From Alphaproteobacteria bacterium (GTDB taxonomy: Bacteria; Pseudomonadota; Alphaproteobacteria; Sphingomonadales; Sphingomonadaceae): a stretch of 64,000 nucleotides of DNA. Within the stretch, counting starts at the first letter, position 1; each line of letters opens with the position of its first letter. The stretch spans positions 40,150 to 104,149 of the forward strand of contig JAHJHL010000044.1 in the NCBI GenBank assembly GCA_018823905.1, read 5' to 3'. The notes under the pieces were generated by a model. That model was given only the letters and a program-made list of their open reading frames with translations. It had not been told where the DNA came from and did no database searches. This document shows, one piece after another, positions 1-64,000 of the stretch. The translations under genes were made by a program, and so were the position numbers.

Positions 1-9772: not shown

Positions 9773-10957
9773 ATGCGGGCCTTTCTGAGCTCGACCTTCT
9801 TGCTCGGCGCAGGATCGGTCATCCACGCACTACGGGTGATTATTCTGTCATTCCTGCTCGGAAACCGGGATTTCGGGGCGGTTTCGACCATCCTGCTGAT
9901 CTCCACCCTGTTTGCGGAATTCGGGTCGCTCGGCTTTTCGCAGCTCGTCTATAACCAGCGCCTGTACACGCCGGGCGTTGCCAACCGGGCGTCGGTCAAC
10001 GTCAGCCGTTTCCTGATGACGGGACTGTCGATCATCAGCACGACGGCGATCCTGACCGCGCTCGTGATCTCCGGAACGGGATCCTTTCATATCGGAACCC
10101 TGTTCCTGACCCTTATCTGCGCCGCAGCAAACGTCATGATCCTTGCTACGTGCCGCGCATCGAACAACAAATTCACTCATCCTGTCGGCTATTTTCTGAA
10201 GTCGCTGATCGTGCTCGTCGATATCGCAGTGCTCGGAACGGGGCATATCGATATCGCCTCGATCATGTTGTGGGGCGAGATTCTGGCGACGCCCGTGCTG
10301 TTGTTCTACGCTTGGCGAAGCGGGGTTCTGCGACTGCGCTGGTCGATCTTTCGCAAGGCGCCGGGCCTTGTGGCAAGGCATCGCAACATCGCCTTCTTGG
10401 CCGTGATGTCGTCGATGTCGGCGCTGCTGTTCCTTAATCAGGAACGAATGGCCGGCGCCTTTTTCCTGACGCTCGAACAGATGGGCGTCATCACGAAGAT
10501 CATCCTGATCAAGATCATTGGCGGACAGTCGGCCTTCATCTTCGGCACCCATTTTCACCGCCACATCGTGGGATCGGATCAGGACGGGCGGGTGCGGACC
10601 TTCGCTCTTGTTCGCCGCTACGAGTTTTTCGTCTATCCGGCGCTGGCGCTGGGCTGCCTCATGATGATGATCCCCGTCCAGATGGCATATCAGGCGTTTT
10701 ACGGTATCGAGCTGGGCTACGCCGTCGCCGTCGCTGCGATGATCCTTGCGATCGTCTTTTTCTTCAACCCGTTCGCCATCCTTTTGCAGGCTTCGGGGCA
10801 TTTCGGAACGATCGCTCGAACCAATGCGATCGCCGTGACGCTGTTCCTCGCGCTCGCCATTTTCAGCTTCGACAGTTCCTATGTCGTCATCGCGTCCGCC
10901 GCGACGTCGCTGCTCTGGTATGTGCTGGTGCGCCGAGCCGCGTACCGGATTGTATGA
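9773..10957 (+). CDS. wzx: Putative oligosaccharide flippase (Wzx-like)
   Basis: Polytopic membrane protein with an N-terminal flippase-like pattern (ILSFLLGNRDFGAVSTILLI...FGSLGF) and a terminal position in a Wzy-type operon. Confidence 0.7.
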   Translation: MRAFLSSTFLLGAGSVIHALRVIILSFLLGNRDFGAVSTILLISTLFAEFGSLGFSQLVYNQRLYTPGVANRASVNVSRFLMTGLSIISTTAILTALVISGTGSFHIGTLFLTLICAAANVMILATCRASNNKFTHPVGYFLKSLIVLVDIAVLGTGHIDIASIMLWGEILATPVLLFYAWRSGVLRLRWSIFRKAPGLVARHRNIAFLAVMSSMSALLFLNQERMAGAFFLTLEQMGVITKIILIKIIGGQSAFIFGTHFHRHIVGSDQDGRVRTFALVRRYEFFVYPALALGCLMMMIPVQMAYQAFYGIELGYAVAVAAMILAIVFFFNPFAILLQASGHFGTIARTNAIAVTLFLALAIFSFDSSYVVIASAATSLLWYVLVRRAAYRIV

Positions 10958-10963
10958 AGCGGT

Positions 10964-11809
10964 CTAGGGGCGCGCGGCAATCCGCGCGCGCAGCGTCGCA
11001 AGGTCTTCGATCGGCATTGCCCGGAACTTCGCGTCCAGTTCGTCGACGGGAACCTCCGCGATGTTGAGACGAAACGGATCAGAATCGATCGACTGGAAGC
11101 CCGCTTGTGCAAACATCTCCAGAAACTGGCTGTGCCGCAGGCGGTTCATATAGAGGAAGCGGCTGTTGTGCGTTTCCCAGTCGCTGTCGCTGTAGCGCAG
11201 GAAGTTGATCCGCGAAGCACCTCCGCCGCGGGCGTAGTGGTCGCTATAGTCGATGATGTGAACGGTGATGCCGTCAGTTTTCAGTCGCTTCCGGGCTGCT
11301 GCGAGCACCTCTGCGAGCGATGCGGGCGGGATATGCTCCAGCGTATCGACCGAATAGAAACAGTCGAAATATTCCCCGCCGATATCGGTGATTCGCATCG
11401 GCGCGCGATAGTCGACACCGAAGGCGGCAAGATCGTCGAAGCTCGCGAAGGAGGGCACAGGAACGCCGAGTTGACTTGCGATGTAGCTGGCCGAATGGTT
11501 GATGAGATCGATCCGCGCCAGCCGCTCGATGTCGAGCGTCGTCACCGATCCGACGCCCATCATCCGGAGCGTCAGCGCTACCGCGACATCGCGGCCGGCA
11601 CCGATTTCGAGGAAACGCGCCTCACCGAGGCGCCCTTCAATGGCGGCCGCCGACAATATGTCGCGCGCGGCGACGATCAACTCGTCCAACACCGCTTCGG
11701 TACGCGGCCATTCATGCGTCACGTGGCGCTGCAGGAAATGATGCATCGCGCCGCCGAACGGAACTGACGACAGGATGCGAAACGCCGCGCTTTTGGTTTT
11801 CCAGTGCAT
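10964..11809 (-). CDS. Class I SAM-dependent methyltransferase
   Basis: FLEIGAG motif I, DCFYSVDTLEHIP, LKTDGITVHIID. Real start is ATG 11809 (MHWKTK); the ORF track extension overlaps pseI. Confidence 0.85.
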   Translation of the reverse strand: MHWKTKSAAFRILSSVPFGGAMHHFLQRHVTHEWPRTEAVLDELIVAARDILSAAAIEGRLGEARFLEIGAGRDVAVALTLRMMGVGSVTTLDIERLARIDLINHSASYIASQLGVPVPSFASFDDLAAFGVDYRAPMRITDIGGEYFDCFYSVDTLEHIPPASLAEVLAAARKRLKTDGITVHIIDYSDHYARGGGASRINFLRYSDSDWETHNSRFLYMNRLRHSQFLEMFAQAGFQSIDSDPFRLNIAEVPVDELDAKFRAMPIEDLATLRARIAARP

Positions 11810-11838
11810 GACTTCTCTTTTTATCTGCAGCTTCTGTT

Positions 11839-12909
11839 TCAGTCTGCGGCGGTGAACAGGTCCCAGCTTGCCGCCGTACCGCGCGCGGTATCGCGCAGAA
11901 CCCTGCGACCGAGCAACTGGTCGAGATATTTGGGCGGCAGGCCAAGTCCGGGACGGATCGCGCGCAGATTCTGCGATGTCAGCACGTCGCCCGCCTTCAT
12001 GTCCTCGACGATATAGAGCGACCGGCGGAACTGCAGCGAGCGCGTGTCGGCTTCGGTCGGGCCGTAGCGGACGGTACCGAAAGCGACTGCGGCGCGCGCC
12101 GTTTCCTGTACCATCGCAGCCAGTTCGTCGGGTTCGGAAGAGAAGGCGGCATCGACGCCGCCGTCGTCGCGGCTGAGCGTGAAGTGTTTTTCGATAACTA
12201 CCGCGCCGAAGGCCGCGGCAGCGACCGCGACGCCAATGCCCAGCGTGTGGTCCGAAAAGCCGATATGGCAATCGAACATCTCACCCATGTGCGGGATGTT
12301 GGCGAGGTTGCTGTTTTCGGGCGGGGCCGGGTAGCTGCTGGTGCATTTCAGCAGCACCAGATCCTTGCACCCCGCCCCGCGCGCGGCGGCCACGGCTTCG
12401 TCGATCTCGGCGATCGTCGCCATGCCGGTCGAAATGATCACCGGCTTGCCGGTCGCCGACACCCTGCGGATCAGCGGCAAGTCAACATTTTCGAATGATG
12501 CGATCTTGTAGCAGGGGACACCGAGTTCTTCGAGGAAGTCGACCGCGGTGGCGTCGAACGGGCTGCTGAAGCCGAGCACTCCGCGCTCGCTGCAGCGGTC
12601 GAAGATCGGCTTGTGCCATTCCCAAGGCGTCATCGCCTTCTGATAGAGCGCGTAGAGCGATTCGCCTTCCCACAGGCTGTTGGGGTCCGAAATGAAGAAT
12701 TCGCCCTCCGACAGATCGATCGTCATCGTGTCGGCGGTGTATGTCTGCAGCTTCACCGCGTGCGCCCCTGCCGCTGCAGCCAGATCGACGAGTTCGAGTG
12801 CGCGATCGAGCGAGCCGTTATGATTGCCCGACAACTCGGCGATGATCAGCGGCGGAAGACCCGGCCCAAGCTGATGAGATCCGATTTTTAGCGGTTTTTT
12901 TTCAATCAT
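11839..12909 (-). CDS. pseI: Pseudaminic acid synthase
   Basis: IIAELSGNHNGSLDRA...AVKLQTYTADTMT, YKIASFE, GFSDHTLG, IEKHFTL and a C-terminal SAF/AFP domain (RRSLYIV...IRPGLGLPP). Confidence 0.93.
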   Translation of the reverse strand: MIEKKPLKIGSHQLGPGLPPLIIAELSGNHNGSLDRALELVDLAAAAGAHAVKLQTYTADTMTIDLSEGEFFISDPNSLWEGESLYALYQKAMTPWEWHKPIFDRCSERGVLGFSSPFDATAVDFLEELGVPCYKIASFENVDLPLIRRVSATGKPVIISTGMATIAEIDEAVAAARGAGCKDLVLLKCTSSYPAPPENSNLANIPHMGEMFDCHIGFSDHTLGIGVAVAAAAFGAVVIEKHFTLSRDDGGVDAAFSSEPDELAAMVQETARAAVAFGTVRYGPTEADTRSLQFRRSLYIVEDMKAGDVLTSQNLRAIRPGLGLPPKYLDQLLGRRVLRDTARGTAASWDLFTAAD

Positions 12910-14386
12910 TTACAGTCCGTTCAAAGCTAAGGAGCCTAGGGCTATAGTCGGCACCCCGAAAGAGCGCAATCGAGGTACCGTTTTCCGGCCGGACGTCAGC
13001 GTGAAAGCGCTGAACGCCAGGGTGACGGGCGACCACCCATCTTTCGCCCGCTTGCAGCAACGCACGGCCCATGCCGTGACCTGCGTGACCGGGAGCGAGG
13101 AAGATGGAGACCGTGGCTGTTTCGCCGGCAAGGTCGAAGCGGACGAAGCCGATTTCGCGACCCTGCGCTACGCCGATCAGCATCAGCGTTTGCGGGTCGG
13201 CGATCCGGCGTGCGAACCATGAGCTATGGTCGTCCCACGGAATTTCGGCGGGATCGACCGCGGTTGCCCTTATTTCCGGAGCGTTGCGCCATTCCCAGAC
13301 CTTGCGAGCCTCGTCGGCATCGACGGGCCGGACGGCAACCTCGGGCGGAGCGATCGCGGCGGCAACGCGCGCGACGCCGCGACCGTCGACAGCCGCGGCA
13401 CCGGCGCCGGACATCAGGCTCAGCAGTGCCGGGCGCGATGAAAGCCATGTAACAAGTTGCTGCAATTCGATCCCGAAATCCGGACCGACGGGGAGCGCCA
13501 CGGCGCAACCATAGTCTTCGAGCGCCCGCGCGGTTTCCCGCTGGTTCTCGGCGATAACCCCGACGATGGAAGGAAGGCCAAGGCAGGCGCGCTCCCAGCT
13601 CGTCGATCCGCCAGCACCGATCGCAAGGTCGGCCGCGGCCATCAACTCCGACATATTGGTCGCGTCGATGTGAAGCGAGAGCTTCGCATCTTCGCCCGCT
13701 TGCCGTTGCAGCCGGTCGCGGTGCGGGGACAGGCTGGTGAGCACGGCGTCGATCGCGACATCGGGCAACGCCGCGCGAATCGCCGCGACGGCATCGCCTG
13801 TCAGGTTATCCGTATCGATACCGCCGAAGCTGACCAGAATCCGGGCGACAGTGCGCGATCGCGCGAGGCCTTCGCTGCGCCGGCGCGCGAATTCGGGACG
13901 CAGGAGCGCATAGCGCGGGCCGAGCAATTTACGACAGTCCGCAGGCACAAGCGCGTCATAGCGCGCCGCATCGCCGGGGGCGACATCAAGCAGCAGGTCG
14001 CAGTCATGTCGGCGGTCGGCGAGGTCGTCGATCACCGCGATGCGTGACGCGATCGCGCGCACCCTCTGTTCCCACGCCGGATCGATCCGGTAATGGTCGA
14101 CGACGAGCGCGGTAAAGGGGCCATGACCGGCAAGTGCCGCGATCATCTCTTCGGCATCACGTGCCGCGTCGAACGGGCCGGGCAGTTCGATCAGGCCGAA
14201 GCCTGCATCGCGGACCAGTCCGTTGAAGCTCTGCGCCGACGCGCGGCACACGAACAGGCACTCATACCCCCACTCGCGCAGTCGATCCGCAAGCGCGAGG
14301 CAGCGCCGCAGATGGCCCGAACCGATCGCAGCGTCGGCATCGGCCCGAAACAGGATGCTCGCGTTGGCGCGAGACCCGTCGGTCAT
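12902..14386 (-). CDS. pseG: Fused UDP-diacetamido-trideoxy-altropyranose hydrolase (PseG) and GNAT N-acetyltransferase (PseH-like)
   Basis: N-terminal FRADADAAIGSGHLRRCLALA, VVDHY, IDDLADR, SFGG.D and AGGSTSWERACLGLP (PseG). C-terminal VWEWRNAPEIR...IGFVRFD...GHGMG GNAT domain. Confidence 0.9.
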   Translation of the reverse strand: MTDGSRANASILFRADADAAIGSGHLRRCLALADRLREWGYECLFVCRASAQSFNGLVRDAGFGLIELPGPFDAARDAEEMIAALAGHGPFTALVVDHYRIDPAWEQRVRAIASRIAVIDDLADRRHDCDLLLDVAPGDAARYDALVPADCRKLLGPRYALLRPEFARRRSEGLARSRTVARILVSFGGIDTDNLTGDAVAAIRAALPDVAIDAVLTSLSPHRDRLQRQAGEDAKLSLHIDATNMSELMAAADLAIGAGGSTSWERACLGLPSIVGVIAENQRETARALEDYGCAVALPVGPDFGIELQQLVTWLSSRPALLSLMSGAGAAAVDGRGVARVAAAIAPPEVAVRPVDADEARKVWEWRNAPEIRATAVDPAEIPWDDHSSWFARRIADPQTLMLIGVAQGREIGFVRFDLAGETATVSIFLAPGHAGHGMGRALLQAGERWVVARHPGVQRFHADVRPENGTSIALFRGADYSPRLLSFERTVND

Positions 14387-15006
14387 CAGCCCTTCTTCAT
14401 CAGGAACCAGGTGACGTCGTCCTGCGGGAAATTGGGGTCGCGACGATAGCAGAAGCCGTAATCGACCAGTTCGAGATCGGGGAAGCGATCCATGATCTCG
14501 CCCGCGAAGTCGCGCTTGAACAGGCGATCATCGTGGCCGCGATAGGGTAGGGCAACCGGCGAGGGGTTATAATATTCGACGACGCAAACATATTTGCTGC
14601 TGCTGTTGTAAAGCTGATCGTAGACGCGCGGCAACTCGTCGGGGTTGATGTGGATCAGCACGCCCTTGATCAGCGACAGATCCCATTGGCGGTCGGCCGC
14701 GAAGTCGAAGATCGACTGTTCGCGGACCGTGCAGCGGCCCCATTGGCGCAATTCTTCGGCTGCGTGGCTGTTGATTTCTACCGCAGTCAGGTCGGCACCG
14801 GCGATCAGCGTGTCGATCGCGCGCAGGTTGAGGCCGATGTTGGCGCCGAACTCGACGACCGACTTGACGCCGCGGGTGCGGTTGAGAACTTTCGAGAAGA
14901 GCGCGGTGTTGGCGGCGATCCAGCCCGCGCCGATGTTGCGGTCCGAATATTCGTCGCCGAATTCACCGGCCCAGAAGGCTTCCTGCTCGGTAGCGAAACT
15001 GGTCAT
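14386..15006 (-). CDS. Pseudaminic acid biosynthesis-associated methylase
   Basis: TEQEAFWAGEFGDEY..RN, EFGANIGLNL, KGVLIHINPD, EYYNPSPV..YRGH..RLFKRDFAGE, the recognisable family pattern. TGATG overlap with pseG. Confidence 0.88.
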   Translation of the reverse strand: MTSFATEQEAFWAGEFGDEYSDRNIGAGWIAANTALFSKVLNRTRGVKSVVEFGANIGLNLRAIDTLIAGADLTAVEINSHAAEELRQWGRCTVREQSIFDFAADRQWDLSLIKGVLIHINPDELPRVYDQLYNSSSKYVCVVEYYNPSPVALPYRGHDDRLFKRDFAGEIMDRFPDLELVDYGFCYRRDPNFPQDDVTWFLMKKG

Positions 15007-15017
15007 CGTGGGTCTCC

Positions 15018-15740
15018 TTATATCTTCTGCTGTTCGACATGGGCGTTGATCGAACGCCAGTCGAGATGGGTTTCAAAGAGGGCGATCACGTCTGCGAGCG
15101 CGAGGGTATCGGGATCGGACGCTGCGGCGAAAATGCGGTCCAGAAGCTCGAAATCCTCGGGCGTATCGAGCGTCAGGCGGTAGTCCGAGAAATCCTCGGG
15201 GCCTTCGTGGCTGACGATACGGAACCGGTCGGGATTAGTATAGAGGAAGGGGGTGACATGCTCGCGTTCCGCCGGCGTCGCCGCTTCGGTAAGCATGATG
15301 TCGAGCGCGCTGCGCGAGAAAAGCTCGGCATCGAGCCCGCGCGGAAAGGTCCGGCGCAAGCAGTTGCTGACAAGGTCGGCGTCGCCGCCACGAAAGCGGT
15401 CCGTCATTGCGCCGAGCACGTCGGGATCGATCAACGGGCAATCGGCGGTGATCCGCATGATCGCATCGGCCGCGCTCGCCTCCGCCGCGAGACCGTAACG
15501 CGAGAGAACGTCATTCTCGTCGCCGCGAACGACCGTGGCCCCGAAATCCGCAGCAGCCTCGGCCGCCGGATCGTCGATGTCGCGGACGGTGGTCGCCACC
15601 ACGACTTCGTCGAAGGCGCGCGACGCGCGGACGCGTTCAATAACGCGCTGCAGAACGGGCTTGCCGGCGAGCGGCTTGAGGATCTTGCCCGGAAGCCGGG
15701 TCGATCCTATGCGCGCCTGGATGATCGCAACAACGCGCAC
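15018..15740 (-). CDS. SpsF-type acylneuraminate cytidylyltransferase (functional PseF equivalent)
   Basis: AIIQARIGSTRLPGKIL, RGDENDVLSRY, RITADCPLIDP, REHVTPF and RLTLDTPEDF motifs. Confidence 0.87.
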   Translation of the reverse strand: MRVVAIIQARIGSTRLPGKILKPLAGKPVLQRVIERVRASRAFDEVVVATTVRDIDDPAAEAAADFGATVVRGDENDVLSRYGLAAEASAADAIMRITADCPLIDPDVLGAMTDRFRGGDADLVSNCLRRTFPRGLDAELFSRSALDIMLTEAATPAEREHVTPFLYTNPDRFRIVSHEGPEDFSDYRLTLDTPEDFELLDRIFAAASDPDTLALADVIALFETHLDWRSINAHVEQQKI

Positions 15741-15743
15741 CGG

Positions 15744-16511
15744 TCAGCCGTGGAAATGGCTGCGCACGGGAATGCCCGCCGCGGCCAGATGCGCCTTCGC
15801 CTCGAGCGGCGTGGCTTGGGTGAACAGGTAGATGCTGGCCGCCGATACGGCGGAGGCGCCGGCCCTGACGGCCTCTTCCATATGGAGATAATTGCCCGCG
15901 CCGCCGCTCGCGATGACGGGTATCGATACAGCCGCTGCTATATCGGTGATCGTCCGGAGGTCATAACCTTCCATCAGGCTGTCGCGCTCGATCGAAGTCG
16001 CCTGTATCTCGCCCGCGCCGAGTCGTTCAAGTTCTTTCGCCCATTCGACCGGGTCGCGGCCGGTACCTTCGGTGCCGCAGCGGGTATAGCATTCGCGTCG
16101 ACCGTCGGCGTGGGTTCGATAGTCGATCGCCGCAACGATGCACTGCGCGCCATAGGCGTCCGAGGCCGCGGTGACGAGGCCGGGGTCGCTGTATGCGGCG
16201 CTGTTGATCGACATCTTGTCGGCGCCGGCGAGCAAGAGCTGGCGGATCTGGTCGAGCTTGGTGATGCCGCCGCCGACGGTCAACGGAACGAAGCATTCCT
16301 GCGCCAGCGTTGCGACCATGTCGATGTCGGGGCCACGTCCCGCGGGGGTCGCTGCGATGTCGAGCAGCACCATCTCGTCGACGTCGCGCCGGTTGAACAC
16401 CTTCACCGATTGCATCGGCGCGCCGACCGCGCGCCAGCTGTCGAAGGCGGGCCCCTTCACCAGATTGACCTCTCGCATCAGCAGGGTCGGAATGACGCGC
16501 GTCTTCAGCAT
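15744..16511 (-). CDS. HisF-like cyclase paralog of sugar-amidination system (WbuZ/HisF2 type)
   Basis: RVIPTLL, DEMVLLDI, VPLTVGGGI, GADKMSINS and PVIASGGAG. Located inside the Pse operon. Confidence 0.88.
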   Translation of the reverse strand: MLKTRVIPTLLMREVNLVKGPAFDSWRAVGAPMQSVKVFNRRDVDEMVLLDIAATPAGRGPDIDMVATLAQECFVPLTVGGGITKLDQIRQLLLAGADKMSINSAAYSDPGLVTAASDAYGAQCIVAAIDYRTHADGRRECYTRCGTEGTGRDPVEWAKELERLGAGEIQATSIERDSLMEGYDLRTITDIAAAVSIPVIASGGAGNYLHMEEAVRAGASAVSAASIYLFTQATPLEAKAHLAAAGIPVRSHFHG

Positions 16512-16520
16512 GGTGGAACT

Positions 16521-17132
16521 TTACAGTGCGAGGAAGTTCTTGAGCAGCCGGAATCCGGCGCGTGAGCTTTTTTCGGGATGGAACTGAACCCCGGCGACGC
16601 GACCTGCGCCGACCGCCGAGACGGTCTTGCCCGCATAAGGCGTTGTCGCGAGGATCGCATCTTCGCTGGCGGGGACGAAGCGGAAGCTGTGCACGAAATA
16701 GAAGTCGGCGCCCGATGGAATGCCGTCGAAGAGCGCACCGCCGCGATGGCACACTTCGTTCCAGCCAACGTGCGGTACACGCTCGGCGGCATCGGCCGGC
16801 ACGATCCGCTCGATGCGGCCCGGAATTAGGCCCAGTCCCTGTGTCTTCGAGACCTCGTCGCTTTCGTCGGTGAGAAGCTGCATGCCGAGGCATATTCCAA
16901 GCAACGGCAAGCCGTCATCGTGCACCGCCGCGCGCAGGGCATCGACCCAACTTGCCTCGCGCAGTCGCGCCATTGCCTGCGGAAAGGCCCCCACTCCCGG
17001 TACGACGATCCGGTCGGCCACCTTAATGGCTGCGGGATCGTCGCTGACGAGGGCGCGTCCGCCGCATTCCTCGATCGCGCGGCGGGCGGAAGCAATATTG
17101 CCCATTCCGTAATCGACAATGAGGACGGTCAT
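16521..17132 (-). CDS. HisH-like glutamine amidotransferase subunit (WbuY/HisH2 type)
   Basis: IVDYGMGN, PGVGAF, LGICLGMQLL, VPHVGWN, FYFVHS and VQFHPEKS (Cys-His-Glu triad). Confidence 0.9.
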   Translation of the reverse strand: MTVLIVDYGMGNIASARRAIEECGGRALVSDDPAAIKVADRIVVPGVGAFPQAMARLREASWVDALRAAVHDDGLPLLGICLGMQLLTDESDEVSKTQGLGLIPGRIERIVPADAAERVPHVGWNEVCHRGGALFDGIPSGADFYFVHSFRFVPASEDAILATTPYAGKTVSAVGAGRVAGVQFHPEKSSRAGFRLLKNFLAL

Positions 17133-17145
17133 GTCTCGGCGATCC

Positions 17146-18300
17146 TCAGAGGTTGTCGTCGTTGAGCTTGGCGAGGTTGCCGTGACGATCCTTGATCAAA
17201 TTGCCGCGCCCGTCGGCCTTGAAGATCGACTTGTTGGTGAAGCGGTCGCATATCTCGATGAATTCGTCGATGCTCATGCCGAGCGGCTCGAGGATCTGCT
17301 CGATCGACACACCGAGGTATGTCCAAGGGAATTTGCCGTCGTGAAGTTTGACCATCTGGATGGCATCCTGACGCGTGATGCGGCCGCGACGAACATGCAG
17401 ACAGGCGATGTCGGTCGATCGACCGAAGCCGAACTTCAGGAACTTGAAATAGTCGTGGATACCGGTCTGGAGATTGTCGAGATTTTCGTAGTTTACGATT
17501 GATCCCTCGACGGTCGCCGAGACGCTGGTGAAGCCAAAAGCCTGTGAAATCAGTGCGTTGGTATAGCCGTCCCACGGCAGATAGTGGCCGAGGAAGATGC
17601 CGGTCACGCCTACTCGCGCCAGTTCCTCGTCGGTGGGATAGCTGTAGGGGATCAGGTGGCGCTGTTCGATGCCGTCGATGCCGACGAGGTCGCTAACGCG
17701 CATGCCGAGCAAACCGCCGAATTCCTCGAGCCAGCGGCGCGTGAGCACATTGTTGTCGGCGGCGGAGGCAGGGCCGCCATATTCATTCTGCGAATTCTCG
17801 CCCCAGACAATCAGCGGGACATTGTACTGGACAGCCGCGCGCACCGGAATGGTAAAGATGCCGACATGTTCGGGCCAGCTGATGTCGCCCACATCGGTCA
17901 GTCCGATGCGGTTGAGCTTGCGGCGCACAACCGGATTAGGGCTGAATTCGACATAGTCGACGCCCAGATCCTTGATATTCTGGATATTCTTGCGTCCGAT
18001 CTCGGACAGGTGGCAGGTCGTCGCGGTGATGCACAGCGGGTTCATGCCGAGCTGCAGCATCCGGATGACTTGATAGGTGCTGTCCTTGCCGCCGCTGACC
18101 GGAACGATGCAGTCCCACTGGCTGCCGTCTTTGCTGCGGTAGCGGTCTGTGACTTCCTTCAGTTCCGCCGCACGCATGTCCCAGTCGACTTCGGTGCGCT
18201 TCTCGTACGACCGGCAGGCGTTGCACACGCCTTCGTCGTCGATTCGCAGGTCCGGCTTGGTGTGCGGCATTACGCAGCGGACGCAGTAACGAAGCTCCAC
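17146..18300 (-). CDS. pseA: N-acetyl sugar amidotransferase (PseA/WbuX family)
   Basis: YCVRCVMP.TKP....DDEGVCNAC, PP-loop VSGGKDS, WGENSQNEYGG and HDYFKFLKFGFGR. Confidence 0.88.
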   Translation of the reverse strand: MELRYCVRCVMPHTKPDLRIDDEGVCNACRSYEKRTEVDWDMRAAELKEVTDRYRSKDGSQWDCIVPVSGGKDSTYQVIRMLQLGMNPLCITATTCHLSEIGRKNIQNIKDLGVDYVEFSPNPVVRRKLNRIGLTDVGDISWPEHVGIFTIPVRAAVQYNVPLIVWGENSQNEYGGPASAADNNVLTRRWLEEFGGLLGMRVSDLVGIDGIEQRHLIPYSYPTDEELARVGVTGIFLGHYLPWDGYTNALISQAFGFTSVSATVEGSIVNYENLDNLQTGIHDYFKFLKFGFGRSTDIACLHVRRGRITRQDAIQMVKLHDGKFPWTYLGVSIEQILEPLGMSIDEFIEICDRFTNKSIFKADGRGNLIKDRHGNLAKLNDDNL

Positions 18301-18315
18301 AAAATTTCTCCTAAA

Positions 18316-19476
18316 TCAGCTCAGGGCGCGGGTCAGGGATGCAATCACCCGATCCTGCTGCTCTTCGGTCATGGTGGGAAAGAGGGGGATGGAAATCGCC
18401 CGGCCGTAGTAACGCTCGCTGTCGGGGAAATCCCCGGCGGCGAAGCCCAGCCTGCGATAGTCGGGCTGAAGATGGATCGGGATGTAGTGAACATTCGGCG
18501 AAATGCCGTCGTCCCGCAGCCGATCGAAAACCTCGCGGCGCGTCTTCGGCGTCCGTGCGTCGTCGATCTCGATTACATAGAGATGATGTGCCGAGGTGCG
18601 GTCGTTCGACCGCGGCGGCAGGCGCAGGGCAAGGCTGGCAAGCGCGTCGTCGTATCGCCTTGCGAGCAGATCGCGCCGCGCCTCGCTTTCGGCAAGCCGA
18701 GTGAGCTGGGACGAACCGAGTGCGGCTTGGATATCGGTAAGCCGGTAGTTGAAGCCGAGCCCGACCTGCTCGTAATACCAGGGGCCATCGGGTTCGCTGT
18801 CCATTTCTGTGGGATCGCGCGTGATCCCGTGGCTGCGTGCCTTGCGCATCGCGGCCGCGAGGTCTGCATCATCGGTCAGGCACAGACCGCCTTCGCCGGT
18901 GGTGATGATCTTGACCGGATGGAAGCTGAATACCGAGATGTCGGCGTAGCGGCCGACGGGCTCGCCGTGATAGCTCGCGCCTACCGCATGCGAGCTGTCC
19001 GAGATGATCCGGAAGCCATAGCGATCTGCGAGTTCGCGGATTTCCTTCATGTCGCAGGGGTAGCCCCCGAAATCGACGGGAATGACAATGCCGGGCAGGC
19101 TGCCGTCTTCCGCGGCGAGGGCGAGTTTGTCTGCCAGCTTTTCGACTGAGATGTTGCGCGTTGCGGGATCGATGTCGACGAAATCGACGGTCGCGCCGCA
19201 ATAGCGCGCACAGTTCGCCGATGCGACGAAGCTGTTCGGAGTCGTCCACACGCGTATGCCCGGACCGGCGCCGAGCGCAAGACACGCGATGTGAAGCGCT
19301 CCGGTGGCGTTGGCGACCGCGACGCCGTGCCGCATCCCGTGCAGCGCTGCAAACTCTTCCTCGAATTTCGGAACCGCTGGCCCCTGCGTCAGGAAAGGTG
19401 CACGCAGGACTTCGGCGACGGCGGCGATGTCGGCTTCGCTGATATCCTGGCAGCTATAGGGGATGGGCTTTGACAT
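18316..19476 (-). CDS. pseC: UDP-4-amino-4,6-dideoxy-N-acetyl-beta-L-altrosamine transaminase
   Basis: IPYSCQDISEADI...FLTQGP, NATGALH, FSFHPVKIITTGEGG (PLP lysine), LGFNYRLTD and VHYIPIH. Confidence 0.93.
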   Translation of the reverse strand: MSKPIPYSCQDISEADIAAVAEVLRAPFLTQGPAVPKFEEEFAALHGMRHGVAVANATGALHIACLALGAGPGIRVWTTPNSFVASANCARYCGATVDFVDIDPATRNISVEKLADKLALAAEDGSLPGIVIPVDFGGYPCDMKEIRELADRYGFRIISDSSHAVGASYHGEPVGRYADISVFSFHPVKIITTGEGGLCLTDDADLAAAMRKARSHGITRDPTEMDSEPDGPWYYEQVGLGFNYRLTDIQAALGSSQLTRLAESEARRDLLARRYDDALASLALRLPPRSNDRTSAHHLYVIEIDDARTPKTRREVFDRLRDDGISPNVHYIPIHLQPDYRRLGFAAGDFPDSERYYGRAISIPLFPTMTEEQQDRVIASLTRALS

Positions 19477-19482
19477 CGGGGA

Positions 19483-20496
19483 TCAGAAAGCCGGGTCGAT
19501 ATGTTCGCGGATCAGCATCCGGATTTCCTCGACGGTGAGGAAATGCTCGTTCGTACCGCTTTCGTAACAGAAACCCGGCGCAACGCGGGTCGCGCCATGA
19601 TCACGGCAATAGCGATCGACGACATCTGCGTCGCCCGGAGGCAGGATCGCATAATATTCGCCCATATCGATCGTGTTCGGGCTGTCACTCGCGGTGATCA
19701 TTTCCTCGTGAATCTTCTCGCCCGGACGAATGCCGATAATCTGCTGTTTGGCGGACGGCGCAATCGCCATCGCGACATCGGTGACGCGATAGGAGGGGAT
19801 TTTCGGAACGAGAATCTCGCCGCCCTCCGCATTGTTCAGCGCCCACATCACGAGATCGACACCGCTGTCGAGCGAAATGTTGAAACGCGTCATCGCCGGG
19901 TCGGTGATCGGCAGGGCGCCGTCGTTCCGACGGCCGAGGAAGAAGGGGATAACCGATCCGCGGCTACCCATTACGTTGCCATAGCGGACGACGCTGAAGC
20001 GGACGTCGCGCGCGCCGCGGATGTTGTTCGCCGCGATGAACAGCTTGTCGGAACAGAGCTTCGTTGCACCGTAGAGGTTGACGGGCGCCGCTGCCTTGTC
20101 AGTCGAGAGCGCGACGACGCGCGTCGCCCCGGCATCGAGGCACGCTTCGATGATATTCTGTGCGCCGATTACGTTGGTTTTGATGCATTCGAACGGGTTA
20201 TACTCCGCTGCCGGAACCTGCTTCAGCGCCGCGGCGTGGATGACGGTATCGGTTCCTTCCATCGCGCGGCGGACGCGTTCGGCGTCGCGGACGTCGCCGA
20301 TGAAATAACGCAGAAAGGGGTAGCGTGACTCGGGGAATTCCTGAGCCATTTCAAATTGCTTGAGCTCGTCGCGCGAAAAGATCACCAGACGTCTTGGCGA
20401 TGCATTCGCGACTACATGACGAACGAAAGCCTTGCCGAAAGATCCGGTTCCCCCGGTCAGAAAGATTGAGGCATCGTCAAGCTGAAAGGGGGTCAT
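19483..20496 (-). CDS. pseB: UDP-N-acetylglucosamine 4,6-dehydratase (inverting)
   Basis: LTGGTGSFG, FSRDELKQ, HAAALKQVPAAEYNPFECIKTN, LSTDKA..PVNLYGATKL and VRYGNVMGSRGSVIP. Start ATG 20496 has an AAGGA RBS. Confidence 0.95.
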   Translation of the reverse strand: MTPFQLDDASIFLTGGTGSFGKAFVRHVVANASPRRLVIFSRDELKQFEMAQEFPESRYPFLRYFIGDVRDAERVRRAMEGTDTVIHAAALKQVPAAEYNPFECIKTNVIGAQNIIEACLDAGATRVVALSTDKAAAPVNLYGATKLCSDKLFIAANNIRGARDVRFSVVRYGNVMGSRGSVIPFFLGRRNDGALPITDPAMTRFNISLDSGVDLVMWALNNAEGGEILVPKIPSYRVTDVAMAIAPSAKQQIIGIRPGEKIHEEMITASDSPNTIDMGEYYAILPPGDADVVDRYCRDHGATRVAPGFCYESGTNEHFLTVEEIRMLIREHIDPAF

Positions 20497-20587
20497 AGTA
20501 TTCCTTAAACATCTGAGGTGGCCGCCCATATCTGAGCGAATTTGGCTTGTCGAGACTGCGTCGGTCAATCGTGCGGCAGGCCGCCTC

Positions 20588-21478
20588 TTATCGGTGATAG
20601 CGGATCCTTACGAGCTGACGCAGTTCCGCTTCGAGTCCGGGCGGGCACTCGCCGGCGCGGTTGGCGAACGGGGCTAGGACACTTGACCGGAACAGGCGGC
20701 GGCCAACGGCCGGCACGAGTATGTTGACCGCCGCGACGACGGGCCCCGGTACCGGGACAATACGGACGGTCCGGTCGGCCTCTTCCCCCAGGATCGTGGT
20801 GAGGAGCGAATAGTCGAAGAGCTGCGGGTCGGCGGCGTAGGATATGCCGCCACGACTGTCGGCCGCACACATGATCAGGGCGCGCGCGGCGCCGGCGTAG
20901 GAAAACATCGAACGACGGAAAGGCCGGTCGGCGCGCCCCGGCAGCATGCGCAGCCTGTCAGAGAGTGAGAGAAGCGACGACAGCAGCCCGGGTTTGGTGG
21001 CCGAAAACATGAACGGCAGACGCAGGCATTCGATCCCGAACCCGTCTCCCGCAAGTGCGAGGATTTCGCGGTCGGCGACCGCTTTGGACCGGCCATAGGC
21101 ATTGATTGGCCGTTCGGGCGTGTCGGCGCCGATATGCTCGGCCGTTCCCGTGGTGGCGAAGCTGCTAACCTGCACCATCTTTGCAACACCCGCAATTTTC
21201 GCCGCGCGCGCAATCGCCAGCGGCAACCGGATATTGGCGGCCTCCAGCGTCGCGTCGTCGCCCGTCACGCGGCCGGCGGCGTTGATCACGCCACAACAAC
21301 GCGCGAGGGCTGCGGCGGGCGGTGTTCCGTCGGGTCCAAGCGGCGCATGTTCGAAGCCCGGCAACGGAGACCGTCCGGTCCGTGTGGCAGCGATCGCGGT
21401 TTCCGGCCCGAGTTCGTGCAGCAGTGCGCGACCAAGCCCGCCATTCGCGCCCACGACAAGGATGGAATGACCGCTCAT
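20588..21478 (-). CDS. NAD-dependent epimerase/4-reductase (WbfT/WbpV-like)
   Basis: VVGANGGLG Rossmann motif, QVSS and PINAYGRSK (YxxxK). ATGA-coupled to the upstream sugar transferase. Confidence 0.78.
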   Translation of the reverse strand: MSGHSILVVGANGGLGRALLHELGPETAIAATRTGRSPLPGFEHAPLGPDGTPPAAALARCCGVINAAGRVTGDDATLEAANIRLPLAIARAAKIAGVAKMVQVSSFATTGTAEHIGADTPERPINAYGRSKAVADREILALAGDGFGIECLRLPFMFSATKPGLLSSLLSLSDRLRMLPGRADRPFRRSMFSYAGAARALIMCAADSRGGISYAADPQLFDYSLLTTILGEEADRTVRIVPVPGPVVAAVNILVPAVGRRLFRSSVLAPFANRAGECPPGLEAELRQLVRIRYHR

Positions 21479-22041
21479 CGGCCAGATGCTCCCGCGGCGG
21501 CGTCACCCGATCCCGATCCGGTTGCCGTCGCCCACAAAATACGAAGGTCGCGAGCGAGAGACCATCGACCGCGATAGCCGGAGTCGACTTCGGCCAGCAA
21601 CTCGGGCGTCGACATGTCGATACCGCGGATCTGCGCTACGCCGGTTATGCCGGGAACCAGCGCGAATACGCCATGCCGACGGCGCGCCTCGGTCAGGTCG
21701 AGCTGGTTGGGGAGGCCTGGCCGGGGGCCCACAAACGACATCGTGCCGTTGAGCACGTTCCAGATCTGCGGCAACTCGTCGATCTTCAGTCGGCGAAGCA
21801 GACGCCCGGTCGCGAGGATAGTGCTCGTGCCCACCTGATGCGAAGCAACGCTGGGAGTGGCCACATGCATCGTGCGCAGCTTCAGCAGCCGGAAAGGCCT
21901 CTCCCGGACGCCCAGCCGGGTTTGGAAGAAGATAGGCGACGCGCGCGCTTCCAGCGTGATTGGCAAGGCAACCAGAAAGCAGGCGACGAGAGCGATCGGA
22001 GCGAGCGCAAGGCCGAGCAAGACGTCGAAAATTCGCTTCAT
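21475..22041 (-). CDS. Small monotopic priming phosphoglycosyl transferase (PglC/WbfU-like)
   Basis: MKRIFD, KLRTM, SVASH, IDELPQIWNVLNGTMSFVGPRP and PGITGVAQIRGIDMSTP. Confidence 0.92.
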   Translation of the reverse strand: MKRIFDVLLGLALAPIALVACFLVALPITLEARASPIFFQTRLGVRERPFRLLKLRTMHVATPSVASHQVGTSTILATGRLLRRLKIDELPQIWNVLNGTMSFVGPRPGLPNQLDLTEARRRHGVFALVPGITGVAQIRGIDMSTPELLAEVDSGYRGRWSLARDLRILWATATGSGSGDAAAGASGR

Positions 22042-22303
22042 TTGGTCCGGAATCAGCGAGGAAGGGGGGAGAGAGCCGCAGCCGCATCATAGAAGCTCGT
22101 CCGCCACGGCACAACCGGTTGATTGGCGATGATTCCGCTTCCCGGCCACAGCAAACTTCATCGCGCCCGCCTTCTATCTCGGCCGGCCGCATTTTCTGCA
22201 TCCGGTTATCACGTTTATTGCGCAAGGCGAATTGCCGCGGCGCGTGAAAAAGATACTAGTCGAGTTGGTTTACATAACGATCCGACCGATGGAGCGAGGA
22301 TAA

Positions 22304-23863
22304 ATGCCCCTAATTTCCGACATTGCTTATCGCATTGCCAATGTAACAGGCTACTCCTGCGATATCGAAGTGCATGCCTTTGAGGCGAGGTCGTTGAAGC
22401 CGGTGCCGCTATTCGGGGATGCGGCGTTAACAAAGCCCGTCGCCAATCCCTATTTGGTGTCCGCCGGACATCCCATTCCGACTCTTTGCCATGGTCACAA
22501 CGGACCGGTCCGAATCCGCGTCGTCAACGTCAACAGCCAAAGCGTCTTTTTCGATGACGACCCCTATGACATCCCCGTTTCCGCAAATACGTTGATGGGG
22601 GATCGTGGCGGCGAGCTCGTGGGCAACCAGCGCACCGCTGGCTCTGATCTCCGGATCCAGTCGCTTTCCGAATTTGTCGAGGCGGGCCCGCTGATGCCTT
22701 CGCAGTTTGCGGGCACCGAAGAGGAGCAGCTGGCGCGTGCGATCGTAGAGGGCAGGGCGAGCCGCAATGGCGCTCAGGGGCAGTCCGTCCAGCTTCCGCG
22801 CGGCGAACTCGAGGTATCGAGCAGTATCGCACTTGCGAACCGCGTGACGCTGCGTGGCGTGAACAAGAGGGGTTCGCGTCTCAAGGCGACAAAAACTCAT
22901 CGGGGGCCGTTCATGGTCATCGCCGACAACGGGACGTCGAGCATGTTCGACAACGCGCTTGAGCAACTGACGCTTGACTGCAACGACATAGCAGGGCTGG
23001 GTGGCGTGGTGGCCGACTCCTGGCAGGAGGGCGGCGGCCTGCGGAAGGTTCTGATCGAGAAATTCCGGACCATCGGCGTTCATATTCGTAACGGCTTTGG
23101 CGGTGCCTCGACCTGCCTCGTCGAAGGTGCGGAGATCATGGGATCGGGAGTTGCGCAGGCTACTGCGGGGATAAAGGTCTCGAAAGTCAGTGAGACCGGA
23201 AACTTCATGCTGCACGTGACGAACAGTACGATTACCGGCGACACTGGCAGGCCGATGGCGCGCGGGATCGATATCGCGAACGACAGTCTTTATTGCCATG
23301 TCGTGCATTTCGAGGAGGTGCGCACAGGCATTTATCTGGATGGCGTCGGTCATCATGTTCTGATCGGCGTTACCGGGGCGCAGACGGCGCGCGGTGTTGC
23401 CACGGTCGAGAGCCTCGTCGAGATTGCGCCGACCTTCTCCGGCTCGCTGACGATGCGCGGTTGTTTCCGGGGCGGCGCAACCTATTTGCTGAACGACAAT
23501 CGTCGGGGTGGTTTCGGCGTGATTCCCTATGACACCGACATCACGATCCGTAGCGAACCCGAAGTGGCGCCGGGAGCGATCGTCGCGTCTGCTAGCATAA
23601 ACGGCATCGGGACGCCGGTTGTCACCAAAGGGTTCGGCATTGCGTCGGTGGTTCGCAACGGCAAGGGTGACTACAGCGTGGCCCTGACGCGTTCGGCGCG
23701 AGGCCCGAACGACTTTACGGTGTTCGCCTCGACCAACATGGGGGTGGGCAATGTTCGCTGCGATCTCACAGGCGTCAATTCTGCCCGCCTTCGCTGCTTC
23801 GACGCGGCCGGCAACCCGGCCGATGCGAATGAGGTCAAGATCCTGATGATCCGCGTGGGCTAA
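22304..23863 (+). CDS. Tailspike-like right-handed beta-helix protein (putative polysaccharide depolymerase)
   Basis: GAGG RBS and no signal peptide. Pectate_lyase_3-type helix cap (EEQLARAIV...VQLPRGELEVSSSIAL..RVTLRG), beta-helix periodicity, a phage-like N-terminal segment (PVPLFGDAALTKPVANP) and a C-terminal segment (FGIASVVRNGKGDYSVAL). Family call is by pattern recognition only. Confidence 0.65.
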   Translation: MPLISDIAYRIANVTGYSCDIEVHAFEARSLKPVPLFGDAALTKPVANPYLVSAGHPIPTLCHGHNGPVRIRVVNVNSQSVFFDDDPYDIPVSANTLMGDRGGELVGNQRTAGSDLRIQSLSEFVEAGPLMPSQFAGTEEEQLARAIVEGRASRNGAQGQSVQLPRGELEVSSSIALANRVTLRGVNKRGSRLKATKTHRGPFMVIADNGTSSMFDNALEQLTLDCNDIAGLGGVVADSWQEGGGLRKVLIEKFRTIGVHIRNGFGGASTCLVEGAEIMGSGVAQATAGIKVSKVSETGNFMLHVTNSTITGDTGRPMARGIDIANDSLYCHVVHFEEVRTGIYLDGVGHHVLIGVTGAQTARGVATVESLVEIAPTFSGSLTMRGCFRGGATYLLNDNRRGGFGVIPYDTDITIRSEPEVAPGAIVASASINGIGTPVVTKGFGIASVVRNGKGDYSVALTRSARGPNDFTVFASTNMGVGNVRCDLTGVNSARLRCFDAAGNPADANEVKILMIRVG

Positions 23864-23868
23864 AGCCG

Positions 23869-24259
23869 TCAGGATTGTCTGCCATAGCTGCGATACCATC
23901 GATAACAACGGGGATGCCTAAGCTGAAGGGGGTCTCGAGGACCGGCGAGGCTCGCGCAGTCATCGGCGACCGGAGTCAAGTTGACGGTGCACCCTGACCT
24001 GCGCGGCGAAATGAACGATGTAGTCGAATTCAGCACCCGCAAGTGCGCCAGTGGGATCCGTCTGATCTCCGATATCGCCTCGGTGCACGACCATCCAACC
24101 AGCGCCAAAGCGTTCGAACGCGGCGATCCGAGCTTTGTTCAGCACGACTAAATATTAATTGTGGACATCGTCGATTCCAATCTCGGTCTCGCCTAAAGCG
24201 AGTAAATTAGCGGTGGAATTCGTTCCAACGGGGCCAGTGACCGCGATTAAACGATGCAA
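23869..24259 (-). pseudogene. Degenerate, internally deleted UDP-glucuronate 4-epimerase-like gene relic
   Basis: The minus strand reads IAVTGPVG...LLALGETEIGIDDVHN*YLVVLNKARIAAF...GDIGD...FDYIVHFAAQVRV, then after frameshifts ETPFSLGIPVVID/WYRSY*. These pieces align to the N- and C-termini of the intact paralog at 35994..36998. Confidence 0.8.
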
Positions 24260-24421
24260 ATATCCGATTATTCGATCCTTTCGTCGTGGGCTCAGCGGGT
24301 CTAACCCAAGCAGCGGCTAGTCCAAACAGGGAGCGGTGGCGGACGGAGACCTATTCGCGGCGTTCTCGGGCCTTGCAATTGCCATGCGGGGACCGGCATA
24401 GGGACAATCTGGAGCCGCTGC

Positions 24422-25885
24422 ATGGATTTCGCGTTCGACAACAGTTTTCACGCGGACATGGAAGGGTTCTTTGCGCCCGGCGAAGCTGTGCAGCCATTGG
24501 AGCCGAAGCTCCTAGCCTTCAACCAAGCCTTGGCCGACCGGCTGGGCCTAACCGTCGCTGACGTCGAAGACGAAAAACTGGCGAGTATTTTCTCGGGACA
24601 CGAACTTCCGGCTGGCGCCGATCCGCTCGCCTTTGCCTATGCAGGGCACCAGTTTGGCCATTTTTCATCCCAACTCGGCGACGGCCGTGCGCTGCTGATC
24701 GGAGAAATGCTTGCCCCCGACGGCGCGCGCTTCGACCTGCAACTGAAGGGGGCTGGGCCAACCGCCTTTTCGCGGAATGGCGATGGCAAGGCTGCGATCG
24801 GTCCGGTCCTTCGCGAATATCTGGTGTCTGAGGCGATGGCCGCCATGGGGGTGCGGACGACGCGATCGCTGGCGGCGGTGGCAACCGGTGATCGCGTGCA
24901 GCGCGAGCGGTCGCATCCTGGCGCCGTGCTGACGCGCGTTGCGAGCAGTCATATTCGGGTTGGGACTTTTCAATTTTTTGCCGCGCATTTTGGCGCCGAT
25001 CACGTCATCCAGCTGTCCGATTACACCGTCCGTCGTCATTTTCCCGAGCTCGTTGAGACTGCCAATCCGCACCTTGCGCTGCTCGATCGCGTCATCGGCC
25101 TGCAATGCGAACTCGTCGCCCGCTGGATGGGGGTGGGTTTCATTCATGGCGTGATGAACACCGATAATGTCGCGGTCAGTGGCGAGACGCTCGACTACGG
25201 CCCTTGCGCCTTTATGGATCGATTTGCGGTGAACACGGTGTTCAGTTCGATCGATGCGAACGGGCGTTATGCTTACGGCCGTCAGCCACAGATCACGCAC
25301 TGGAACATGGCGCGGTATGCCGAGGCTATGTTGCCCGCGATCCATGCCGTAAATCCTGCTGACGTGGACGCGGCCAAGGCGTTGGTTGACGCGATCCCGG
25401 CCCGATTTCGGGCGATATGGCTTGATGAAATGCGCACGAAACTGGGGTTGGGGCGGCCGCACAAGGACGACGAACAGCTTATTGACTCCCTGTTTGGCGA
25501 ACTGGAACAGCATGCCGTCGATTTCACGTCGTTTTTCCGCGCGCTAGCGCAGTTGCTGCGCGGCGAGGGCGACATGCTGGAGTCGCTCCTGCCCGATGCG
25601 GAGGCGATGGCGCCGTGGATCGCCGATTGGTGGTCGCAGCTCGAGCGCGAAGCGATTGCGCCGCTGGAGCGCGCTGACGCGATGGACGCCGTGAATCCGT
25701 TCTATATTCCGCGCAATCATCTCGTCGAGGCTGCGCTGGTTGCGGCGGAGGCAGGGGATATGGCACCGTGGACCAAACTGCTGGAGGTTGTGCAAAATCC
25801 CTTTGTCGAACGCGCCGAGTGGGGTGCTTTCGCACAACCGGCGCCAATCGACGCCGCCCCATATAAAACCTTCTGCGGTACATGA
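24422..25885 (+). CDS. selO: Protein adenylyltransferase SelO (YdiU)
   Basis: AYAGHQFG...LGDGRA, LQLKGAGPT.FSRNGDGKA, GFIHGVMNTDN, DYGPCAF, VNP.YIPRNH and C-terminal TFCGT. Confidence 0.95.
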   Translation: MDFAFDNSFHADMEGFFAPGEAVQPLEPKLLAFNQALADRLGLTVADVEDEKLASIFSGHELPAGADPLAFAYAGHQFGHFSSQLGDGRALLIGEMLAPDGARFDLQLKGAGPTAFSRNGDGKAAIGPVLREYLVSEAMAAMGVRTTRSLAAVATGDRVQRERSHPGAVLTRVASSHIRVGTFQFFAAHFGADHVIQLSDYTVRRHFPELVETANPHLALLDRVIGLQCELVARWMGVGFIHGVMNTDNVAVSGETLDYGPCAFMDRFAVNTVFSSIDANGRYAYGRQPQITHWNMARYAEAMLPAIHAVNPADVDAAKALVDAIPARFRAIWLDEMRTKLGLGRPHKDDEQLIDSLFGELEQHAVDFTSFFRALAQLLRGEGDMLESLLPDAEAMAPWIADWWSQLEREAIAPLERADAMDAVNPFYIPRNHLVEAALVAAEAGDMAPWTKLLEVVQNPFVERAEWGAFAQPAPIDAAPYKTFCGT

Positions 25886-25992
25886 TCGCGGTGATGTCAG
25901 CGCGGTGATGTCTCCGCAGCACGGGCGGTTGCGGTTGAGAGATCTGGCCCCGGCTGTTAGGTGGCGGCAACCATTGCAGGAGATTAACACCA

Positions 25993-27177
25993 GTGCCGAA
26001 CGATCCGGTCAAAATCACAATCGTCGGCACCGGCTATGTCGGTATCTCGAATGCGGTGCTGCTCGCGCAGCATAATCGGGTTGTGGCGCTTGATATCGAC
26101 AGCCGCAAGATCGATCAAATCAATGCGCGCCGCTCGCCGATCGCTGATCCGGAAATCGAGGAATATTTGGCGAACCGCCAACTCGAACTGACGGCAACCG
26201 TTGACAAGCAAGCTGCCTATGACGGTGCGGATTTTGTCGTCGTCGCGACGCCGACCGATTATGATCCCGACACCAATTATTTCAACACCGGCTCGGTCGA
26301 ATCGGTGATTGGCGATGCGTTGACGATGGCGCCAAATGCGGTGATCGTGGTTAAATCGACGGTACCGGTCGGCTTCACCGACCGGATGCGCGCCAAGCAC
26401 GACACCGACGCGATCGTCTTTTCTCCCGAATTCCTCCGCGAAGGGCGCGCGCTGTTCGACAATCTCCATCCGTCTCGGATCATTGTCGGCAACACGCACC
26501 CGCGCGCGGCGCACTTTGCACAGTTGTTGCTCGCAGCATCGCTAAAACCCGAAACGGCCGTGTTGCACACGGGCAATACCGAGGCTGAGGCGATCAAGCT
26601 GTTCGCCAACACCTATCTTGCGATGCGCGTCGCGTTCTTCAACGAGCTCGATACCTACGCTGCGATGCATGGTGCCGATTCGCGCCAGATCATCGAGGGC
26701 GTGTGCCTCGACCCGCGGATCGGCAGTTTCTATAACAATCCGTCCTTTGGCTATGGCGGTTATTGCCTGCCCAAGGACACCAAGCAGATGTTGGCCAATT
26801 ACAGCGAGGTGCCGCAGAATTTGATCCAGGCGATCGTGTCATCAAACACGACGCGCAAGGATTTCGTCGCCTCCGAGGTGCTCAAGCGCCGTCCGCGCGT
26901 GGTCGGCATCCACCGGCTGGCGATGAAAGCGGGATCGGACAATTTCCGCGCCAGCAGCATCCTGGGAGTAATGAAGCGGATCAAGGCCAAGGGGGTCGAG
27001 GTGATCGTCTATGAGCCGCTGATCGACGATGAGCGGCTGTTCAACTCGCGGGTGGTGCGCGATCTTACCGCCTTCAAAGCCGAGGCCGATGTGATCATCG
27101 CCAACCGGGTGACCGACGACCTAGCCGATGTGGCCGACAAGGTTTACAGCCGCGATCTGTTCGGCGTCGATAGCTGA
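25993..27177 (+). CDS. ugd: UDP-glucose 6-dehydrogenase
   Basis: [39 protein letters not shown] and [10 protein letters not shown]. Confidence 0.95.
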
Positions 27178-27374
27178 CGCGCGGAACCCGATCTCCATAA
27201 ACTCGTTGATCGCGTGCAGCCGACCCGGCTGACAGGGGATTTGCGACGAAATGAGCCGGATTCGGGGCTTTGGCAGCATAGAAACGGGTTGCGCCGCCGC
27301 TGTGTGCCAGCCAGAGATGCCGTATCGACGGCTGATATATGCAAAACCCTGAAACTTCCCGTGATTATCACCCG

Positions 27375-29666
27375 ATGCGACCGGCGCGGACGCGACCTTT
27401 GTTGATCTTATCGGCGTCGGCTTGCTGTCTGGCCTGGTCGACCACCGCAATCGGTCAAACAGTCGAACCGCCGCAGGTTGTGCCGACGGCCGAGCCGGTG
27501 TCCGATGCGTCAATTGCTGCCCCGACCCCGCCGCCGCCGGATGTCCAATTTCCCGATGTCGCACCGATCATCAGCGATGAGGAGTTCGAGAAGGCAATCC
27601 CGCAGATATTCGCGGAGGATGATCCCGAGCTCAATCGGCCGCTCGAATCGATTGCCGACTTTGAAAAACGGCAGGCTGCCGAAGCGGCAAATTCAGGCGG
27701 CACCGCGGCGGATGCAGCGACGCCCACGGTAGCCGGCGTGCCGGTTCCGGCGCTGGCGGATGGCGATGCGGTGGAGGTCATCGGCGATGCACCGATCACC
27801 GACAGCGAACTCGCCGCCCCGCTGCCGCCGCTCGAAAATTTCGATGTCGAACCCGTTGAATTCGCCGAGGCCGAGGACGACCGTGAGAATGTCAACGTGG
27901 CCTATACGGTGCAGGTCAACGGGCTCGTCCCGGCCGACGACAGCACCGATGTCGATCTCGCCGACTTGTTCGGCGACTTGTCCGCGCTCTATGACGGGGA
28001 CGGCAAGGCGGACAATGCCGCGATGGTACGCGCGCGCCTGACCGCCGATGGCGAGTTGATGCAGCGTATTCTGGCGTCCGAAGGCTATTATGACGCGGTG
28101 GTCGATACGCGGATCGATCGCGGCGAACGCGAAGACGGTCAGGAGGGGCAACCGCGCCAGCGCCGCCCGATAACGGCGGTCATCGATGTAAAGCCGGGGA
28201 CGCAATATAAGCTGGCCGAGATCATCCTGAAGGCCGATCCGACCATCCCGCCAAACCTGATCGCGGACAATTTTCCGCTCAGTATCGGTGAGCCGATTGT
28301 CGCGCAGCGCGTCCAGGGCGCCGAGGCGGCGATTGCGCTCAAATTGCCCGAAGAGGGCTATCCGTTTGCCGAGGTGGGGCAGCGCGACATTTTGCTCGAC
28401 GGAGCGACCGGGGACGGAGTCTACACGCTTCCTGTCGACATCGGCAAACGGTCGCGGTTCGGCGGAATCGAGACGACGGGTGATCTGGCGTTCGACGCCG
28501 AGCATGTCGAGGTGCTGGCGCGCTTCAAGCGCGGCGAGCTGTACGACAGCCGCAAGGTCGACGATCTGCGTCAGGCGCTGGTTGCCACCGGGCTGTTCGC
28601 CACCGTCGCGGCCGAGCCGCAGCCAACCGGTGAAAGCGCGGGTGATGACACCGAATATGTCACGATGCTGGTGACGCAGCAAGCGGGGCCGCCGCGAACT
28701 TTGGCCGCCAGTGCTGGCTATGGCACCGGCGAAGGCCTGCGCGTCGAGGGTAGCTGGACGCACCGCAACCTGCTGCCACCCGAAGGCGCGCTGATCTTTC
28801 GCGGCGTCGTGGGAACGCAGGAGCAGGGCATCGGCGCAACGTTGCGGCGTTCGAATGCCGGGCGCCGCGATCGCACCTTTGAACTCGTCGCCGAAGCGAC
28901 GCGGAGTGATTACAACGCGTTTAACGCAATCACGGGGCGCATCGCGGCGCGCGTCAGCTATGATTCGACTCCGATCTGGCAAAAAAGATTTACTTACGCC
29001 TTCGGCGCCGAACTGATCGCGACAAGCGAGGATGACTATGATTTCGCGCGCGCCGAGCGGAACCGCGATTTCTATACAATCTTCGGGCTGACGGGTCAGG
29101 TCGGGATGGACCGCACCGACAGCCTTCTCGACCCCACCAAGGGCTTTCGCGTAACCGCGCTCATTCAGCCCGAAGGATCGCTCGCCGGGCGATTTTCGCC
29201 CTACGCCCGCGCCCGCCTTGACGTCAGCGGCTATTATCCCGTCACCGACAATATCGTGTTAGCCGGGCGCGTGCGCGCCGGGTCGATACTGGGCGCCGCG
29301 CGCGAACGATTGGCGCCATCGCGGCGTTTCTATGCCGGTGGTGGTGGGTCGGTGCGCGGTTTCGGCTATCAGGAGCTCGGTCCCAAGGATCCCGATCTCG
29401 ACCCGATCGGCGGCCGCAGCGTTGCCGAGGCCGCGTTCGAAGGGCGCTATCGGTTTGGAAATTTCGGCGTCGTCGGCTTTGTCGATGCGGGGCAAGTCTA
29501 TCGCGGTTCGACGCCGACGTTCTCGGATCTGCGCTTTGGGGCCGGCATCGGCGCGCGCTATTATACCAATTTTGGCCCGATGCGGCTGGACGTCGCGACT
29601 CCGATCGGCCGCAAGCCGGGTGAAGCGCTGGTGAGCGTCTATGTCTCGATTGGGCAGGCCTTCTAA
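27375..29666 (+). CDS. tamA: Autotransporter assembly outer-membrane protein TamA (Omp85 family)
   Basis: Signal peptide, POTRA-like repeats, and beta-barrel motifs RRFYAGGGGSVRGFGYQ and GAGIGARYYTNFGPMRLDVATP, ending in Phe. Start ATG 27375 chosen. Confidence 0.92.
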   Translation: MRPARTRPLLILSASACCLAWSTTAIGQTVEPPQVVPTAEPVSDASIAAPTPPPPDVQFPDVAPIISDEEFEKAIPQIFAEDDPELNRPLESIADFEKRQAAEAANSGGTAADAATPTVAGVPVPALADGDAVEVIGDAPITDSELAAPLPPLENFDVEPVEFAEAEDDRENVNVAYTVQVNGLVPADDSTDVDLADLFGDLSALYDGDGKADNAAMVRARLTADGELMQRILASEGYYDAVVDTRIDRGEREDGQEGQPRQRRPITAVIDVKPGTQYKLAEIILKADPTIPPNLIADNFPLSIGEPIVAQRVQGAEAAIALKLPEEGYPFAEVGQRDILLDGATGDGVYTLPVDIGKRSRFGGIETTGDLAFDAEHVEVLARFKRGELYDSRKVDDLRQALVATGLFATVAAEPQPTGESAGDDTEYVTMLVTQQAGPPRTLAASAGYGTGEGLRVEGSWTHRNLLPPEGALIFRGVVGTQEQGIGATLRRSNAGRRDRTFELVAEATRSDYNAFNAITGRIAARVSYDSTPIWQKRFTYAFGAELIATSEDDYDFARAERNRDFYTIFGLTGQVGMDRTDSLLDPTKGFRVTALIQPEGSLAGRFSPYARARLDVSGYYPVTDNIVLAGRVRAGSILGAARERLAPSRRFYAGGGGSVRGFGYQELGPKDPDLDPIGGRSVAEAAFEGRYRFGNFGVVGFVDAGQVYRGSTPTFSDLRFGAGIGARYYTNFGPMRLDVATPIGRKPGEALVSVYVSIGQAF

Positions 29667-32600
29667 TGGCCGGGGATCCGCCCGATGTGGCTGAAATGGC
29701 AACAACCGCGAAACCGCGCAACTGGCCAATGACGGTTTTGCGCTGGATCGGCTTGTCGCTGCTCGGGGTGATCCTGCTGTTCGCGCTGTTCCTGATCGGC
29801 CTCAATAGCGATGCCGGGCGACGCTTCGTCGTTACCCAGGTCGAGAAATTTGAATTCGAAAACGGGATGAAGATCGGCATCGGTCGGCTCGACGGCTCGC
29901 TTTATGGCCGCATGGTCATCCGCAACTTCACGCTGTCTGATCCCAAGGGCGTTTTCCTGGAGTCGCCGGAAGTGCAGGTCGATTGGCGCCCACTCCGCTA
30001 TTTCGCGAATCATGTCGATGTCCGGTCGGCGAGTGCCGCGACGATGACGATGCGCAAGATGCCGGCGTTCAAGGTCGTGCCCGACACCGGCGAGCCGCTG
30101 CTGCCCGATCTTGATATCGACATCGGCGCGCTGCGCGTCGATCGTTTCATCTTTGACTCCGCCGTCGCTGGTGAGCGGCAGGAAGCGCGGTTGGCGGGAA
30201 AGATCGCTATTGCCGATCGGCGCGCGCAGATCACGGCGAATGCCGCGACGATCGGCGCCAATGCCAAGGGCGACACGCTGGCGCTGCTGCTTGACGCCGT
30301 ACCTGAAGCGAACCGGTTTAACGTGACCATGAACGTGACAGCGCCGCAGGGCGGGGTGCTCGCGGCGATGGGCGGGTTCGACGAGACGCTGACCGCCAAG
30401 CTGGCGGGACGCGGCGACTGGAAAGTCTGGAATGGCAATCTCACTGCCGATCTTGGTGCGGCGCCGCTGGCGCGGCTGGCGCTGACAGGCCGTAACGGTA
30501 CCTTTGTGGTCAAAGGGAGCGCGCAGGCGTCGCGGCTGTTCGCGGGTGCGACGGCAGCGCTGCTAGGGCCGCAAACCGCGGTCGACCTGACGGCGCGACT
30601 GGACGAGCGCAAGGCTGATCTCGATGGTCGCCTTTCGTCCGATGCCTTCCGCTTGGGGGTGAGCGGCGGGCTCGATCTGGGCAACAGCCGGTACGAAGCC
30701 TTGCAACTGGCGTTCGTTCTGCTTCGCCCGAGCGCCATTGCGCCATCGGTTCGCGCCGATGGCGTGCGGGCGACAGCGACGCTGGATGGGGCATTTGAGC
30801 TGCCGACCGTCGCGTACCAGGCGAATGCCAATGCGCTCGCGGTCAACGACATTATCATCGACACATTGACCCTGTCGGGCAAGGCGCGCGTCGATGCCGA
30901 CCAGATCATCATTCCGGTCGCGGGCCGCGCGGCGCGGATCCGCGGTCTCGACGCGGTCGCGGGCGGAACGCTGGTGCAGGTCCGGCTCGACGGTGATCTC
31001 GCCTACAGCAATGGGCGGATCCTGAGCGACAATCTGCGTCTGCGTTCGCCGCGCATCGACGCCAAGGCGATTGTCATCGCCGACCTGAACCGGGGTTTTT
31101 ATACCGGGGCGATCGACGGGCGGATCAACGACTATCGCATCGAGAGCGTCGGCATTTTCGACATCGATACCGACGCCGATCTGGAAACTGCGCCAAATGG
31201 CGGTTTTGCGATCGCTGGACGCGTTCGCGCGCGCTCGACGCAATTGTTCAATTCGGGGGTACGCGACCTGCTCGGCGGCAATGCGGTGGCAACCAGCGAC
31301 GTCCGCTATGGCACCGACGGGATCGTTCGCTTCGCCAATCTGCGGATGACCTCCCCGCTCCTGCGGATCGTCAGTGGACAGGGGAGCTATGCGCCGAACG
31401 GACAGGTGCGACTGACCGCGCGTGCCAATTCCACCGACTATGGCCCGCTTGGTGTCCAGCTGGCTGGGACGATCAGCGATCCGCGTGCGACGCTTACCGC
31501 CGAACGTCCCGGGCTGGGTATCGGCCTCGCCAATCTGGTCGCGGAAATCAATGGGGCGCCGAATGGCTATCGCCTCGCCGCGACGGGCGACACCGATTAC
31601 GGACCGCTGTCCGCCGATGTCGTGTTGCTGACCGCGACCGGTCCTTTGACGATCGACATCGCGCGCGGCGATCTGTCGGGTATCGGGTTCAACGGGCGAT
31701 TGGTGCAAAGCAGCGCGGGGCCGTTCGTCGGCCAGCTCAACGCATCAGGGCAGGGGCTGGGCGGCCTGGTCAGGTTGAGCGCCGCGGGCCAATATCAGGC
31801 GGCGGCAATCAACGTCCGCGCCAATGATGTCGTGCTGCCTGGGCCCGCCAAGCTGGCGGTCGGATCGGCGATCGTCGACGCTGATGTCACGCTCTATGAC
31901 ACGCCGCATGTCGTCGCCGATATCCAGATCGCCCAGACACGCATCCGCGAGTACGATATCGCGGTCGGGCGGGTGAAGATCGATTATCGCGATGGGCGCG
32001 GCAAGGCGCAGGCGCTGGTCGAAGGTACCAGCGGCATCCCGTTCCGTATCGCCGCCAACGCCGACCTGACGTCAGAGCTGTGGCGCGCGTCGGTGCAGGG
32101 CCGCGCGACGGGCGTGAACTTCCGCACGACATCGCCCGCGCGTATCATCCCCGGTCCCGATGGCTATGAACTGCTGCCGACGACGGTCAATCTGGGCCGC
32201 GGCAGCAGCGCGCGGGTCGCCGGGCGGTTTGGCGACGGTATCATGATCCAGAGCCGCCTCGAGCGCGTCAACATGGCGATCCTCAACGCCGTCTATCCCG
32301 ACATGGGGCTTGGCGGGCGCGCGACGGGCAGCCTCGATTTCGAACAGGCAAGTTCGGAGAGCTTTCCGCGCGCCGATGCGCGGCTGACGATCACCGGCTT
32401 TACCCGGACGACCGCGGCGTCGGTCAGCCAGCCAGTCGATGTCAATTTCGCCGGCAAGCTGCTCAGCGACGGCGGCGAAGCGCGCGCGGTGATGCGCAAG
32501 CGCGGCAGCGTGATCGGACGGATGCAGGCGTCGCTGCGGCCGCTCGGTCCCGGCGCAGGCGATTGGACGACGCGCCTGCGCGCGGCGCCGTTGGGCGGCG

Positions 32601-33895
32601 GCATCCGCTACAACGGTCCGTCGGACACGCTTTATTCTTTCTTCGGGCCCGCCGACCAAGGTGTGTCGGGGCCGATCGCGGTTGCCGCCGATTTCAGTTG
32701 CAGCGTCGCCGACCCTTGCCTGTCGGGTGTCGTGCGCGGCAAGGACATGGTTTATGAAAACCAGACCTATGGCACGCGCCTGACCAACATGGTCGTAGCC
32801 GGTCGCTTTGACGGAAACCGGTTGGAGGTCGATCAGCTGACCGCGACCGCAGGCGACGGCAAGGTCGAAGCGAAGGGCTATATCAGCCTGGCGCAGGCCG
32901 ACGGTTATCCGATGAACATCGCGATGACGCTCGACAATGCGCGGCTTGCGCGCAGCGAGAATATTGCGGCGCGTGCGACGGGCAATCTGGTGCTCGAAAA
33001 GGTCGCGGGGCAAGCGGCGTTGCTGTCGGGCAGCCTGCGCCTTCCTGAAACGCGCTATCGTATCGTGCGCGAGGGCGCGGCGCAGGTGCCGGTGCTGACC
33101 GGCATCAGGCGCAAACCCGCCGCAGGCCGCCCGCGGATCAGCGGCGACGGGCTGGCGGCGGTTGGGGGCAGCCTGTTCGACCTCATCCGCCTCGACATCG
33201 CGCTCAAGGCGTCGGATGAAATCTACGTCAGCGGCATGGGGCTCGAATCGGAATGGATGGCCGATATCGTTCTGCGCGGGACAACCTTGGCACCGCGTGT
33301 AACGGGCGAAATCGAGCTGGTGCGCGGGACGCTGGGATTTGCCGGACGGTCGTTCGAATTGCAGGAGGGCCGCGTGACCTTCCCGACCGGCGACGCCTAC
33401 GACCCCGCGATCCGCTTGCTGGCGAGCGATACGATCGAGACGGTGACCGTGAACGTTGCCGTGTCAGGCCGTGCGAGCAACCCACAGATTGCATTCTCCA
33501 GCGTCCCCGGCCTGCCGCAGGACGAGATCGTGTCGCGCATTCTGTTCGGCGATTCGATCACGACGTTGTCACCGCTGCAAGCCGTGCAGCTGGCCTCGTC
33601 GCTCAACACGCTGAGCAGCGGGGGCGGGGGATTGAGCCCGCTTGGCGCGCTGCAGTCGGCGACCGGCATCGACCGCCTGCGCGTGCTGGGTCCCGACGAT
33701 ACCGTCGGGCGCGGCACCGCGCTCGCTGCGGGGCAATATATCACCAAAGACATCTATCTCGAAGTCATCACCGACGCGCGCGGTTACACCGCGACGCAGC
33801 TCGAGATCAGCCTAACCCGGGCGCTATCGCTGCTCAGCCAAGCCGGTGGTTCGGGTCAGTCGAACCTCAGCATCCGCTACCGCAAGGATTATTGA
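29666..33895 (+). CDS. tamB: Translocation/assembly module TamB
   Basis: N-terminal TM anchor, long Gly-rich beta-taco repeats and a C-terminal DUF490-type region (GMGLESEW...GKYI/GQYITKDIYLE...YRKDY). Directly downstream of tamA. Confidence 0.92.
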   Translation: MAGDPPDVAEMATTAKPRNWPMTVLRWIGLSLLGVILLFALFLIGLNSDAGRRFVVTQVEKFEFENGMKIGIGRLDGSLYGRMVIRNFTLSDPKGVFLESPEVQVDWRPLRYFANHVDVRSASAATMTMRKMPAFKVVPDTGEPLLPDLDIDIGALRVDRFIFDSAVAGERQEARLAGKIAIADRRAQITANAATIGANAKGDTLALLLDAVPEANRFNVTMNVTAPQGGVLAAMGGFDETLTAKLAGRGDWKVWNGNLTADLGAAPLARLALTGRNGTFVVKGSAQASRLFAGATAALLGPQTAVDLTARLDERKADLDGRLSSDAFRLGVSGGLDLGNSRYEALQLAFVLLRPSAIAPSVRADGVRATATLDGAFELPTVAYQANANALAVNDIIIDTLTLSGKARVDADQIIIPVAGRAARIRGLDAVAGGTLVQVRLDGDLAYSNGRILSDNLRLRSPRIDAKAIVIADLNRGFYTGAIDGRINDYRIESVGIFDIDTDADLETAPNGGFAIAGRVRARSTQLFNSGVRDLLGGNAVATSDVRYGTDGIVRFANLRMTSPLLRIVSGQGSYAPNGQVRLTARANSTDYGPLGVQLAGTISDPRATLTAERPGLGIGLANLVAEINGAPNGYRLAATGDTDYGPLSADVVLLTATGPLTIDIARGDLSGIGFNGRLVQSSAGPFVGQLNASGQGLGGLVRLSAAGQYQAAAINVRANDVVLPGPAKLAVGSAIVDADVTLYDTPHVVADIQIAQTRIREYDIAVGRVKIDYRDGRGKAQALVEGTSGIPFRIAANADLTSELWRASVQGRATGVNFRTTSPARIIPGPDGYELLPTTVNLGRGSSARVAGRFGDGIMIQSRLERVNMAILNAVYPDMGLGGRATGSLDFEQASSESFPRADARLTITGFTRTTAASVSQPVDVNFAGKLLSDGGEARAVMRKRGSVIGRMQASLRPLGPGAGDWTTRLRAAPLGGGIRYNGPSDTLYSFFGPADQGVSGPIAVAADFSCSVADPCLSGVVRGKDMVYENQTYGTRLTNMVVAGRFDGNRLEVDQLTATAGDGKVEAKGYISLAQADGYPMNIAMTLDNARLARSENIAARATGNLVLEKVAGQAALLSGSLRLPETRYRIVREGAAQVPVLTGIRRKPAAGRPRISGDGLAAVGGSLFDLIRLDIALKASDEIYVSGMGLESEWMADIVLRGTTLAPRVTGEIELVRGTLGFAGRSFELQEGRVTFPTGDAYDPAIRLLASDTIETVTVNVAVSGRASNPQIAFSSVPGLPQDEIVSRILFGDSITTLSPLQAVQLASSLNTLSSGGGGLSPLGALQSATGIDRLRVLGPDDTVGRGTALAAGQYITKDIYLEVITDARGYTATQLEISLTRALSLLSQAGGSGQSNLSIRYRKDY

Positions 33896-34116
33896 TGCGC
33901 GGCGCCGTAATTCTGCTGCCGTTGCTTCTGTTGGCCGGGTGCAAGGACGAACCCGATTTCGAGGCGCGCTACGACAAGGCGGCCAAAGAAATCGAAGCGC
34001 GCGCCAAAGCCATGGACGCCGATATCGCCGAATCGGAAGAAGCCGCCGCGGCTACATCGGGGGACTTGCCTCGCGCCGACAAGCGGTCTAACCCGCCCGC
34101 GTCATCTGGGGAGTAG
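33895..34116 (+). CDS. Small lipoprotein (73 aa)
   Basis: ATG overlaps the tamB stop (TGATG). Lipobox LLAGC followed by a charged helical tail. Confidence 0.7.
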   Translation: MRGAVILLPLLLLAGCKDEPDFEARYDKAAKEIEARAKAMDADIAESEEAAAATSGDLPRADKRSNPPASSGE

Positions 34117-34214
34117 CCAGCCGTCCGAACGGACGGGCCACCGTGTCAACATACTCGGCCGAGAGGTCGTGGTGCGGTGGAAGCGGGGAACCGTTTGGGC
34201 GAGACCAATGGCAT
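34101..34214 (+). ncRNA. yybP-ykoY (Mn2+) riboswitch
   Basis: Conserved blocks GGGGAGTAGCC (34108), GTCAACATACTCG (~34144) and GGCGAGACC (~34198). P1 pairing gtcat-c-tgg / cca-atggc. Lies upstream of a UPF0016 gene. Confidence 0.88.
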
Positions 34215-34292
34215 CGCATTCTTCGTCCGGGCCGGGCGGCGGGTGTCGATGTCGATTGGAATCGCAACGCCGCCCGGCCCCGGAGTTTATTC

Positions 34293-34865
34293 ATGGAAGC
34301 CATGCTCACCTCGACCGCCGTCGTCGCGCTCGCCGAAATCGGCGACAAGACGCAGCTGCTCGCGATCCTGCTCGCTACGCGGTTCAACCGGCCGTTGCCG
34401 ATCATTCTCGGTATCATGGTCGCGACGCTGGCCAATCATGCGCTCGCGGCGCTGCTGGGCGCGTCGGCGGCGAGCTTCCTCGATAGCGATATCTTCCGCT
34501 ATGCGGTCGGCCTGTCGTTTATCGCGATGGCGGCGTGGACGCTGATCCCGGACAAATTCGAAGACGAGGATGCGCCGAAGCCGCGGTATGGCGCCTTCCT
34601 GACCACGCTGGTCGCCTTCTTCCTCGTCGAAATGGGCGACAAGACGCAAATCGCCACGATTGCGCTGGGCGCGCAATATCATGACGTCGTGGCGGTAACC
34701 GCCGGAACGACGCTCGGCATGATGATCGCCAATGTCCCGGCGATCTTCCTGGGGCATGAATTGCTCAAGCGCGTCGATCTGGCAAAGATGCGGATGATCG
34801 CGGCTGCGCTGTTCCTGTTGATCGGCCTGTGGGTGCTCGCCCAGACGGCGGGCTGGTTCGGTTAG
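34293..34865 (+). CDS. TMEM165/GDT1 (UPF0016) Mn2+/Ca2+ transporter
   Basis: Two E-x-G-D-K-T-Q motifs (AEIGDKTQ, VEMGDKTQ) and a GGAG RBS before ATG 34293. Confidence 0.93.
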   Translation: MEAMLTSTAVVALAEIGDKTQLLAILLATRFNRPLPIILGIMVATLANHALAALLGASAASFLDSDIFRYAVGLSFIAMAAWTLIPDKFEDEDAPKPRYGAFLTTLVAFFLVEMGDKTQIATIALGAQYHDVVAVTAGTTLGMMIANVPAIFLGHELLKRVDLAKMRMIAAALFLLIGLWVLAQTAGWFG

Positions 34866-35878
34866 CCCGAATTGCGCATTGCGAGCGTGCGCTCGAAGCT
34901 CCAGCTCGACGCGCACATGGCGTCGAGATCGCGCTGTGCGGTCCAGCCTAGCTCTTGCGCGGCGCGTTCGGGGCTCGCGTAGCAGCTCGCCACATCGCCG
35001 TCGCGGCGCGGTGCGATACGATAGGGGATGCTGACGCCATTCACACGCTCGAACGCATGAATCATATCAAGGACCGAATAGCCTTGTCCGGTGCCGAGGT
35101 TCCAGGTCGACAGGCCGGGCTCGGTGTCAGCGATCGTGTCGAGCGCCGCCACGTGGCCGTCGGCGAGGTCCACGACATGGATATAGTCGCGCACCCCGGT
35201 GCCGTCGGGGGTGTCATAATCGTTGCCGAACACCGACAGCTCAGCGAGTCGCCCCGCGGCAACGCGGCTGATGAAGGGCATCAAATTATTGGGAATACCG
35301 TTCGGATTCTCGCCGATCAGCCCGCTATCATGCGCGCCGACCGGATTGAAATAGCGCAGCGTCGCGATCCGCCATTCGGGGTCGGACGCCGCGATGTCGG
35401 TCAGCACTTCCTCGATCATCAGCTTGGTGCGGCCATAAGGATTGGTCGCCGACGTCGGGTGATTTTCGTCGAGCGGCAGATACTGCGGCTGGCCATAGAC
35501 CGTCGCGCTCGATGAAAAGACCAGCGTCTTGACGCCGCAATCGCTCATCGCCTGTACCAGCGACAGCGTGCCGCGGACATTGTTGTCGTAATATTTGATC
35601 GGCTCGGCGACCGATTCGCCGACGGCTTTCAGACCCGCGAAATGGATGACGGCTTCGATGTCGTGCTCGGTCAGGGCGTGGCGCAGAACATCGCCATCGC
35701 GAATGTCACCGACGATCAGCGGAATGGCGGTCCCCGTAATTGCCTCAAGCCGGTCGATTACCCCGGCATCGCTGTTGGCGAGGTTGTCGAAACAGACGAC
35801 CTGATGGCCCGTGGAAACCAACGCCGCCGCAACGTGGCTGCCGATATAGCCGGTGCCGCCGGTCAATAGAATCTTCAT
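34862..35878 (-). CDS. galE: UDP-glucose 4-epimerase
   Basis: GGTGYIGSH, HFAGLKAVGESV, FSSSATVYG, NPYGRTK, LRYFNPVGAH and VRDYIHVVDLA. Confidence 0.95.
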   Translation of the reverse strand: MKILLTGGTGYIGSHVAAALVSTGHQVVCFDNLANSDAGVIDRLEAITGTAIPLIVGDIRDGDVLRHALTEHDIEAVIHFAGLKAVGESVAEPIKYYDNNVRGTLSLVQAMSDCGVKTLVFSSSATVYGQPQYLPLDENHPTSATNPYGRTKLMIEEVLTDIAASDPEWRIATLRYFNPVGAHDSGLIGENPNGIPNNLMPFISRVAAGRLAELSVFGNDYDTPDGTGVRDYIHVVDLADGHVAALDTIADTEPGLSTWNLGTGQGYSVLDMIHAFERVNGVSIPYRIAPRRDGDVASCYASPERAAQELGWTAQRDLDAMCASSWSFERTLAMRNSG

Positions 35879-35993
35879 CGGGTTTTGCCTCTATGCGAAT
35901 GTTTGGCCGTTTGATGGTCGCCCTATTCTATCCGGGGCTTCCAACCAAGCCAACGCGCCTGTCCGGTTGCGGTGAAGATCGAGTCTCGCGACG

Positions 35994-36998
35994 TTACTGG
36001 CGCTTCGACCAATCTTCCCGATACCAATCAACGAAAGCTGGAATACCGACCGCCATCGGGGTGGTCGGCGCAAAGCCGAGGTCGCGACTGATATCGTCGA
36101 TATCGGCGAAGGTCTGGTACACGTCGCCGTCCTGCATCGGCAGCAGGTTGATCTGGGCTTTGCGGTCGCAGGCGACTTCGATCGCGCGGATCAGGTCGGT
36201 CAGCTGCTCGGGGCGGTTGTTGCCGATGTTGTACAATCGGTGCGGCGTGGTGAAGCCGCCCGGTTTCTCTCGGCTGTCATCTTCTGGCGGATGATTGAGC
36301 GCCAGCACCACACCGTTGACGATATCGTCGATAAAGGTGAAGTCGCGCAGCATGTCGCCGTGATTGTAAACGTCGATCGGAAGGCCTTGCAGCACCGCTT
36401 CGGTGAATTTCCAGACCGCCATGTCGGGGCGCCCCCACGGCCCATAGACGGTGAAGAAGCGCAGCCCGGTCTGCGGGATCCGGAAAAGATGGGCATAGGT
36501 TTCGCTCATCAACTCATCGGCACGCTTCGTCGCCGCGTAGAGAGAGATGGGCGTATCAGCCCTGTCGGCGACCCGAAACGGCGTATCAGTTCTCATGCCA
36601 TAGATCGACGATGATGACGCATAGACGAGGTGCGAAATCGCGCGGTGGCGTGCGAGTTCGAGAATATTCACATGCCCGGAGATGTTCGAATGGATGTAGG
36701 CTGCCGGATTTTCGAGCGAATAGCGCACCCCTGGCTGCGCCCCCAGATGCACGATCCGATCGATCTTCACGTCCGCTAGCGCCTGAGCGAGTGCATTCGC
36801 GTCACCGAAATCGACATCCTTGAACGTGAACAGGTCGCCATAGCGTGCCGCAAGATGCGCGACGCGGGCGCGTTTGAGATCGAGCGAATAATAGGGGGTG
36901 AAATTGTCAATGCCGATCACATGCTCACCGCGCCCGAGCAGCGCCGCCGCAACATGCATGCCGATGAAGCCTGCCGCACCGGTAATCAGTATCGTCAA
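35994..36998 (-). CDS. UDP-glucuronate 4-epimerase-like SDR
   Basis: GAAGFIGMH, HLGAQPGVRYSLENP, YASSSSIYG, SLYAATK, RFFTVYGPWGRPDMA and RDFTFIDDI. TTG start. Confidence 0.9.
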   Translation of the reverse strand: MTILITGAAGFIGMHVAAALLGRGEHVIGIDNFTPYYSLDLKRARVAHLAARYGDLFTFKDVDFGDANALAQALADVKIDRIVHLGAQPGVRYSLENPAAYIHSNISGHVNILELARHRAISHLVYASSSSIYGMRTDTPFRVADRADTPISLYAATKRADELMSETYAHLFRIPQTGLRFFTVYGPWGRPDMAVWKFTEAVLQGLPIDVYNHGDMLRDFTFIDDIVNGVVLALNHPPEDDSREKPGGFTTPHRLYNIGNNRPEQLTDLIRAIEVACDRKAQINLLPMQDGDVYQTFADIDDISRDLGFAPTTPMAVGIPAFVDWYREDWSKRQ

Positions 36999-37180
36999 AT
37001 GTCGTCCCCGTCGTGATTACAGCTTCGGCACATGAGCCTGCATGCGCCGCCATTGCGGCCCTTATCAAGCCAATCGGTAAATTCGCCGGTAACGGTAGCG
37101 AGAATATTGGCGCGCGCTGACCGCGGGCGGTGCCTGGCAGGCACGTCAGCGCGCCATGTGGGTTCAATACCAAAGAATTA

Positions 37181-37256
37181 TGGTGAGCCCTGCTGGGTTC
37201 GAACCAGCGACCTACTGATTAAAAGTCAGTTGCTCTACCGACTGAGCTAAGGGCCC
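37181..37256 (-). tRNA. tRNA-Lys (anticodon TTT)
   Basis: Reverse complement GGGCCCTTAGCTCAGTCGGTAGAGCAACTGACTTTTAATCAGTAGGTCGCTGGTTCGAACCCAGCAGGGCTCACCA. 76 nt cloverleaf with encoded CCA. Confidence 0.97.
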
Positions 37257-37298
37257 ATCGCGGCGCTGCAAAGGCGGCGCGCGAAGTGAGCCGTCGCC

Positions 37299-37820
37299 CT
37301 AGTGCGCCGCTGCGCCCCGGTCAACCGGCTTTGGACGTGCAAGGCGCGCGGCGAGTTGGCGGACGCTGCGGCGGTGGAGCGGGTGCTGCCATTCGGGGAC
37401 GATCGCGCGGAGCGGACCGAGGACGAAGGCGCGCTGTTCGATGGCGGGGTGGGGGATGGTCAGCGTGCTGTCGGACCAGACGCCGCCCGACCAGAGAAGA
37501 ATATCGAGGTCGAGCGTCCGCGCGCTCCAACGCCGTCCGGTGCGGCGGCCGAAGGTCGCTTCGATCGCGTGCAGCCTTGCAAGCATTTCGGGCGGGCTCA
37601 GCATTGATGCTACCAGGGCAACCGCATTGGCATAGCGGCGGCGCGAGGGGCCGAGCGGATCGCTGGCGATGATCGGACTGGAATCGACGGCCTCGATGTC
37701 TTCGCTCTCCAACGCCGCGAGCGCCGCGAGCAAGACGGCGCGGGGATCGCCGAAACGGGCGTGGCGCCGGTTCGACCCAAGACCGATGGCGTAAAGCGGA
37801 AGCGGCATTGCGTTGCTCAT
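37299..37820 (-). CDS. folK: 2-amino-4-hydroxy-6-hydroxymethyldihydropteridine diphosphokinase
   Basis: AIGLGSN, YANAV, IEATFGRR...WSARTLDLDILLW, IPHP and RAFVLGPL. Confidence 0.93.
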   Translation of the reverse strand: MSNAMPLPLYAIGLGSNRRHARFGDPRAVLLAALAALESEDIEAVDSSPIIASDPLGPSRRRYANAVALVASMLSPPEMLARLHAIEATFGRRTGRRWSARTLDLDILLWSGGVWSDSTLTIPHPAIEQRAFVLGPLRAIVPEWQHPLHRRSVRQLAARLARPKPVDRGAAAH

Positions 37821-37843
37821 GGCCCCGCGCCTATCGCAGATGG

Positions 37844-38533
37844 GTGGAGATTGACAGCCCATTGCCCGGAACCGAGCCGCCGCGCGATTGCCCGCGCTGC
37901 CCGCGGCTCGTCGCCTTTCGGCAGGAATGTCAGGCCGAGCATCCCGACTGGTGGAATGCGCCGGTATATGCGTTCGGCGATCCCGACGCTTGGCTCGCTT
38001 TTGCGGGGTTGGCGCCGGGCAAGCATGGCGCCAACCGGACGGGGCGGCCGTTCACCGGCGACTATGCGGGCGATCTGCTGTTCGCCACGCTCGCTGCGTT
38101 CGGGCTGAGCAAAGGTCGATATGATGCGCGGATCGACGACGGGCTGACGCTTGATGGCGCGATCATCGTCAACAGCGTCAAATGCCTACCGCCGCAGAAC
38201 AAGCCGACGCCTGTGGAGATTGCGAACTGCCGACCGTTTTTCGAGAAGCAACTGGCCGCCTTGCCCCATCTGCGTGTCATCATCGCGCTTGGGCGGATCG
38301 CGCATGATGCGGTGCTCAGGGCGGCTGGAGTACGGCTGGCGGCGCATCCTTTCAGCCATGGCGCCGTTCATCGGCTCGCGGATGGGCGCCACCTGGTCGA
38401 TAGCTATCATTGCTCGCGCTACAACACGAACACCGGGCGGCTGACGCCTGAAATGTTTGCCGATGTGTTTCGTACTGCGCTGGCGCTGCGTGATCAGACG
38501 AGCGGGCCGAATTCCTCGACCAAGCTGCGGTAA
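37844..38533 (+). CDS. Uracil-DNA glycosylase, family 5 (Fe-S)
   Basis: DCPRCPRL, GLAPGKHGANRTGRPFTGD, VKCLPPQNKP, NCRPF and YHCSRYNTNTGRLT. In-frame GTG at 37844; the 3' end overlaps rppH. Confidence 0.9.
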   Translation: MEIDSPLPGTEPPRDCPRCPRLVAFRQECQAEHPDWWNAPVYAFGDPDAWLAFAGLAPGKHGANRTGRPFTGDYAGDLLFATLAAFGLSKGRYDARIDDGLTLDGAIIVNSVKCLPPQNKPTPVEIANCRPFFEKQLAALPHLRVIIALGRIAHDAVLRAAGVRLAAHPFSHGAVHRLADGRHLVDSYHCSRYNTNTGRLTPEMFADVFRTALALRDQTSGPNSSTKLR

Positions 38534-38970
38534 AGCGCGCGCTTGAACGGTACGATCAGTTTTTCGACCTCACCAAGCTCGGCCCATTTCCAGGCGCGAA
38601 ACTCCTGATGCTTGGTCGCGATATTGACGTCGCTGTCCTCGCCCATGAAGCGCATCAGGAACCAGTGCTGGCGCTGGCCGCGATATTTGCCGCCCCACAT
38701 CTTGCCGATCAATTCGTCGGGCAGATCATAAAAATATTCCTCGCGGCTGCGCGCGATGATCTCGACCAGCCCGCCGTGAACACCGGTCTCTTCGCCGAGC
38801 TCGCGAATTGCGGCCTCCTCGGCATCTTCGCCGGGATCGATCCCGCCTTGCGGCATCTGCCACGCTTCGCTGGAGGTATCGAGCCGCTGGCCGACGAAGA
38901 CCAGGCCGTCGCGGTTGGCGAGCATGACGCCGGCGCAGGGGCGGTAGGGAAGCGTGCTGGGATCGATCAT
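38494..38970 (-). CDS. rppH: RNA pyrophosphohydrolase
   Basis: LPYRPCAG, WQMPQGGID...AAIRELGEETG Nudix box, YRGQRQHWF and EFRAWKW. Confidence 0.93.
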   Translation of the reverse strand: MIDPSTLPYRPCAGVMLANRDGLVFVGQRLDTSSEAWQMPQGGIDPGEDAEEAAIRELGEETGVHGGLVEIIARSREEYFYDLPDELIGKMWGGKYRGQRQHWFLMRFMGEDSDVNIATKHQEFRAWKWAELGEVEKLIVPFKRALYRSLVEEFGPLV

Positions 38971-39914
38971 GCCGCGCCGCTAGCTTCGGCGACGATCGCT
39001 TTCAAGACCGTCAACGCGCCGCGGATATCATCCTTGGCGCTAGGGATACCCTGCGCCAGATTGATATAGCCGTGAATGCTGCCCGCTGCTTCGCGATAGG
39101 TCGTCGGCACACCCGCTTCGATTAGCTTGGCGGCGTAGGCGCGACCCTGGTCGCGCAGCGGGTCGAGGCCCGCGGTGGTGAGCAGCGTCGGCGGCAGACC
39201 CGCGGCCGGGAAATCGAGCGGCGACGCGCGATAGTCGGCGGGGTCGGCGGCATAATGACTGCCGAAATACGTCATGCTGCCGGTTGTCAGCAAATGACCT
39301 TCGCCGAAATCGCGATAGCTTTGCCAGTCGTCGTGCGTGGTCACAGCGGGGTAGATCGGGTGCATGGCGATCACTGGCTTCGATGCGGGTTTGTCGCGCA
39401 GCGTGAGTGCGGTCGCTATCGTCAGATTGCCGCCCGCGCTTTCGCCGCAAAGGACAAGGCCGGTGCAGGGGAAATGATCCGCAACCCAGCGTGTCGCCGC
39501 TACGCAATCGTCGGGCGCGGCGGGGAAGGGGTGTTCGGGCGCCAAGCGATAGTCGACCGCGATCACCGGCATGTCGAGCACGCGGGCGGCTTCGGCGCAA
39601 TAGGCGTCGTGGGTGTCGAGGTCGCCGATGACCCAGCCACCGCCGTGATAAAAAACCATCACCGGGCCGGGCTCGCGGTCGGGGCGATTGTCGTAGATGC
39701 GGATTGGAATCTCGCCGGCGGGACCGGGAATTGTCCGGTCCTCGACCTTCGCAATCTCGCCGCGCGGGGCATCGGCCATCTGGGCCATCATCCGGAACAT
39801 CTCGCGCGCCTCGGCAGGCGGCAACTCTTCCATCTTGGGGCCTTCCTGCGCGTTGAGGAAAGCCAGGAACATCGCCACGTCGGGGCGGGTAAAATGGGTA
39901 GTGCCGTCGGTCAT
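38967..39914 (-). CDS. Alpha/beta hydrolase (HSL-family esterase)
   Basis: HGGGWVIGD, VDYRLAPEHPFPAA, GESAGG nucleophile, DPLRD and HGY. Confidence 0.92.
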   Translation of the reverse strand: MTDGTTHFTRPDVAMFLAFLNAQEGPKMEELPPAEAREMFRMMAQMADAPRGEIAKVEDRTIPGPAGEIPIRIYDNRPDREPGPVMVFYHGGGWVIGDLDTHDAYCAEAARVLDMPVIAVDYRLAPEHPFPAAPDDCVAATRWVADHFPCTGLVLCGESAGGNLTIATALTLRDKPASKPVIAMHPIYPAVTTHDDWQSYRDFGEGHLLTTGSMTYFGSHYAADPADYRASPLDFPAAGLPPTLLTTAGLDPLRDQGRAYAAKLIEAGVPTTYREAAGSIHGYINLAQGIPSAKDDIRGALTVLKAIVAEASGAA

Positions 39915-40112
39915 CCTGCTGATCCCCTGTTTCCGCTTGTGCGGCCTATCGTTGGCGCAGCTATTCGGCATCGCGGCGGATAATTCAATGGCAATTGGCA
40001 ACCCATTCGGGCGTTTGAAGTTTGCAGCGCACAATTTTTTCTGAATTGCGGCATCGCGCCCACAGGCCTAGGCCAGCGTTACAGGTTCGCAAGATTCAAG
40101 GCAGAAAATAAA

Positions 40113-41975
40113 ATGGCGACAGTGGTAGCGGACGGAACCGACAAGCGGACGTCCCCCCTTTCGGATGCAGTGGTAGTCAGGTTTGCAGGCGATAGCGGCG
40201 ACGGGATGCAGTTGACCGGGGGTCAATTCACTCTGTCTTCGGCACTCGCGGGCAATGATTTTGCGACCTTCCCCGATTTTCCGGCGGAGATTCGCGCGCC
40301 GCAGGGCACGTTGTTTGGGGTGTCGGCGTTCCAGATCAACTTCGGATCGTCGTCGATCGACACCGCGGGTGACGCGCCCGACGTGCTCGTCGCGATGAAC
40401 CCGGCGGCGCTCAAGACCAATGTGCCTTCGCTGAAGCAGGGCGGACTGATCATCGCCGATGAGGGCGAGTTCAACGACCGCAACCTTGCCAAGGCGAAAT
40501 ATGACGCGAATCCGCTCGACGACGGCAGCCTTGCTAAGTGGCAGTTGCTGAAGCTCAACATCAGCCAGCTGACGATGGATGCGGTGAAGCCGTTCGGCCT
40601 TGGCAACAAGGAAGCGCTGCGCTGCAAGAATATGTGGACGTTGGGGCTGGCGCTCTGGATGTTCGATCGCGACCGCGCGCCGCTCGTTGACTGGCTCAAC
40701 GCGAAATTTGCCAAGGCGCCCGATCTTGCGGCGGCGAATATTGCGGCGCTGAACGCGGGTCACGCTTATGGCGAAACAGCCGAGCTGGCGGGACCGCTCA
40801 AGCAGCATCATGTCGATCCCGCACCGGTCGCGCCCGGACTGTACCGCACGCTGACCGGCGCGGAGGGTATCGCGCTAGGCCTTGTTGCGGGGGCACAGCT
40901 GGCGAAGCTGCCGATGTTCTTCGGCGGTTATCCGATCACGCCGGCCTCGGCGATCCTGCATCATCTGTCGCGGCTCAAAGAATATGACGTCACGACGTTT
41001 CAGGCTGAGGATGAAATCGCGGCCATCTGCTCGGCGATCGGCGCGAGTTATGGCGGCTCGCTGGGCGTCACCAGCTCGTCGGGACCGGGAATCGCGCTGA
41101 AGGGCGAGGCGATGGGCCTCGCGATTATGACCGAGCTGCCGCTCGTCATCGTCAATTCGCAGCGCGGCGGTCCGTCGACCGGCCTGCCGACCAAGACCGA
41201 GCAGTCGGATCTGTATCAGGCGGTCTATGGTCGCAACGGCGATGCGCCGATGCCCGTGATTTCGGCGCGCTCGCCTGGCGATGCGTTCGAATGCGCGATC
41301 GAGGCGGTGCGCATCGCGGTGCAATATATGACCCCGGTGATCCTGCTGACCGACGGCTATATCGCCAATGCGGCAGAGCCGTGGGCGGTGCCTGACCTGA
41401 CAACTTACGAGGCGTTTCCGGTCGAATTCCTGACCGAAGTGCCCGAGGGCGGGTTCAAGCCTTATGGCCGCGACGAGAACCTCAAGCGTCCGTGGGTCAA
41501 ACCCGGTACCCCCGGCCTACTCCACCGCATCGGCGGGATCGAGAAGGAACTCGACACCGGCCACATCAATTATGAGGCGTCGAACCATCAGGCGATGACC
41601 GACATCCGCAAGAACAAGATTGATGGCATCAAGGTGCCCGACCAGATTGTCGAGCTCGGTGCCGAGAGCGGCAGGCTCGCGGTCGTTGGCTGGGGCTCGA
41701 CCTTTGGCCCGATCCATCAGGCAGTGCGCCGCAAGCGTGCCGAGGGCGCCGACGTCAGCCATATCCATATCCGCCACATCTGGCCGCTGCCCGCCAATCT
41801 GGGTGAGCTGCTCAAAAGCTATGACAAGGTCATCATACCCGAAATGAACACCGGCCAGCTCAAGACCGTGCTGCGCGACCAGTATTTGGTCGACGCCAAA
41901 CCGGTGAACAAAGTGTCGGGTCAGCCCTTCACGATTGCCGAAATCGAAGCCGCCATCGAGGAGGCACTAGCATGA
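40113..41975 (+). CDS. korA: 2-oxoacid:acceptor oxidoreductase subunit alpha
   Basis: FAGDSGDGMQLTG, PAEIRAPQG, YPITPAS, QAEDEIAA, TSSSGPG and QRGGPSTGLPTK. Confidence 0.93.
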   Translation: MATVVADGTDKRTSPLSDAVVVRFAGDSGDGMQLTGGQFTLSSALAGNDFATFPDFPAEIRAPQGTLFGVSAFQINFGSSSIDTAGDAPDVLVAMNPAALKTNVPSLKQGGLIIADEGEFNDRNLAKAKYDANPLDDGSLAKWQLLKLNISQLTMDAVKPFGLGNKEALRCKNMWTLGLALWMFDRDRAPLVDWLNAKFAKAPDLAAANIAALNAGHAYGETAELAGPLKQHHVDPAPVAPGLYRTLTGAEGIALGLVAGAQLAKLPMFFGGYPITPASAILHHLSRLKEYDVTTFQAEDEIAAICSAIGASYGGSLGVTSSSGPGIALKGEAMGLAIMTELPLVIVNSQRGGPSTGLPTKTEQSDLYQAVYGRNGDAPMPVISARSPGDAFECAIEAVRIAVQYMTPVILLTDGYIANAAEPWAVPDLTTYEAFPVEFLTEVPEGGFKPYGRDENLKRPWVKPGTPGLLHRIGGIEKELDTGHINYEASNHQAMTDIRKNKIDGIKVPDQIVELGAESGRLAVVGWGSTFGPIHQAVRRKRAEGADVSHIHIRHIWPLPANLGELLKSYDKVIIPEMNTGQLKTVLRDQYLVDAKPVNKVSGQPFTIAEIEAAIEEALA

Positions 41976-43009
41976 ACGAGATGACCACCATCGCGCGCAC
42001 GACGACGCTCAAGGATTGGGAAACCGATCAGGAAGTGCGCTGGTGTCCCGGTTGCGGCGACTATGCGATCCTCAAAGCGGTGCAGCGCACGATGCCTGAA
42101 ATCGGCACGGCGCCCGAAAATACTGTGTTTATCAGCGGCATTGGCTGCTCGTCGCGCTTTCCCTATTATATGGAAACCTATGGCTTCCACACGATCCACG
42201 GCCGTGCGCCGGCGTTCGCCACGGGGCTGAAGCTCGCCAATCCGAACCTTGATGTGTGGATCGTCACCGGCGACGGCGACGGGCTGTCGATCGGTGGCAA
42301 CCACACGATGCACTTGATCCGCCGCAACCTCGATTGCCAGATCATGCTGTTCAACAACGAGATTTATGGCCTGACCAAAGGGCAATATTCGCCGACCAGC
42401 CGCGTCGGTACGACCAGCCCATCGACGCCCTATGGCTCGGTCGATCGTCCGGCGCAGCCCGCAGCTTTCGCGCTCGGTGCCGGATCGCGCTTCGTCGCGC
42501 GGGGCTTCGACGTATCGAAGAAGCTGCCCGAGGTGTTGAAAGCGGCTCACGCCCACAAGGGCGCGGCCTTTATCGAGATTTTCCAGAACTGTATCGTCTA
42601 TAATAAAGACGTGTTCGAAGATTTTGCGGCGCCGAAGGGCGCTGAGGATCGCCAGCTCTGGCTCGAGACTGGCGAACCGATGCTTTATGCCAAGGGCACC
42701 AAAGGCATCGCGCTCGATGCCGAGGCACTGCACCTCAAGACCGTCGATGTCGTCGATGGCGACTGGCAGGCCGCGGGGGTGATCGTCCATGACGTCACCA
42801 ACCGCAGCGTCGCGCATATGCTCGTCGAGATGCCGTTCGGCGAATTCCCGATGGCGCTGGGCGTGCTCTACGACGACCCGCGCCCGACTTTCGAGGCCGA
42901 TGTCTGGCGGCAGAACGCGGCAGCGCGCGAAGGCAAGACCGCCGATCTGCAAGGCCTGCTGAAAAAGGGCCAGACGTGGACGGTGACCGAGGGTGGGCCC
43001 GAGCTCTAG
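41972..43009 (+). CDS. korB: 2-oxoacid:ferredoxin oxidoreductase subunit beta
   Basis: WCPGCGD, SGIGCSSRFP, HGRA and TPP motif GDGDGLSIGGNH...NN. ATGA-coupled to alpha. Confidence 0.93.
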   Translation: MNEMTTIARTTTLKDWETDQEVRWCPGCGDYAILKAVQRTMPEIGTAPENTVFISGIGCSSRFPYYMETYGFHTIHGRAPAFATGLKLANPNLDVWIVTGDGDGLSIGGNHTMHLIRRNLDCQIMLFNNEIYGLTKGQYSPTSRVGTTSPSTPYGSVDRPAQPAAFALGAGSRFVARGFDVSKKLPEVLKAAHAHKGAAFIEIFQNCIVYNKDVFEDFAAPKGAEDRQLWLETGEPMLYAKGTKGIALDAEALHLKTVDVVDGDWQAAGVIVHDVTNRSVAHMLVEMPFGEFPMALGVLYDDPRPTFEADVWRQNAAAREGKTADLQGLLKKGQTWTVTEGGPEL

Positions 43010-43097
43010 TCGGAGCGCGCTTTGTGTTCGCTGGACGATCGTGACCCGGTCCTCATAGCGCATTGCAAAGCGGACCGATCCACGCCACCAAGCGGCG

Positions 43098-44057
43098 ATG
43101 GATAATCTCACGCACAGCCTCGTTGGCGCGGTTCTCGGCCAGATGGGGCTCAAGAAGAAGACCGGGCTCGCGATCCCAACGCTGATTCTGGCGGCGAACC
43201 TGCCCGACATTGATGCCGCTTGTCTGGCTTGGCTCGACGGGATCCAGCATCTAGGGTTTCGGCGTGGGATCACCCATGGTCCGATCGCGATGCTGGTCCT
43301 GCCGATATTGCTATGGGCAGCGATGCTGGCGTTCGATCGCTGGCAGACGAAGCGTGGCAAACGCCCCGCTGGACGTCCACCGATCGACAAAGCCTGGCTG
43401 CTGGCACTCGCCTATATCGGTTGCCTCAGCCACCCGGCGCTCGACTGGCTGAACAATTACGGCATCCGCCTGCTCGAACCCTTTTCGTCGCAATGGTTTT
43501 ATGGCGACACGATCTTTATCATCGACCTGTGGATATGGATCGCGCTTAGCCTTTCGGTGTGGTTGTCGCTGCGTCGCGAGCGGGGTGGGGCGGCCAATTG
43601 GGAGCGGCCCGCGTGGGTCGGTTTCACCGCGGTTTGCGCCTATATCTTTGCCAACGGCCTGATCACCGGCGCCGCCGAACGGACGACCGCGAGCGCGCTC
43701 GCAGGAAGCGGGCACCGCGACGCGCTGGTCGTGGCGAGCCCGCCGCCGCTGGCCTTCTGGCAACGCGATATCTTTTGGCGCACCGCGACGCGTTATGGGA
43801 GCGGCAGTTTTACGCCCGGCGTGGGCGGTAATCTGGATATTAGTGGCCAGCCGACCGGGATGGACGATCCGCGGCTGGAGGGGTGGCTGATGGGCGATCC
43901 CGACGCGCGCGCGTTCCTGTTCTGGGCGCGCATGCCGGTCGCGCAGGCCAATGGCGATTCGATCCTGCTGCGCGACCAGCGTTTCATGCATCCGCTGTCG
44001 CAGGACCGTTTCCAGGTCCGGCTGACCGCACCCGACACTGCTTCCCACGACGAATGA
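43098..44057 (+). CDS. Inner-membrane metal-dependent hydrolase (YdjM-like)
   Basis: MDNLTHSLVG, ANLPDID, RRGITHG and SHPALDWLNNYGIRLL.PFS..WFYGD. Confidence 0.88.
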   Translation: MDNLTHSLVGAVLGQMGLKKKTGLAIPTLILAANLPDIDAACLAWLDGIQHLGFRRGITHGPIAMLVLPILLWAAMLAFDRWQTKRGKRPAGRPPIDKAWLLALAYIGCLSHPALDWLNNYGIRLLEPFSSQWFYGDTIFIIDLWIWIALSLSVWLSLRRERGGAANWERPAWVGFTAVCAYIFANGLITGAAERTTASALAGSGHRDALVVASPPPLAFWQRDIFWRTATRYGSGSFTPGVGGNLDISGQPTGMDDPRLEGWLMGDPDARAFLFWARMPVAQANGDSILLRDQRFMHPLSQDRFQVRLTAPDTASHDE

Positions 44058-45442
44058 CGGCGCCGACGATCCTGTGGTTTCGGCGCGATCTGCGGCTGTC
44101 GGATCAGGCGGCATTGATCGCGGCCGCGGCGGCCGGGCCGGTGATCCCGGTGTTCATTCTGGACGACGATACGCCGAAGCATCGCCGGATGGGCGCAGCA
44201 TCGCGCTGGTGGTTGTACCACAGTCTCGCCAGCCTCGACGCGAGCCTGCGCGAAAAGGGTTCGCGATTGATCCTGCGGCAGGGGAAGTGTGAAGATCAAC
44301 TCACTCTGATTGCGCAAGAAAGTGGAGCGAGCGCGTTGCATTGCCTGCGCCATTACGAACCATGGTGGCGCAACGCCGAAAAGGCGGTGGCGAAGCGGCT
44401 CGATTTGCAGTGCCATGATGGCAATTACCTGCTGCCGCCAGGATCGCTGACGACGGGCGGCGGCACGCCGTACAAGATCTACACGCCGTTCTGGCGGGCG
44501 TTGAAAGAGCATATGCCGCCACCGAGCCCGTCGATCCGTCCGCGCGAGATTGCGGCGCCTGATAAATGGCCTGCTTCGGACGTGCTGGATGACTGGGGGC
44601 TGTTGCCGACCAAGCCCGATTGGGCCACCGGCTTTGCCGCCGAATGGGAGCCTGGTGAGGCAGGCGCGCGTAAGCGGACCGCGGCGTTTGCCGATGAGGC
44701 GGCGGATTATGATCGCCAACGCAACCTGCCGTCGCAGGAGGGCAGCTCGCGCCTGTCGCCGCACCTCCATTTCGGTGAAGTGTCACCCGCCACCATCTGG
44801 CACCAGATCGCCGACGCCGGGGGATCGGTCGATGTGTTCCTAGGCGAAATCGGGTGGCGCGACTATGCGCAGAATATCATCCTGCAATTTCCCGACTATG
44901 GCGGGCGCAGCGCGCGCGCTGCCTTCGACGACGCTTTGCCATGGCGCAGCGGCAGTGAGGCCGATGCCGACCTCGCGGCGTGGCAACAGGGTCGCACCGG
45001 TTATCCGATCGTCGACGCCGGGATGCGCCAGTTATGGGCGACGGGCTGGATGCACAACCGGGTGCGGATGATCGCCGCAAGCTTCCTGATCAAGCACCTG
45101 CTGATCGACTGGCGGCAGGGCGAACAATGGTTCTGGGACACGCTGGTCGATGCCGACTACGCGTCGAACGCGGTCAACTGGCAGTGGGTGGCGGGCAGCG
45201 GGGTCGACAGCAACATGTTCCCGCGCATCATGGCGCCGCTGACGCAGTCGGAGAAATTCAATGCCGCAGCCTATATTCGCCAATGGGTGCCTGAACTTGC
45301 CGAACTGACCGAGCCTGCGATTCACGATCCCGAGAGCTTCGGACAGCGCCCGCGATCCTATCCCGCCAAGATCATCGGCCACCGCGAAGCCCGCGAACGC
45401 GCGCTGGCGGCCTATGACGTCATGAAGGCGCGCGGCAACTGA
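44054..45442 (+). CDS. phrB: Deoxyribodipyrimidine photolyase / cryptochrome family
   Basis: LWFRRDLRLSD, SRLSPHLHFGE, GRTGYPIVDAGMRQLWATGWMHNRVRM and LVDAD.A.N..NWQW. Start ATG 44054 overlaps the upstream stop. Confidence 0.93.
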   Translation: MTAPTILWFRRDLRLSDQAALIAAAAAGPVIPVFILDDDTPKHRRMGAASRWWLYHSLASLDASLREKGSRLILRQGKCEDQLTLIAQESGASALHCLRHYEPWWRNAEKAVAKRLDLQCHDGNYLLPPGSLTTGGGTPYKIYTPFWRALKEHMPPPSPSIRPREIAAPDKWPASDVLDDWGLLPTKPDWATGFAAEWEPGEAGARKRTAAFADEAADYDRQRNLPSQEGSSRLSPHLHFGEVSPATIWHQIADAGGSVDVFLGEIGWRDYAQNIILQFPDYGGRSARAAFDDALPWRSGSEADADLAAWQQGRTGYPIVDAGMRQLWATGWMHNRVRMIAASFLIKHLLIDWRQGEQWFWDTLVDADYASNAVNWQWVAGSGVDSNMFPRIMAPLTQSEKFNAAAYIRQWVPELAELTEPAIHDPESFGQRPRSYPAKIIGHREARERALAAYDVMKARGN

Positions 45443-45477
45443 TTGTCAGGCGCCGGACTTTGAGGCAGGAAGGCGCT

Positions 45478-46758
45478 ATGAACACGCATGTCAGCCCGCG
45501 CCGCGGCAAGCAATTGCTTCGCGCCGACCGCGCCTACCGCAGCGGCGGGGCGCTCGCGCGGCTGCTGGCGCTGGCGCCCGCGGGGCTGTTCCATCGGCTG
45601 CTCGATCGGATCGACGCGGGTCTCGCGCTGGGCACGATCGAGGCGCATACGCCCGACGGCAGCGTCCGCTTGCTCGGCGGTCGCGGCAATGGCCCAGCGG
45701 CAGTCGTTCACCTGCACAGCTGGGCCGCGCTGGCGCGGCTGGCGATGTCGGGTTCGGTAGGCTGGTACCGCGCGTGGGACGCGGGTGAGTGGACCTCGCC
45801 CGATCCGGTGCCGCTGTTCGACCTGTTCATGCGTAATGGCGAATCGCTCGGCGATGTCGCGCGCGCGCGGGGCCCGTTGCGCTGGCTGAACAAGCTCGCC
45901 CACCTGCTAAACCACAACAACCGCAGCGGAGCAAAGCGTAATGTCCATGCCCATTATGATTTGGGCAATGATTTCTATCGCTTGTGGCTCGACCATGCGA
46001 TGAACTATTCGAGCGCGTTGTTTACTGATCCCGAGCAATCGCTGGAGGAGGCACAGACGGGCAAAGTCGATGCCATCCTCGACCGGCTTGATCTGCGATC
46101 GGGAAGCCGCTTGCTGGAGATCGGCTGTGGCTGGGGCGCACTCGCCGAGCGCGCGGTCGAGCGGCACGATGTCATCTACACCGGGATCACGCTGTCGCCG
46201 TCGCAGGCCGAAATCGCGGACGCGCGGCTCGCGGCGATCGACCTGTCGGGACGCTCGCGCATCGAGCTTTGCGACTATCGCGACGCGCAGGGGCCGTATG
46301 ACGCGATTGCCAGCGTCGAAATGGTCGAAGCGGTCGGGCAGGCCTATTGGCCCGCCTATCTTGATACCATTGCGCGCTTGCTGCGCCCCGGCGGCAAGGC
46401 GGCGATTCAATATATCCTGATCAACGATGCGCTGTTTGAACGCTATGCAGCGAGCAGCGACTTCATCCAGGCCTATATCTTTCCGGGCGGCTGTCTGATC
46501 TCCGAAAGCCGGTTCCGGGCGCTGGCCGAAGCGCGCGGTCTCGCGTGGCGCGATGTACACCGGTTTGGCGAGGATTATGCCGAGACGCTGCGCCAGTGGC
46601 GCGAGCGTTTTGATGCGGCGGTTGCTGCCGACCAGTTGCCGTCGGGCTTCGACGATCGCTTTGTGCGGCTGTGGCGTTACTATCTGCAATATTGCGAAGG
46701 CGGATTTCGTGGCGGCGGCATCGACGTCGCGCAAGTCACGCTGGAAAAATCAGCCTGA
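45478..46758 (+). CDS. cfa: Cyclopropane-fatty-acyl-phospholipid synthase family methyltransferase
   Basis: NVHAHYDLGNDFY, MNYSSA, LLEIGCGWG, DYRD, SVEMVEAVG, YIFPGG and WRYYLQYCEGGF. Confidence 0.9.
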   Translation: MNTHVSPRRGKQLLRADRAYRSGGALARLLALAPAGLFHRLLDRIDAGLALGTIEAHTPDGSVRLLGGRGNGPAAVVHLHSWAALARLAMSGSVGWYRAWDAGEWTSPDPVPLFDLFMRNGESLGDVARARGPLRWLNKLAHLLNHNNRSGAKRNVHAHYDLGNDFYRLWLDHAMNYSSALFTDPEQSLEEAQTGKVDAILDRLDLRSGSRLLEIGCGWGALAERAVERHDVIYTGITLSPSQAEIADARLAAIDLSGRSRIELCDYRDAQGPYDAIASVEMVEAVGQAYWPAYLDTIARLLRPGGKAAIQYILINDALFERYAASSDFIQAYIFPGGCLISESRFRALAEARGLAWRDVHRFGEDYAETLRQWRERFDAAVAADQLPSGFDDRFVRLWRYYLQYCEGGFRGGGIDVAQVTLEKSA

Positions 46759-46778
46759 AAACAGGGGAGAGGGGTTCT

Positions 46779-47957
46779 ATGCGACGATATCTGGCAGCGG
46801 CGCTTTTGTGCGCCGCGGCGACGGGGTGCAGTGCGCCCACGTCCGCACCTCCCCCCACTGACACGCTGCCAAAGGATATGAATGTGCTGTTCTGGAACCA
46901 GGATCAACGCGACGCCGCCTTCCGCACGATGGAGACCGTTCCCAAGGTCATGGTCAACACGGTCGAGGCGGGCGATGCGGTTTATCCGCTGCCGCAGGGG
47001 CAGCCGCTCGAACTTGGGTCGGATGTCGACGCCTATATGGCGAAGCAGCGCAACGCGGGGCTGATCATCGTTCAGGATGGCAAGATCCGGCTGGAGAAAT
47101 ATGCGCTCGGCTATGGTGCCGCGGGCCGCTGGACCAGCTTTTCGGTCGCCAAGAGCTTCACCTCGACGCTCGTCGGGGCGGCGGTGAGGGATGGCTATAT
47201 CAAGAGCCTCGATGACAAGGTTACGGTCTATATCCCGGGCCTCAAGGGCTCGGCCTATGACGACGTGTCGGTGCGGCAGTTGCTGACGATGACGTCGGGG
47301 GTCAAATGGAACGAGGATTATACCGATCCCAAGTCCGACGTTGCGCTGTTCAATATGCAAAAACCGGTCGCGGGCGAGGACATAACGGTCAGCTATATGA
47401 AGACCTTGCCGCGCGAAGCGCCTGCGGGATCGAAGTGGGTGTACAAGACCGGCGAAACCAATTTGATCGGCGTGCTGGTGTCGAGCGCGACGGGCAAGAC
47501 GCTGTCGCAATATCTGTCCGAAAAAGTCTGGAAGCCGTTCGGGATGGAGCAGGACGCGATTTGGATGCTCGGCGCGACGGGGCATGAGATCAGCGGCTGC
47601 TGCATGTCGGCGAGCCTCAAGGATTATGCGCGGTTCGGCCAGTTCATACTGAACGGCGGCGTCGCGGGCGGGCAGAAGGTCGTCCCCGACGACTGGATGG
47701 CCGCGGCAACGACCAAGCAGGCGGGGATCGACATCCCGGGCCGCGGCTATGGTTATCAATGGTGGACCAACGACGACGGCAGCTTTGCCGCGCAGGGCAT
47801 TTTTGGCCAAGGCATCTTCATCGATCCCAAGCGCAAGCTGGTGATTGCGTCAAACGGCAACTGGCCGACCGCGACCGATCCTGAGGGTGTCGGCGCGGCG
47901 CGCGAAGCTTTCTACAAGAGCGTGCAGGCGGCGGTGGATAAGGAAGCGGCGAAGTAG
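46779..47957 (+). CDS. Serine hydrolase (beta-lactamase class C / NylB-like), lipoprotein
   Basis: Lipobox ATGC, SFSVAKS (SxxK), LLTMTSG, WVYKTGET and YGYQWW. Confidence 0.88.
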   Translation: MRRYLAAALLCAAATGCSAPTSAPPPTDTLPKDMNVLFWNQDQRDAAFRTMETVPKVMVNTVEAGDAVYPLPQGQPLELGSDVDAYMAKQRNAGLIIVQDGKIRLEKYALGYGAAGRWTSFSVAKSFTSTLVGAAVRDGYIKSLDDKVTVYIPGLKGSAYDDVSVRQLLTMTSGVKWNEDYTDPKSDVALFNMQKPVAGEDITVSYMKTLPREAPAGSKWVYKTGETNLIGVLVSSATGKTLSQYLSEKVWKPFGMEQDAIWMLGATGHEISGCCMSASLKDYARFGQFILNGGVAGGQKVVPDDWMAAATTKQAGIDIPGRGYGYQWWTNDDGSFAAQGIFGQGIFIDPKRKLVIASNGNWPTATDPEGVGAAREAFYKSVQAAVDKEAAK

Positions 47958-47982
47958 AAGGCCCCGTTGACCAAAACATCGT

Positions 47983-48063
47983 CGTCATTGCGAGGAGCGA
48001 AGCGACGCGGCAATCCAGCCTGCGTAAGCCGCTCTGGATTGCTTCGCTTCGCTCGCAATGACG
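47983..48063. repeat. REP-like palindromic element (cgtcattgcgag...ctcgcaatgacg family) between convergent genes
   Basis: 12-bp perfect terminal inverted repeat plus inner arms gcaatccag / ctggattgc. May act as a bidirectional terminator. Confidence 0.85.
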
Positions 48064-48106
48064 ATTGTGAAATTACGCGCCGCCGCCTCTAAATCGTAAC
48101 GGGTTC

Positions 48107-48493
48107 CTACTCGGCGATGATGCTCGTCGCGCGCTGGGCCAACCACACGGCCACAAGCGGCACTGCGACGCCCAGCGCCATGATCCACCATGTGTCGGCG
48201 AGTGTAACAGCGCGATAAAGTGCGGCGCCGATCACCGACCCGGCCACGATCCAGCCGGCGCCGGTGCCTGTCGAGATGCGCATCGCAAGCCAGCCTCCGG
48301 CGAAGGTGCCGACAAACCAACCGACGATCAGCGCGATCGTCGATCCGATCGGGATCAATATCTCGCCGGTCTCGAGGTCATATTCGGACGGCGATATCTC
48401 GCTACCGGCGTATTGCGCCAGCCAGATCAGCCCGAAGGCAACAACGATGCCGATCACCGTCGCGATCGCCGATCGCAGAATATCTTTGGTCAT
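48107..48493 (-). CDS. Hypothetical 4-TM membrane protein
   Basis: 128 aa with four hydrophobic segments; fills the gap between a repeat element and an SDR gene. Confidence 0.7.
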   Translation of the reverse strand: MTKDILRSAIATVIGIVVAFGLIWLAQYAGSEISPSEYDLETGEILIPIGSTIALIVGWFVGTFAGGWLAMRISTGTGAGWIVAGSVIGAALYRAVTLADTWWIMALGVAVPLVAVWLAQRATSIIAE

Positions 48494-48554
48494 AGCTGCG
48501 CCCTTGCAAACCCGTGTTATCGGGCTGCCTTAGTGCCGGAAAACAAAGATGGCG

Positions 48555-49289
48555 TTAAGCCTTTTCCATCACTTTGGGCAGGGCGTGGAAGGCGGTGCTA
48601 TCGAAACCATCAACCATCAGCTTGGCGACAAACTCCCCGACCGCTGCGGGTTCCTTGATGCTCCTGGCATCTTCGCCGGGATAGGCGCGGGCACGCATCT
48701 GGGTCCGGGTGCCGCCGGGATCGAGGATCGCGGTGCGGACGGTCGAGATGTTGCGCATTTCGGCACCATAGCTGGTCACGAGCGTTTCAAACGCGGCTTT
48801 CGATGCGGCATAGGCGCCCCAATAGGCGCGCGGGGTCCGGGCGACGCCGCTCGACAAGGCGAGCAGGCGGCCGTTCGCGGCGCGGCGCAGCAGCGGGTCG
48901 AAATTGGCGATCAGTGCCTGCTGCGCAATGAGGTTCAGCGTCAGCAGCTTGTTGAATTCCTTGCCATCGATTGCCGCGACGGGGGTCAGCGTGCCGAGCA
49001 TCGCGGCGTTGAGCACGAGCATGTCGAGCTGCTGCCAGCGCTCGGCCATCGCGCTGGCCAGCCGCGCGATGCTGTCGCCGTCGGTCAGATCGAGCGGCGC
49101 GATCGTCGCGGCGCCGCCGGCTTCGTGGATGCGGTCCTCGAGCGCTTCGAGTCCGCCCGCGGTGCGCGCCGTGATCACGACATGCGCGCCGCGTGCTGCC
49201 AAGGCTTCGGCAATCGCTTCGCCAATGCCACGGCTCGCCCCGGTGACGAGCGCAACCTGGCCCGTCAATTCTTCAGTCTTGATGGCCAT
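48555..49289 (-). CDS. Short-chain dehydrogenase/reductase (YciK-like)
   Basis: TGASRGIG, LNAA, SS and YWGAYAASK (YxxxK), DPGGTRTQMR. Confidence 0.88.
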   Translation of the reverse strand: MAIKTEELTGQVALVTGASRGIGEAIAEALAARGAHVVITARTAGGLEALEDRIHEAGGAATIAPLDLTDGDSIARLASAMAERWQQLDMLVLNAAMLGTLTPVAAIDGKEFNKLLTLNLIAQQALIANFDPLLRRAANGRLLALSSGVARTPRAYWGAYAASKAAFETLVTSYGAEMRNISTVRTAILDPGGTRTQMRARAYPGEDARSIKEPAAVGEFVAKLMVDGFDSTAFHALPKVMEKA

Positions 49290-49293
49290 GGTG

Positions 49294-50751
49294 TCAGACA
49301 ACCCGTTCGGCAAGCAGCGAAAATTGATCTTCCAGCCCATGCTCGTCGAAATCGGTCAGCGTGGTCGGATAGTCGCCGGTAAAACACGCATCGCAATATT
49401 GCGGCGCATCGTCGGTGCGCTTGGCTTCCCCGAGCGCGCGATAAAGGCCATCGATGGTAACGAAAGACAGGCTGTCGGCGTTGATGAAGTTCGCCATCTG
49501 GCCGACCGTCATCTGCGCCGCGAGCAGCTTGGCGCGTTCGGGGGTGTCGACGCCGTAAAAGCAGCTGTGCTGCGTCGGCGGGCTGGCGATCCGCATATGG
49601 ACTTCGGCGGCGCCGGCATCGCGCATCATCTGAACAATTTTCAGGCTGGTCGTGCCGCGCACGATCGAATCGTCGATCAGCACGATGCGCTTGCCCGCGA
49701 TCAGCGCGCGGTTGGCGTTATGCTTCAGCTTGACGCCCAGATGGCGGACCTTGTCGCCCGGCTGGATGAAAGTGCGGCCGACATAATGCGAGCGAATGAT
49801 CCCGAGTTCGAACGGGATGCCCGATTCCTGCGCATAACCGATCGCCGCGGGGGTGCCCGAATCGGGCACCGGGATGATCAGGTCAGCATCGACGGGGTTT
49901 TCGCGCGCTAGCTCGGCGCCGATCGCCTTGCGCACCGAATAGACGCTGGTTCCGTCGACGATCGAATCGGGGCGCGAGAAATAGACATATTCGAAGATGC
50001 ACGGCCGCGCCGACTGCGTCGCGAAAGGCCGGTGCGAGGTCAGCTGGCCATCGCGGATGATCACCAGTTCGCCGGGTTCGACCGAGCGGACGAATTCGGC
50101 GCCGACGACGTCGAGCGCCACGGTTTCCGATGCCAGAATATGCGCGTCGCCCAGCTTGCCGATCACGAGCGGGCGGATGCCGAGCGGATCGCGGCAGCCG
50201 ATCATCCCCTCGGCGGTCAGGCAGATCAGCGAATAGGCGCCCTCGACCTGCTTCAGCGCATCGATGAAGCGGTCGATCAGCGAGCGATAGCTCGACGTGG
50301 CGACGAGATGGATGATCACTTCAGTATCGCTGGTCGATTGAAAGATCGAACCACGGCGGACGAGCACCTTTTTGAGCGCCGTCGCGTTGGAGATATTGCC
50401 GTTATGCGCCACCGCAAATCCGCCGGTGGACAGATCGGCGAACAAAGGCTGGACGTTGCGCAGCGCGGTCTCACCGGTCGTCGAATAACGGACATGGCCG
50501 ACCGACGATCCGCCCTGCAACTGGCGCATGATCTCGTCGCGGTCGAAATTGCCCGCGACATGGCCCATCGCGCGGTGGGTGTGGAATTCCTTGCCGTCAA
50601 AGGCGGTGATGCCTGCGGCTTCCTGCCCGCGGTGCTGCAGGGCGTGCAGGCCCAGCGCGACAACCGCGGCGGCGCTGTCGGCGCCATGAATACCAAAGAC
50701 ACCGCACTCCTCGCGGAGTTTGTCGTCGTCGAAAGGGTGTGTGGTGAGCAT
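49294..50751 (-). CDS. purF: Amidophosphoribosyltransferase
   Basis: LREECGVFG (Ntn Cys), LQHRGQEAAG, GHVRYSTTG, HNGN and PRPP loop LIDDSIVRGTT. Confidence 0.96.
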   Translation of the reverse strand: MLTTHPFDDDKLREECGVFGIHGADSAAAVVALGLHALQHRGQEAAGITAFDGKEFHTHRAMGHVAGNFDRDEIMRQLQGGSSVGHVRYSTTGETALRNVQPLFADLSTGGFAVAHNGNISNATALKKVLVRRGSIFQSTSDTEVIIHLVATSSYRSLIDRFIDALKQVEGAYSLICLTAEGMIGCRDPLGIRPLVIGKLGDAHILASETVALDVVGAEFVRSVEPGELVIIRDGQLTSHRPFATQSARPCIFEYVYFSRPDSIVDGTSVYSVRKAIGAELARENPVDADLIIPVPDSGTPAAIGYAQESGIPFELGIIRSHYVGRTFIQPGDKVRHLGVKLKHNANRALIAGKRIVLIDDSIVRGTTSLKIVQMMRDAGAAEVHMRIASPPTQHSCFYGVDTPERAKLLAAQMTVGQMANFINADSLSFVTIDGLYRALGEAKRTDDAPQYCDACFTGDYPTTLTDFDEHGLEDQFSLLAERVV

Positions 50752-50893
50752 GATGGTCCAGCAGCGAGGGCAGTGACTGGCGCGCATATAGGGAGGGTGA
50801 TCGCAAATGTCGCCCCCCATATTCACGATATTGTCATGGCGGGCGCCATCGACAGGGTGACAGAGGCTTGGCTCCTGCTCTAAAGCGCGGATT

Positions 50894-51274
50894 ATGGACC
50901 AACAGCGCGACACCGCCGACCGATTTCTCCCGCGTTTCGACGCGGCGGGACTGGTGACCGCTATCGTCACCGACGCCGAAACCGGCGTGCTGTTGATGGT
51001 CGCGCATATGAATGCCGAGGCGATCGAGCGGACGCAGGCGACGGGGCAGGCGCATTTCTGGTCGCGCTCGCGCTCGGCACTGTGGCGCAAGGGCGAGACG
51101 TCGGGCAACGGGCTGGCGATGGTCGAGATGCGCATTGATTGCGATCAGGACGCATTGTTGCTGCGCGTGACGCCCGCAGGTCCGGCTTGTCATACCGGGC
51201 GCCAGTCCTGCTTCTACCGCCGCGTCGAAGCGGACGGGGCGCTGACGTTTCTGGACGATGATGCGCAAAGTTAA
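50894..51274 (+). CDS. hisI: Phosphoribosyl-AMP cyclohydrolase
   Basis: [31 protein letters not shown] and [11 protein letters not shown]. Confidence 0.95.
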
Positions 51275-51800
51275 GCTGGCGTTGGCTTTGGGCGTGCTGC
51301 TCATCGGCGGGTGCGAACGGCATGCGCCGGATCGGAGAGGTCAGGGGATCGACGCCGACAACCCGCTGGAAATCGCGGCGCGCGAGCGCGGGGTCGTGAG
51401 TCCCGACGCTGAGACGCCGGTCGGTGTGTTCGAACGCTCGCACGACCTGGGCCGCGACGCGATGTGTGTCGTTCCCGACGGCGCGGGGCAGTGGCGCTTT
51501 GCGGTGACCGCATCGTTCGGGACGACTTTGTCCTGTCCCGCCAGCGGAACGATGGTCCGCGAGGGCGACGGCTGGCGCATGCGCTTTGCGGGAGCGGAGG
51601 GCTGCGACGCGCTGGTGCGCGAAGAGGAGGACGAGTTGCGCCTCCCCGGAAGTCTGCCGCCGCAATGCAATAAACTCTGTCCGGCGCGCGCGTCGCTATC
51701 GGGCTTGCGGCTGCCGCGCGCCAGCTGGTCGGCCGACGACGCGCGGGGCTTGCAGATCCGCGATGGACAGGGCAATATGCAGCAACCTTGCGGGGTTTGA
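51258..51800 (+). CDS. Hypothetical lipoprotein
   Basis: Lipobox LIGGC and several Cys; overlaps the hisI 3' end. Confidence 0.65.
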
Positions 51801-51830
51801 CCGGCGCCGACACGGCCCGATTTGCCAGTC

Positions 51831-51859
51831 TTGACGTTCACGTCAACGGAAACTAGTTT
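51831..51859 (+). promoter_or_regulatory. LiuR-type operator TTGACGT-TC-ACGTCAA overlapping a sigma70 promoter (TTGACG-N17-TAGTTT)
   Basis: Perfect 7-2-7 palindrome at 51831-51846. The -10 element ends 7 nt before ATG 51867. Confidence 0.75.
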
Positions 51860-51866
51860 CATCGGC

Positions 51867-52298
51867 ATGACCGAACCATATGGCCACGCCCATATCGACA
51901 CGCCCGATCACTTGGGCCGCGAACAATTCAGCATCACCGACTTGTCGACCGAGTTCGGCGTCACCGCGCGTGCGCTACGCTTCTATGAAGATGAGGGACT
52001 GATCAGCCCGTCGCGCAAGGGATTGTCACGCATCTATTCGAAACGTGATCGGGCGCGGCTGGCATGGATCCTGCGCGCCAAGCGCACGGGTTTCAGCTTG
52101 GCGGACATTCGTGAGATGATCGATCTGTACGATGTCGGTGATGGCCGCAAGCTGCAGCGGCAGGTGACGATCGAGAAATGCGAACAGCGCATCGGCTTGT
52201 TGCAGCGCCAACGCGACGATATCGACAGCGCTGTCGAAGAATTGTCGCGATTCATCGATATGGTGAAGAAAGTCGACGCCGGTCAAAAGGTCGGTTGA
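51867..52298 (+). CDS. liuR: MerR-family regulator, LiuR-like
   Basis: FSITDLSTEFGVTARALRFYED.GLISP.R.G..RIYS.RDRARL..ILRAKRTGFSL pattern, an upstream palindrome and a downstream acyl-CoA dehydrogenase. Confidence 0.8.
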   Translation: MTEPYGHAHIDTPDHLGREQFSITDLSTEFGVTARALRFYEDEGLISPSRKGLSRIYSKRDRARLAWILRAKRTGFSLADIREMIDLYDVGDGRKLQRQVTIEKCEQRIGLLQRQRDDIDSAVEELSRFIDMVKKVDAGQKVG

Positions 52299-52350
52299 GC
52301 CTCTCCCCAGGCAAGTGACATTGCGAAGCTGATTTTCAGAAGGATTTCCC

Positions 52351-54153
52351 ATGCCCGTCTATCGCGCCCCCGTGCAAGACAGCCTTTTCCTCCTCAACGA
52401 CGTGCTCGGGGTCGAGCGCTACGCAAACCTGCCCGGTTTCGCCAATGCGACCCCAGACATGATCGAGGCGGTGCTGACCGAAGCCGGCAAATTCTGTGAG
52501 GAAGTTCTGTTCCCGATCAACCAGTCGGGCGATCTTGAGGGCTGCACGCGCCACGATGACGGATCGGTGACGACGCCGAAGGGCTTCAAGGAAGCGTACA
52601 AGGCCTATTGCGACGCTGGCTGGACATTGCTGACTCAACCCGAAGAATTTGGCGGGCAAGGCTTGCCGCATGTCGTCGGTTTCCCGGTCGAGGAATATCG
52701 CATGGCGGCGAACCAGGCCTTTGCCATGTATCCGGGGCTGACCCAAGCTGCGGTAGCGGCGATCCTGGTCAAGGGGTCGGACGAGCAGAAAGCCCTCTAT
52801 GCACCCAAAATGATCTCGGGCGAGTGGGGCGGGACGATGAACCTGACCGAACCGCATTGCGGCACCGACCTCGGCCTGATCCGCACCCGCGCGGTCCCGA
52901 ACGGCGATGGCAGCTATGACGTCACCGGCATGAAGATTTTCATTTCGTCGGGCGAGCATGACTTGACCGAGAACATCATCCACCTCGTCCTCGCCAAGAC
53001 CCCTGACGCCCCCGACAGTGTCAAGGGCATCTCGCTGTTCATCGTACCGAAGTTCCTCGTCAACGACGACGGTTCGCTGGGTGAGCATAACGCGCTGCAA
53101 TGCGGCTCGATCGAGCATAAGATGGGCATTCACGCCAATTCGACCTGCGTCATGAATTATGATGGCGCGAAGGGCTGGATGGTCGGCGAGGAGAACAAGG
53201 GCCTCGCCGCGATGTTCGTGATGATGAACGCCGCGCGGCTCGGCGTGGGCATTCAGGGGCTGGGACAGGCCGATATCGCGTTCCAGAATGCCGTCCGCTA
53301 TGCGCAGGATCGCCGTCAGGGCCGCGCGCTCACCGGCCCCGCCGATCCGCAGGAAAAAGCCGACCCGCTGTTCGTCCATCCCGACGTGCGCCGCATGCTG
53401 ATGGACGCCAAGGCCACCGTCGAAGGGCTGCGCGCGCTGTGTTTGTGGGGCGCGCTGCAGGTCGATCTGGCGCATGTCGCCGAGACCGAGGAGGCGCGCC
53501 AGCAGGCCGACGACCTTGTCAGCTTGCTCACCCCGGTGATCAAGGGCTATGGCACCGACAAGGGCTATGACGTCGCGACCAACGCGCAGCAGGTTTTCGG
53601 TGGCCACGGCTACATCGAAGAATGGGGCATGAGCCAATATGTCCGCGATGCCCGCATCACGATGATCTATGAAGGCGCCAACGGCGTTCAGGCGATGGAT
53701 CTGGTCGGGCGCAAGCTGGCGCAGAATGGTGGGCGTGCGATCCAGGCCTTCTTCGCGATCATCGACGCCGAATGCGCCCGCGCGAAAGACAATGAAGCGC
53801 TTGCCGACTTTGCCGGTCGGCTCGAAAAGGCCAATGGTGAACTCAAGGCCGCGACGATGTGGTTCATGCAAAACGGCATGGCTAACCCCAACAATATCGG
53901 CGCCGGCGCACACCACTATATGCACATCATGGGGATCGTCGCGCTGGGGTCGATGTGGCTGATGATGGCCGAAGCGGCGCAGAAGGCGCTCGCCGAAGGG
54001 CGCGGCAACAAGGATTTCCTTGAGGCGAAGCTGGTCACCGCCCGCCACTTTGGCGAACGCTTCCTGCCCGACGCCGGGTCGCTGCGCCGCAAGATCGAAG
54101 CGGGCAGCGAAGCGATGATGGCGCTGACCCCGGAACAATTTTACGCTGCCTGA
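52351..54153 (+). CDS. Acyl-CoA dehydrogenase (long ~600 aa, DmdC/FadE5-like)
   Basis: GTMNLTEPHCGTDLG, KIFISSGEHD, IEHKMGIH, QVFGGHGY and IYEGANGVQA. Confidence 0.92.
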   Translation: MPVYRAPVQDSLFLLNDVLGVERYANLPGFANATPDMIEAVLTEAGKFCEEVLFPINQSGDLEGCTRHDDGSVTTPKGFKEAYKAYCDAGWTLLTQPEEFGGQGLPHVVGFPVEEYRMAANQAFAMYPGLTQAAVAAILVKGSDEQKALYAPKMISGEWGGTMNLTEPHCGTDLGLIRTRAVPNGDGSYDVTGMKIFISSGEHDLTENIIHLVLAKTPDAPDSVKGISLFIVPKFLVNDDGSLGEHNALQCGSIEHKMGIHANSTCVMNYDGAKGWMVGEENKGLAAMFVMMNAARLGVGIQGLGQADIAFQNAVRYAQDRRQGRALTGPADPQEKADPLFVHPDVRRMLMDAKATVEGLRALCLWGALQVDLAHVAETEEARQQADDLVSLLTPVIKGYGTDKGYDVATNAQQVFGGHGYIEEWGMSQYVRDARITMIYEGANGVQAMDLVGRKLAQNGGRAIQAFFAIIDAECARAKDNEALADFAGRLEKANGELKAATMWFMQNGMANPNNIGAGAHHYMHIMGIVALGSMWLMMAEAAQKALAEGRGNKDFLEAKLVTARHFGERFLPDAGSLRRKIEAGSEAMMALTPEQFYAA

Positions 54154-54162
54154 TCGCGCCCG

Positions 54163-55710
54163 ATGGAACGATCGCCGACGCCATGCGTGGCGTCGGCGAT
54201 GAACGACCCCGAACGCCCGCAGACCTTGGTCCCGATCGTCGTCGAAGGGCGCAATTGTTGGCGCATCGAACGCGCCAATAAGGCGCGGATGATCGTCGAT
54301 GCCGCCGACTATTACGCGCTGCTCGAACGATTGATGGCGGGCGCCAAGGAACGCATCCTGCTGATCGGCTGGGACTTCGATCCGCGCATTCCGCTGATCC
54401 CTGACGAACAAGGGAAAGGCGAATCGCTCGGTCATTATCTGCTCCGGCTGGCCAAGGATCAGCCAAAGCGCGACATCGACATTTTGCGATGGAACTTCGG
54501 CGGCCTGAAACACTTCTTTGTCCCGTCGATCGTCACGATGATCCTGCGCTGGAAGATGACCAGATCGATCAGCTTCCGACTCGATAGCGCGCACCCGGTC
54601 GGGTGCAGCCACCACCAGAAGGTCGCGGTGTTCGACGATCATCTGGCGGTGTGCGGCGGCATCGACGTCAGCTCGACGCGGTGGGACACGCGCGATCATG
54701 TCGACAACGACCCGCGGCGCACCGGCCCCAATGGCAAACGCTATATGCCCTGGCACGATTCGACGATGATCCTGTCGGGACCGATAGGAGAGGCGCTGGC
54801 GGAACTGGGCAATGAGCGCTGGCAGCGTGCAACGAACAAGGCTCTGCGCGATTTGAGCGGCGCGGGCGAAAACTGGCCCGACGATTTGGAAGCCGATTTC
54901 AAGGATGTCGATGTCGCCATTTCGCGGACCAGCGCCGAATATGACGGCCGCGCCGAAGTGCGCGAGAATGAGCAACTTTATCTCGACATGATCGCAGCGG
55001 CGCAGCGCTTCATCTATTTCGAGAATCAATATTTCACCAGCGGCGCGATTGCCGCGGCGATTGCGGCGCGGCTCGACGAAGACGACCCGCCCGAATTTGT
55101 GATGGTGATGCCCAAGACCGCGGACGGGTGGCTCGAACAAATGGCGATGGACGCGGCGCGCGTCCAACTGGTCCGCTCGATCGCGAAGTCGCGGCATGGT
55201 GACAGGCTGAAGGTCTATGTCCCGCATACCAAGGGCGGCGACCCCATCTATGTCCACGCCAAGACCGCGATCGTCGACGACCGCTTGCTGCGGATCGGAT
55301 CGTCGAACCTGAACAACCGGTCGATGGGGCTCGACAGCGAATGCGACGTCACCATTGATGCGGCGCTGGCAGCAAACAAGGGCGTCGAGCCGGTCATCGC
55401 GCGCCTGCGCGAGTCCCTGATGGCCGAGCATCTGGGCGTGACCGAGAAAGACATCGCAGCGACGTTCGAGCGTACCGAATCCTTGATCGAGACGATCGAA
55501 TCGATGCGCGGTGACGGGCGGTCGCTCGAACTGCTCGATCTGGTCGCTCCCGGATCGCTTGACGAATTCATTGCCAACAACGAAGTGCTCGACCCCACCA
55601 GCCCTGACGCGATGTTCGAAAGTTTTACCGAACGCGGGCTCAAAAAGAGTTGGCACCGCGGACGCGGCTGGATGAAGCGGCACCGGCCTTTCCGGCGGAA
55701 ATCGGCTTAA
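54163..55710 (+). CDS. Phospholipase D superfamily protein
   Basis: Two HKD motifs: HHQKVAVFD and YVHAKTAIVD...IGSSNLNNRS. Start could be ATG 54199. Confidence 0.88.
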   Translation: MERSPTPCVASAMNDPERPQTLVPIVVEGRNCWRIERANKARMIVDAADYYALLERLMAGAKERILLIGWDFDPRIPLIPDEQGKGESLGHYLLRLAKDQPKRDIDILRWNFGGLKHFFVPSIVTMILRWKMTRSISFRLDSAHPVGCSHHQKVAVFDDHLAVCGGIDVSSTRWDTRDHVDNDPRRTGPNGKRYMPWHDSTMILSGPIGEALAELGNERWQRATNKALRDLSGAGENWPDDLEADFKDVDVAISRTSAEYDGRAEVRENEQLYLDMIAAAQRFIYFENQYFTSGAIAAAIAARLDEDDPPEFVMVMPKTADGWLEQMAMDAARVQLVRSIAKSRHGDRLKVYVPHTKGGDPIYVHAKTAIVDDRLLRIGSSNLNNRSMGLDSECDVTIDAALAANKGVEPVIARLRESLMAEHLGVTEKDIAATFERTESLIETIESMRGDGRSLELLDLVAPGSLDEFIANNEVLDPTSPDAMFESFTERGLKKSWHRGRGWMKRHRPFRRKSA

Positions 55711-55712
55711 AT

Positions 55713-55730
55713 TTCGCTCGACACGAACGG
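55713..55730. repeat. Half copy of the 56610-56678 palindromic repeat
   Basis: ttcgctcgacacgaacgg is the exact reverse complement of ccgttcgtgtcgagcgaa at 56610. Confidence 0.75.
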
Positions 55731-55744
55731 AAATGGCGCGCGCG

Positions 55745-56596
55745 TCAGTCCGCCAACGACAAAATATGCCTCGCCTGTTTAAGGTGCGGGGCATCGACCA
55801 TCTTGCCATCGACCTGAAGCACCCCGACCCCCGGATTGGCGGCAAAGGCATCAACGATTGCCTGCGCGCGCGAAACGTCGTCGGCGCTGGGGGTGAAGGC
55901 GGCGTTGATCGCCTCCACCTGTGCCGGATGGATCGCCATCATGCCGGTAAAGCCATCGCGCCGCGCGCGGGCGGCGTACGCCGCGAGTCCCGCCTCGTCC
56001 TTGATCGCCGGGAACACCGTATCGATCGCGGCGACGCTCGCGGCGTGGGCAGCGAAGAGCGTCAGCGCGCGGGCGACGTCATAGGGCGCGGTGTAGCTGC
56101 CATCGGCCTCGCGGCTTGTCGTCGCACCGATCGCGGCGGGCAGGTCTTCGGCGCCCCAGGTGAGCCCGAGCAGGCGGTCTTTCGCCTCGCGATAGCTGCC
56201 GAGGGTGAAGATCGCCGCCGCGGTCTCGGTCGCGATCGGCAGGATGGGGGGCAGCGACGCGTCGACCGCGCCTTCGCTGCGCAAAATTAAATCGAGCTGC
56301 GCGATGCTCGGCGCGCCTTCGGCCTTGGGCAACATGATCGCATCGGGTCGGGCGGCAATAATCGCGGCGACATCAGCGGCGGTCATATGCCCGTCGAGCG
56401 GATTGACGCGCACCAGCGTGAAGACTTCGCGTGCGCCCGCCAGATAATCGGCGATCGCATGCCGCGCGGCGTCCTTGTTCGCGAGCGACACCGAATCCTC
56501 GAGATCGAGGATGATCGCATCGGCGCCCGATGCCGCCGCCTTGGCAAAGCGTTCGGGGCGGTCGCCGGGGACGAAGAGGAGGGAACGTAATCGCAT
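55745..56596 (-). CDS. CitE-like CoA-ester lyase (HpcH/HpaI family)
   Basis: RSLLFVPGDRPERFAKA, DLEDSV, VRVN, MLPK, IATET, WGAEDL, GFTGMMAIHP and GKMVDAPH. Confidence 0.9.
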   Translation of the reverse strand: MRLRSLLFVPGDRPERFAKAAASGADAIILDLEDSVSLANKDAARHAIADYLAGAREVFTLVRVNPLDGHMTAADVAAIIAARPDAIMLPKAEGAPSIAQLDLILRSEGAVDASLPPILPIATETAAAIFTLGSYREAKDRLLGLTWGAEDLPAAIGATTSREADGSYTAPYDVARALTLFAAHAASVAAIDTVFPAIKDEAGLAAYAARARRDGFTGMMAIHPAQVEAINAAFTPSADDVSRAQAIVDAFAANPGVGVLQVDGKMVDAPHLKQARHILSLAD

Positions 56597-56609
56597 GTGC
56601 TTACCTATG

Positions 56610-56678
56610 CCGTTCGTGTCGAGCGAAGTCGAGACACGTGCGGGGCAAAGGGTTCTCGACTTCGCTCGAACCGAACGG
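56610..56678. repeat. REP-like palindromic element (ccgttcg...cgaacgg)
   Basis: Arms ccgttcgtgtcgagcgaagtcgaga / tctcgacttcgctcgaaccgaacgg between MaoC and the CoA-ester lyase. Confidence 0.85.
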
Positions 56679-56682
56679 GGAT

Positions 56683-57132
56683 CTATGGTTTCCGGTGGAC
56701 AAGCGTCGAACGCTCGCACTGGCAGACAAGTTCATCACGCTGGTTGATGCAGCGGTGGAGGAAGGTGACGATCCCGGCGTTCGGGCGCGATTTCGATTCT
56801 TTCAGCCCGATGACCTCGCTCTCCGCGCGCAGCGTGTCGCCGATGAACACCGGTTTGGGCATCACCAGCTTGTCATAGCCAAGGTTGGCGACCAGCGTGC
56901 CGAGCGTCGTGTCACCGACCGACAGCCCGACCATCAGGCTGAACGTAAAGGTGCCGTTGACAAGGATCTGGCCGAATTCCGACGCCTTCGCCGCCTCGAC
57001 GTCGAGATGCAGCGGCTGCGGATTGTGCGTCATCACCGTGAACAGCAGATTGTCAGTCTCGGTCACCGTGCGGCGAATGTCGTGGGTCAGCGTATCGCCG
57101 ATGGTCCATTCGTCGAAGAAGCGACCCGCCAT
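56683..57132 (-). CDS. MaoC-family (R)-specific enoyl-CoA hydratase
   Basis: [34 protein letters not shown] and PVFIGDTL. Confidence 0.92.
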
Positions 57133-57143
57133 TATTTGAAACT

Positions 57144-57229
57144 CCGTTCGCCCTGAGCTTGTCGAAGGGCCGTTCTTGGTTGCGATGTTAGAAGGAAGGA
57201 CGGTGCTTCGACAAGCTCAGCACAAACGG
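57144..57229. repeat. REP-like palindromic element (ccgttcgccctgagcttgtcgaag...cttcgacaagctcagcacaaacgg)
   Basis: Long imperfect inverted arms between the carboxylase alpha subunit and MaoC. Confidence 0.85.
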
Positions 57230-57238
57230 GGAGGGGTG

Positions 57239-59077
57239 TCATTCTTCCTTCTCAATCCGCACCAGCAACGCCTCAACCTGCACCTGCGCGCCTGCGGTCG
57301 CATTGAGCTCGGCCACCACGCCGTCGAACGGCGCGGTCAGGCTATGCTCCATCTTCATCGCTTCGAGGGTGAGCAATTTCTGGCCTTTGGTCACTGTGTC
57401 GCCCGCAGCGACTTCGACCGCAATTACTTTGCCGGGCATAGGCGAAAGGATGGCGCCGTCGCCAGCTGCTCCGCCCGCGCCGCCCGCGGCGCGCCAAGGG
57501 GTGAGTTGCCACACGGAACCGCCTTCGGCGACGAGCATTGCAGGTACCGGTTCGTCGGTGCCGGGGCCGTGCAGGTCGACCTCGACACGCTTTCCATCGA
57601 GCAGAAAGGCTGCGGAGCGCACGTCGGGTGCGTTGAGACGGAAACCCGCCTGCAGCGAGTGCGGGACGATCGCCATCGCGGCGTTGGTGAGGGCTTCGAT
57701 CGTGGGAGCGGGCTCTTCGGTCATCGCATCGCCATCGCGGCCGATGAGCCCGGTATCGACGGTGCCTGCCACGAAGTCTTGATGAGCGAGCGCATTGATC
57801 AGGAAGGCCGAATTGGTCTTCACCGGCCAGATCGCGCTGTCCTCCAGCATCTCCGACAGCAGCTCGCGCGCTTCCTCACGATCGTCGCCATAAGCGATAA
57901 CCTTAGCGATCATCGGGTCATAGAAGGGCGAGACTCCGGCGCCTTCATAAACGCCGGTGTCGACGCGGCCGAGGTGCTCGGGAAGCTGGAACAGTTCGAG
58001 CGTGCCGATCGACGGCAGGAAACCCTTGGCGGGATCCTCGGCATAAAGCCGCGCTTCCATCGCCCAGCCGTTGATCGACAGCTCCTCCTGCCGCAGCGGC
58101 AACACCTCACCGCTCGCCACCCGCAATTGCCACTCAACCAGATCGACCCCGGTGATCTCCTCGGTCACGGGATGCTCGACCTGCAACCGCGTGTTCATTT
58201 CCATGAACCAGATGCGGTCGGCGCGCAGGCCTTCGCTGGCGTCGGCGATAAATTCGATCGTCCCGGCGCCGACATAATCGACCGCCTGCGCCGCGCGCAC
58301 CGCGGCGGCGCACAGCGCTTCGCGGGTGACCTCGTCCATGCCGGGGGCAGGGGCTTCTTCGATCACCTTCTGGTGGCGGCGTTGCAGCGAGCAGTCGCGC
58401 TCGAACAAATGGACGACATTGCCGTGGGTGTCGCCGAACACCTGCACCTCGATATGGCGCGGGGTCAGGATATATTTCTCGATCAGCACATGATCGTTGC
58501 CGAACGAGGCCGCCGCCTCGCGCTGGCATGAGGCGAGCGCGTCGATGAAGTCGGGCGCGGCATCGACCTTGCGCATCCCCTTGCCGCCGCCGCCCGCGAC
58601 CGCCTTGATCAGGACCGGATAGCCGATTTCGGCGGCGCGCTCGGCGAGGAAGGCGGGGTCCTGGTTTTCGCCCATATAGCCGGGAGTGACGGACACGCCG
58701 GCTTCGGCCATTAGCTTCTTCGCGGCGTCCTTAAGCCCCATCGCGGTGATCGACGAAGGATTCGGCCCGACCCACACGAGCCCCGCGTCGGCGACCGCCT
58801 GCGCGAACTCGGCATTTTCGGAGAGGAAGCCGTAACCCGGATGGATCGCCTCGGCTCCCGTCGCCTTGGCAGCAGCAATGATCTTTTCGCCGACCAGATA
58901 GGATTCGCGCGCTGGCGACGGGCCGATGTGGACGGCCTCGTCGGCCTGCCGGACATGCAGCGCCTTGGCGTCGGCATCCGAATAGACCGCAACGGTCCGA
59001 ATGCCCATCTCGCGCGCAGTGCGGATGATGCGGCAGGCGATCTCGCCGCGATTGGCGATGAGCAGGGATTGGATCAT
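57239..59077 (-). CDS. liuD: 3-methylcrotonyl-CoA carboxylase biotin carboxylase/BCCP subunit
   Basis: LIANRGEIACR, IHPGYGFLSEN, KAVAGGGGKGMR, ERDCSLQRRHQK, EMNTRLQVEHPVTE and biotin site EAMKME. Confidence 0.92.
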   Translation of the reverse strand: MIQSLLIANRGEIACRIIRTAREMGIRTVAVYSDADAKALHVRQADEAVHIGPSPARESYLVGEKIIAAAKATGAEAIHPGYGFLSENAEFAQAVADAGLVWVGPNPSSITAMGLKDAAKKLMAEAGVSVTPGYMGENQDPAFLAERAAEIGYPVLIKAVAGGGGKGMRKVDAAPDFIDALASCQREAAASFGNDHVLIEKYILTPRHIEVQVFGDTHGNVVHLFERDCSLQRRHQKVIEEAPAPGMDEVTREALCAAAVRAAQAVDYVGAGTIEFIADASEGLRADRIWFMEMNTRLQVEHPVTEEITGVDLVEWQLRVASGEVLPLRQEELSINGWAMEARLYAEDPAKGFLPSIGTLELFQLPEHLGRVDTGVYEGAGVSPFYDPMIAKVIAYGDDREEARELLSEMLEDSAIWPVKTNSAFLINALAHQDFVAGTVDTGLIGRDGDAMTEEPAPTIEALTNAAMAIVPHSLQAGFRLNAPDVRSAAFLLDGKRVEVDLHGPGTDEPVPAMLVAEGGSVWQLTPWRAAGGAGGAAGDGAILSPMPGKVIAVEVAAGDTVTKGQKLLTLEAMKMEHSLTAPFDGVVAELNATAGAQVQVEALLVRIEKEE

Positions 59078-59571
59078 AGCCGGTCCTCCCCGGATCGGGG
59101 AGAGGGACCATCCGAAGGATGGTGGAGGGGCCGCAAGCTATCGGCCAAAGCGAGGATGGATTGCGCTGTCGCCGCCGCATCCTTTAAAACATCAACAGCC
59201 GCTATCCGCACGATGTGCCATCCTCTCTCGTTTAAAATCCTGTCGCGCCGCGCGTCTCGTTCCGGGCGATCGGTCAAATCATGCGCCAGTCCATCAACCT
59301 CGACGAGCAATCGAACTTCGACACATGCAAAATCGGCGATGTAGTCGAGCACAGGAAACTGACGCCGAAATTTCAGTCCGGTCCGCTTGCCACGCAACTC
59401 GCGCCACAACAGCCCTTCTGGCAACGTCATTTCCCGTCGCAGCTTGCGCGCAAGCTTCACCGTCTTTGCAGGCGCGCCCACCGTCCGACGCCGCACCCGC
59501 CCTAATTCCTCCCCGGAACGGGGAGGGGGACCGCCCGAAGGGTGGTGGAGGGGCCGAGCGCTATCGGTCAT
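59074..59571 (-). CDS. DUF559/Vsr-like endonuclease domain protein embedded in repeats
   Basis: ARKLRREMT.PE.LLW..LR...KFRRQ.P...YIADF......LLVEVDG..H......RDARRD..L...GW...R. Stop overlaps the liuD ATG. An alternative GTG start is at 59481. Confidence 0.85.
   Translation of the reverse strand: MTDSARPLHHPSGGPPPRSGEELGRVRRRTVGAPAKTVKLARKLRREMTLPEGLLWRELRGKRTGLKFRRQFPVLDYIADFACVEVRLLVEVDGLAHDLTDRPERDARRDRILNERGWHIVRIAAVDVLKDAAATAQSILALADSLRPLHHPSDGPSPRSGEDRL
59084..59147. repeat. Direct repeat R1 (double GAA/GAT-loop hairpin REP)
   Basis: tcctccccggatcggggagagggaccatccgaaggatggtggaggggccgcaagctatcggcca; 55/64 identical to R2 by manual alignment. Confidence 0.9.
59507..59570. repeat. Direct repeat R2
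   Basis: tcctccccggaacggggagggggaccgcccgaagggtggtggaggggccgagcgctatcggtca. Confidence 0.9.
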
Positions 59572-59599
59572 TCACATGCTTTGGATGGCGAGGTTCCGA

Positions 59600-59646
59600 C
59601 CCCTCCGTCACCGCTTCGCGGCGCCACCTCCCCGTTCCGGGGAGGG
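59600..59646. repeat. Inverted repeat copy R3 (pairs with R2)
   Basis: Reverse complement contains cctccccggaacggggaggtggcgccgcgaagcggtgacggagggg. Confidence 0.88.
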
Positions 59647-59667
59647 ACAAATATGAGGCCGCCATGA

Positions 59668-61266
59668 TCACATCCTGAACACGCCGAACCCGCGGTCCTC
59701 GACCGGGGCGTTCAGCGTTGCGGCAAAAGCCAGCCCGAGCACGTCGCGCGTCTGCGCGGGGTCGATGATGCCGTCGTCCCACAGGCGCGCGGTCGCGTGG
59801 TACGGGTTGCCTTCGTCCTCGTATTTCTGGCGGATCGGCGCCTTGAAGGCTTCGGCTTCCTCGGGTGTCCATTTGTCGGCGTCGCGGTGGACCGTCGCCA
59901 GCACTGATGCTGCCTGTTCGCCGCCCATCACGCTGATCCGCGCATTGGGCCAGGTGAACAGCAAACGTGGGGAATAAGCGCGGCCACACATGCCGTAATT
60001 GCCGGCGCCGAAGCTGCCGCCGATCAGCACCGTGACCTTGGGCACCGTCGCAGTCGCGACCGCGGTCACCAGCTTGGCGCCATGCTTGGCGATGCCCTCG
60101 GCCTCATATTTGCCGCCGACCATGAAGCCGCTGATGTTCTGGAGGAAGAGCAGGGGGATGCGGCGTTGCTGCGCCAGTTCGATGAAATGCGCGCCCTTGA
60201 CCGCGGATTCGCTGAACAGCACGCCGTTGTTGGCGAGGATCGCGACGGGGATGCCCCAGATGTGCGCGAAACCGCAGACCAGCGTGCTGCCGTAATTGGC
60301 CTTGAACTCATGAAACTCGCTGGCGTCGACGATGCGCGCGATTACCTCATGCACATCATAGGGGGCGCGGACATCGTCGGGAACGACGCCGTAGAGCTGC
60401 TCGGGGTCATATTTGGGCGGGCGCGGATCTTTCAGCGCGACATCGAAGCCGGCGTCGGCGCCCAGATGGCTGACGATGTCACGCACGATCGTCAGCGCAT
60501 GCTCGTCATTCTCGGCGAGATGATCGACGACCCCCGACTTGCGCGCATGCAGGTCGCCGCCGCCGAGATCCTCGGCGCTGATTTCTTCCCCCGTCGCGGC
60601 TTTCACCAGCGGCGGACCGGCGAGGAAGATCGTGCCCTGATTGCGGACGATCACCGTCTCGTCGCTCATCGCGGGGACATAGGCGCCGCCCGCGGTGCAG
60701 CTGCCCATCACGCACGCGATTTGCGGGATACGCCGTGCCGACATATTGGCCTGGTTGAAAAAGATGCGCCCGAAATGGTCGCGGTCGGGAAACACCTGGT
60801 CCTGATGCGGCAGGTTCGCGCCGCCGCTGTCGACGAGGTAGATGCACGGCAGGCGATTTTCGAGCGCGATCTCCTGCGCGCGCAAATGCTTTTTCACGGT
60901 CAGCGGGTAGTAGGTGCCGCCCTTCACCGTCGCGTCGTTGCACACGATCATGCACTGGCGCCCCGACACCCGCCCGATGCCGCAGATTAGCCCTGCGCCC
61001 GGGACTTCGCCGTCATAGAGGTCGTTCGCCGCCAGCTGGCCGATTTCGAGAAAGGGCGATCCGGGGTCGAGCAGCCGTTCAACGCGTTCGCGCGGCAGCA
61101 GCTTGCCGCGGCTGGTGTGGCGCTCGCGTGATTTTTCGTTGCCGCCGAGCGCTGCTTCGGCGACGCGCGCCCATAATTCGTCTTTCAGCGCGCGGTTGTG
61201 CGCGGCGCGGATGCGAAACTCGTCGCTGTCGGGATCGACATTGGTGCCAAGGACCGGTGCGCTCAC
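59668..61266 (-). CDS. liuB: 3-methylcrotonyl-CoA carboxylase carboxyltransferase subunit
   Basis: [48 protein letters not shown] and [16 protein letters not shown]. Confidence 0.93.
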
Positions 61267-61556
61267 TGTAAAGTCTCTCCCCGCTTTTCGTCCGGATGCT
61301 CCGGTTTATCTTTCAGGATCAGGTAACGATAGACGCCGATCGCATTGATGATCAGCAGCGCGATATTCTGCCAACCGATACCTTCGCTGTCAGGTTGCAA
61401 AAAGCCCCATGCGATCAGTGCGATGCTGCTGGTGACAAAGATGACAAAGGCCCAGCCAGTGCGGCGGCGGCCGAGGTTCAGCGACACGATCAACGCCGCG
61501 AGCGTCGCGGCGCCCGCACCATAATATTGCAGGGCGGTGAGTAGCGTGTCGTTCAC
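61263..61556 (-). CDS. Small 3-TM membrane protein
   Basis: GTG 61556 overlaps the upstream stop, and its stop overlaps the liuB start. Hydrophobic helices. Confidence 0.7.
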
Positions 61557-61903
61557 GCCGCCGCGCCCAAGATCGCAAGCACGCCCGACGTGGTCAGGAT
61601 CGGCCAGCCGATGTGACGTCCGCGGGTATAGACGGCGTCGAACAATCCCACCGCGGTCCAAACCCCACCAACCAGCAGGATCAGACCGCGCGGCGTGCCG
61701 GGCCAGATAACGGTCGCGGCCGATACCAGCATCAACACCGACATTGCGTGCCAGGCAAAGCGAAACACCCTGCGCGCCAGATCGACCGCCATGATCCCTT
61801 GATCGAGCGCGAGCAGCGGCTGGATCAATCTTTTCTCGCCCAGCGCGCCATGCACCAAGGCCGTCGTCGCCATAAAGGCCGCCGACAGCCAGAGCCAGAT
61901 CAC
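61553..61903 (-). CDS. Small 4-TM membrane protein
   Basis: GTG 61903 overlaps the liuA stop (GTGA). Carries VHGALGE, FAWH and RHIGW conserved-looking His residues. Confidence 0.72.
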   Translation of the reverse strand: MIWLWLSAAFMATTALVHGALGEKRLIQPLLALDQGIMAVDLARRVFRFAWHAMSVLMLVSAATVIWPGTPRGLILLVGGVWTAVGLFDAVYTRGRHIGWPILTTSGVLAILGAAA

Positions 61904-63069
61904 GCGCCGGCGCCGATCAGTTCGCGGCCGATCAGCATCCGGCGGATCTCGTTGGTCCCCGCGCCGATGTCGAGCAGTTTGGCGTCGCGCCAATAGCGTT
62001 CGACCGGCCAGTCCTTGGTATAGCCCGCGCCGCCGAGCGCCTGGATCGCTTCGCCTGCGACCTTCACGGCATTTTCGCTCGCTAGAAGGATACAACCCGC
62101 GGCGTCGAAGCGGGTCGTCTGTCCCGCATCGCACGCCTTGGCGACGTTATAGACGTAGGAGCGCGCCGACTGGAGCATGACATACATGTCGGCAACCTTG
62201 GCCTGCATCAGCTGGAACGACCCGATCGGCTTGCCGAACTGCTTGCGATCGCGGACATAGGGGATGACGGTATCGAGGCACGCCTGCATGATGCCGAGCT
62301 GGAGCCCGGCGAGCACGACGCGCTCATAGTCGAGCCCCGACATCAGCACGCCGACGCCGCCATTTTTCGGCCCCATCACCTGCTCTTCGGAGACTTCGCA
62401 ATCGTTGAAAACGAGCTCGGCGGTCGGCGAGCCGCGCATCCCGACCTTGTCGATCTTTTGCCCGATGCTGAACCCCGGCATATCCTTTTCGATAAGGAAA
62501 GCGGTGATGCCGCGCGATCCTGCTTCGGGGCTGGTCTTGGCATAGACGACCAACGTGTCGGCGTGCGTCGCGTTGGTGATCCAGAATTTGGTGCCGTTGA
62601 GGACATAGCCGCCCTGAACACGGTCGGCCTTCAGCTTCATCGACACGACGTCGCTGCCCGCGCCCGCTTCGGACATCGCAAGGCTGCCGACATGATCGCC
62701 GCTGATCAGTTTGGGCAGATACTTCGCTTTCTGGTCGGCATTGCCCCAGCGGCGGATCTGGTTGACGCAGAGGTTCGAATGGGCGCCGTAGGACAGGCCG
62801 ATAGCGCCGCTCGCGCGGCTCACTTCTTCGACCGCTATGACATGCTCGAGATAGCCGAGGCCAAGCCCGCCGAACTCTTCTTCGACGGTGATGCCGTGCA
62901 GGCCCAGATCGCCCATCTGCGTCCATAGTTCGTCGCGCGGGAACCAGTCTTCGGCGTCGGCTTTTGCAGCGAGCGGCGCGATCTGTTCGTCGGCGAAGCG
63001 AGCGGTGGTGTCGCGGATCATGTCGGCGGTTTCGCCGAGCGCGAAATCGAAGTCGGGAGTTGCGCGCAT
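61900..63069 (-). CDS. liuA: Isovaleryl-CoA dehydrogenase
   Basis: LSYGAHSNLCVNQ, SLAMSEAGAGSDVVSM, LNGTKFWITN, GLDYERVVL, ALGGAGY and IGAGTNEIRR. Confidence 0.95.
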   Translation of the reverse strand: MRATPDFDFALGETADMIRDTTARFADEQIAPLAAKADAEDWFPRDELWTQMGDLGLHGITVEEEFGGLGLGYLEHVIAVEEVSRASGAIGLSYGAHSNLCVNQIRRWGNADQKAKYLPKLISGDHVGSLAMSEAGAGSDVVSMKLKADRVQGGYVLNGTKFWITNATHADTLVVYAKTSPEAGSRGITAFLIEKDMPGFSIGQKIDKVGMRGSPTAELVFNDCEVSEEQVMGPKNGGVGVLMSGLDYERVVLAGLQLGIMQACLDTVIPYVRDRKQFGKPIGSFQLMQAKVADMYVMLQSARSYVYNVAKACDAGQTTRFDAAGCILLASENAVKVAGEAIQALGGAGYTKDWPVERYWRDAKLLDIGAGTNEIRRMLIGRELIGAGA

Positions 63070-63156
63070 GGATGGGCCTATCGATCGAGGGCGGGACAGG
63101 GCGCGATACTGCCCCAAAAATTGATCATATGGAAATTGAAACGATAGGGGATTTAG

Positions 63157-63173
63157 CATAAGCAAAATCTATG
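63157..63173. promoter_or_regulatory. LysR-type recognition site CATA-N9-TATG (T-N11-A)
   Basis: cataagcaaaatctatg lies in the divergent liuA/LysR gap and overlaps the LysR start codon. Confidence 0.6.
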
Positions 63174-64000
63174 ATTAAACGCGCCCATGTCCGCCAGTTT
63201 CTCGCCGTCGTCGATGCGGGCAGTTTTACCCAAGCAGCGGCGCGGATTCGGGTGACACAGCCGGCGCTGTCGAGCGGCATTGCCGAGCTGGAAAAGCTGG
63301 TCGGCACACCGCTATTCATCCGCAACCGCCGTCAGATTCGGCTGACCGAAGCGGGCGGGCGGTTCTTGCCGATCGCACGCGATCTGGAACGCGGCTTTCG
63401 CGCCGCCGACGATTTCGGCCGCGAGGATGACCGGCAGGCGACCGAACTCAAGCTTGGCGTGATCCGATCGGTCTCAGGGGAGTTTTTGCAGGCGATTGCT
63501 ACGGCGCTGCGGCCTAGCTTTTCCATCGAGCTGATCGAGAACAGCGAATCCGAACTCCGCGCGGCGCTGGGCAGCGGACGCATCAACATGGCGCTGCTCC
63601 CGCTGCGGTCGGGCGAGCGCGGCGATCAGGTTATCCCGTTGTACGAAGAGCCGTTGGCGATGTTCATCGCCGCCGATCATACGCTCGCGGGGCGGATCGA
63701 GGTTGGCCCCGAGGAGCTCGCCGCCGAGACGATGATCGCGCGCCGTTCGTGCGAATTTCTGGATGCGACCAGCCGTTTCTTCACGCGGCACGGCGTGCGC
63801 CCGCGCTTTGCCTTGCGCAGCGAGAGCGATGAACGGTGCCTGCGGATGGTCGCCGCCGGAATCGGCATCACCACCGCGCCGGTATCGCTGGCAATCGAGG
63901 GGATCGTTCCGCTCAAGGTCGCGGGCTATGATTTCCGGCGCGAGTTGGGTTTGATCTTCGATCCGGCGTGGGCGGCCTTGCCCGACGTCGATCCGCGGCT
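63171..64000 (+). CDS. LysR-family transcriptional regulator (3'-truncated; absent from ORF track)
   Basis: MIKRAHVRQFLAVVDAGSFTQAAARIRVTQPALSSGIAELEKLVGTPLFIRNRR HTH. The frame stays open to the window end. Confidence 0.93.
   Translation, partial: MIKRAHVRQFLAVVDAGSFTQAAARIRVTQPALSSGIAELEKLVGTPLFIRNRRQIRLTEAGGRFLPIARDLERGFRAADDFGREDDRQATELKLGVIRSVSGEFLQAIATALRPSFSIELIENSESELRAALGSGRINMALLPLRSGERGDQVIPLYEEPLAMFIAADHTLAGRIEVGPEELAAETMIARRSCEFLDATSRFFTRHGVRPRFALRSESDERCLRMVAAGIGITTAPVSLAIEGIVPLKVAGYDFRRELGLIFDPAWAALPDVDPR

Follow-up and report, generated by a model that had tools for sequence, protein, structure and literature searches.

Why should a bacterial chromosome carry a phage tailspike gene next to the operon for its own surface polysaccharide? 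The window, a stretch of DNA of 64,000 nucleotides, raises this question at 22304..23863. The original prediction offered two answers, namely a domesticated enzyme that sheds or remodels the capsule, or a receptor-binding protein of a gene transfer agent (GTA) or tailocin that is kept linked to its cognate capsule type. The analysis presented here indicates that a complete tailspike gene of podophage (P22-like) type has become resident in a variable capsule/EPS locus. We give about an even chance to the proposal that its product is a domesticated depolymerase acting on the cell's own polysaccharide in the manner of WceF, with a specificity module renewed from phages.

The gene and its polysaccharide locus

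The locus is a variable Wzy/Wza/Wzc-type, pseudaminic-acid-type capsule/EPS locus of a Sphingopyxis-like bacterium, and the features in and around the gene are as follows.

10964..21478, minus strand: nonulosonic (pseudaminic-type) acid operon
21475..22041, minus strand: Bac_transf initiating sugar transferase, first gene of the divergent operon
22042..22303, no strand: divergent intergenic region of 262 bp between the tailspike gene and the initiating sugar transferase
22304..23863, plus strand: tailspike-like gene, complete ORF including the stop codon
22304..22588, plus strand: N-module, residues 1-95, beta-sandwich of the podovirus tailspike head-binding type
22589..22723, plus strand: linker/neck, residues 96-140, common to the phage copies
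22724..23503, plus strand: right-handed parallel beta-helix, residues 141-400, the part swapped with phage tailspikes
23504..23860, plus strand: C-terminal beta-sandwich, residues 401-519, tail-fibre-like
23972..24241, minus strand: epimerase gene fossil fragment, directly downstream of the tailspike gene
24422..25885, plus strand: SelO, with the right boundary of the replaceable locus in its 5' part

The divergent operon encodes an epimerase, PseB-like, PseC-like and PseA-like/HisH/HisF proteins, a cytidylyltransferase, a GNAT protein and NeuB; the locus shows no evident exporter gene. The GC3 of the tailspike gene (0.72) is like that of its neighbours. The ORF cannot be extended in the 5' direction because an in-frame stop lies directly upstream, and the orthologs of the 519-aa product start at the same position. 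Alignment of the intergenic region across loci revealed conservation limited to the ribosome-binding region, and a promoter and terminator scan of this region scored no better than shuffles. Two syntenic loci (L001 and L011) have an intact form of the epimerase gene that is a fossil here, facing the tailspike gene in convergent orientation.

Three domains of phage type

The 519-aa protein consists of three phage-type parts: a head-binding domain, a right-handed beta-helix and a tail-fibre-like C-terminal domain. The AlphaFold monomer model (pLDDT 89.8) finds its best Foldseek matches in the phage tailspikes Sf6, HK620, K2-2, phiAB6 and CBA120, and its BFVD matches are tailspikes and tail fibres. 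Full-length searches against PHROGs, NCBIfam and PDB sequences returned nothing significant, a phmmer search of all PDB chains gave no match at E ≤ 10, and a search of the genome contigs with this single protein likewise gave no match. No signal peptide, Sec or Tat signal, twin-arginine motif or membrane segment was found in the protein, and a search for a hydrophobic segment was negative (maximum Kyte-Doolittle 19-mer of 1.2).

The N-module is of the podovirus (P22/Sf6/Pam1) head-binding type and is not a GTA or tailocin baseplate adaptor. Its profile matches the tailspike N-termini 9vyg/9vyh (E = 3e-6) and the 'tailspike head-binding domain' 7eeq (E = 0.003) in the PDB, its fold matches the Pan3 and Pam1 tail machines first and then the Sf6/P22 tailspike N-termini, and hhalign pairs it with the P22-like phage spike P0015 at 94% probability. 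The particular subtype was found only in chromosomal proteins of Sphingopyxis/Sphingomonadales, and in none of the phage records or viral contigs searched; its absence from the IMG/VR matches is weak evidence, as that scan was pattern-limited. At least 15 further chromosomal proteins, whose bodies are unrelated, also carry the module, and it is joined to interchangeable bodies in several Sphingopyxis genomes. Some of these other proteins lie beside an integrase or a serine recombinase and are the last trace still visible of an integrated element.

The beta-helix is presumed to be the substrate-binding and catalytic module. Its match to PF12708 (Pect-lyase_RHGA_epim, formerly Pectate_lyase_3) reaches 18 bits (E = 0.0026), under the gathering threshold of 27 bits, which clear homologs pass (P0060, for example, at 44 bits); many homologs carry a precomputed PF12708 assignment. 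Across 82 homologs, 19 residues are invariant in chromosomal and phage copies, including E277, H335 and E337 within the helix and D410 just past its end; the constancy of these four hints at polysaccharide binding and cleavage. The C-terminal domain gave weak matches to PHROG tail-fibre families (E = 0.002-0.007), and the phage homolog P0016 matches the same family at 3.8e-6.

One of the fold matches, the tailspike of Acinetobacter phage phiAB6, has a pseudaminic-acid-containing surface polysaccharide as its substrate. This virion protein (PDB 5JS4/5JSD) shares just 11-12% sequence identity with the 519-aa protein, and a similar substrate may be inferred for the latter from the neighbouring Pse genes.

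The ORF check, domain profiles and fold matches therefore bear out the first description of a three-part, signal-less 519-aa protein. The claim that it shares a 262-bp divergent intergenic region with the Pse operon also holds; Bac_transf, at the far side of 22042-22303, heads the PseB/PseC/NeuB operon. Phage relatives had been expected for the N- and C-terminal domains, and all three domains have them.

Phage relatives and exchange of the beta-helix

From which phages does the protein descend? The closest relatives of its body are tailspikes of podophages infecting the same host group. P0015, from the P22-like contig L027, is collinear with the chromosomal protein (525 aa versus 519 aa; 52% identity over residues 26-518), and P0016, from the Sphingopyxis prophage L012, is 61% identical over the body. 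The phage copies of the body belong to genuine podophages and prophages, where they have ejection/internal virion proteins on one side and lysis genes on the other, and copies also occur in 9 IMG/VR contigs. A tblastn search of 50,697 phage records produced a sole match, the tail spike of Xanthomonas phage PBR31 (26% over the helix).

The domains do not share a single history. All 13 chromosomal copies form one clade in the C-domain tree (support 88), and the ancestry of the central helix differs from that of the ends and is phage-linked (AU p = 0.002 for the helix alone; p = 0.0115 for the whole body). These trees show the beta-helix to have been replaced by phage-related helices, with the N- and C-terminal domains staying in the chromosomal lineage. 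The original prediction had proposed checking whether the beta-helix varies by capsule type on a conserved N-terminus. The check is positive because the N-module and C-domain keep to the chromosomal lineage and the helix has a history of its own that is linked to phages (AU p = 0.002); the comparison of helix type with locus type covers two clades (n = 2).

Conservation at a fixed site in a replaceable locus

The tailspike gene occupies one site, from the Bac_transf/Pse operon to SelO, in the window and in L001, L010, L011 and L042. A further copy lies on a short contig (L049), giving six syntenic loci in total, and the predicted linkage of homologs to polysaccharide loci was thus confirmed. 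Bac_transf is 82% identical among the syntenic loci. Between clades, identity is 76-89% for SelO/Ugd/TamAB, 54-56% for the tailspike gene and 35-41% for the nonulosonic acid tailoring genes HisF, HisH and CMP-transferase.

A close relative, G285 (flanks at 86-90% nucleotide identity), carries another polysaccharide locus without the tailspike gene, and nucleotide homology with it picks up again at 24629, within SelO. Because this close relative with a different locus lacks the gene, the gene belongs to a replaceable cassette. G054 and G152 resemble G285 in having a differing locus without the gene. The gene is rare, with carriers in 2 of the 136 genomes of the genus and in 1 of the 201 family genomes sampled, a rarity that counts against the model of a domesticated enzyme given below.

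Intact ORFs are present in 13 protein clusters. Overall omega for the tailspike gene is 0.12-0.15 at dS of 0.7-1.3, and that of the N-module is 0.09-0.18, a constraint equal to that on the catalytic part; by these estimates every domain is seen to be under purifying selection. The 626-aa upstream neighbour in L001, L011 and L042 was considered as a second fibre gene and rejected, as it has no Pfam, PHROG, PDB, PADLOC or phage match; only 7 close clusters of it were found.

Comparison with known systems

WceF of Pantoea stewartii, with homologs in Erwinia, is a tailspike-like stewartan hydrolase that is encoded in an EPS cluster, has a solved crystal structure, carries a Tat signal and keeps its head domain for stability and not for capsid docking (PMC7949094). 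Like WceF, the protein described here is the product of a bacterial, non-prophage gene inside a Wzy/Wzc-type EPS locus, it combines a P22-type N-terminal head domain with a beta-helix and C-terminal domain(s), and by analogy its proposed job would be to cut the cell's own polymer. However, it lacks any signal, its host is a sphingomonad with a Pse-type locus, and its helix is demonstrably exchanged with phage spikes, of which close copies are 52-61% identical. No sequence similarity to WceF was detectable, the WceF chain being expected among the PDB chains searched by phmmer (E ≤ 10), and WceF is absent among the 50 fold matches listed for the protein.

RcGTA TspA (Rcc02623) is a detachable GTA tailspike and biofilm depolymerase that was found, when surveyed, in Rhodobacterales and not in other GTA-encoding Alphaproteobacteria (bioRxiv 10.64898/2026.07.19.739414). 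Both genes are stand-alone tailspike genes in an alphaproteobacterial chromosome. TspA folds as a beta-helix trimer with a C-terminal domain; its target is the matrix polysaccharide of the cell that produces it, and it is freed by lysis, not by secretion. It is the description of TspA that sets the 519-aa protein apart: TspA depends on and co-occurs with the GTA, is controlled by GafA and does not lie in a polysaccharide locus, whereas here the gene is inside such a locus in a genome in which no GTA was found. Moreover, the CBM-like N-domain of TspA spans 180 residues and is accompanied by a PF12218-like cap, in contrast to the N-domain here, which is of the head-binding type with ~95 residues, and to the absence of a PF12218 match.

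P22/Sf6-type podophage tailspikes, of which P0015 and P0016 are nearest, are alike in length and three-part architecture. Unlike them, the gene has no virion genes beside it or genome-wide, its N-module subtype is found only in chromosomal proteins, and it has remained at a fixed chromosomal site under long-term purifying selection.

Model for the function of the tailspike protein

We hypothesize that the protein is a glycanase, built as a beta-helix trimer, that would bind and cut the polysaccharide of its own locus, and that cutting would control chain length or would remodel or release the capsule/EPS matrix, as with WceF. The helix would be renewed by recombination with tailspikes from phages directed at that polysaccharide, and we propose that through such renewal the enzyme continues to fit the polymer after changes in the locus. 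The head-binding domain may have been retained for trimer stability and solubility, as in WceF, although stability alone would not readily account for the constraint on the N-module and its recurrence on at least 15 other proteins. Also against the model, the protein has no signal and the locus no evident exporter gene, so that another route to an extracellular or periplasmic polymer would be needed; candidates are vesicles, an exporter that requires no signal or, as has been proposed for RcGTA TspA, the lysis of part of the population.

Alternative explanations

Could the protein instead act against phages? An alternative hypothesis, which we consider unlikely, is that it is a cytoplasmic decoy whose conserved head-binding module occupies the places where tailspikes dock on podophage tails during assembly, or an enzyme, freed at lysis of an infected cell, that destroys the phage receptor by stripping the capsule from neighbouring kin. 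Without an export signal the protein would be located where virions assemble, its podovirus docking-type N-domain is under purifying selection though no particle is resident, the nearest relatives of its body come from podophages of the same host group, and its locus makes the probable phage receptor. However, the gene matched no PADLOC model, a decoy with a matching, active helix would not obviously hurt the phage, the N-module subtype occurs in no phage record or viral contig, so that no matching tail hub is known, and WceF demonstrates that a head domain can be retained without phage involvement (PMC7949094). The fuller form of this idea, in which the host keeps a cytoplasmic tailspike to attack or ward off podophages whose receptor is the capsule, either as a decoy or poisoned spike or as a lysis-spilled enzyme shaving kin capsule, with its helix matched to the own capsule by repeated recombination with the attackers' spikes, seems to us a little more doubtful still. 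If it were true, the Sphingopyxis N-module family, with its interchangeable bodies, would represent phage-derived defence genes of a class not recognised so far and linked to surface-glycan loci.

A further hypothesis is that the gene encodes the receptor-binding spike of a particle encoded elsewhere (a GTA, tailocin, satellite or helper prophage), linked to its cognate capsule type as a 'capsule-spike cassette'. The conserved virion-attachment-type N-module on interchangeable bodies in several Sphingopyxis genomes would fit such a role, as would the missing signal peptide, a trait of virion proteins, and in Rhodobacter the GTA spike and fibre genes do lie outside the main cluster (bioRxiv 10.64898/2026.07.19.739414). 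The search for the particle itself, however, was negative. No HK97 capsid, GTA_TIM, P22 gp4 or terminase of either major family (two searched) was found in the own genome, a 96%-complete MAG of 216 contigs, nor was any other gene of the eight related phage contigs, and contig C26 bears no tyrosine integrase, in agreement with the orphan status first ascribed to the gene. GTA_TIM was found in 0 of 16 genus genomes, in a search whose Caulobacter control matched, and P22 gp4 in 0 of the same 16, all eight N-module carriers included. The N-domain is podovirus-type, unlike GTA and tailocin adaptors, and TspA differs in architecture and was confined to Rhodobacterales in its survey (bioRxiv 10.64898/2026.07.19.739414). 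Of the two answers first proposed, the receptor-binding protein of a GTA or tailocin is therefore not upheld, and we judge a spike for any such particle to be quite improbable; the domesticated remodelling enzyme is the best-supported reading.

Least probable, and disfavoured, is a functionless remnant of a P22-like prophage end left by chance beside the polysaccharide locus: other N-module proteins next to integrases or serine recombinases and the fossil epimerase gene directly downstream would suit it, but the intact ORFs in 13 protein clusters, the omega of 0.12-0.15 at dS of 0.7-1.3, the same site in five other loci differing by 11-24% in housekeeping proteins, the host-like composition and the lack of an integrase on contig C26 all speak against it.

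Implications

The literature yielded two studied cases of bacteria that use phage tailspikes on their own matrix, the Tat-secreted WceF and the GTA-borne RcGTA TspA. As a domesticated depolymerase, the tailspike gene described here would be a third, unrelated case, and a candidate enzyme for a pseudaminic-acid-type polysaccharide. It is distinct in that it lies inside a swappable capsule cassette, that it lacks both an export signal and a particle, and that its domain history shows the specificity module moving between the host gene and the spikes of phages, with the two ends remaining in place. These three features make two questions testable: how a host-encoded depolymerase keeps pace with rapid changes of capsule type, and whether host loci supply phages with host-range modules or trade such modules with them. 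The locus thus offers a testable case of the bacterial reuse of a phage tool.

The tailspike gene and its locus

The original prediction described the gene context correctly: the ORF, its 262-bp divergence and the Pse (pseudaminic-acid-type) operon were all found.

22304-23863, + strand: tailspike gene, ORF of 519 aa
21475-22041, − strand: Bac_transf initiating transferase, divergent from the tailspike gene with 262 bp between them

N-terminal extension of the tailspike ORF is impossible because there is an in-frame stop directly upstream and the orthologs begin at the same residue, and the lack of any hydrophobic stretch (maximum KD19 of 1.2) indicates that the protein has no Sec or Tat signal. 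The operon headed by Bac_transf encodes an epimerase, PseB-like and PseC-like proteins, a PseA-like/HisH/HisF triad, a cytidylyltransferase, a GNAT protein and NeuB. Wzy_C, Wza, Wzc and GT2 genes lie further upstream in the window, and SelO, Ugd and TamA/TamB are encoded downstream of the tailspike gene, whose GC3 (0.72) is similar to that of its neighbours. A truncated epimerase fragment lies at 23972-24241 (−). It aligns to residues 8-97 (43% identity, E=3e-16) of a full-length epimerase that, at two other loci (L001 and L011), is convergent with the tailspike gene, and the intact ortholog (72%) is found in the window at 35994-36998 (−). The fragment marks a past rearrangement at the locus edge.

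Domain identity and fold

The full-length protein had no matches among PHROGs, NCBIfam or PDB sequences, and Pfam returned PF12708 alone at a sub-threshold 18 bits. A confident AlphaFold model built on 82 homologs (pLDDT 89.8) has as its best PDB fold matches the phage tailspikes Sf6, HK620, K2-2, phiAB6, CBA120, Fri1 and AM24, and as its best viral matches tailspikes and tail fibres, among them that of Sphingomonas phage Scott. A profile (A2) built on the first 140 residues of the protein at nine loci, covering the head-binding-type N-module (residues 1-95), matched the Pam1 "tailspike head-binding domain" (7eeq, E=0.003) and, more strongly, the N-termini of the Pan3 tail-spike protein (9vyg/9vyh, E=3e-6); a separate N-domain model (core pLDDT 75-90) placed the Pan3/Pam1 structures first, followed by the Sf6 and P22 tailspike N-termini. 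The C-domain (401-519) weakly matches PHROG tail-fibre families, with the phage homolog P0016 matching the same family at 3.8e-6, and the protein is collinear along its whole length with the 525-aa tailspike P0015 (52% identity over residues 26-518). These domain, fold and collinearity matches show that all three parts, N-module, helix and C-domain, are phage-tailspike parts, as had been proposed from the sequence.

Phage and chromosomal homologs

Approximately 455 representative proteins matched. In an 82-sequence alignment, residues 1-95 are common only to clusters P0001-P0013, and in the other ~70 sequences the shared linker, helix and C-domain follow N-termini of unrelated types, T7-tail-fibre N-domains among them. 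Phage-group homologs whose genomic surroundings were examined were judged to be real phage spikes: P0016 is from a Sphingopyxis prophage or phage, with lysis genes on one side and an LPD22 internal protein on the other, P0015 is on a P22-like contig bearing gp4-, gp10- and gp7-like genes, and P0019 belongs to an SU10-adaptor podophage. The body is also present on nine IMG/VR contigs. In the Sphingopyxis prophage with P0016, the LPD22-domain protein just upstream of the spike has 2028 aa (L012:3576-9662); at the equivalent position of phage contig L013 the protein is called as 737 aa.

Copies with the window-type N-terminus whose surroundings were examined were chromosomal and syntenic. The gene order Bac_transf/Pse operon, tailspike gene, SelO is kept in L001, L010, L011 and L042, followed by Ugd and TamAB on contigs long enough to include them, which bears out the predicted linkage of homologs to polysaccharide loci; a further copy is on a short contig of a Sphingopyxis MAG (G280/L049). 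Of the five other syntenic loci, three have a 626-aa ORFan with a coiled-coil-like segment that immediately precedes the tailspike gene in the same orientation (L001:7986-9866, L011:7990-9867, L042:1128-3008). It has only seven close clusters among 5.8 billion proteins, no match in Pfam, PHROG, PDB, PADLOC or phage searches, and is not present in the window's genome.

A mosaic history

The 13 chromosomal copies fall into two non-sister clades in the tree of the body (96-519), one of them nested among phage-type copies. A single chromosomal clade was rejected for the whole body (AU test, delta lnL 71.9, p=0.0115) and more strongly for the helix alone (p=0.002). Outside the chromosomal copies, the helices closest to that of the window belong to P0023 and to the P22-like phage spike P0015 (65-66% identity), and identity to the other chromosomal clade is 50-51%. 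All 13 copies fall into one clade for the C-domain alone (SH-aLRT 88), and among body homologs the N-module occurs exclusively in chromosomal copies. The anticipated pattern of a variable helix and a conserved N-terminus was therefore found: the two ends have been passed down together with the chromosomal site, and the helix between them, predicted to face the substrate, was exchanged with phage spikes. The tie between helix type and locus type rests on two clades.

The N-module family

The N-module also forms the N-terminus of about 15 further protein clusters whose beta-helix bodies are unrelated; it is 35-47% identical there to that of the window, and the named proteins are all from Sphingopyxis or unclassified Sphingomonadales; pattern-limited scans of viral contigs and phage records did not find it. 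In Sphingopyxis panaciterrae, a small insert between tilS and ftsH (L005:6266-12890) holds a 696-aa N-module/beta-helix protein, together with two large serine recombinases and a 189-aa unknown, and represents a minimal mobile element or else what is left of a prophage. One N-module protein is at the edge of an island, beside a P4-type integrase, one adjoins lytic transglycosylase genes, and a 610-aa protein (P0212, L007:10001-11833) lies beside RHS/Calx-beta and T4SS genes; P0212 has a borderline match to Phage_BR0599, of baseplate-hub type (22.7 bits against a cut-off of 22.9). In the close relative G285, an N-module gene is divergent from a sugar epimerase just past TamAB-GDT1, a position that an epimerase occupies in the window. 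Its 653-aa product (L046:8989-10950, equal to G285:C44, L053 and L037) has an unrelated, unannotated body, and with a 498-aa unknown it replaces the window epimerase at about 35.9-37.2 kb. This spot is a second variable glycan-gene site holding a spike-like gene. Some N-module genes thus look like prophage-end leftovers, and others are at glycan-gene boundaries.

Orphan status

The window's genome (a fragmented MAG of 3.69 Mb, 96% complete) has a single tailspike gene copy. No GTA_TIM (the GTA megatron TIM domain, used as a marker), HK97 capsid or terminase of either major family was found in this fragmented MAG, its 13 tyrosine integrases are all on other contigs, and the ORFs of eight related phage contigs gave no further match in it besides the tailspike. 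Among 16 genomes of the genus (probably Sphingopyxis), complete ones and all eight N-module carriers included, neither GTA_TIM nor P22 gp4 was found, with positive controls in Caulobacter and E. coli, respectively. Moreover, the genuine GTA tailspike TspA is GafA-regulated and has a CBM-like N-domain, unlike the head-binding-type domain of the window protein, and was surveyed as present in Rhodobacterales and not in other GTA-encoding Alphaproteobacteria (bioRxiv 10.64898/2026.07.19.739414). For these reasons, and with the fragmentation of the MAG in mind, the suggestion that the gene encodes a GTA or tailocin receptor-binding protein is unsupported. RcGTA-type agents appear to be lacking in the genus, as sampled by the 16 genomes.

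Selection and locus replacement

The dN/dS of the tailspike gene is 0.12-0.15 overall (dS 0.66-1.35), with values of 0.09-0.18 for the N-module, 0.12-0.15 for the helix and 0.06-0.09 for the C-domain (L001, L010 and L011). Compared with its counterparts at the other syntenic loci, the window's tailspike gene shows 54-56% identity; the corresponding values are 86-88% for TamA/TamB, 80-89% for Ugd, 76% for SelO, 82-85% for PseB and Bac_transf, and just 35-41% for the tailoring genes HisF, HisH and CMP-transferase. G285 is very close to the window (TamB and Ugd both 97%, flanks 86-90% nucleotide identity) and has at the same site a different polysaccharide locus (Bac_transf 36%) without the tailspike gene. 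Nucleotide homology with G285 restarts at window position 24629, about 200 nt into selO (region 24422-24629), which indicates that the polysaccharide cassette recombined at a boundary inside the 5' end of this gene. The SelO proteins of the two are 87% identical, versus 97% for the adjacent Ugd. Two further genomes of the genus (G054 and G152) have no tailspike gene either, and the polysaccharide genes that they carry upstream of SelO differ. The tailspike gene is present in 2 of 136 genomes of the genus and in 1 of 201 sampled from the family.

Possible functions

We give even chances to the protein being a domesticated tailspike depolymerase that acts on the Pse-type polymer of its own cell, with a function like that of WceF, the stewartan hydrolase of Pantoea stewartii. 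WceF retains a P22-type head domain that is required for its stability (PMC7949094), much as the window protein keeps its N-module, and the invariant acidic residues common to this protein and phage spikes argue that the predicted activity would be retained. Export is the main gap in the depolymerase reading, since WceF has a Tat signal whereas the window protein has none. The missing signal, the constrained docking-type domain and the lack of a resident particle would instead suit an anti-phage decoy or receptor-stripping role, which we regard as improbable, or a spike acting in trans for an unseen particle, which is more doubtful still. A dead relic is the least credible of these readings. 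The tailspike gene is a locus-type-specific accessory gene within a replaceable region, and very probably functional.

Follow-up and report, generated by a model that had tools for sequence, protein, structure and literature searches.

MaoC hydratase and CitE-like lyase genes in a leucine operon of Sphingopyxis suggest a probable (R)-HMG-CoA route

Results

Layout of the operon

The window, by which we mean the whole stretch of 64,000 nucleotides analysed here, comes from a genome of Sphingopyxis, a freshwater and soil bacterium. Gene calls and Pfam place liuA, liuB and liuD on its minus strand, followed by a MaoC hydratase gene and then a gene for a CitE-like lyase. The features, in operon order, are:

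63171..63998, plus strand: LysR-type regulator (PF00126 and PF03466), divergent from the operon and running past the window end
61900..63069, minus strand: liuA/ivd, isovaleryl-CoA dehydrogenase-like, 389 aa, with acyl-CoA dehydrogenase domains
61553..61903, minus strand: small hydrophobic ORF, 116 aa, without a family; among the fetched loci, in Sphingopyxis only
61263..61556, minus strand: small hydrophobic ORF, 97 aa, without a family; found again in 11 related loci
59668..61266, minus strand: liuB, methylcrotonyl-CoA carboxylase carboxyltransferase subunit, 532 aa (PF01039, E 8e-157)
59074..59571, minus strand: DUF559 nuclease-like gene (PF04480), between 64-nt direct repeats
57239..59077, minus strand: liuD, biotin carboxylase-BCCP subunit, 612 aa, by domain search
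57144..57229, no strand: REP-like hairpin, with about 29 related places genome-wide
56683..57132, minus strand: MaoC hot-dog hydratase, 149 aa (PF01575, E 4e-24), proposed (R)-specific 3-methylglutaconyl-CoA hydratase
56610..56678, no strand: REP-like hairpin, with about 70 related places genome-wide
55745..56596, minus strand: HpcH/CitE-like acyl-CoA lyase, 283 aa (PF03328, E 6e-34), proposed (R)-HMG-CoA lyase

An earlier note on this DNA had named the three liu genes and the MaoC and CitE-like genes after them, all of which stand, but had passed over both small ORFs as well as the DUF559 gene and the repeat hairpins inside the operon. The DUF559 gene, flanked by direct repeats at 59084-59147 and 59507-59570, occurs in just 4 of 60 related loci and is an accessory insertion. 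LiuA is 74% identical to the product of a Rhizobium-operon gene annotated as isovaleryl-CoA dehydrogenase. We start the lyase at the ATG at 56596, giving 283 aa; a longer GTG frame reads through a repeat. Promoter and terminator scans returned nothing beyond chance level.

Together these genes would form a complete isovaleryl-CoA (leucine) degradation unit. Pfam cannot tell the substrate of the carboxylase, and related MaoC-lyase pairs are found in thiolase and lipid-degradation clusters, both of which would fit an operon serving some other branched acyl-CoA, for example one derived from isoprenoids. We think this extremely unlikely. LiuB is present in 135 genomes of the family, single-copy in each, and is 66-77% identical to the AccD1-position genes of actinobacteria (in this and the later identity values, the M. 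tuberculosis proteins are represented by Nocardia, Microbacterium and Arthrobacter genes from clusters of the same order). AccD1-AccA1 has been proven to act as a methylcrotonyl-CoA carboxylase (PMC4347857), and the alternative form of the operon contains a LiuC-family crotonase.

Absence of canonical LiuC and LiuE

A search of the whole genome for liuC and liuE, which the earlier note had proposed, found neither a LiuC-type crotonase nor an HMG-CoA lyase in this 95.6%-complete assembly. As the Pfam crotonase count is uninformative (14 matches), an operon LiuC was taken as the query; the top LiuC-family (NF004227) score in the genome is 121 bits, whereas a true operon LiuC reaches 266. NF004283, the HMG-CoA lyase family, has 0 matches; LeuA and a 4-hydroxy-2-oxovalerate-aldolase-like gene adjoining an acetaldehyde dehydrogenase account for all HMGL-like matches of the genome. 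LiuE is likewise absent from four near-complete congeners in which the MaoC gene and liuB are present. For acetoacetate, the genome encodes a 3-oxoacid CoA-transferase.

We rejected the equation of every NF004283 match with liuE. In the family sample no sphingomonad match exceeds 332 bits, against 410-480 for the LiuE of other alphaproteobacteria, and many of the matches sit in a CoA-transferase island.

Distribution of the pair across the family

Among 151 genomes of the family the pair is complete in 116, one of its genes is present in 5 and neither in 30. The earlier note had treated the case as that of a single alphaproteobacterium; the pair is the majority state of the family (116/151). 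An operon-type LiuC orthologue was found in 19 of the 151 genomes, every one of them lacking the pair, and in 0 of the 116 pair genomes. Fisher tests gave 3e-8 and 1e-19, values that overstate the case because the genomes are related; the number of separate swaps counted on the tree is the safer evidence. Within the liuC-type clade of 20 operons, a crotonase gene lies between liuB and liuD in 16/16 genomes lacking the pair and in 0/4 of those that have it. In the liuB tree the latter four fall on distinct branches, each well supported, and at least four separate liuC-to-pair swaps have taken place in the family. A divergent LysR gene was found again next to both operon types.

The loci around the closest lyase homologues repeat the arrangement: of 60 full-length loci, 41 carry liuB and liuD, 45 carry MaoC, and none carries liuC or an HMG-CoA lyase, which argues that the gene arrangement is not due to chance. 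Outside Sphingomonadaceae, related pairs occur in unrelated clusters, often near a high-scoring LiuE. The same operon is found on plasmids of Rhizobium etli CFN42 (p42c; RHE_RS23150 and RHE_RS23145 for the pair) and R. johnstonii 3841 (pRL10; RL_RS28865 and RL_RS28860), and its distribution indicates that many rhizobia carry it. A lyase-hydratase fusion with a mitochondrial-type leader was found in centric diatoms, Thalassiosira among them, and in pelagophytes and dinoflagellates; such fusions also speak for the two enzymes acting as a pair.

These counts also bear on whether the pair might finish leucine degradation through ordinary (S)-HMG-CoA, or whether MaoC might replace LiuC alone while a distant HMG-CoA lyase-family gene performs the cleavage. 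Such a gene, matching NF004283, is present in 65 of 80 Sphingopyxis genomes, the site that it occupies in relatives falls on contig ends in this assembly, and a methyl-pocket residue of Rv2498c, Met133, is not retained in the lyase. HMG-CoA lyase-family genes accompany the pair in 39 of 112 pair genomes. However, the gene lies in a variable island (family III CoA-transferase, TonB receptor, EamA or hydantoinase), away from the liu genes, and the corresponding site in this genome holds other cargo. Moreover, 73 of the 135 liuB genomes combine the pair with no HMG-CoA lyase-family gene whatsoever, and 22 of the 23 liuB genomes without the pair have one. MaoC hydratases are (R)-specific, and both CitE-like lyases tested accept (R)-HMG-CoA only. 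We therefore regard either version of this alternative as highly unlikely.

The hydratase and the lyase

In the hydratase, D27, N28, H42 and N83 are conserved across the family. Its identity to the actinobacterial orthologues in same-order clusters is 43-48%, and a structure search returned no close solved relative. In the hydratase tree the alphaproteobacterial clade is not nested inside that of the actinobacteria, and the gene may therefore have been recruited independently.

The alignment places R63, E124, G148, A149, E150, D151 and V194 of the lyase on R64, E112, G135, A136, E137, D138 and V181 of Rv2498c, whose substrate-binding residues have assigned roles (PMC6689899). Met133 of Rv2498c, the one substrate-binding residue that differs, is Thr146 here and Thr or Ser throughout the clade, and RipC shows an F-G-A-A-D motif and a Pro at the aligned positions. 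Identity to the actinobacterial Rv2498c orthologues is 39-41%. The window clade is sister to these orthologues with moderate support (92/88, not starred) in a tree that contains the itaconate-type lyases as a separate branch and leaves out CLYBL and malyl-CoA lyase. Structure searches and PDB profile scores tied CLYBL, malyl-CoA lyase and Rv2498c, and RipC is not separable by structure either; the Microbacterium stand-in lyase scores 291 bits to 6AQ4 and 124 to the next family. A contig scan with the lyase alignment returned close relatives only.

The top NCBIfam matches of the two proteins are RipB and RipC, below cut-off, and Rv2499c and Rv2498c themselves possess activities of this kind. 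The pair, joined to the liu operon without serving it, might act chiefly on C5 dicarboxylates, turning itaconyl- or mesaconyl-CoA into citramalyl-CoA and on into pyruvate and acetyl-CoA, while a generic crotonase and another lyase end leucine degradation. Elsewhere in the genome, an Ich-like hydratase gene adjoins a dehydrogenase 64% identical to one of an itaconate-type cluster, with no neighbouring lyase. Yet neither the operon nor its surroundings contain a CoA-transferase or PrpD-like gene, a genome-wide search found no homologue of RipA or PrpD, and the lyase falls outside the itaconate-type group in the tree. A C5-dicarboxylate function would also leave the complete exclusion of LiuC and the repeated loss of liuC unexplained, and we give it a very small probability as the main role. 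The locus thus lends no support to the itaconate use suggested earlier, which might instead run through the separate Ich-like hydratase and dehydrogenase. A C5-dicarboxylate side activity of the pair itself would be compatible with an (R)-HMG-CoA route for leucine; we consider it conceivable, if rather doubtful.

Discussion

We propose a model where LiuA would yield 3-methylcrotonyl-CoA, which LiuB/LiuD would carboxylate to 3-methylglutaconyl-CoA. The MaoC enzyme would add water on the face opposite to that used by a crotonase, giving (R)-HMG-CoA, and the Mg-dependent CitE-like lyase would cleave this to acetyl-CoA and acetoacetate. MaoC and lyase would then be a stereochemically matched pair in place of LiuC and LiuE. 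That the pair works in this way, as in M. tuberculosis, is in our view likely. The leucine role, as the earlier note had suggested, is supported by gene order, the absence of LiuC and LiuE, the family-wide exclusion of LiuC with its four or more swaps, and the conservation of the Rv2498c active site; for the (R) stereochemistry we draw on the known behaviour of the MaoC and CitE-like enzyme families. Rv2498c is an (R)-HMG-CoA lyase required for growth on leucine, and PA0883 of P. aeruginosa, a member of the same family, is likewise (R)-specific (PMC6689899). For Rv2499c, the activity demonstrated is that of an itaconyl-CoA hydratase only (PMC11789021), and we found no description in the literature of an (R)-specific methylglutaconyl-CoA hydratase.

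The (R) route, so far demonstrated only in M. tuberculosis, was termed unprecedented in nature by the paper on it, and GapMind counts leucine among the single-pathway carbon sources. In our literature search, whose coverage was incomplete, the (R) route was unreported for Proteobacteria or algae, as were a phenotype for the Rhizobium operon and an assay of any enzyme from this alphaproteobacterial clade. Our findings extend a pathway already on record and do not amount to a system of a new type. It is tempting to speculate that the (R)-HMG-CoA route, including an (R)-specific methylglutaconyl-CoA hydratase, is a second widespread ending of leucine degradation, spanning the sphingomonad majority, the rhizobial plasmids and the algal fusion, although we hold this broader view only tentatively. 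If it is true, the pair fills an annotation gap in about half of the sampled sphingomonad genomes (73 of the 135 with the carboxylase), and the missing hydratase step gains a concrete candidate. Rhizobium etli CFN42, R. johnstonii 3841 and Sphingopyxis would be harmless, genetically tractable hosts for the route, through p42c and pRL10 in the two rhizobia. In algae, catabolic HMG-CoA would stay apart from the (S)-specific mevalonate pool.

Comparison with known systems

The closest system is the M. tuberculosis cluster accD1-accA1-fadE19-Rv2499c-Rv2498c (PMC6689899, PMC4347857), which unites these same five enzyme families in a single operon. In Sphingopyxis the dehydrogenase gene is first instead of third and its product is 33-37% identical to those of the FadE19-position genes, a LysR regulator takes the place of the TetR regulator BkaR, and no scoAB or bkd genes are attached. 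The lyase has Thr for Met133 of Rv2498c but keeps the other residues listed above. With the canonical liuABCDE of Pseudomonas, which uses the crotonase LiuC, the DRE-TIM enzyme LiuE and (S)-HMG-CoA, the operon shares the first three steps; it lacks LiuC and LiuE, and unrelated folds are proposed for both steps. The LiuC form is used by a minority of the family (19/151). The RipABC or Ict-Ich-Ccl itaconate pathway likewise combines a MaoC hydratase with a CitE-like lyase, and its stereochemical course is expected to be the same, but identity is 44% to RipB and 35% to RipC, and the scores are far below the NCBIfam cut-offs (131/340 and 177/375 bits). Unlike that pathway, the operon has no CoA-transferase partner, and its lyase differs in motif and lies on a separate branch of the lyase tree. 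CitE, malyl-CoA lyase and human CLYBL share the fold of the lyase (Z 31-32, rmsd 2.3-3.2) and its metal ligands; the lyase is about 30% identical to them, scores 174/443 bits to TIGR01588 and has liuA, liuB, liuD and MaoC genes, not citD or citF, as its neighbours.

Operon organization

Gene order and protein families confirm what the earlier note had described in the window, a leucine operon in which genes for a MaoC hydratase and a CitE-like lyase, here called the pair, follow the liu genes. The source is a Sphingopyxis species, and the nearest named MaoC homologues are from Sphingopyxis (90-97% identity). The features are as follows:

Upstream of the operon, divergent: LysR gene
63069-61900, minus strand: isovaleryl-CoA dehydrogenase
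61263-61903, minus strand: two small hydrophobic ORFs, no family match, translationally coupled within the operon
61266-59668, minus strand: carboxyltransferase
Carboxyltransferase to biotin carboxylase-BCCP interval, minus strand: DUF559 gene flanked by direct repeats
59077-57239, minus strand: biotin carboxylase-BCCP subunit
57132-56683, minus strand: MaoC hydratase, 149 aa
56596-55745, minus strand: CitE-like lyase, 283 aa
56610-56678, 57144-57229 and 55713-55730: REP-like hairpins amid the operon genes

The DUF559 gene and the repeat hairpins are accessory to the operon, the former because it is present in only 4 of 60 related loci. It lies between 64-nt direct repeats (59074-59646), accompanied by a third, inverted copy, and has been gained or lost between liuB and liuD among relatives. 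This repeat family occupies 14-48 places in the genome, with copies at many contig ends, and two further REP-like hairpin families in the operon's intergenic gaps occur at about 70 and 29 places. One of the small hydrophobic ORFs (97 aa) was found again in 11 related loci.

The pair as a probable replacement for LiuC

Hydration of (E)-methylglutaconyl-CoA by a crotonase gives (S)-HMG-CoA, and MaoC hydratases add water to the opposite face. From this established chemistry, we infer that the operon MaoC would convert methylglutaconyl-CoA to (R)-HMG-CoA. That product is arranged in space like (S)-citramalyl-CoA, which has been seen in the structure of Rv2498c, the M. tuberculosis CitE-like lyase (PMC6689899). 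For the acetoacetate that the operon lyase would release, the genome has a 3-oxoacid CoA-transferase able to take it up, encoded on another contig. A hydratase and lyase of matched handedness would need to be exchanged together, which fits the pair's co-occurrence and fusion. Most likely, the pair completes leucine breakdown through (R)-HMG-CoA, with substrates and stereochemistry as we infer them.

The earlier note had seen neither liuC nor liuE in the window, and our search of the 95.6%-complete assembly likewise found neither. The HMG-CoA lyase model NF004283 has no match there, the HMGL-like matches being LeuA and an aldolase-like gene adjoining acetaldehyde dehydrogenase. The operon LiuC proteins of relatives share 54-88% identity with one another and at most 37% with any crotonase of this genome, whose best score against the LiuC-family model is 121 bits versus 266 for a real LiuC. 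Of 80 Sphingopyxis genomes, 65 have an HMG-CoA lyase-family gene; its setting is a variable island that also holds family III CoA-transferase and TonB receptor genes, together with EamA or hydantoinase genes. In the window's genome this site holds a different TonB receptor and is cut off by contig breaks, so this assembly alone does not prove the lyase's absence. Four near-complete congeners with liuB and the MaoC gene (one congener 97-98% identical) are without an HMG-CoA lyase-family gene. Most Sphingopyxis have the island (for example locus L272 2386-11222 of genome G139, and L273-L285), in variants with EamA, LuxR and dehydrogenase genes or with hydantoinase and isochorismatase genes.

With orthologues of both proteins defined at E at most 1e-45, 116 of 151 family genomes carry both, 30 neither and 5 a single one; the pair-bearing operon is real and ordinary for its family. 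liuB occurs in 135 genomes, 112 of them with the pair, and 73 of these 112 have no HMG-CoA lyase-family gene; such a gene is found in 22 of the 23 liuB genomes without the pair. Nineteen genomes have the operon-type crotonase (best models PRK07468 and PRK05674, the latter the LiuC family); every one of them lacks the pair, and the crotonase occurs in 0 of the 116 genomes that have it. Among 20 operons from the liuC-type clade, the crotonase stands between liuB and liuD in 16/16 genomes without the pair and is missing in 4/4 with it. Those four occupy separate branches of the liuB tree, giving five changes in total, at least four of them forced by the starred branches. Of all the evidence that the pair does LiuC's work, this recurrent exchange is the strongest.

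Among the loci of the best 80 lyase homologues, 60 are full-length; liuB and liuD are present in 41 of these, and liuC or an HMG-CoA lyase in none. Ponticaulis and one Steroidobacteraceae genome also have this five-gene operon, and many Rhizobium plasmids carry it, pRL10 and p42c among them. The Steroidobacteraceae genome and three genomes of rhizobia were searched for LiuC and LiuE, and none has a match to either. The wider MaoC clade occurs in about 34 of 251 Alphaproteobacteria genomes, often paired outside liu operons and adjoining a high-scoring LiuE, so the proteins of this wider clade have other uses too.

Several other arrangements were observed. In one MaoC-lyase subclade (loci L114, L115, L117 and L118), the pair belongs to clusters of thiolase and acyl-CoA dehydrogenase genes and not to liu operons. 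A metagenome contig (L124 7001-12425) has a crotonase-MaoC fusion with carboxylase subunits after it, then an Rv2498c-type lyase in convergent orientation. A distance of ~20-27 kb repeatedly separates a second MaoC type (~46% identical) from a shorter HMG-CoA lyase-family gene (e.g. genomes G069, G103, G143, G067 and G122), which suggests another large catabolic cluster.

Itaconate

An itaconate side role for the pair can be proposed only tentatively. Both proteins score far below the RipB and RipC cut-offs, the operon lacks a CoA-transferase gene, and a search of the genome for RipA and PrpD homologues yielded none. Elsewhere in the genome (L312 4884-6884, contig C108), a dehydrogenase that shares 64% identity with one from an itaconate-type cluster is followed by an Ich-like double hot-dog hydratase, and neither a lyase nor a CoA-transferase gene adjoins the two. 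The product of this hydratase could pass to the operon lyase or to a second CitE-like gene (L017 1477-2280, contig C194), which has a different motif, G-L-N-D-L, and is possibly a thioesterase-type member.

Algal fusions

A profile search recovered proteins in which an operon-type lyase is fused to an operon-type MaoC, in ~80 clusters. Named hosts are Thalassiosira, Cyclotella, Skeletonema, Discostella, Conticribra, pelagophytes, Prorocentrum and Amoebophrya; examples from centric diatoms, pelagophytes and dinoflagellates are proteins P0183, P0340, P0356, P0161, P0278 and P0368. The fusions retain the motifs and form a single clade adjoining the alphaproteobacterial proteins in the lyase tree. 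In the eight with a measurable leader, N-termini are basic, Ser/Thr-rich and acid-poor, resembling mitochondrial presequences. We hypothesize that the algal fusions act in leucine breakdown; we found no paper on them.

Comparison with the M. tuberculosis enzymes

The pathway is already described in M. tuberculosis; we found no account of it in Proteobacteria or algae in a literature search of incomplete coverage. In M. tuberculosis, AccD1-AccA1 is a methylcrotonyl-CoA carboxylase (PMC4347857), and Rv2498c acts on (R)-HMG-CoA and (S)-citramalyl-CoA and is required for growth on leucine and itaconate; PA0883 is likewise (R)-HMG-CoA specific (PMC6689899). For the MaoC protein Rv2499c, itaconyl-CoA hydration is the only activity shown, and Asn114 and Phe117 matter for it (PMC11789021). 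The window hydratase retains Asp27, Asn28, His42 and an N-L-G-Y segment, the spacing of which would fit Asn114/Phe117 if the match to Rv2499c numbering holds.

Compared with Nocardia, Microbacterium and Arthrobacter clusters, used as proxies for that of M. tuberculosis, the lyase is 39-41% and the hydratase 43-48% identical. In the hydratase tree the operon-borne proteins form a clade (100/99), and this tree does not show their descent from the actinobacterial gene. Rooted on E. coli CitE, the lyase tree places the alphaproteobacterial and algal proteins with the actinobacterial clade (92/88) and away from itaconate-type lyases; support for this link is moderate. Predicted structures are confident (pLDDT 94-96), and fold searches did not discriminate among CitE-like lyases. 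The W-G-A-E-D motif, the loop after it and Val194 are common to the window lyase and its actinobacterial orthologues but not RipC. Of the Rv2498c substrate contacts (Arg64, Glu112, Asp138, backbone 136-138, Gly135, Met133 and Val181; PMC6689899), all are kept in the window lyase except Met133, which is Thr146.

Follow-up and report, generated by a model that had tools for sequence, protein, structure and literature searches.

A candidate two-part unit of a DUF559 nuclease gene and lineage-specific triplex-motif repeats in Sphingomonadales

We propose, with confidence about evenly balanced for and against, that the block at positions 59074-59645 of the window (the whole 64,000-nucleotide stretch of DNA analyzed here) represents one copy of a two-part unit consisting of a DUF559 nuclease gene and a repeat unit specific to its lineage, a resident partnership similar to that of REP sequences and RAYT enzymes. 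By sequence comparison, the gene is inherited together with its repeats as one unit, with each nuclease lineage carrying its own repeat signature. Across the genomes compared, this pairing of gene and repeat is general in Sphingomonadales and beyond, and the same repeats are scattered genome-wide as inverted doublets that contain no gene. To our knowledge, hardly any function has been assigned within the very large DUF559 family.

The nuclease gene and its repeats in the window

The host of the DUF559 block is a Sphingopyxis, and the site is the liuB-liuD gap of its leucine-degradation operon (Table 1). The last 199 residues of the liuB product are 91 to 99% identical at the amino acid level across the genus. 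A preliminary description of this DNA had placed two direct repeats, R1 and R2, around the nuclease gene, with an inverted copy, R3, beside R2. Both relationships were borne out: R1 and R2 are identical at 55 of 64 positions (chance expectation of ~1e-16 in the 1.7-kb region), and R3 is inverted to R2 over 49 nt with 76% complementarity. Each repeat copy folds with two hairpins, and R2 and R3 together fold as one long hairpin (-53.5 kcal/mol; z, -7.85). A search of Rfam for a known RNA family matching the R2/R3 stem gave only far sub-threshold miRNA-hairpin noise. The arms read CCTCCCC, GGGGAGG, and GGAGGGG in R2 and R3, with one mutated position in R1. On the minus strand, R3 reads CCTCCCC-GGAAC-GGGGAGG-TGGCGCCGC GAA GCGGTGAC-GGAGGGG, and the family pattern matches it at 59600-59645. 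R2 matches a dispersed repeat on contig C90 at all 48 of 48 positions; R1, with its mutated purine arm (GGGGAGA), matches other copies at ~92% at best. The spacer between R2 and R3 has conserved ends and a middle that is replaced in the G016 copy. The string gctatcgg, previously interpreted as a nonpalindromic target flank, instead belongs to the repeat unit, since the G016 doublet retains it and another copy has a similar string next to it.

Table 1. Features of the liuB-liuD region (window coordinates)
Feature	Coordinates	Strand	Remarks
liuB, methylcrotonyl-CoA carboxylase beta subunit (carboxyltransferase)	59668..61266	-	Upstream of block; Pfam Carboxyl_trans, E 7.7e-157
R3, type B triplex-motif repeat, outer arm of doublet	59597..59645	-	G-rich arm directed towards gene
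R2/R3 doublet spacer, 46 nt	59554..59599	.	Holds gctatcgg extension adjoining R2
R2, type A triplex-motif repeat, upstream of nuclease gene	59507..59570	+	Direct orientation with R1
DUF559 (Vsr-like PD-(D/E)xK) nuclease gene, 140 aa from GTG	59074..59496	-	Pfam PF04480
R1, degenerate type A triplex-motif repeat	59084..59147	+	Encodes nuclease C-terminal tail, last ~20 codons
liuD, methylcrotonyl-CoA carboxylase alpha subunit (biotin carboxylase + biotinyl domain)	57239..59077	-	Pfam CPSase_L_D2, Biotin_carb_N/C, Biotin_lipoyl

The open reading frame (ORF) between R1 and R2 encodes a DUF559 protein, as had been proposed (Pfam PF04480; E 1.5e-28; 99.3 bits versus a curated cut-off of 20.6; profile positions 3 to 106 of 109). 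In its longest form, the ORF spans 59074-59571 on the minus strand and reaches an ATG at 59571, with the domain-coding part at ~59149-59463. The protein matched PDB entry 3HRL (E 2.5e-11), and its predicted fold is restriction endonuclease-like (AF2 pLDDT, 87.5); Foldseek ranked 3hrl first (TM 0.84) and 3r3p second (TM 0.75), and the match to Vsr (1vsr) was weak (TM 0.36). Residues D55, E66, D68, H72, D81, R84, and R97, which are invariant or nearly so in 43 homologues, are all present in the window protein, and its predicted active site (D...E-x-D...H-D) is intact. The likely start codon is the GTG at 59496-59494. R2 is probably a noncoding 5' leader because this GTG lies 10 nt past the GGAGGA that R2 supplies, and the earlier claim that the ORF reads through both repeats thus holds for R1 but probably not for R2. 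The protein tail encoded by R1 (residues 121 to 140) is predicted to be unstructured. The GC-rich 'PLHHP..GPPPR.GE' tails and the N-terminal extensions of DUF559 ORFs are repeat encoded and therefore should not count as protein features in annotation.

The nuclease gene probably uses the GGAGGA of R2 (59507-59512, minus strand) as its ribosome-binding site; the first in-frame start of DUF559 genes lies a median of 10 nt past the upstream repeat. The GGAGGA of R1 (59084-59089, minus strand) lies 6 nt before the liuD ATG, which the nuclease TGA overlaps at 59075-59077 (ATGA). The expectation that the block would avoid polarity on the host operon was supported, as the repeat gives liuD both a ribosome-binding site and its start context. 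The G-rich end of the repeat acts as a GGAGG(A) right ahead of the next start, which allows the unit to lie within an operon with liuD translation unbroken. A search of 58800-59900 found no promoter or terminator belonging to the nuclease gene, and we therefore treated the gene as cotranscribed with the operon.

Association of DUF559 genes with triplex-motif repeats

When DUF559 genes were counted genome-wide together with their flanks, as the preliminary description had recommended, all three in this genome were flanked by repeats. The gene also proved to be specifically linked to the repeat family in other genomes: within the genus and order, 69 of the 79 DUF559 loci had repeats on both sides, as did 59 of 65 in a public sample that was independent of the first. 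Only 3 of 2,681 crude control genes were flanked on both sides (Fisher p 1e-122 versus 69/79), as were 0 of 62 control windows. The same repeat flanking was seen in a phylum sample of 30 DUF559 loci. At the two-sided loci, the repeats formed an inverted pair (+,-) in 56 of 69 cases and a direct pair, like that of R1 and R2, in 9 of 69; the arrangement in the window is doublet-gene-repeat. In Escherichia coli, a degenerate TMECO copy is found at the stop of the DUF559 gene ycjD, and a TMECO repeat follows 150 nt downstream of the gene.

The DUF559 proteins formed 24 clusters at ≥60% amino acid identity, and each multimember cluster had its own stem, loop, and third-arm signature, as well as fixed distances between repeats and gene. 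Such covariation of gene and flank would also be expected if the repeats were mere cis parts of one inherited cassette. DUF559 and repeat counts were correlated over 25 genomes (Spearman 0.85, p 6e-8, uncorrected for phylogeny). The TTCA repeat family had 13 to 25 copies in 4 of 4 gene-bearing genomes and reached at least 10 copies in 3 of 21 gene-less genomes (p 0.003, also uncorrected for phylogeny). Repeat populations without the matching gene also occur: 49 copies of the window family are present in G007, which lacks a cognate nuclease, 23 TTCA copies in G005, which likewise lacks the cognate gene, and 26 and 14 copies of another repeat family in G013 and G014, respectively, neither of which has any DUF559. 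G020 has the gene and two repeat copies genome-wide, a number that by count alone fits the gene's own two flanking repeats.

The repeats had originally been described as a REP family. From their pattern of arms and loops, the window repeats instead follow the grammar of intrastrand purine-motif triplexes (the BoxC/TMECO class) and not that of classical REPs. They are G/C-rich and consist of a pyrimidine arm, a purine arm, a second hairpin, and then a mirror G-rich arm. The third arm mirrors the purine arm across repeat families, with T opposite A in families other than that of the window. The window family does not fit the TMECO consensus, CCCTCNCCC N3-6 GGGNGAGGG N3 GGGNGAGGG, and is by its pattern a variant of the triplex class distinct from TMECO itself; the consensus does describe other repeat families of the genus and many of the phylum. 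Preservation of the second hairpin by compensatory changes, first noticed in R1 to R3, extended to the whole family, with 23 different stems in 43 copies and 289 Watson-Crick versus 23 non-Watson-Crick pairs. The strand bias of G·T over A·C in this hairpin (6 versus 1) comprises too few pairs for a conclusion.

This genome has 39 copies of the window family at 25 loci, and R2 plus R3 is one of its 13 standard '+-' inverted doublets, in which type B always partners type A. Doublet spacers of 92 to 97 nt end in ..GGCAAACCGCCGGTG, which resembles the 3' end of cluster-5 DUF559 genes, and some doublets thus look like internally deleted derivatives that retain subterminal sequence in common with the gene. 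The C32 DUF559 paralogue has a repeat of the CCCCTCCC family. No target-site duplication or clean insertion boundary was found at doublet borders. Simple insertion of the gene-less doublet at the C90 locus was rejected, as relatives hold other repeats or hairpins there, which points to replacement.

Turnover of the liuB-liuD gap and the proposed role of the nuclease

In the proposed partnership, the nuclease would recognize its cognate repeat, probably as an extruded hairpin or triplex, and would cut there. The ensuing repair and recombination would keep the repeats alike and spread doublets. By the same route, sites that bear repeats would exchange the gene cassette, lose it, or have it inverted. 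The nuclease would then be a resident, mostly vertically inherited partner enzyme and not a hopping transposon.

The liuB-liuD site was polymorphic in the genus, as the preliminary description had predicted, and indeed hypervariable: 3 species have an empty gap of 8 nt, 14 have unrelated ORFs there, and 7 have DUF559. The DUF559 genes in this gap had about four architectures, belonged to at least three lineages, and were scattered on the liuB tree; their dS exceeded that of liuB in the same genome pairs. Vertical inheritance within the genus was rejected as the only explanation for the window copy, as the gap of its nearest relatives by liuB contains a different DUF559 lineage, contains an unrelated ORF, or is empty. 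The window copy probably entered the slot, or was replaced in it, by recombination via the conserved liuB/liuD flanks or the repeats. The unit is confined to a limited set of chromosomal slots, the liuB-liuD gap among them. The evidence is against an actively hopping element, and the recent selfish insertion at a pre-existing repeat that had been suggested was not supported. DUF559 lineages are mostly syntenic across species, are present as one copy per lineage per genome, and are under purifying selection (dN/dS 0.04 to 0.25); no two near-identical copies were found at different sites, nor was any target-site duplication. Moreover, the repeats thrive in genomes without the cognate gene, and six or more genera have a DUF559 gene in this gap.

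A host nuclease with a Vsr-like repair or defense role that does not act on the repeats would likewise be inherited in synteny and be under strong purifying selection, a reading that we consider doubtful. The repeats would then be cis-acting hairpins that serve as an insulator, ribosome-binding site, or mRNA stabilizer or would be recombination-prone DNA accumulating there. The persistence of intact repeats in gene-less genomes is consistent with this reading, as is the doubling of the repeat G-arm as a Shine-Dalgarno sequence, and Caulobacter VsrA (DUF559) triggers a DNA damage response upon loss of a cytosine methyltransferase. However, the present genome (95.6% complete) had no match to C5-cytosine methyltransferase (PF00145), and the controls matched. 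A host nuclease also leaves unexplained the dispersal of gene-less doublets, which vary in number with the nucleases and their lineages, the gene 3' end in doublet spacers, and a range of copy numbers from 0 to 11 within one genus.

The presence/absence polymorphism with clean empty alleles, and gap states incongruent with the liuB tree, are features of a selfish homing cassette, which we judge unlikely here. Its nuclease would cut repeat-bearing or slot-specific sites lacking the cassette, which would be copied in by break repair with the repeats or the liuB/liuD ends as homology arms, and R1/R2 would mark integration beside a pre-existing doublet. Consistent with homing, the DUF559 genes that fill the slot in those six or more genera lie in both orientations and fall into at least four clades, which are interleaved with copies at other sites, and the second-best structural match of the nuclease is the catalytic domain of the homing endonuclease I-Bth0305I. 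In addition, 30 to 34 nt of the liuD 5' end are duplicated to the left of the block in G001, G019, and G022, and R2 is identical to dispersed copies and R1 is older. Homing is difficult to reconcile with one copy per lineage per genome while dozens of potential repeat targets stay unoccupied and with the synteny of most lineages across species. When occupied and empty alleles were compared, neither the liuB 3' end nor the liuD 5' end showed substitutions linked to occupancy, as a protected target would be expected to carry. The unrelated ORFs in the same slot are free of such repeats, and recombination via the conserved flanks alone can therefore explain the turnover.

Coincidence, in which repeats gather in any intergenic space and flank a small gene by chance, could appeal to the intergenic regions of these genomes being mosaics of several repeat families, but it is exceedingly improbable and already refuted by the controls, which contrast with two-sided flanking at 87 to 91% of DUF559 loci, and other ORFs in the liuB-liuD slot lack such repeats.

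Comparison with known systems

The window nuclease and Vsr or Caulobacter VsrA belong to one fold superfamily. VsrA is the one DUF559 protein studied genetically; it is linked to cytosine methylation and not to repeats, and it is a DUF559 protein able to damage chromosomal DNA in vivo. Unlike Vsr, the window nuclease has no partner C5-methyltransferase, and multiple divergent paralogues occur per genome, each with its own repeat. The catalytic fold (Foldseek E 1.7e-3) and the E-x-D...H-D motif are those of I-Bth0305I (EDxHD family), and presence or absence between two conserved genes with an incongruent phylogeny is also seen with free-standing homing endonuclease genes. In contrast to those genes, there is no intron or intein here, the gene is bracketed by dispersed repeats, and each lineage has one copy despite many repeat sites. 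Insertion sequences with their MITE derivatives likewise combine a gene unit with terminal inverted repeats and shorter gene-less units that have the same ends and subterminal sequence. They differ in having a transposase family, target-site duplications, and multiple identical full-length copies; ORF and Pfam searches found no transposase in the block.

Triplex-type repeats (BoxC, PIT, and TMECO) have been known since the 1990s, and we know of no function or partner for them. The BoxC/PIT/TMECO repeats of Enterobacteria have the same succession of pyrimidine arm, loop, purine arm, second loop, and mirror G-rich arm as the window family, and they too are G/C-rich, intergenic, and multicopy, with inverted doublets that always pair two subtypes and loci that are hypervariable between relatives (PMC4666352). 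They differ in that TMECO has 9-nt arms and a 3-nt loop, whereas the window family has 7- to 8-nt arms (CCTCCCC) and an 18- to 20-nt hairpin as its second loop. No mobility enzyme was found associated with TMECO-type repeats (Holder et al. 2015, PMC4666352), and we found no paper linking DUF559 with BoxC/triplex repeats. We tentatively raise the possibility that DUF559 proteins are the missing partner enzymes of bacterial BoxC/triplex repeats, each lineage recognizing and cutting its own three-arm repeat and thereby maintaining, homogenizing, and spreading gene-less doublets. If this were true, it would explain the "genomic instability" reported at triplex repeats and would amount to a second REPIN/RAYT-like replicator of independent origin, with a PD-(D/E)xK nuclease and a non-B DNA structure as its basis. 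The lineage-matched pairing gives both DUF559 and the triplex repeats a testable hypothesis. It may also explain rearrangement hot spots at such loci and the flagging of DUF559 genes as targets of predicted inversions (PMC9881135).

A classical REP/RAYT system was rejected, since a profile search of the whole genome gave no match to the Y1 transposase (PF01797) and the positive controls matched; the earlier statement that no HUH transposase is present thus extends to the genome. The layout proposed at that time, RAYT/REPIN-like with another enzyme class, agrees with our results, the enzyme being of the PD-(D/E)xK type with a homing endonuclease domain as its nearest characterized fold. As in REP/REPIN-RAYT systems, a single-copy, largely vertically inherited enzyme gene is flanked by its own short structured repeat in inverted copies, gene-less inverted doublets of this repeat are dispersed, several enzyme/repeat families occur per genome, and the repeat population is only loosely tied to the presence of the gene. 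RAYT is an HUH Y1 transposase, whereas the enzyme here is a PD-(D/E)xK (Vsr-fold) nuclease. The nuclease is presumed to act on its repeat, a triplex-type motif with three arms, whereas REP is a simple palindrome with a GTAG/CGTC head. With REP/RAYT as the first case, the unit would be the second in which a population of repeats is tied to an enzyme resident in the genome.

Layout and translation of the block

The repeat/DUF559 block lies in a minus-strand operon. R1 and R2 were identical at 55 of 64 positions, a match with a chance expectation of about 1e-16 in the region, and sequence comparison bore out R3 as an inverted copy of R2, as the preliminary description had claimed. Folding of R1, R2, and R3 gave two hairpins in each copy, and R2 plus R3 formed one long stem (-53.5 kcal/mol, z -7.85). 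R2 matched a dispersed copy at 48/48 positions, and R1 is degenerate. The ORF between the isovaleryl-CoA dehydrogenase gene and liuB encodes hydrophobic stretches, and its stop overlaps the liuB start.

Features of the operon and the block (window positions)
Feature	Position	Strand	Remark
Isovaleryl-CoA dehydrogenase gene	61900-63165	-	First in listed minus-strand order
Small ORF, 132 aa	61263-61661	-	No Pfam match; between isovaleryl-CoA dehydrogenase gene and liuB
liuB, methylcrotonyl-CoA carboxylase beta subunit	59668-61266	-	
R3	59597-59645		Inverted to R2
R2	59507-59570		Direct repeat of R1
DUF559 ORF	59074-59571	-	Pfam E 1.5e-28; between R1 and R2
R1	59084-59147		Direct repeat of R2
liuD, methylcrotonyl-CoA carboxylase alpha subunit	57239-59077	-	Block sits between liuB and liuD

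The ORF had been described as reading through both repeats. This holds for R1, which is translated as the nuclease C terminus ...PLHHPSDGPSPRSGEDRL*, a tail that is unstructured in the AF2 model, and read-through into the repeat was likewise found at 50 of 65 loci, but it probably fails for R2. In gene orientation, R2 ends ...CCGGGGAGGA, and a GTG at 59496, the beginning of the conserved N-terminal helix VRRRTVGAPAKTVKLARKLRRE..., comes 10 nt later; no ribosome-binding site was seen in the sequence for the ATG at 59571. At 71 loci that have an intact core and a repeat ahead of the gene, the median distance from that repeat to the first in-frame start was 10 nt, so the G-rich repeat end is likely a Shine-Dalgarno sequence. 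R2 is most likely a noncoding leader. The TGA of the ORF overlaps the liuD ATG, and R1 places GGAGGA 6 nt ahead of that ATG, so the block would be tolerated in the operon without polarity, as had been proposed.

Repeat structure and association with DUF559 genes

In the repeat, CCTCCCC and GGGGAGG enclose a loop and are followed by a second hairpin of 18 to 20 nt and then by GGAGGGG. The third arm mirrors the purine arm and is not a direct copy of it; read from the sequence, this grammar is that of a predicted intrastrand purine-motif triplex, and the mirror rule, with T opposite A, is also valid for other repeat families of the genus. The second hairpin varied in its stem (23 stems among 43 copies) but kept its pairing (289 Watson-Crick versus 23 non-Watson-Crick pairs), which upholds the earlier view that compensatory changes preserve it. 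The window family, that of R1, R2, and R3, has 39 copies at 25 loci in the source genome, a Sphingopyxis, with 13 "+-" doublets whose spacers are 36 to 46 or 92 to 97 nt. Type A copies, such as R1 and R2, read ...GGGGGACC(stem)GGTGGAGGGG, and type B copies, such as R3, read ...GGTGGC..(stem)..GACGGAGGGG.

All three DUF559 genes of the source genome, mutually 35 to 37% identical, are bracketed by triplex-type repeats, of a different family for each. With a scanner allowing at most one mismatch per arm and applied identically to controls, repeats flanked both sides at 69 of 79 DUF559 loci from 24 congeners and other Sphingomonadales (one side at 9, none at 1), against 3 of 2,681 crude genes of the source genome. 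The tie between DUF559 homologues and repeats, suspected from the window, also held in public genomes, where 59 of 65 loci with adequate flanks had repeats on both sides (one side at 4, none at 2), against 0 of 62 windows 1.5 kb away. The pattern recurred at 30 loci drawn from across the phylum, many of which conform to the TMECO consensus proper. Most often the arrangement is repeat(+)-gene-repeat(-) (56/69); the doublet-gene-repeat layout of the window, with R1 and R2 direct, is a minority (9/69).

Within each cluster of DUF559 proteins at least 60% identical, the repeats share a signature of stem, loop, and third arm that is particular to the cluster, and they lie at constant distances from the gene. 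The number of DUF559 genes per genome correlated with the number of repeats in a set of 25 genomes (rho 0.85, p 6e-8, relatedness ignored). For TTCA, another repeat family, 13 to 25 copies were counted in each of the four genomes that have the cognate gene, versus 10 or more copies in 3 of 21 gene-less genomes (p 0.003, relatedness ignored). We favor, at roughly even chances, a resident nuclease-repeat partnership working like REP/RAYT, in which the enzyme would act on the repeat. An unlikely second reading is a host nuclease with hairpins acting merely in cis. Copies persist in genomes lacking the gene: 49 of the window family in G007, where the cognate gene is missing; 26 in G013 and 14 in G014, of another family, in the complete absence of DUF559; and 23 of TTCA in G005, likewise lacking its cognate gene. 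The repeats therefore survive in the absence of the gene for at least species-divergence time. In G020, which has the gene, the genome-wide count is only two, as would be expected if these are the repeats on either side of it.

The 92- to 97-nt doublet spacers have an inverted repeat at both ends, whose gene-distal end ..GGCAAACCGCCGGTG, adjoining the repeat, matches the 3' end ..GGCAAACCGCCTGTG of cluster-5 DUF559 genes. Doublets relate to the DUF559 gene as MITEs do to an autonomous element; insertion of a gene into a doublet, the opposite history, is also conceivable. Gene-less doublets have conserved, nonpalindromic outer modules (C90:15100-15400, C96:31190-31470, C167:41960-42190, C32:5750-6030, and C54:3380-3650), on one side ...AGCGACCAATTGCGG(N7-10)GAT and on the other ATCGGC.ACGTCCGC.CCCACCCCAAA, so the dispersed unit may be a BIME-like mosaic of about 250 nt. 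Relatives in which a different repeat occupies the orthologous site also have a CCCACCCCAAA-like module there. At a convergent intergenic site orthologous to C90:15020-15480, where the source genome has a triplex-motif doublet, G004, G018, G006, and G011 carry another palindromic family, ..GTCACCCCGGACTTGATCCGGGG...CCCGGATCAAGTCCGGGATGAC.. (L108, L109, L111, and L115). A TMECO lies 150 nt downstream of E. coli K-12 ycjD and a degenerate copy at the stop, with none upstream; part of the gene's 3' end is also duplicated on the downstream side. Between the ycjD stop and the TMECO (L155:7041-7420), this degenerate duplicate spans about 50 nt (GGAGACGGTGCTGGAGAATATTC..) and echoes the gene-end/spacer sequence shared in Sphingopyxis doublets.

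Turnover at the liuB-liuD gap

Alleles without the nuclease, keeping R2/R3 or one repeat, had been predicted in relatives. The gap is empty (8 nt) in three Sphingopyxis species, G007, G012, and G017, and 14 species hold unrelated, translationally coupled ORFs of at least 11 kinds. DUF559 genes of three or more lineages, only 40 to 47% identical and with about four architectures in all, occupy the gap in 7 species, and the flanks of the variable gap are 91 to 99% identical. Gap states are scattered on a liuB tree built from a short alignment; among the closest liuB relatives of the source genome, G005 has another lineage, G018 an unrelated ORF, and G017 nothing. The dS of DUF559 was 1.5 to 4 times that of liuB for the same genome pairs. 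Congeneric genomes carry between 0 and 11 DUF559 copies, several of which contain stops. Half of the 50 best public relatives (25; 16 sense, 9 antisense) are located in this gap, in at least six genera. They form at least four clades, and copies from other sites are interspersed among these, again on a short-alignment tree.

This hypervariable slot (window 59078-59667; L022-L045) holds unrelated small ORFs of 211 to 1,373 nt, nearly all of which start at the liuB stop or overlap it and end ...ATGATC, overlapping the liuD start; some ORF modules, such as the 319-nt "orfI" and "orfH," recur in varying combinations. The antisense copies, in nine genomes of other genera (L173, L188, L191, L193-L195, L197, L201, and L204), have the orientation expected from recombination between inverted flanking repeats. 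Directly left of the block in G001, G019, and G022 is a 30- to 34-nt copy of the liuD 5' end (ATGATCCAATCCCTCCTCATCGCCAATCGCGGCG; L039:2646-2679, the L040:2463-2496 region, and L045:2697-2726), with the true liuD start beyond the block. This copy is either an unusually long target duplication or the product of illegitimate joining aided by homology, and it seems to have formed on two or more occasions, each time close to the same codon.

Nearly all clusters are syntenic across species, no genome held two near-identical DUF559 copies, and dN/dS was 0.04 to 0.25. No target duplication was found at doublet borders, and flank sequences did not differ between occupied and empty alleles. Turnover at the slot is observed, yet these comparisons argue against active hopping of the block. 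A selfish DUF559 homing into or propagating its own REP-like repeats, the model of the preliminary description, is doubtful and ranks just below the host nuclease. Chance association, with negligible probability, is excluded by the control counts.

Comparison with known systems

A PDB sequence search with the nuclease found 3HRL (E 2.5e-11). Foldseek with the AF2 model (pLDDT 87.5) also ranked 3HRL first (TM 0.84), then the catalytic domain of the homing endonuclease I-Bth0305I (TM 0.75, E 1.7e-3), with a weaker match to Vsr. The D...E-x-D...H-D residues are conserved in DUF559, and Caulobacter VsrA is a DUF559 protein able to damage DNA in vivo. Because the source genome has no C5-cytosine methyltransferase, a classical Vsr role would lack its partner; the genome also has no RAYT. 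Our literature search found no paper tying DUF559 to these repeats; the nearest were a table row with DUF559 among predicted inversion targets and the TMECO paper (PMC4666352). TMECO/BoxC repeats are defined by the same three-arm triplex grammar (Holder et al. 2015, PMC4666352), their loci are hypervariable, and no mobility gene was ever found close to them (PMC4666352). Within this triplex class, the window family is a variant whose sequence departs from the TMECO consensus. Its doublets are A+B, like those of TMECO/BoxC, in which inverted doublets always join sub-type A with sub-type B (PMC4666352).
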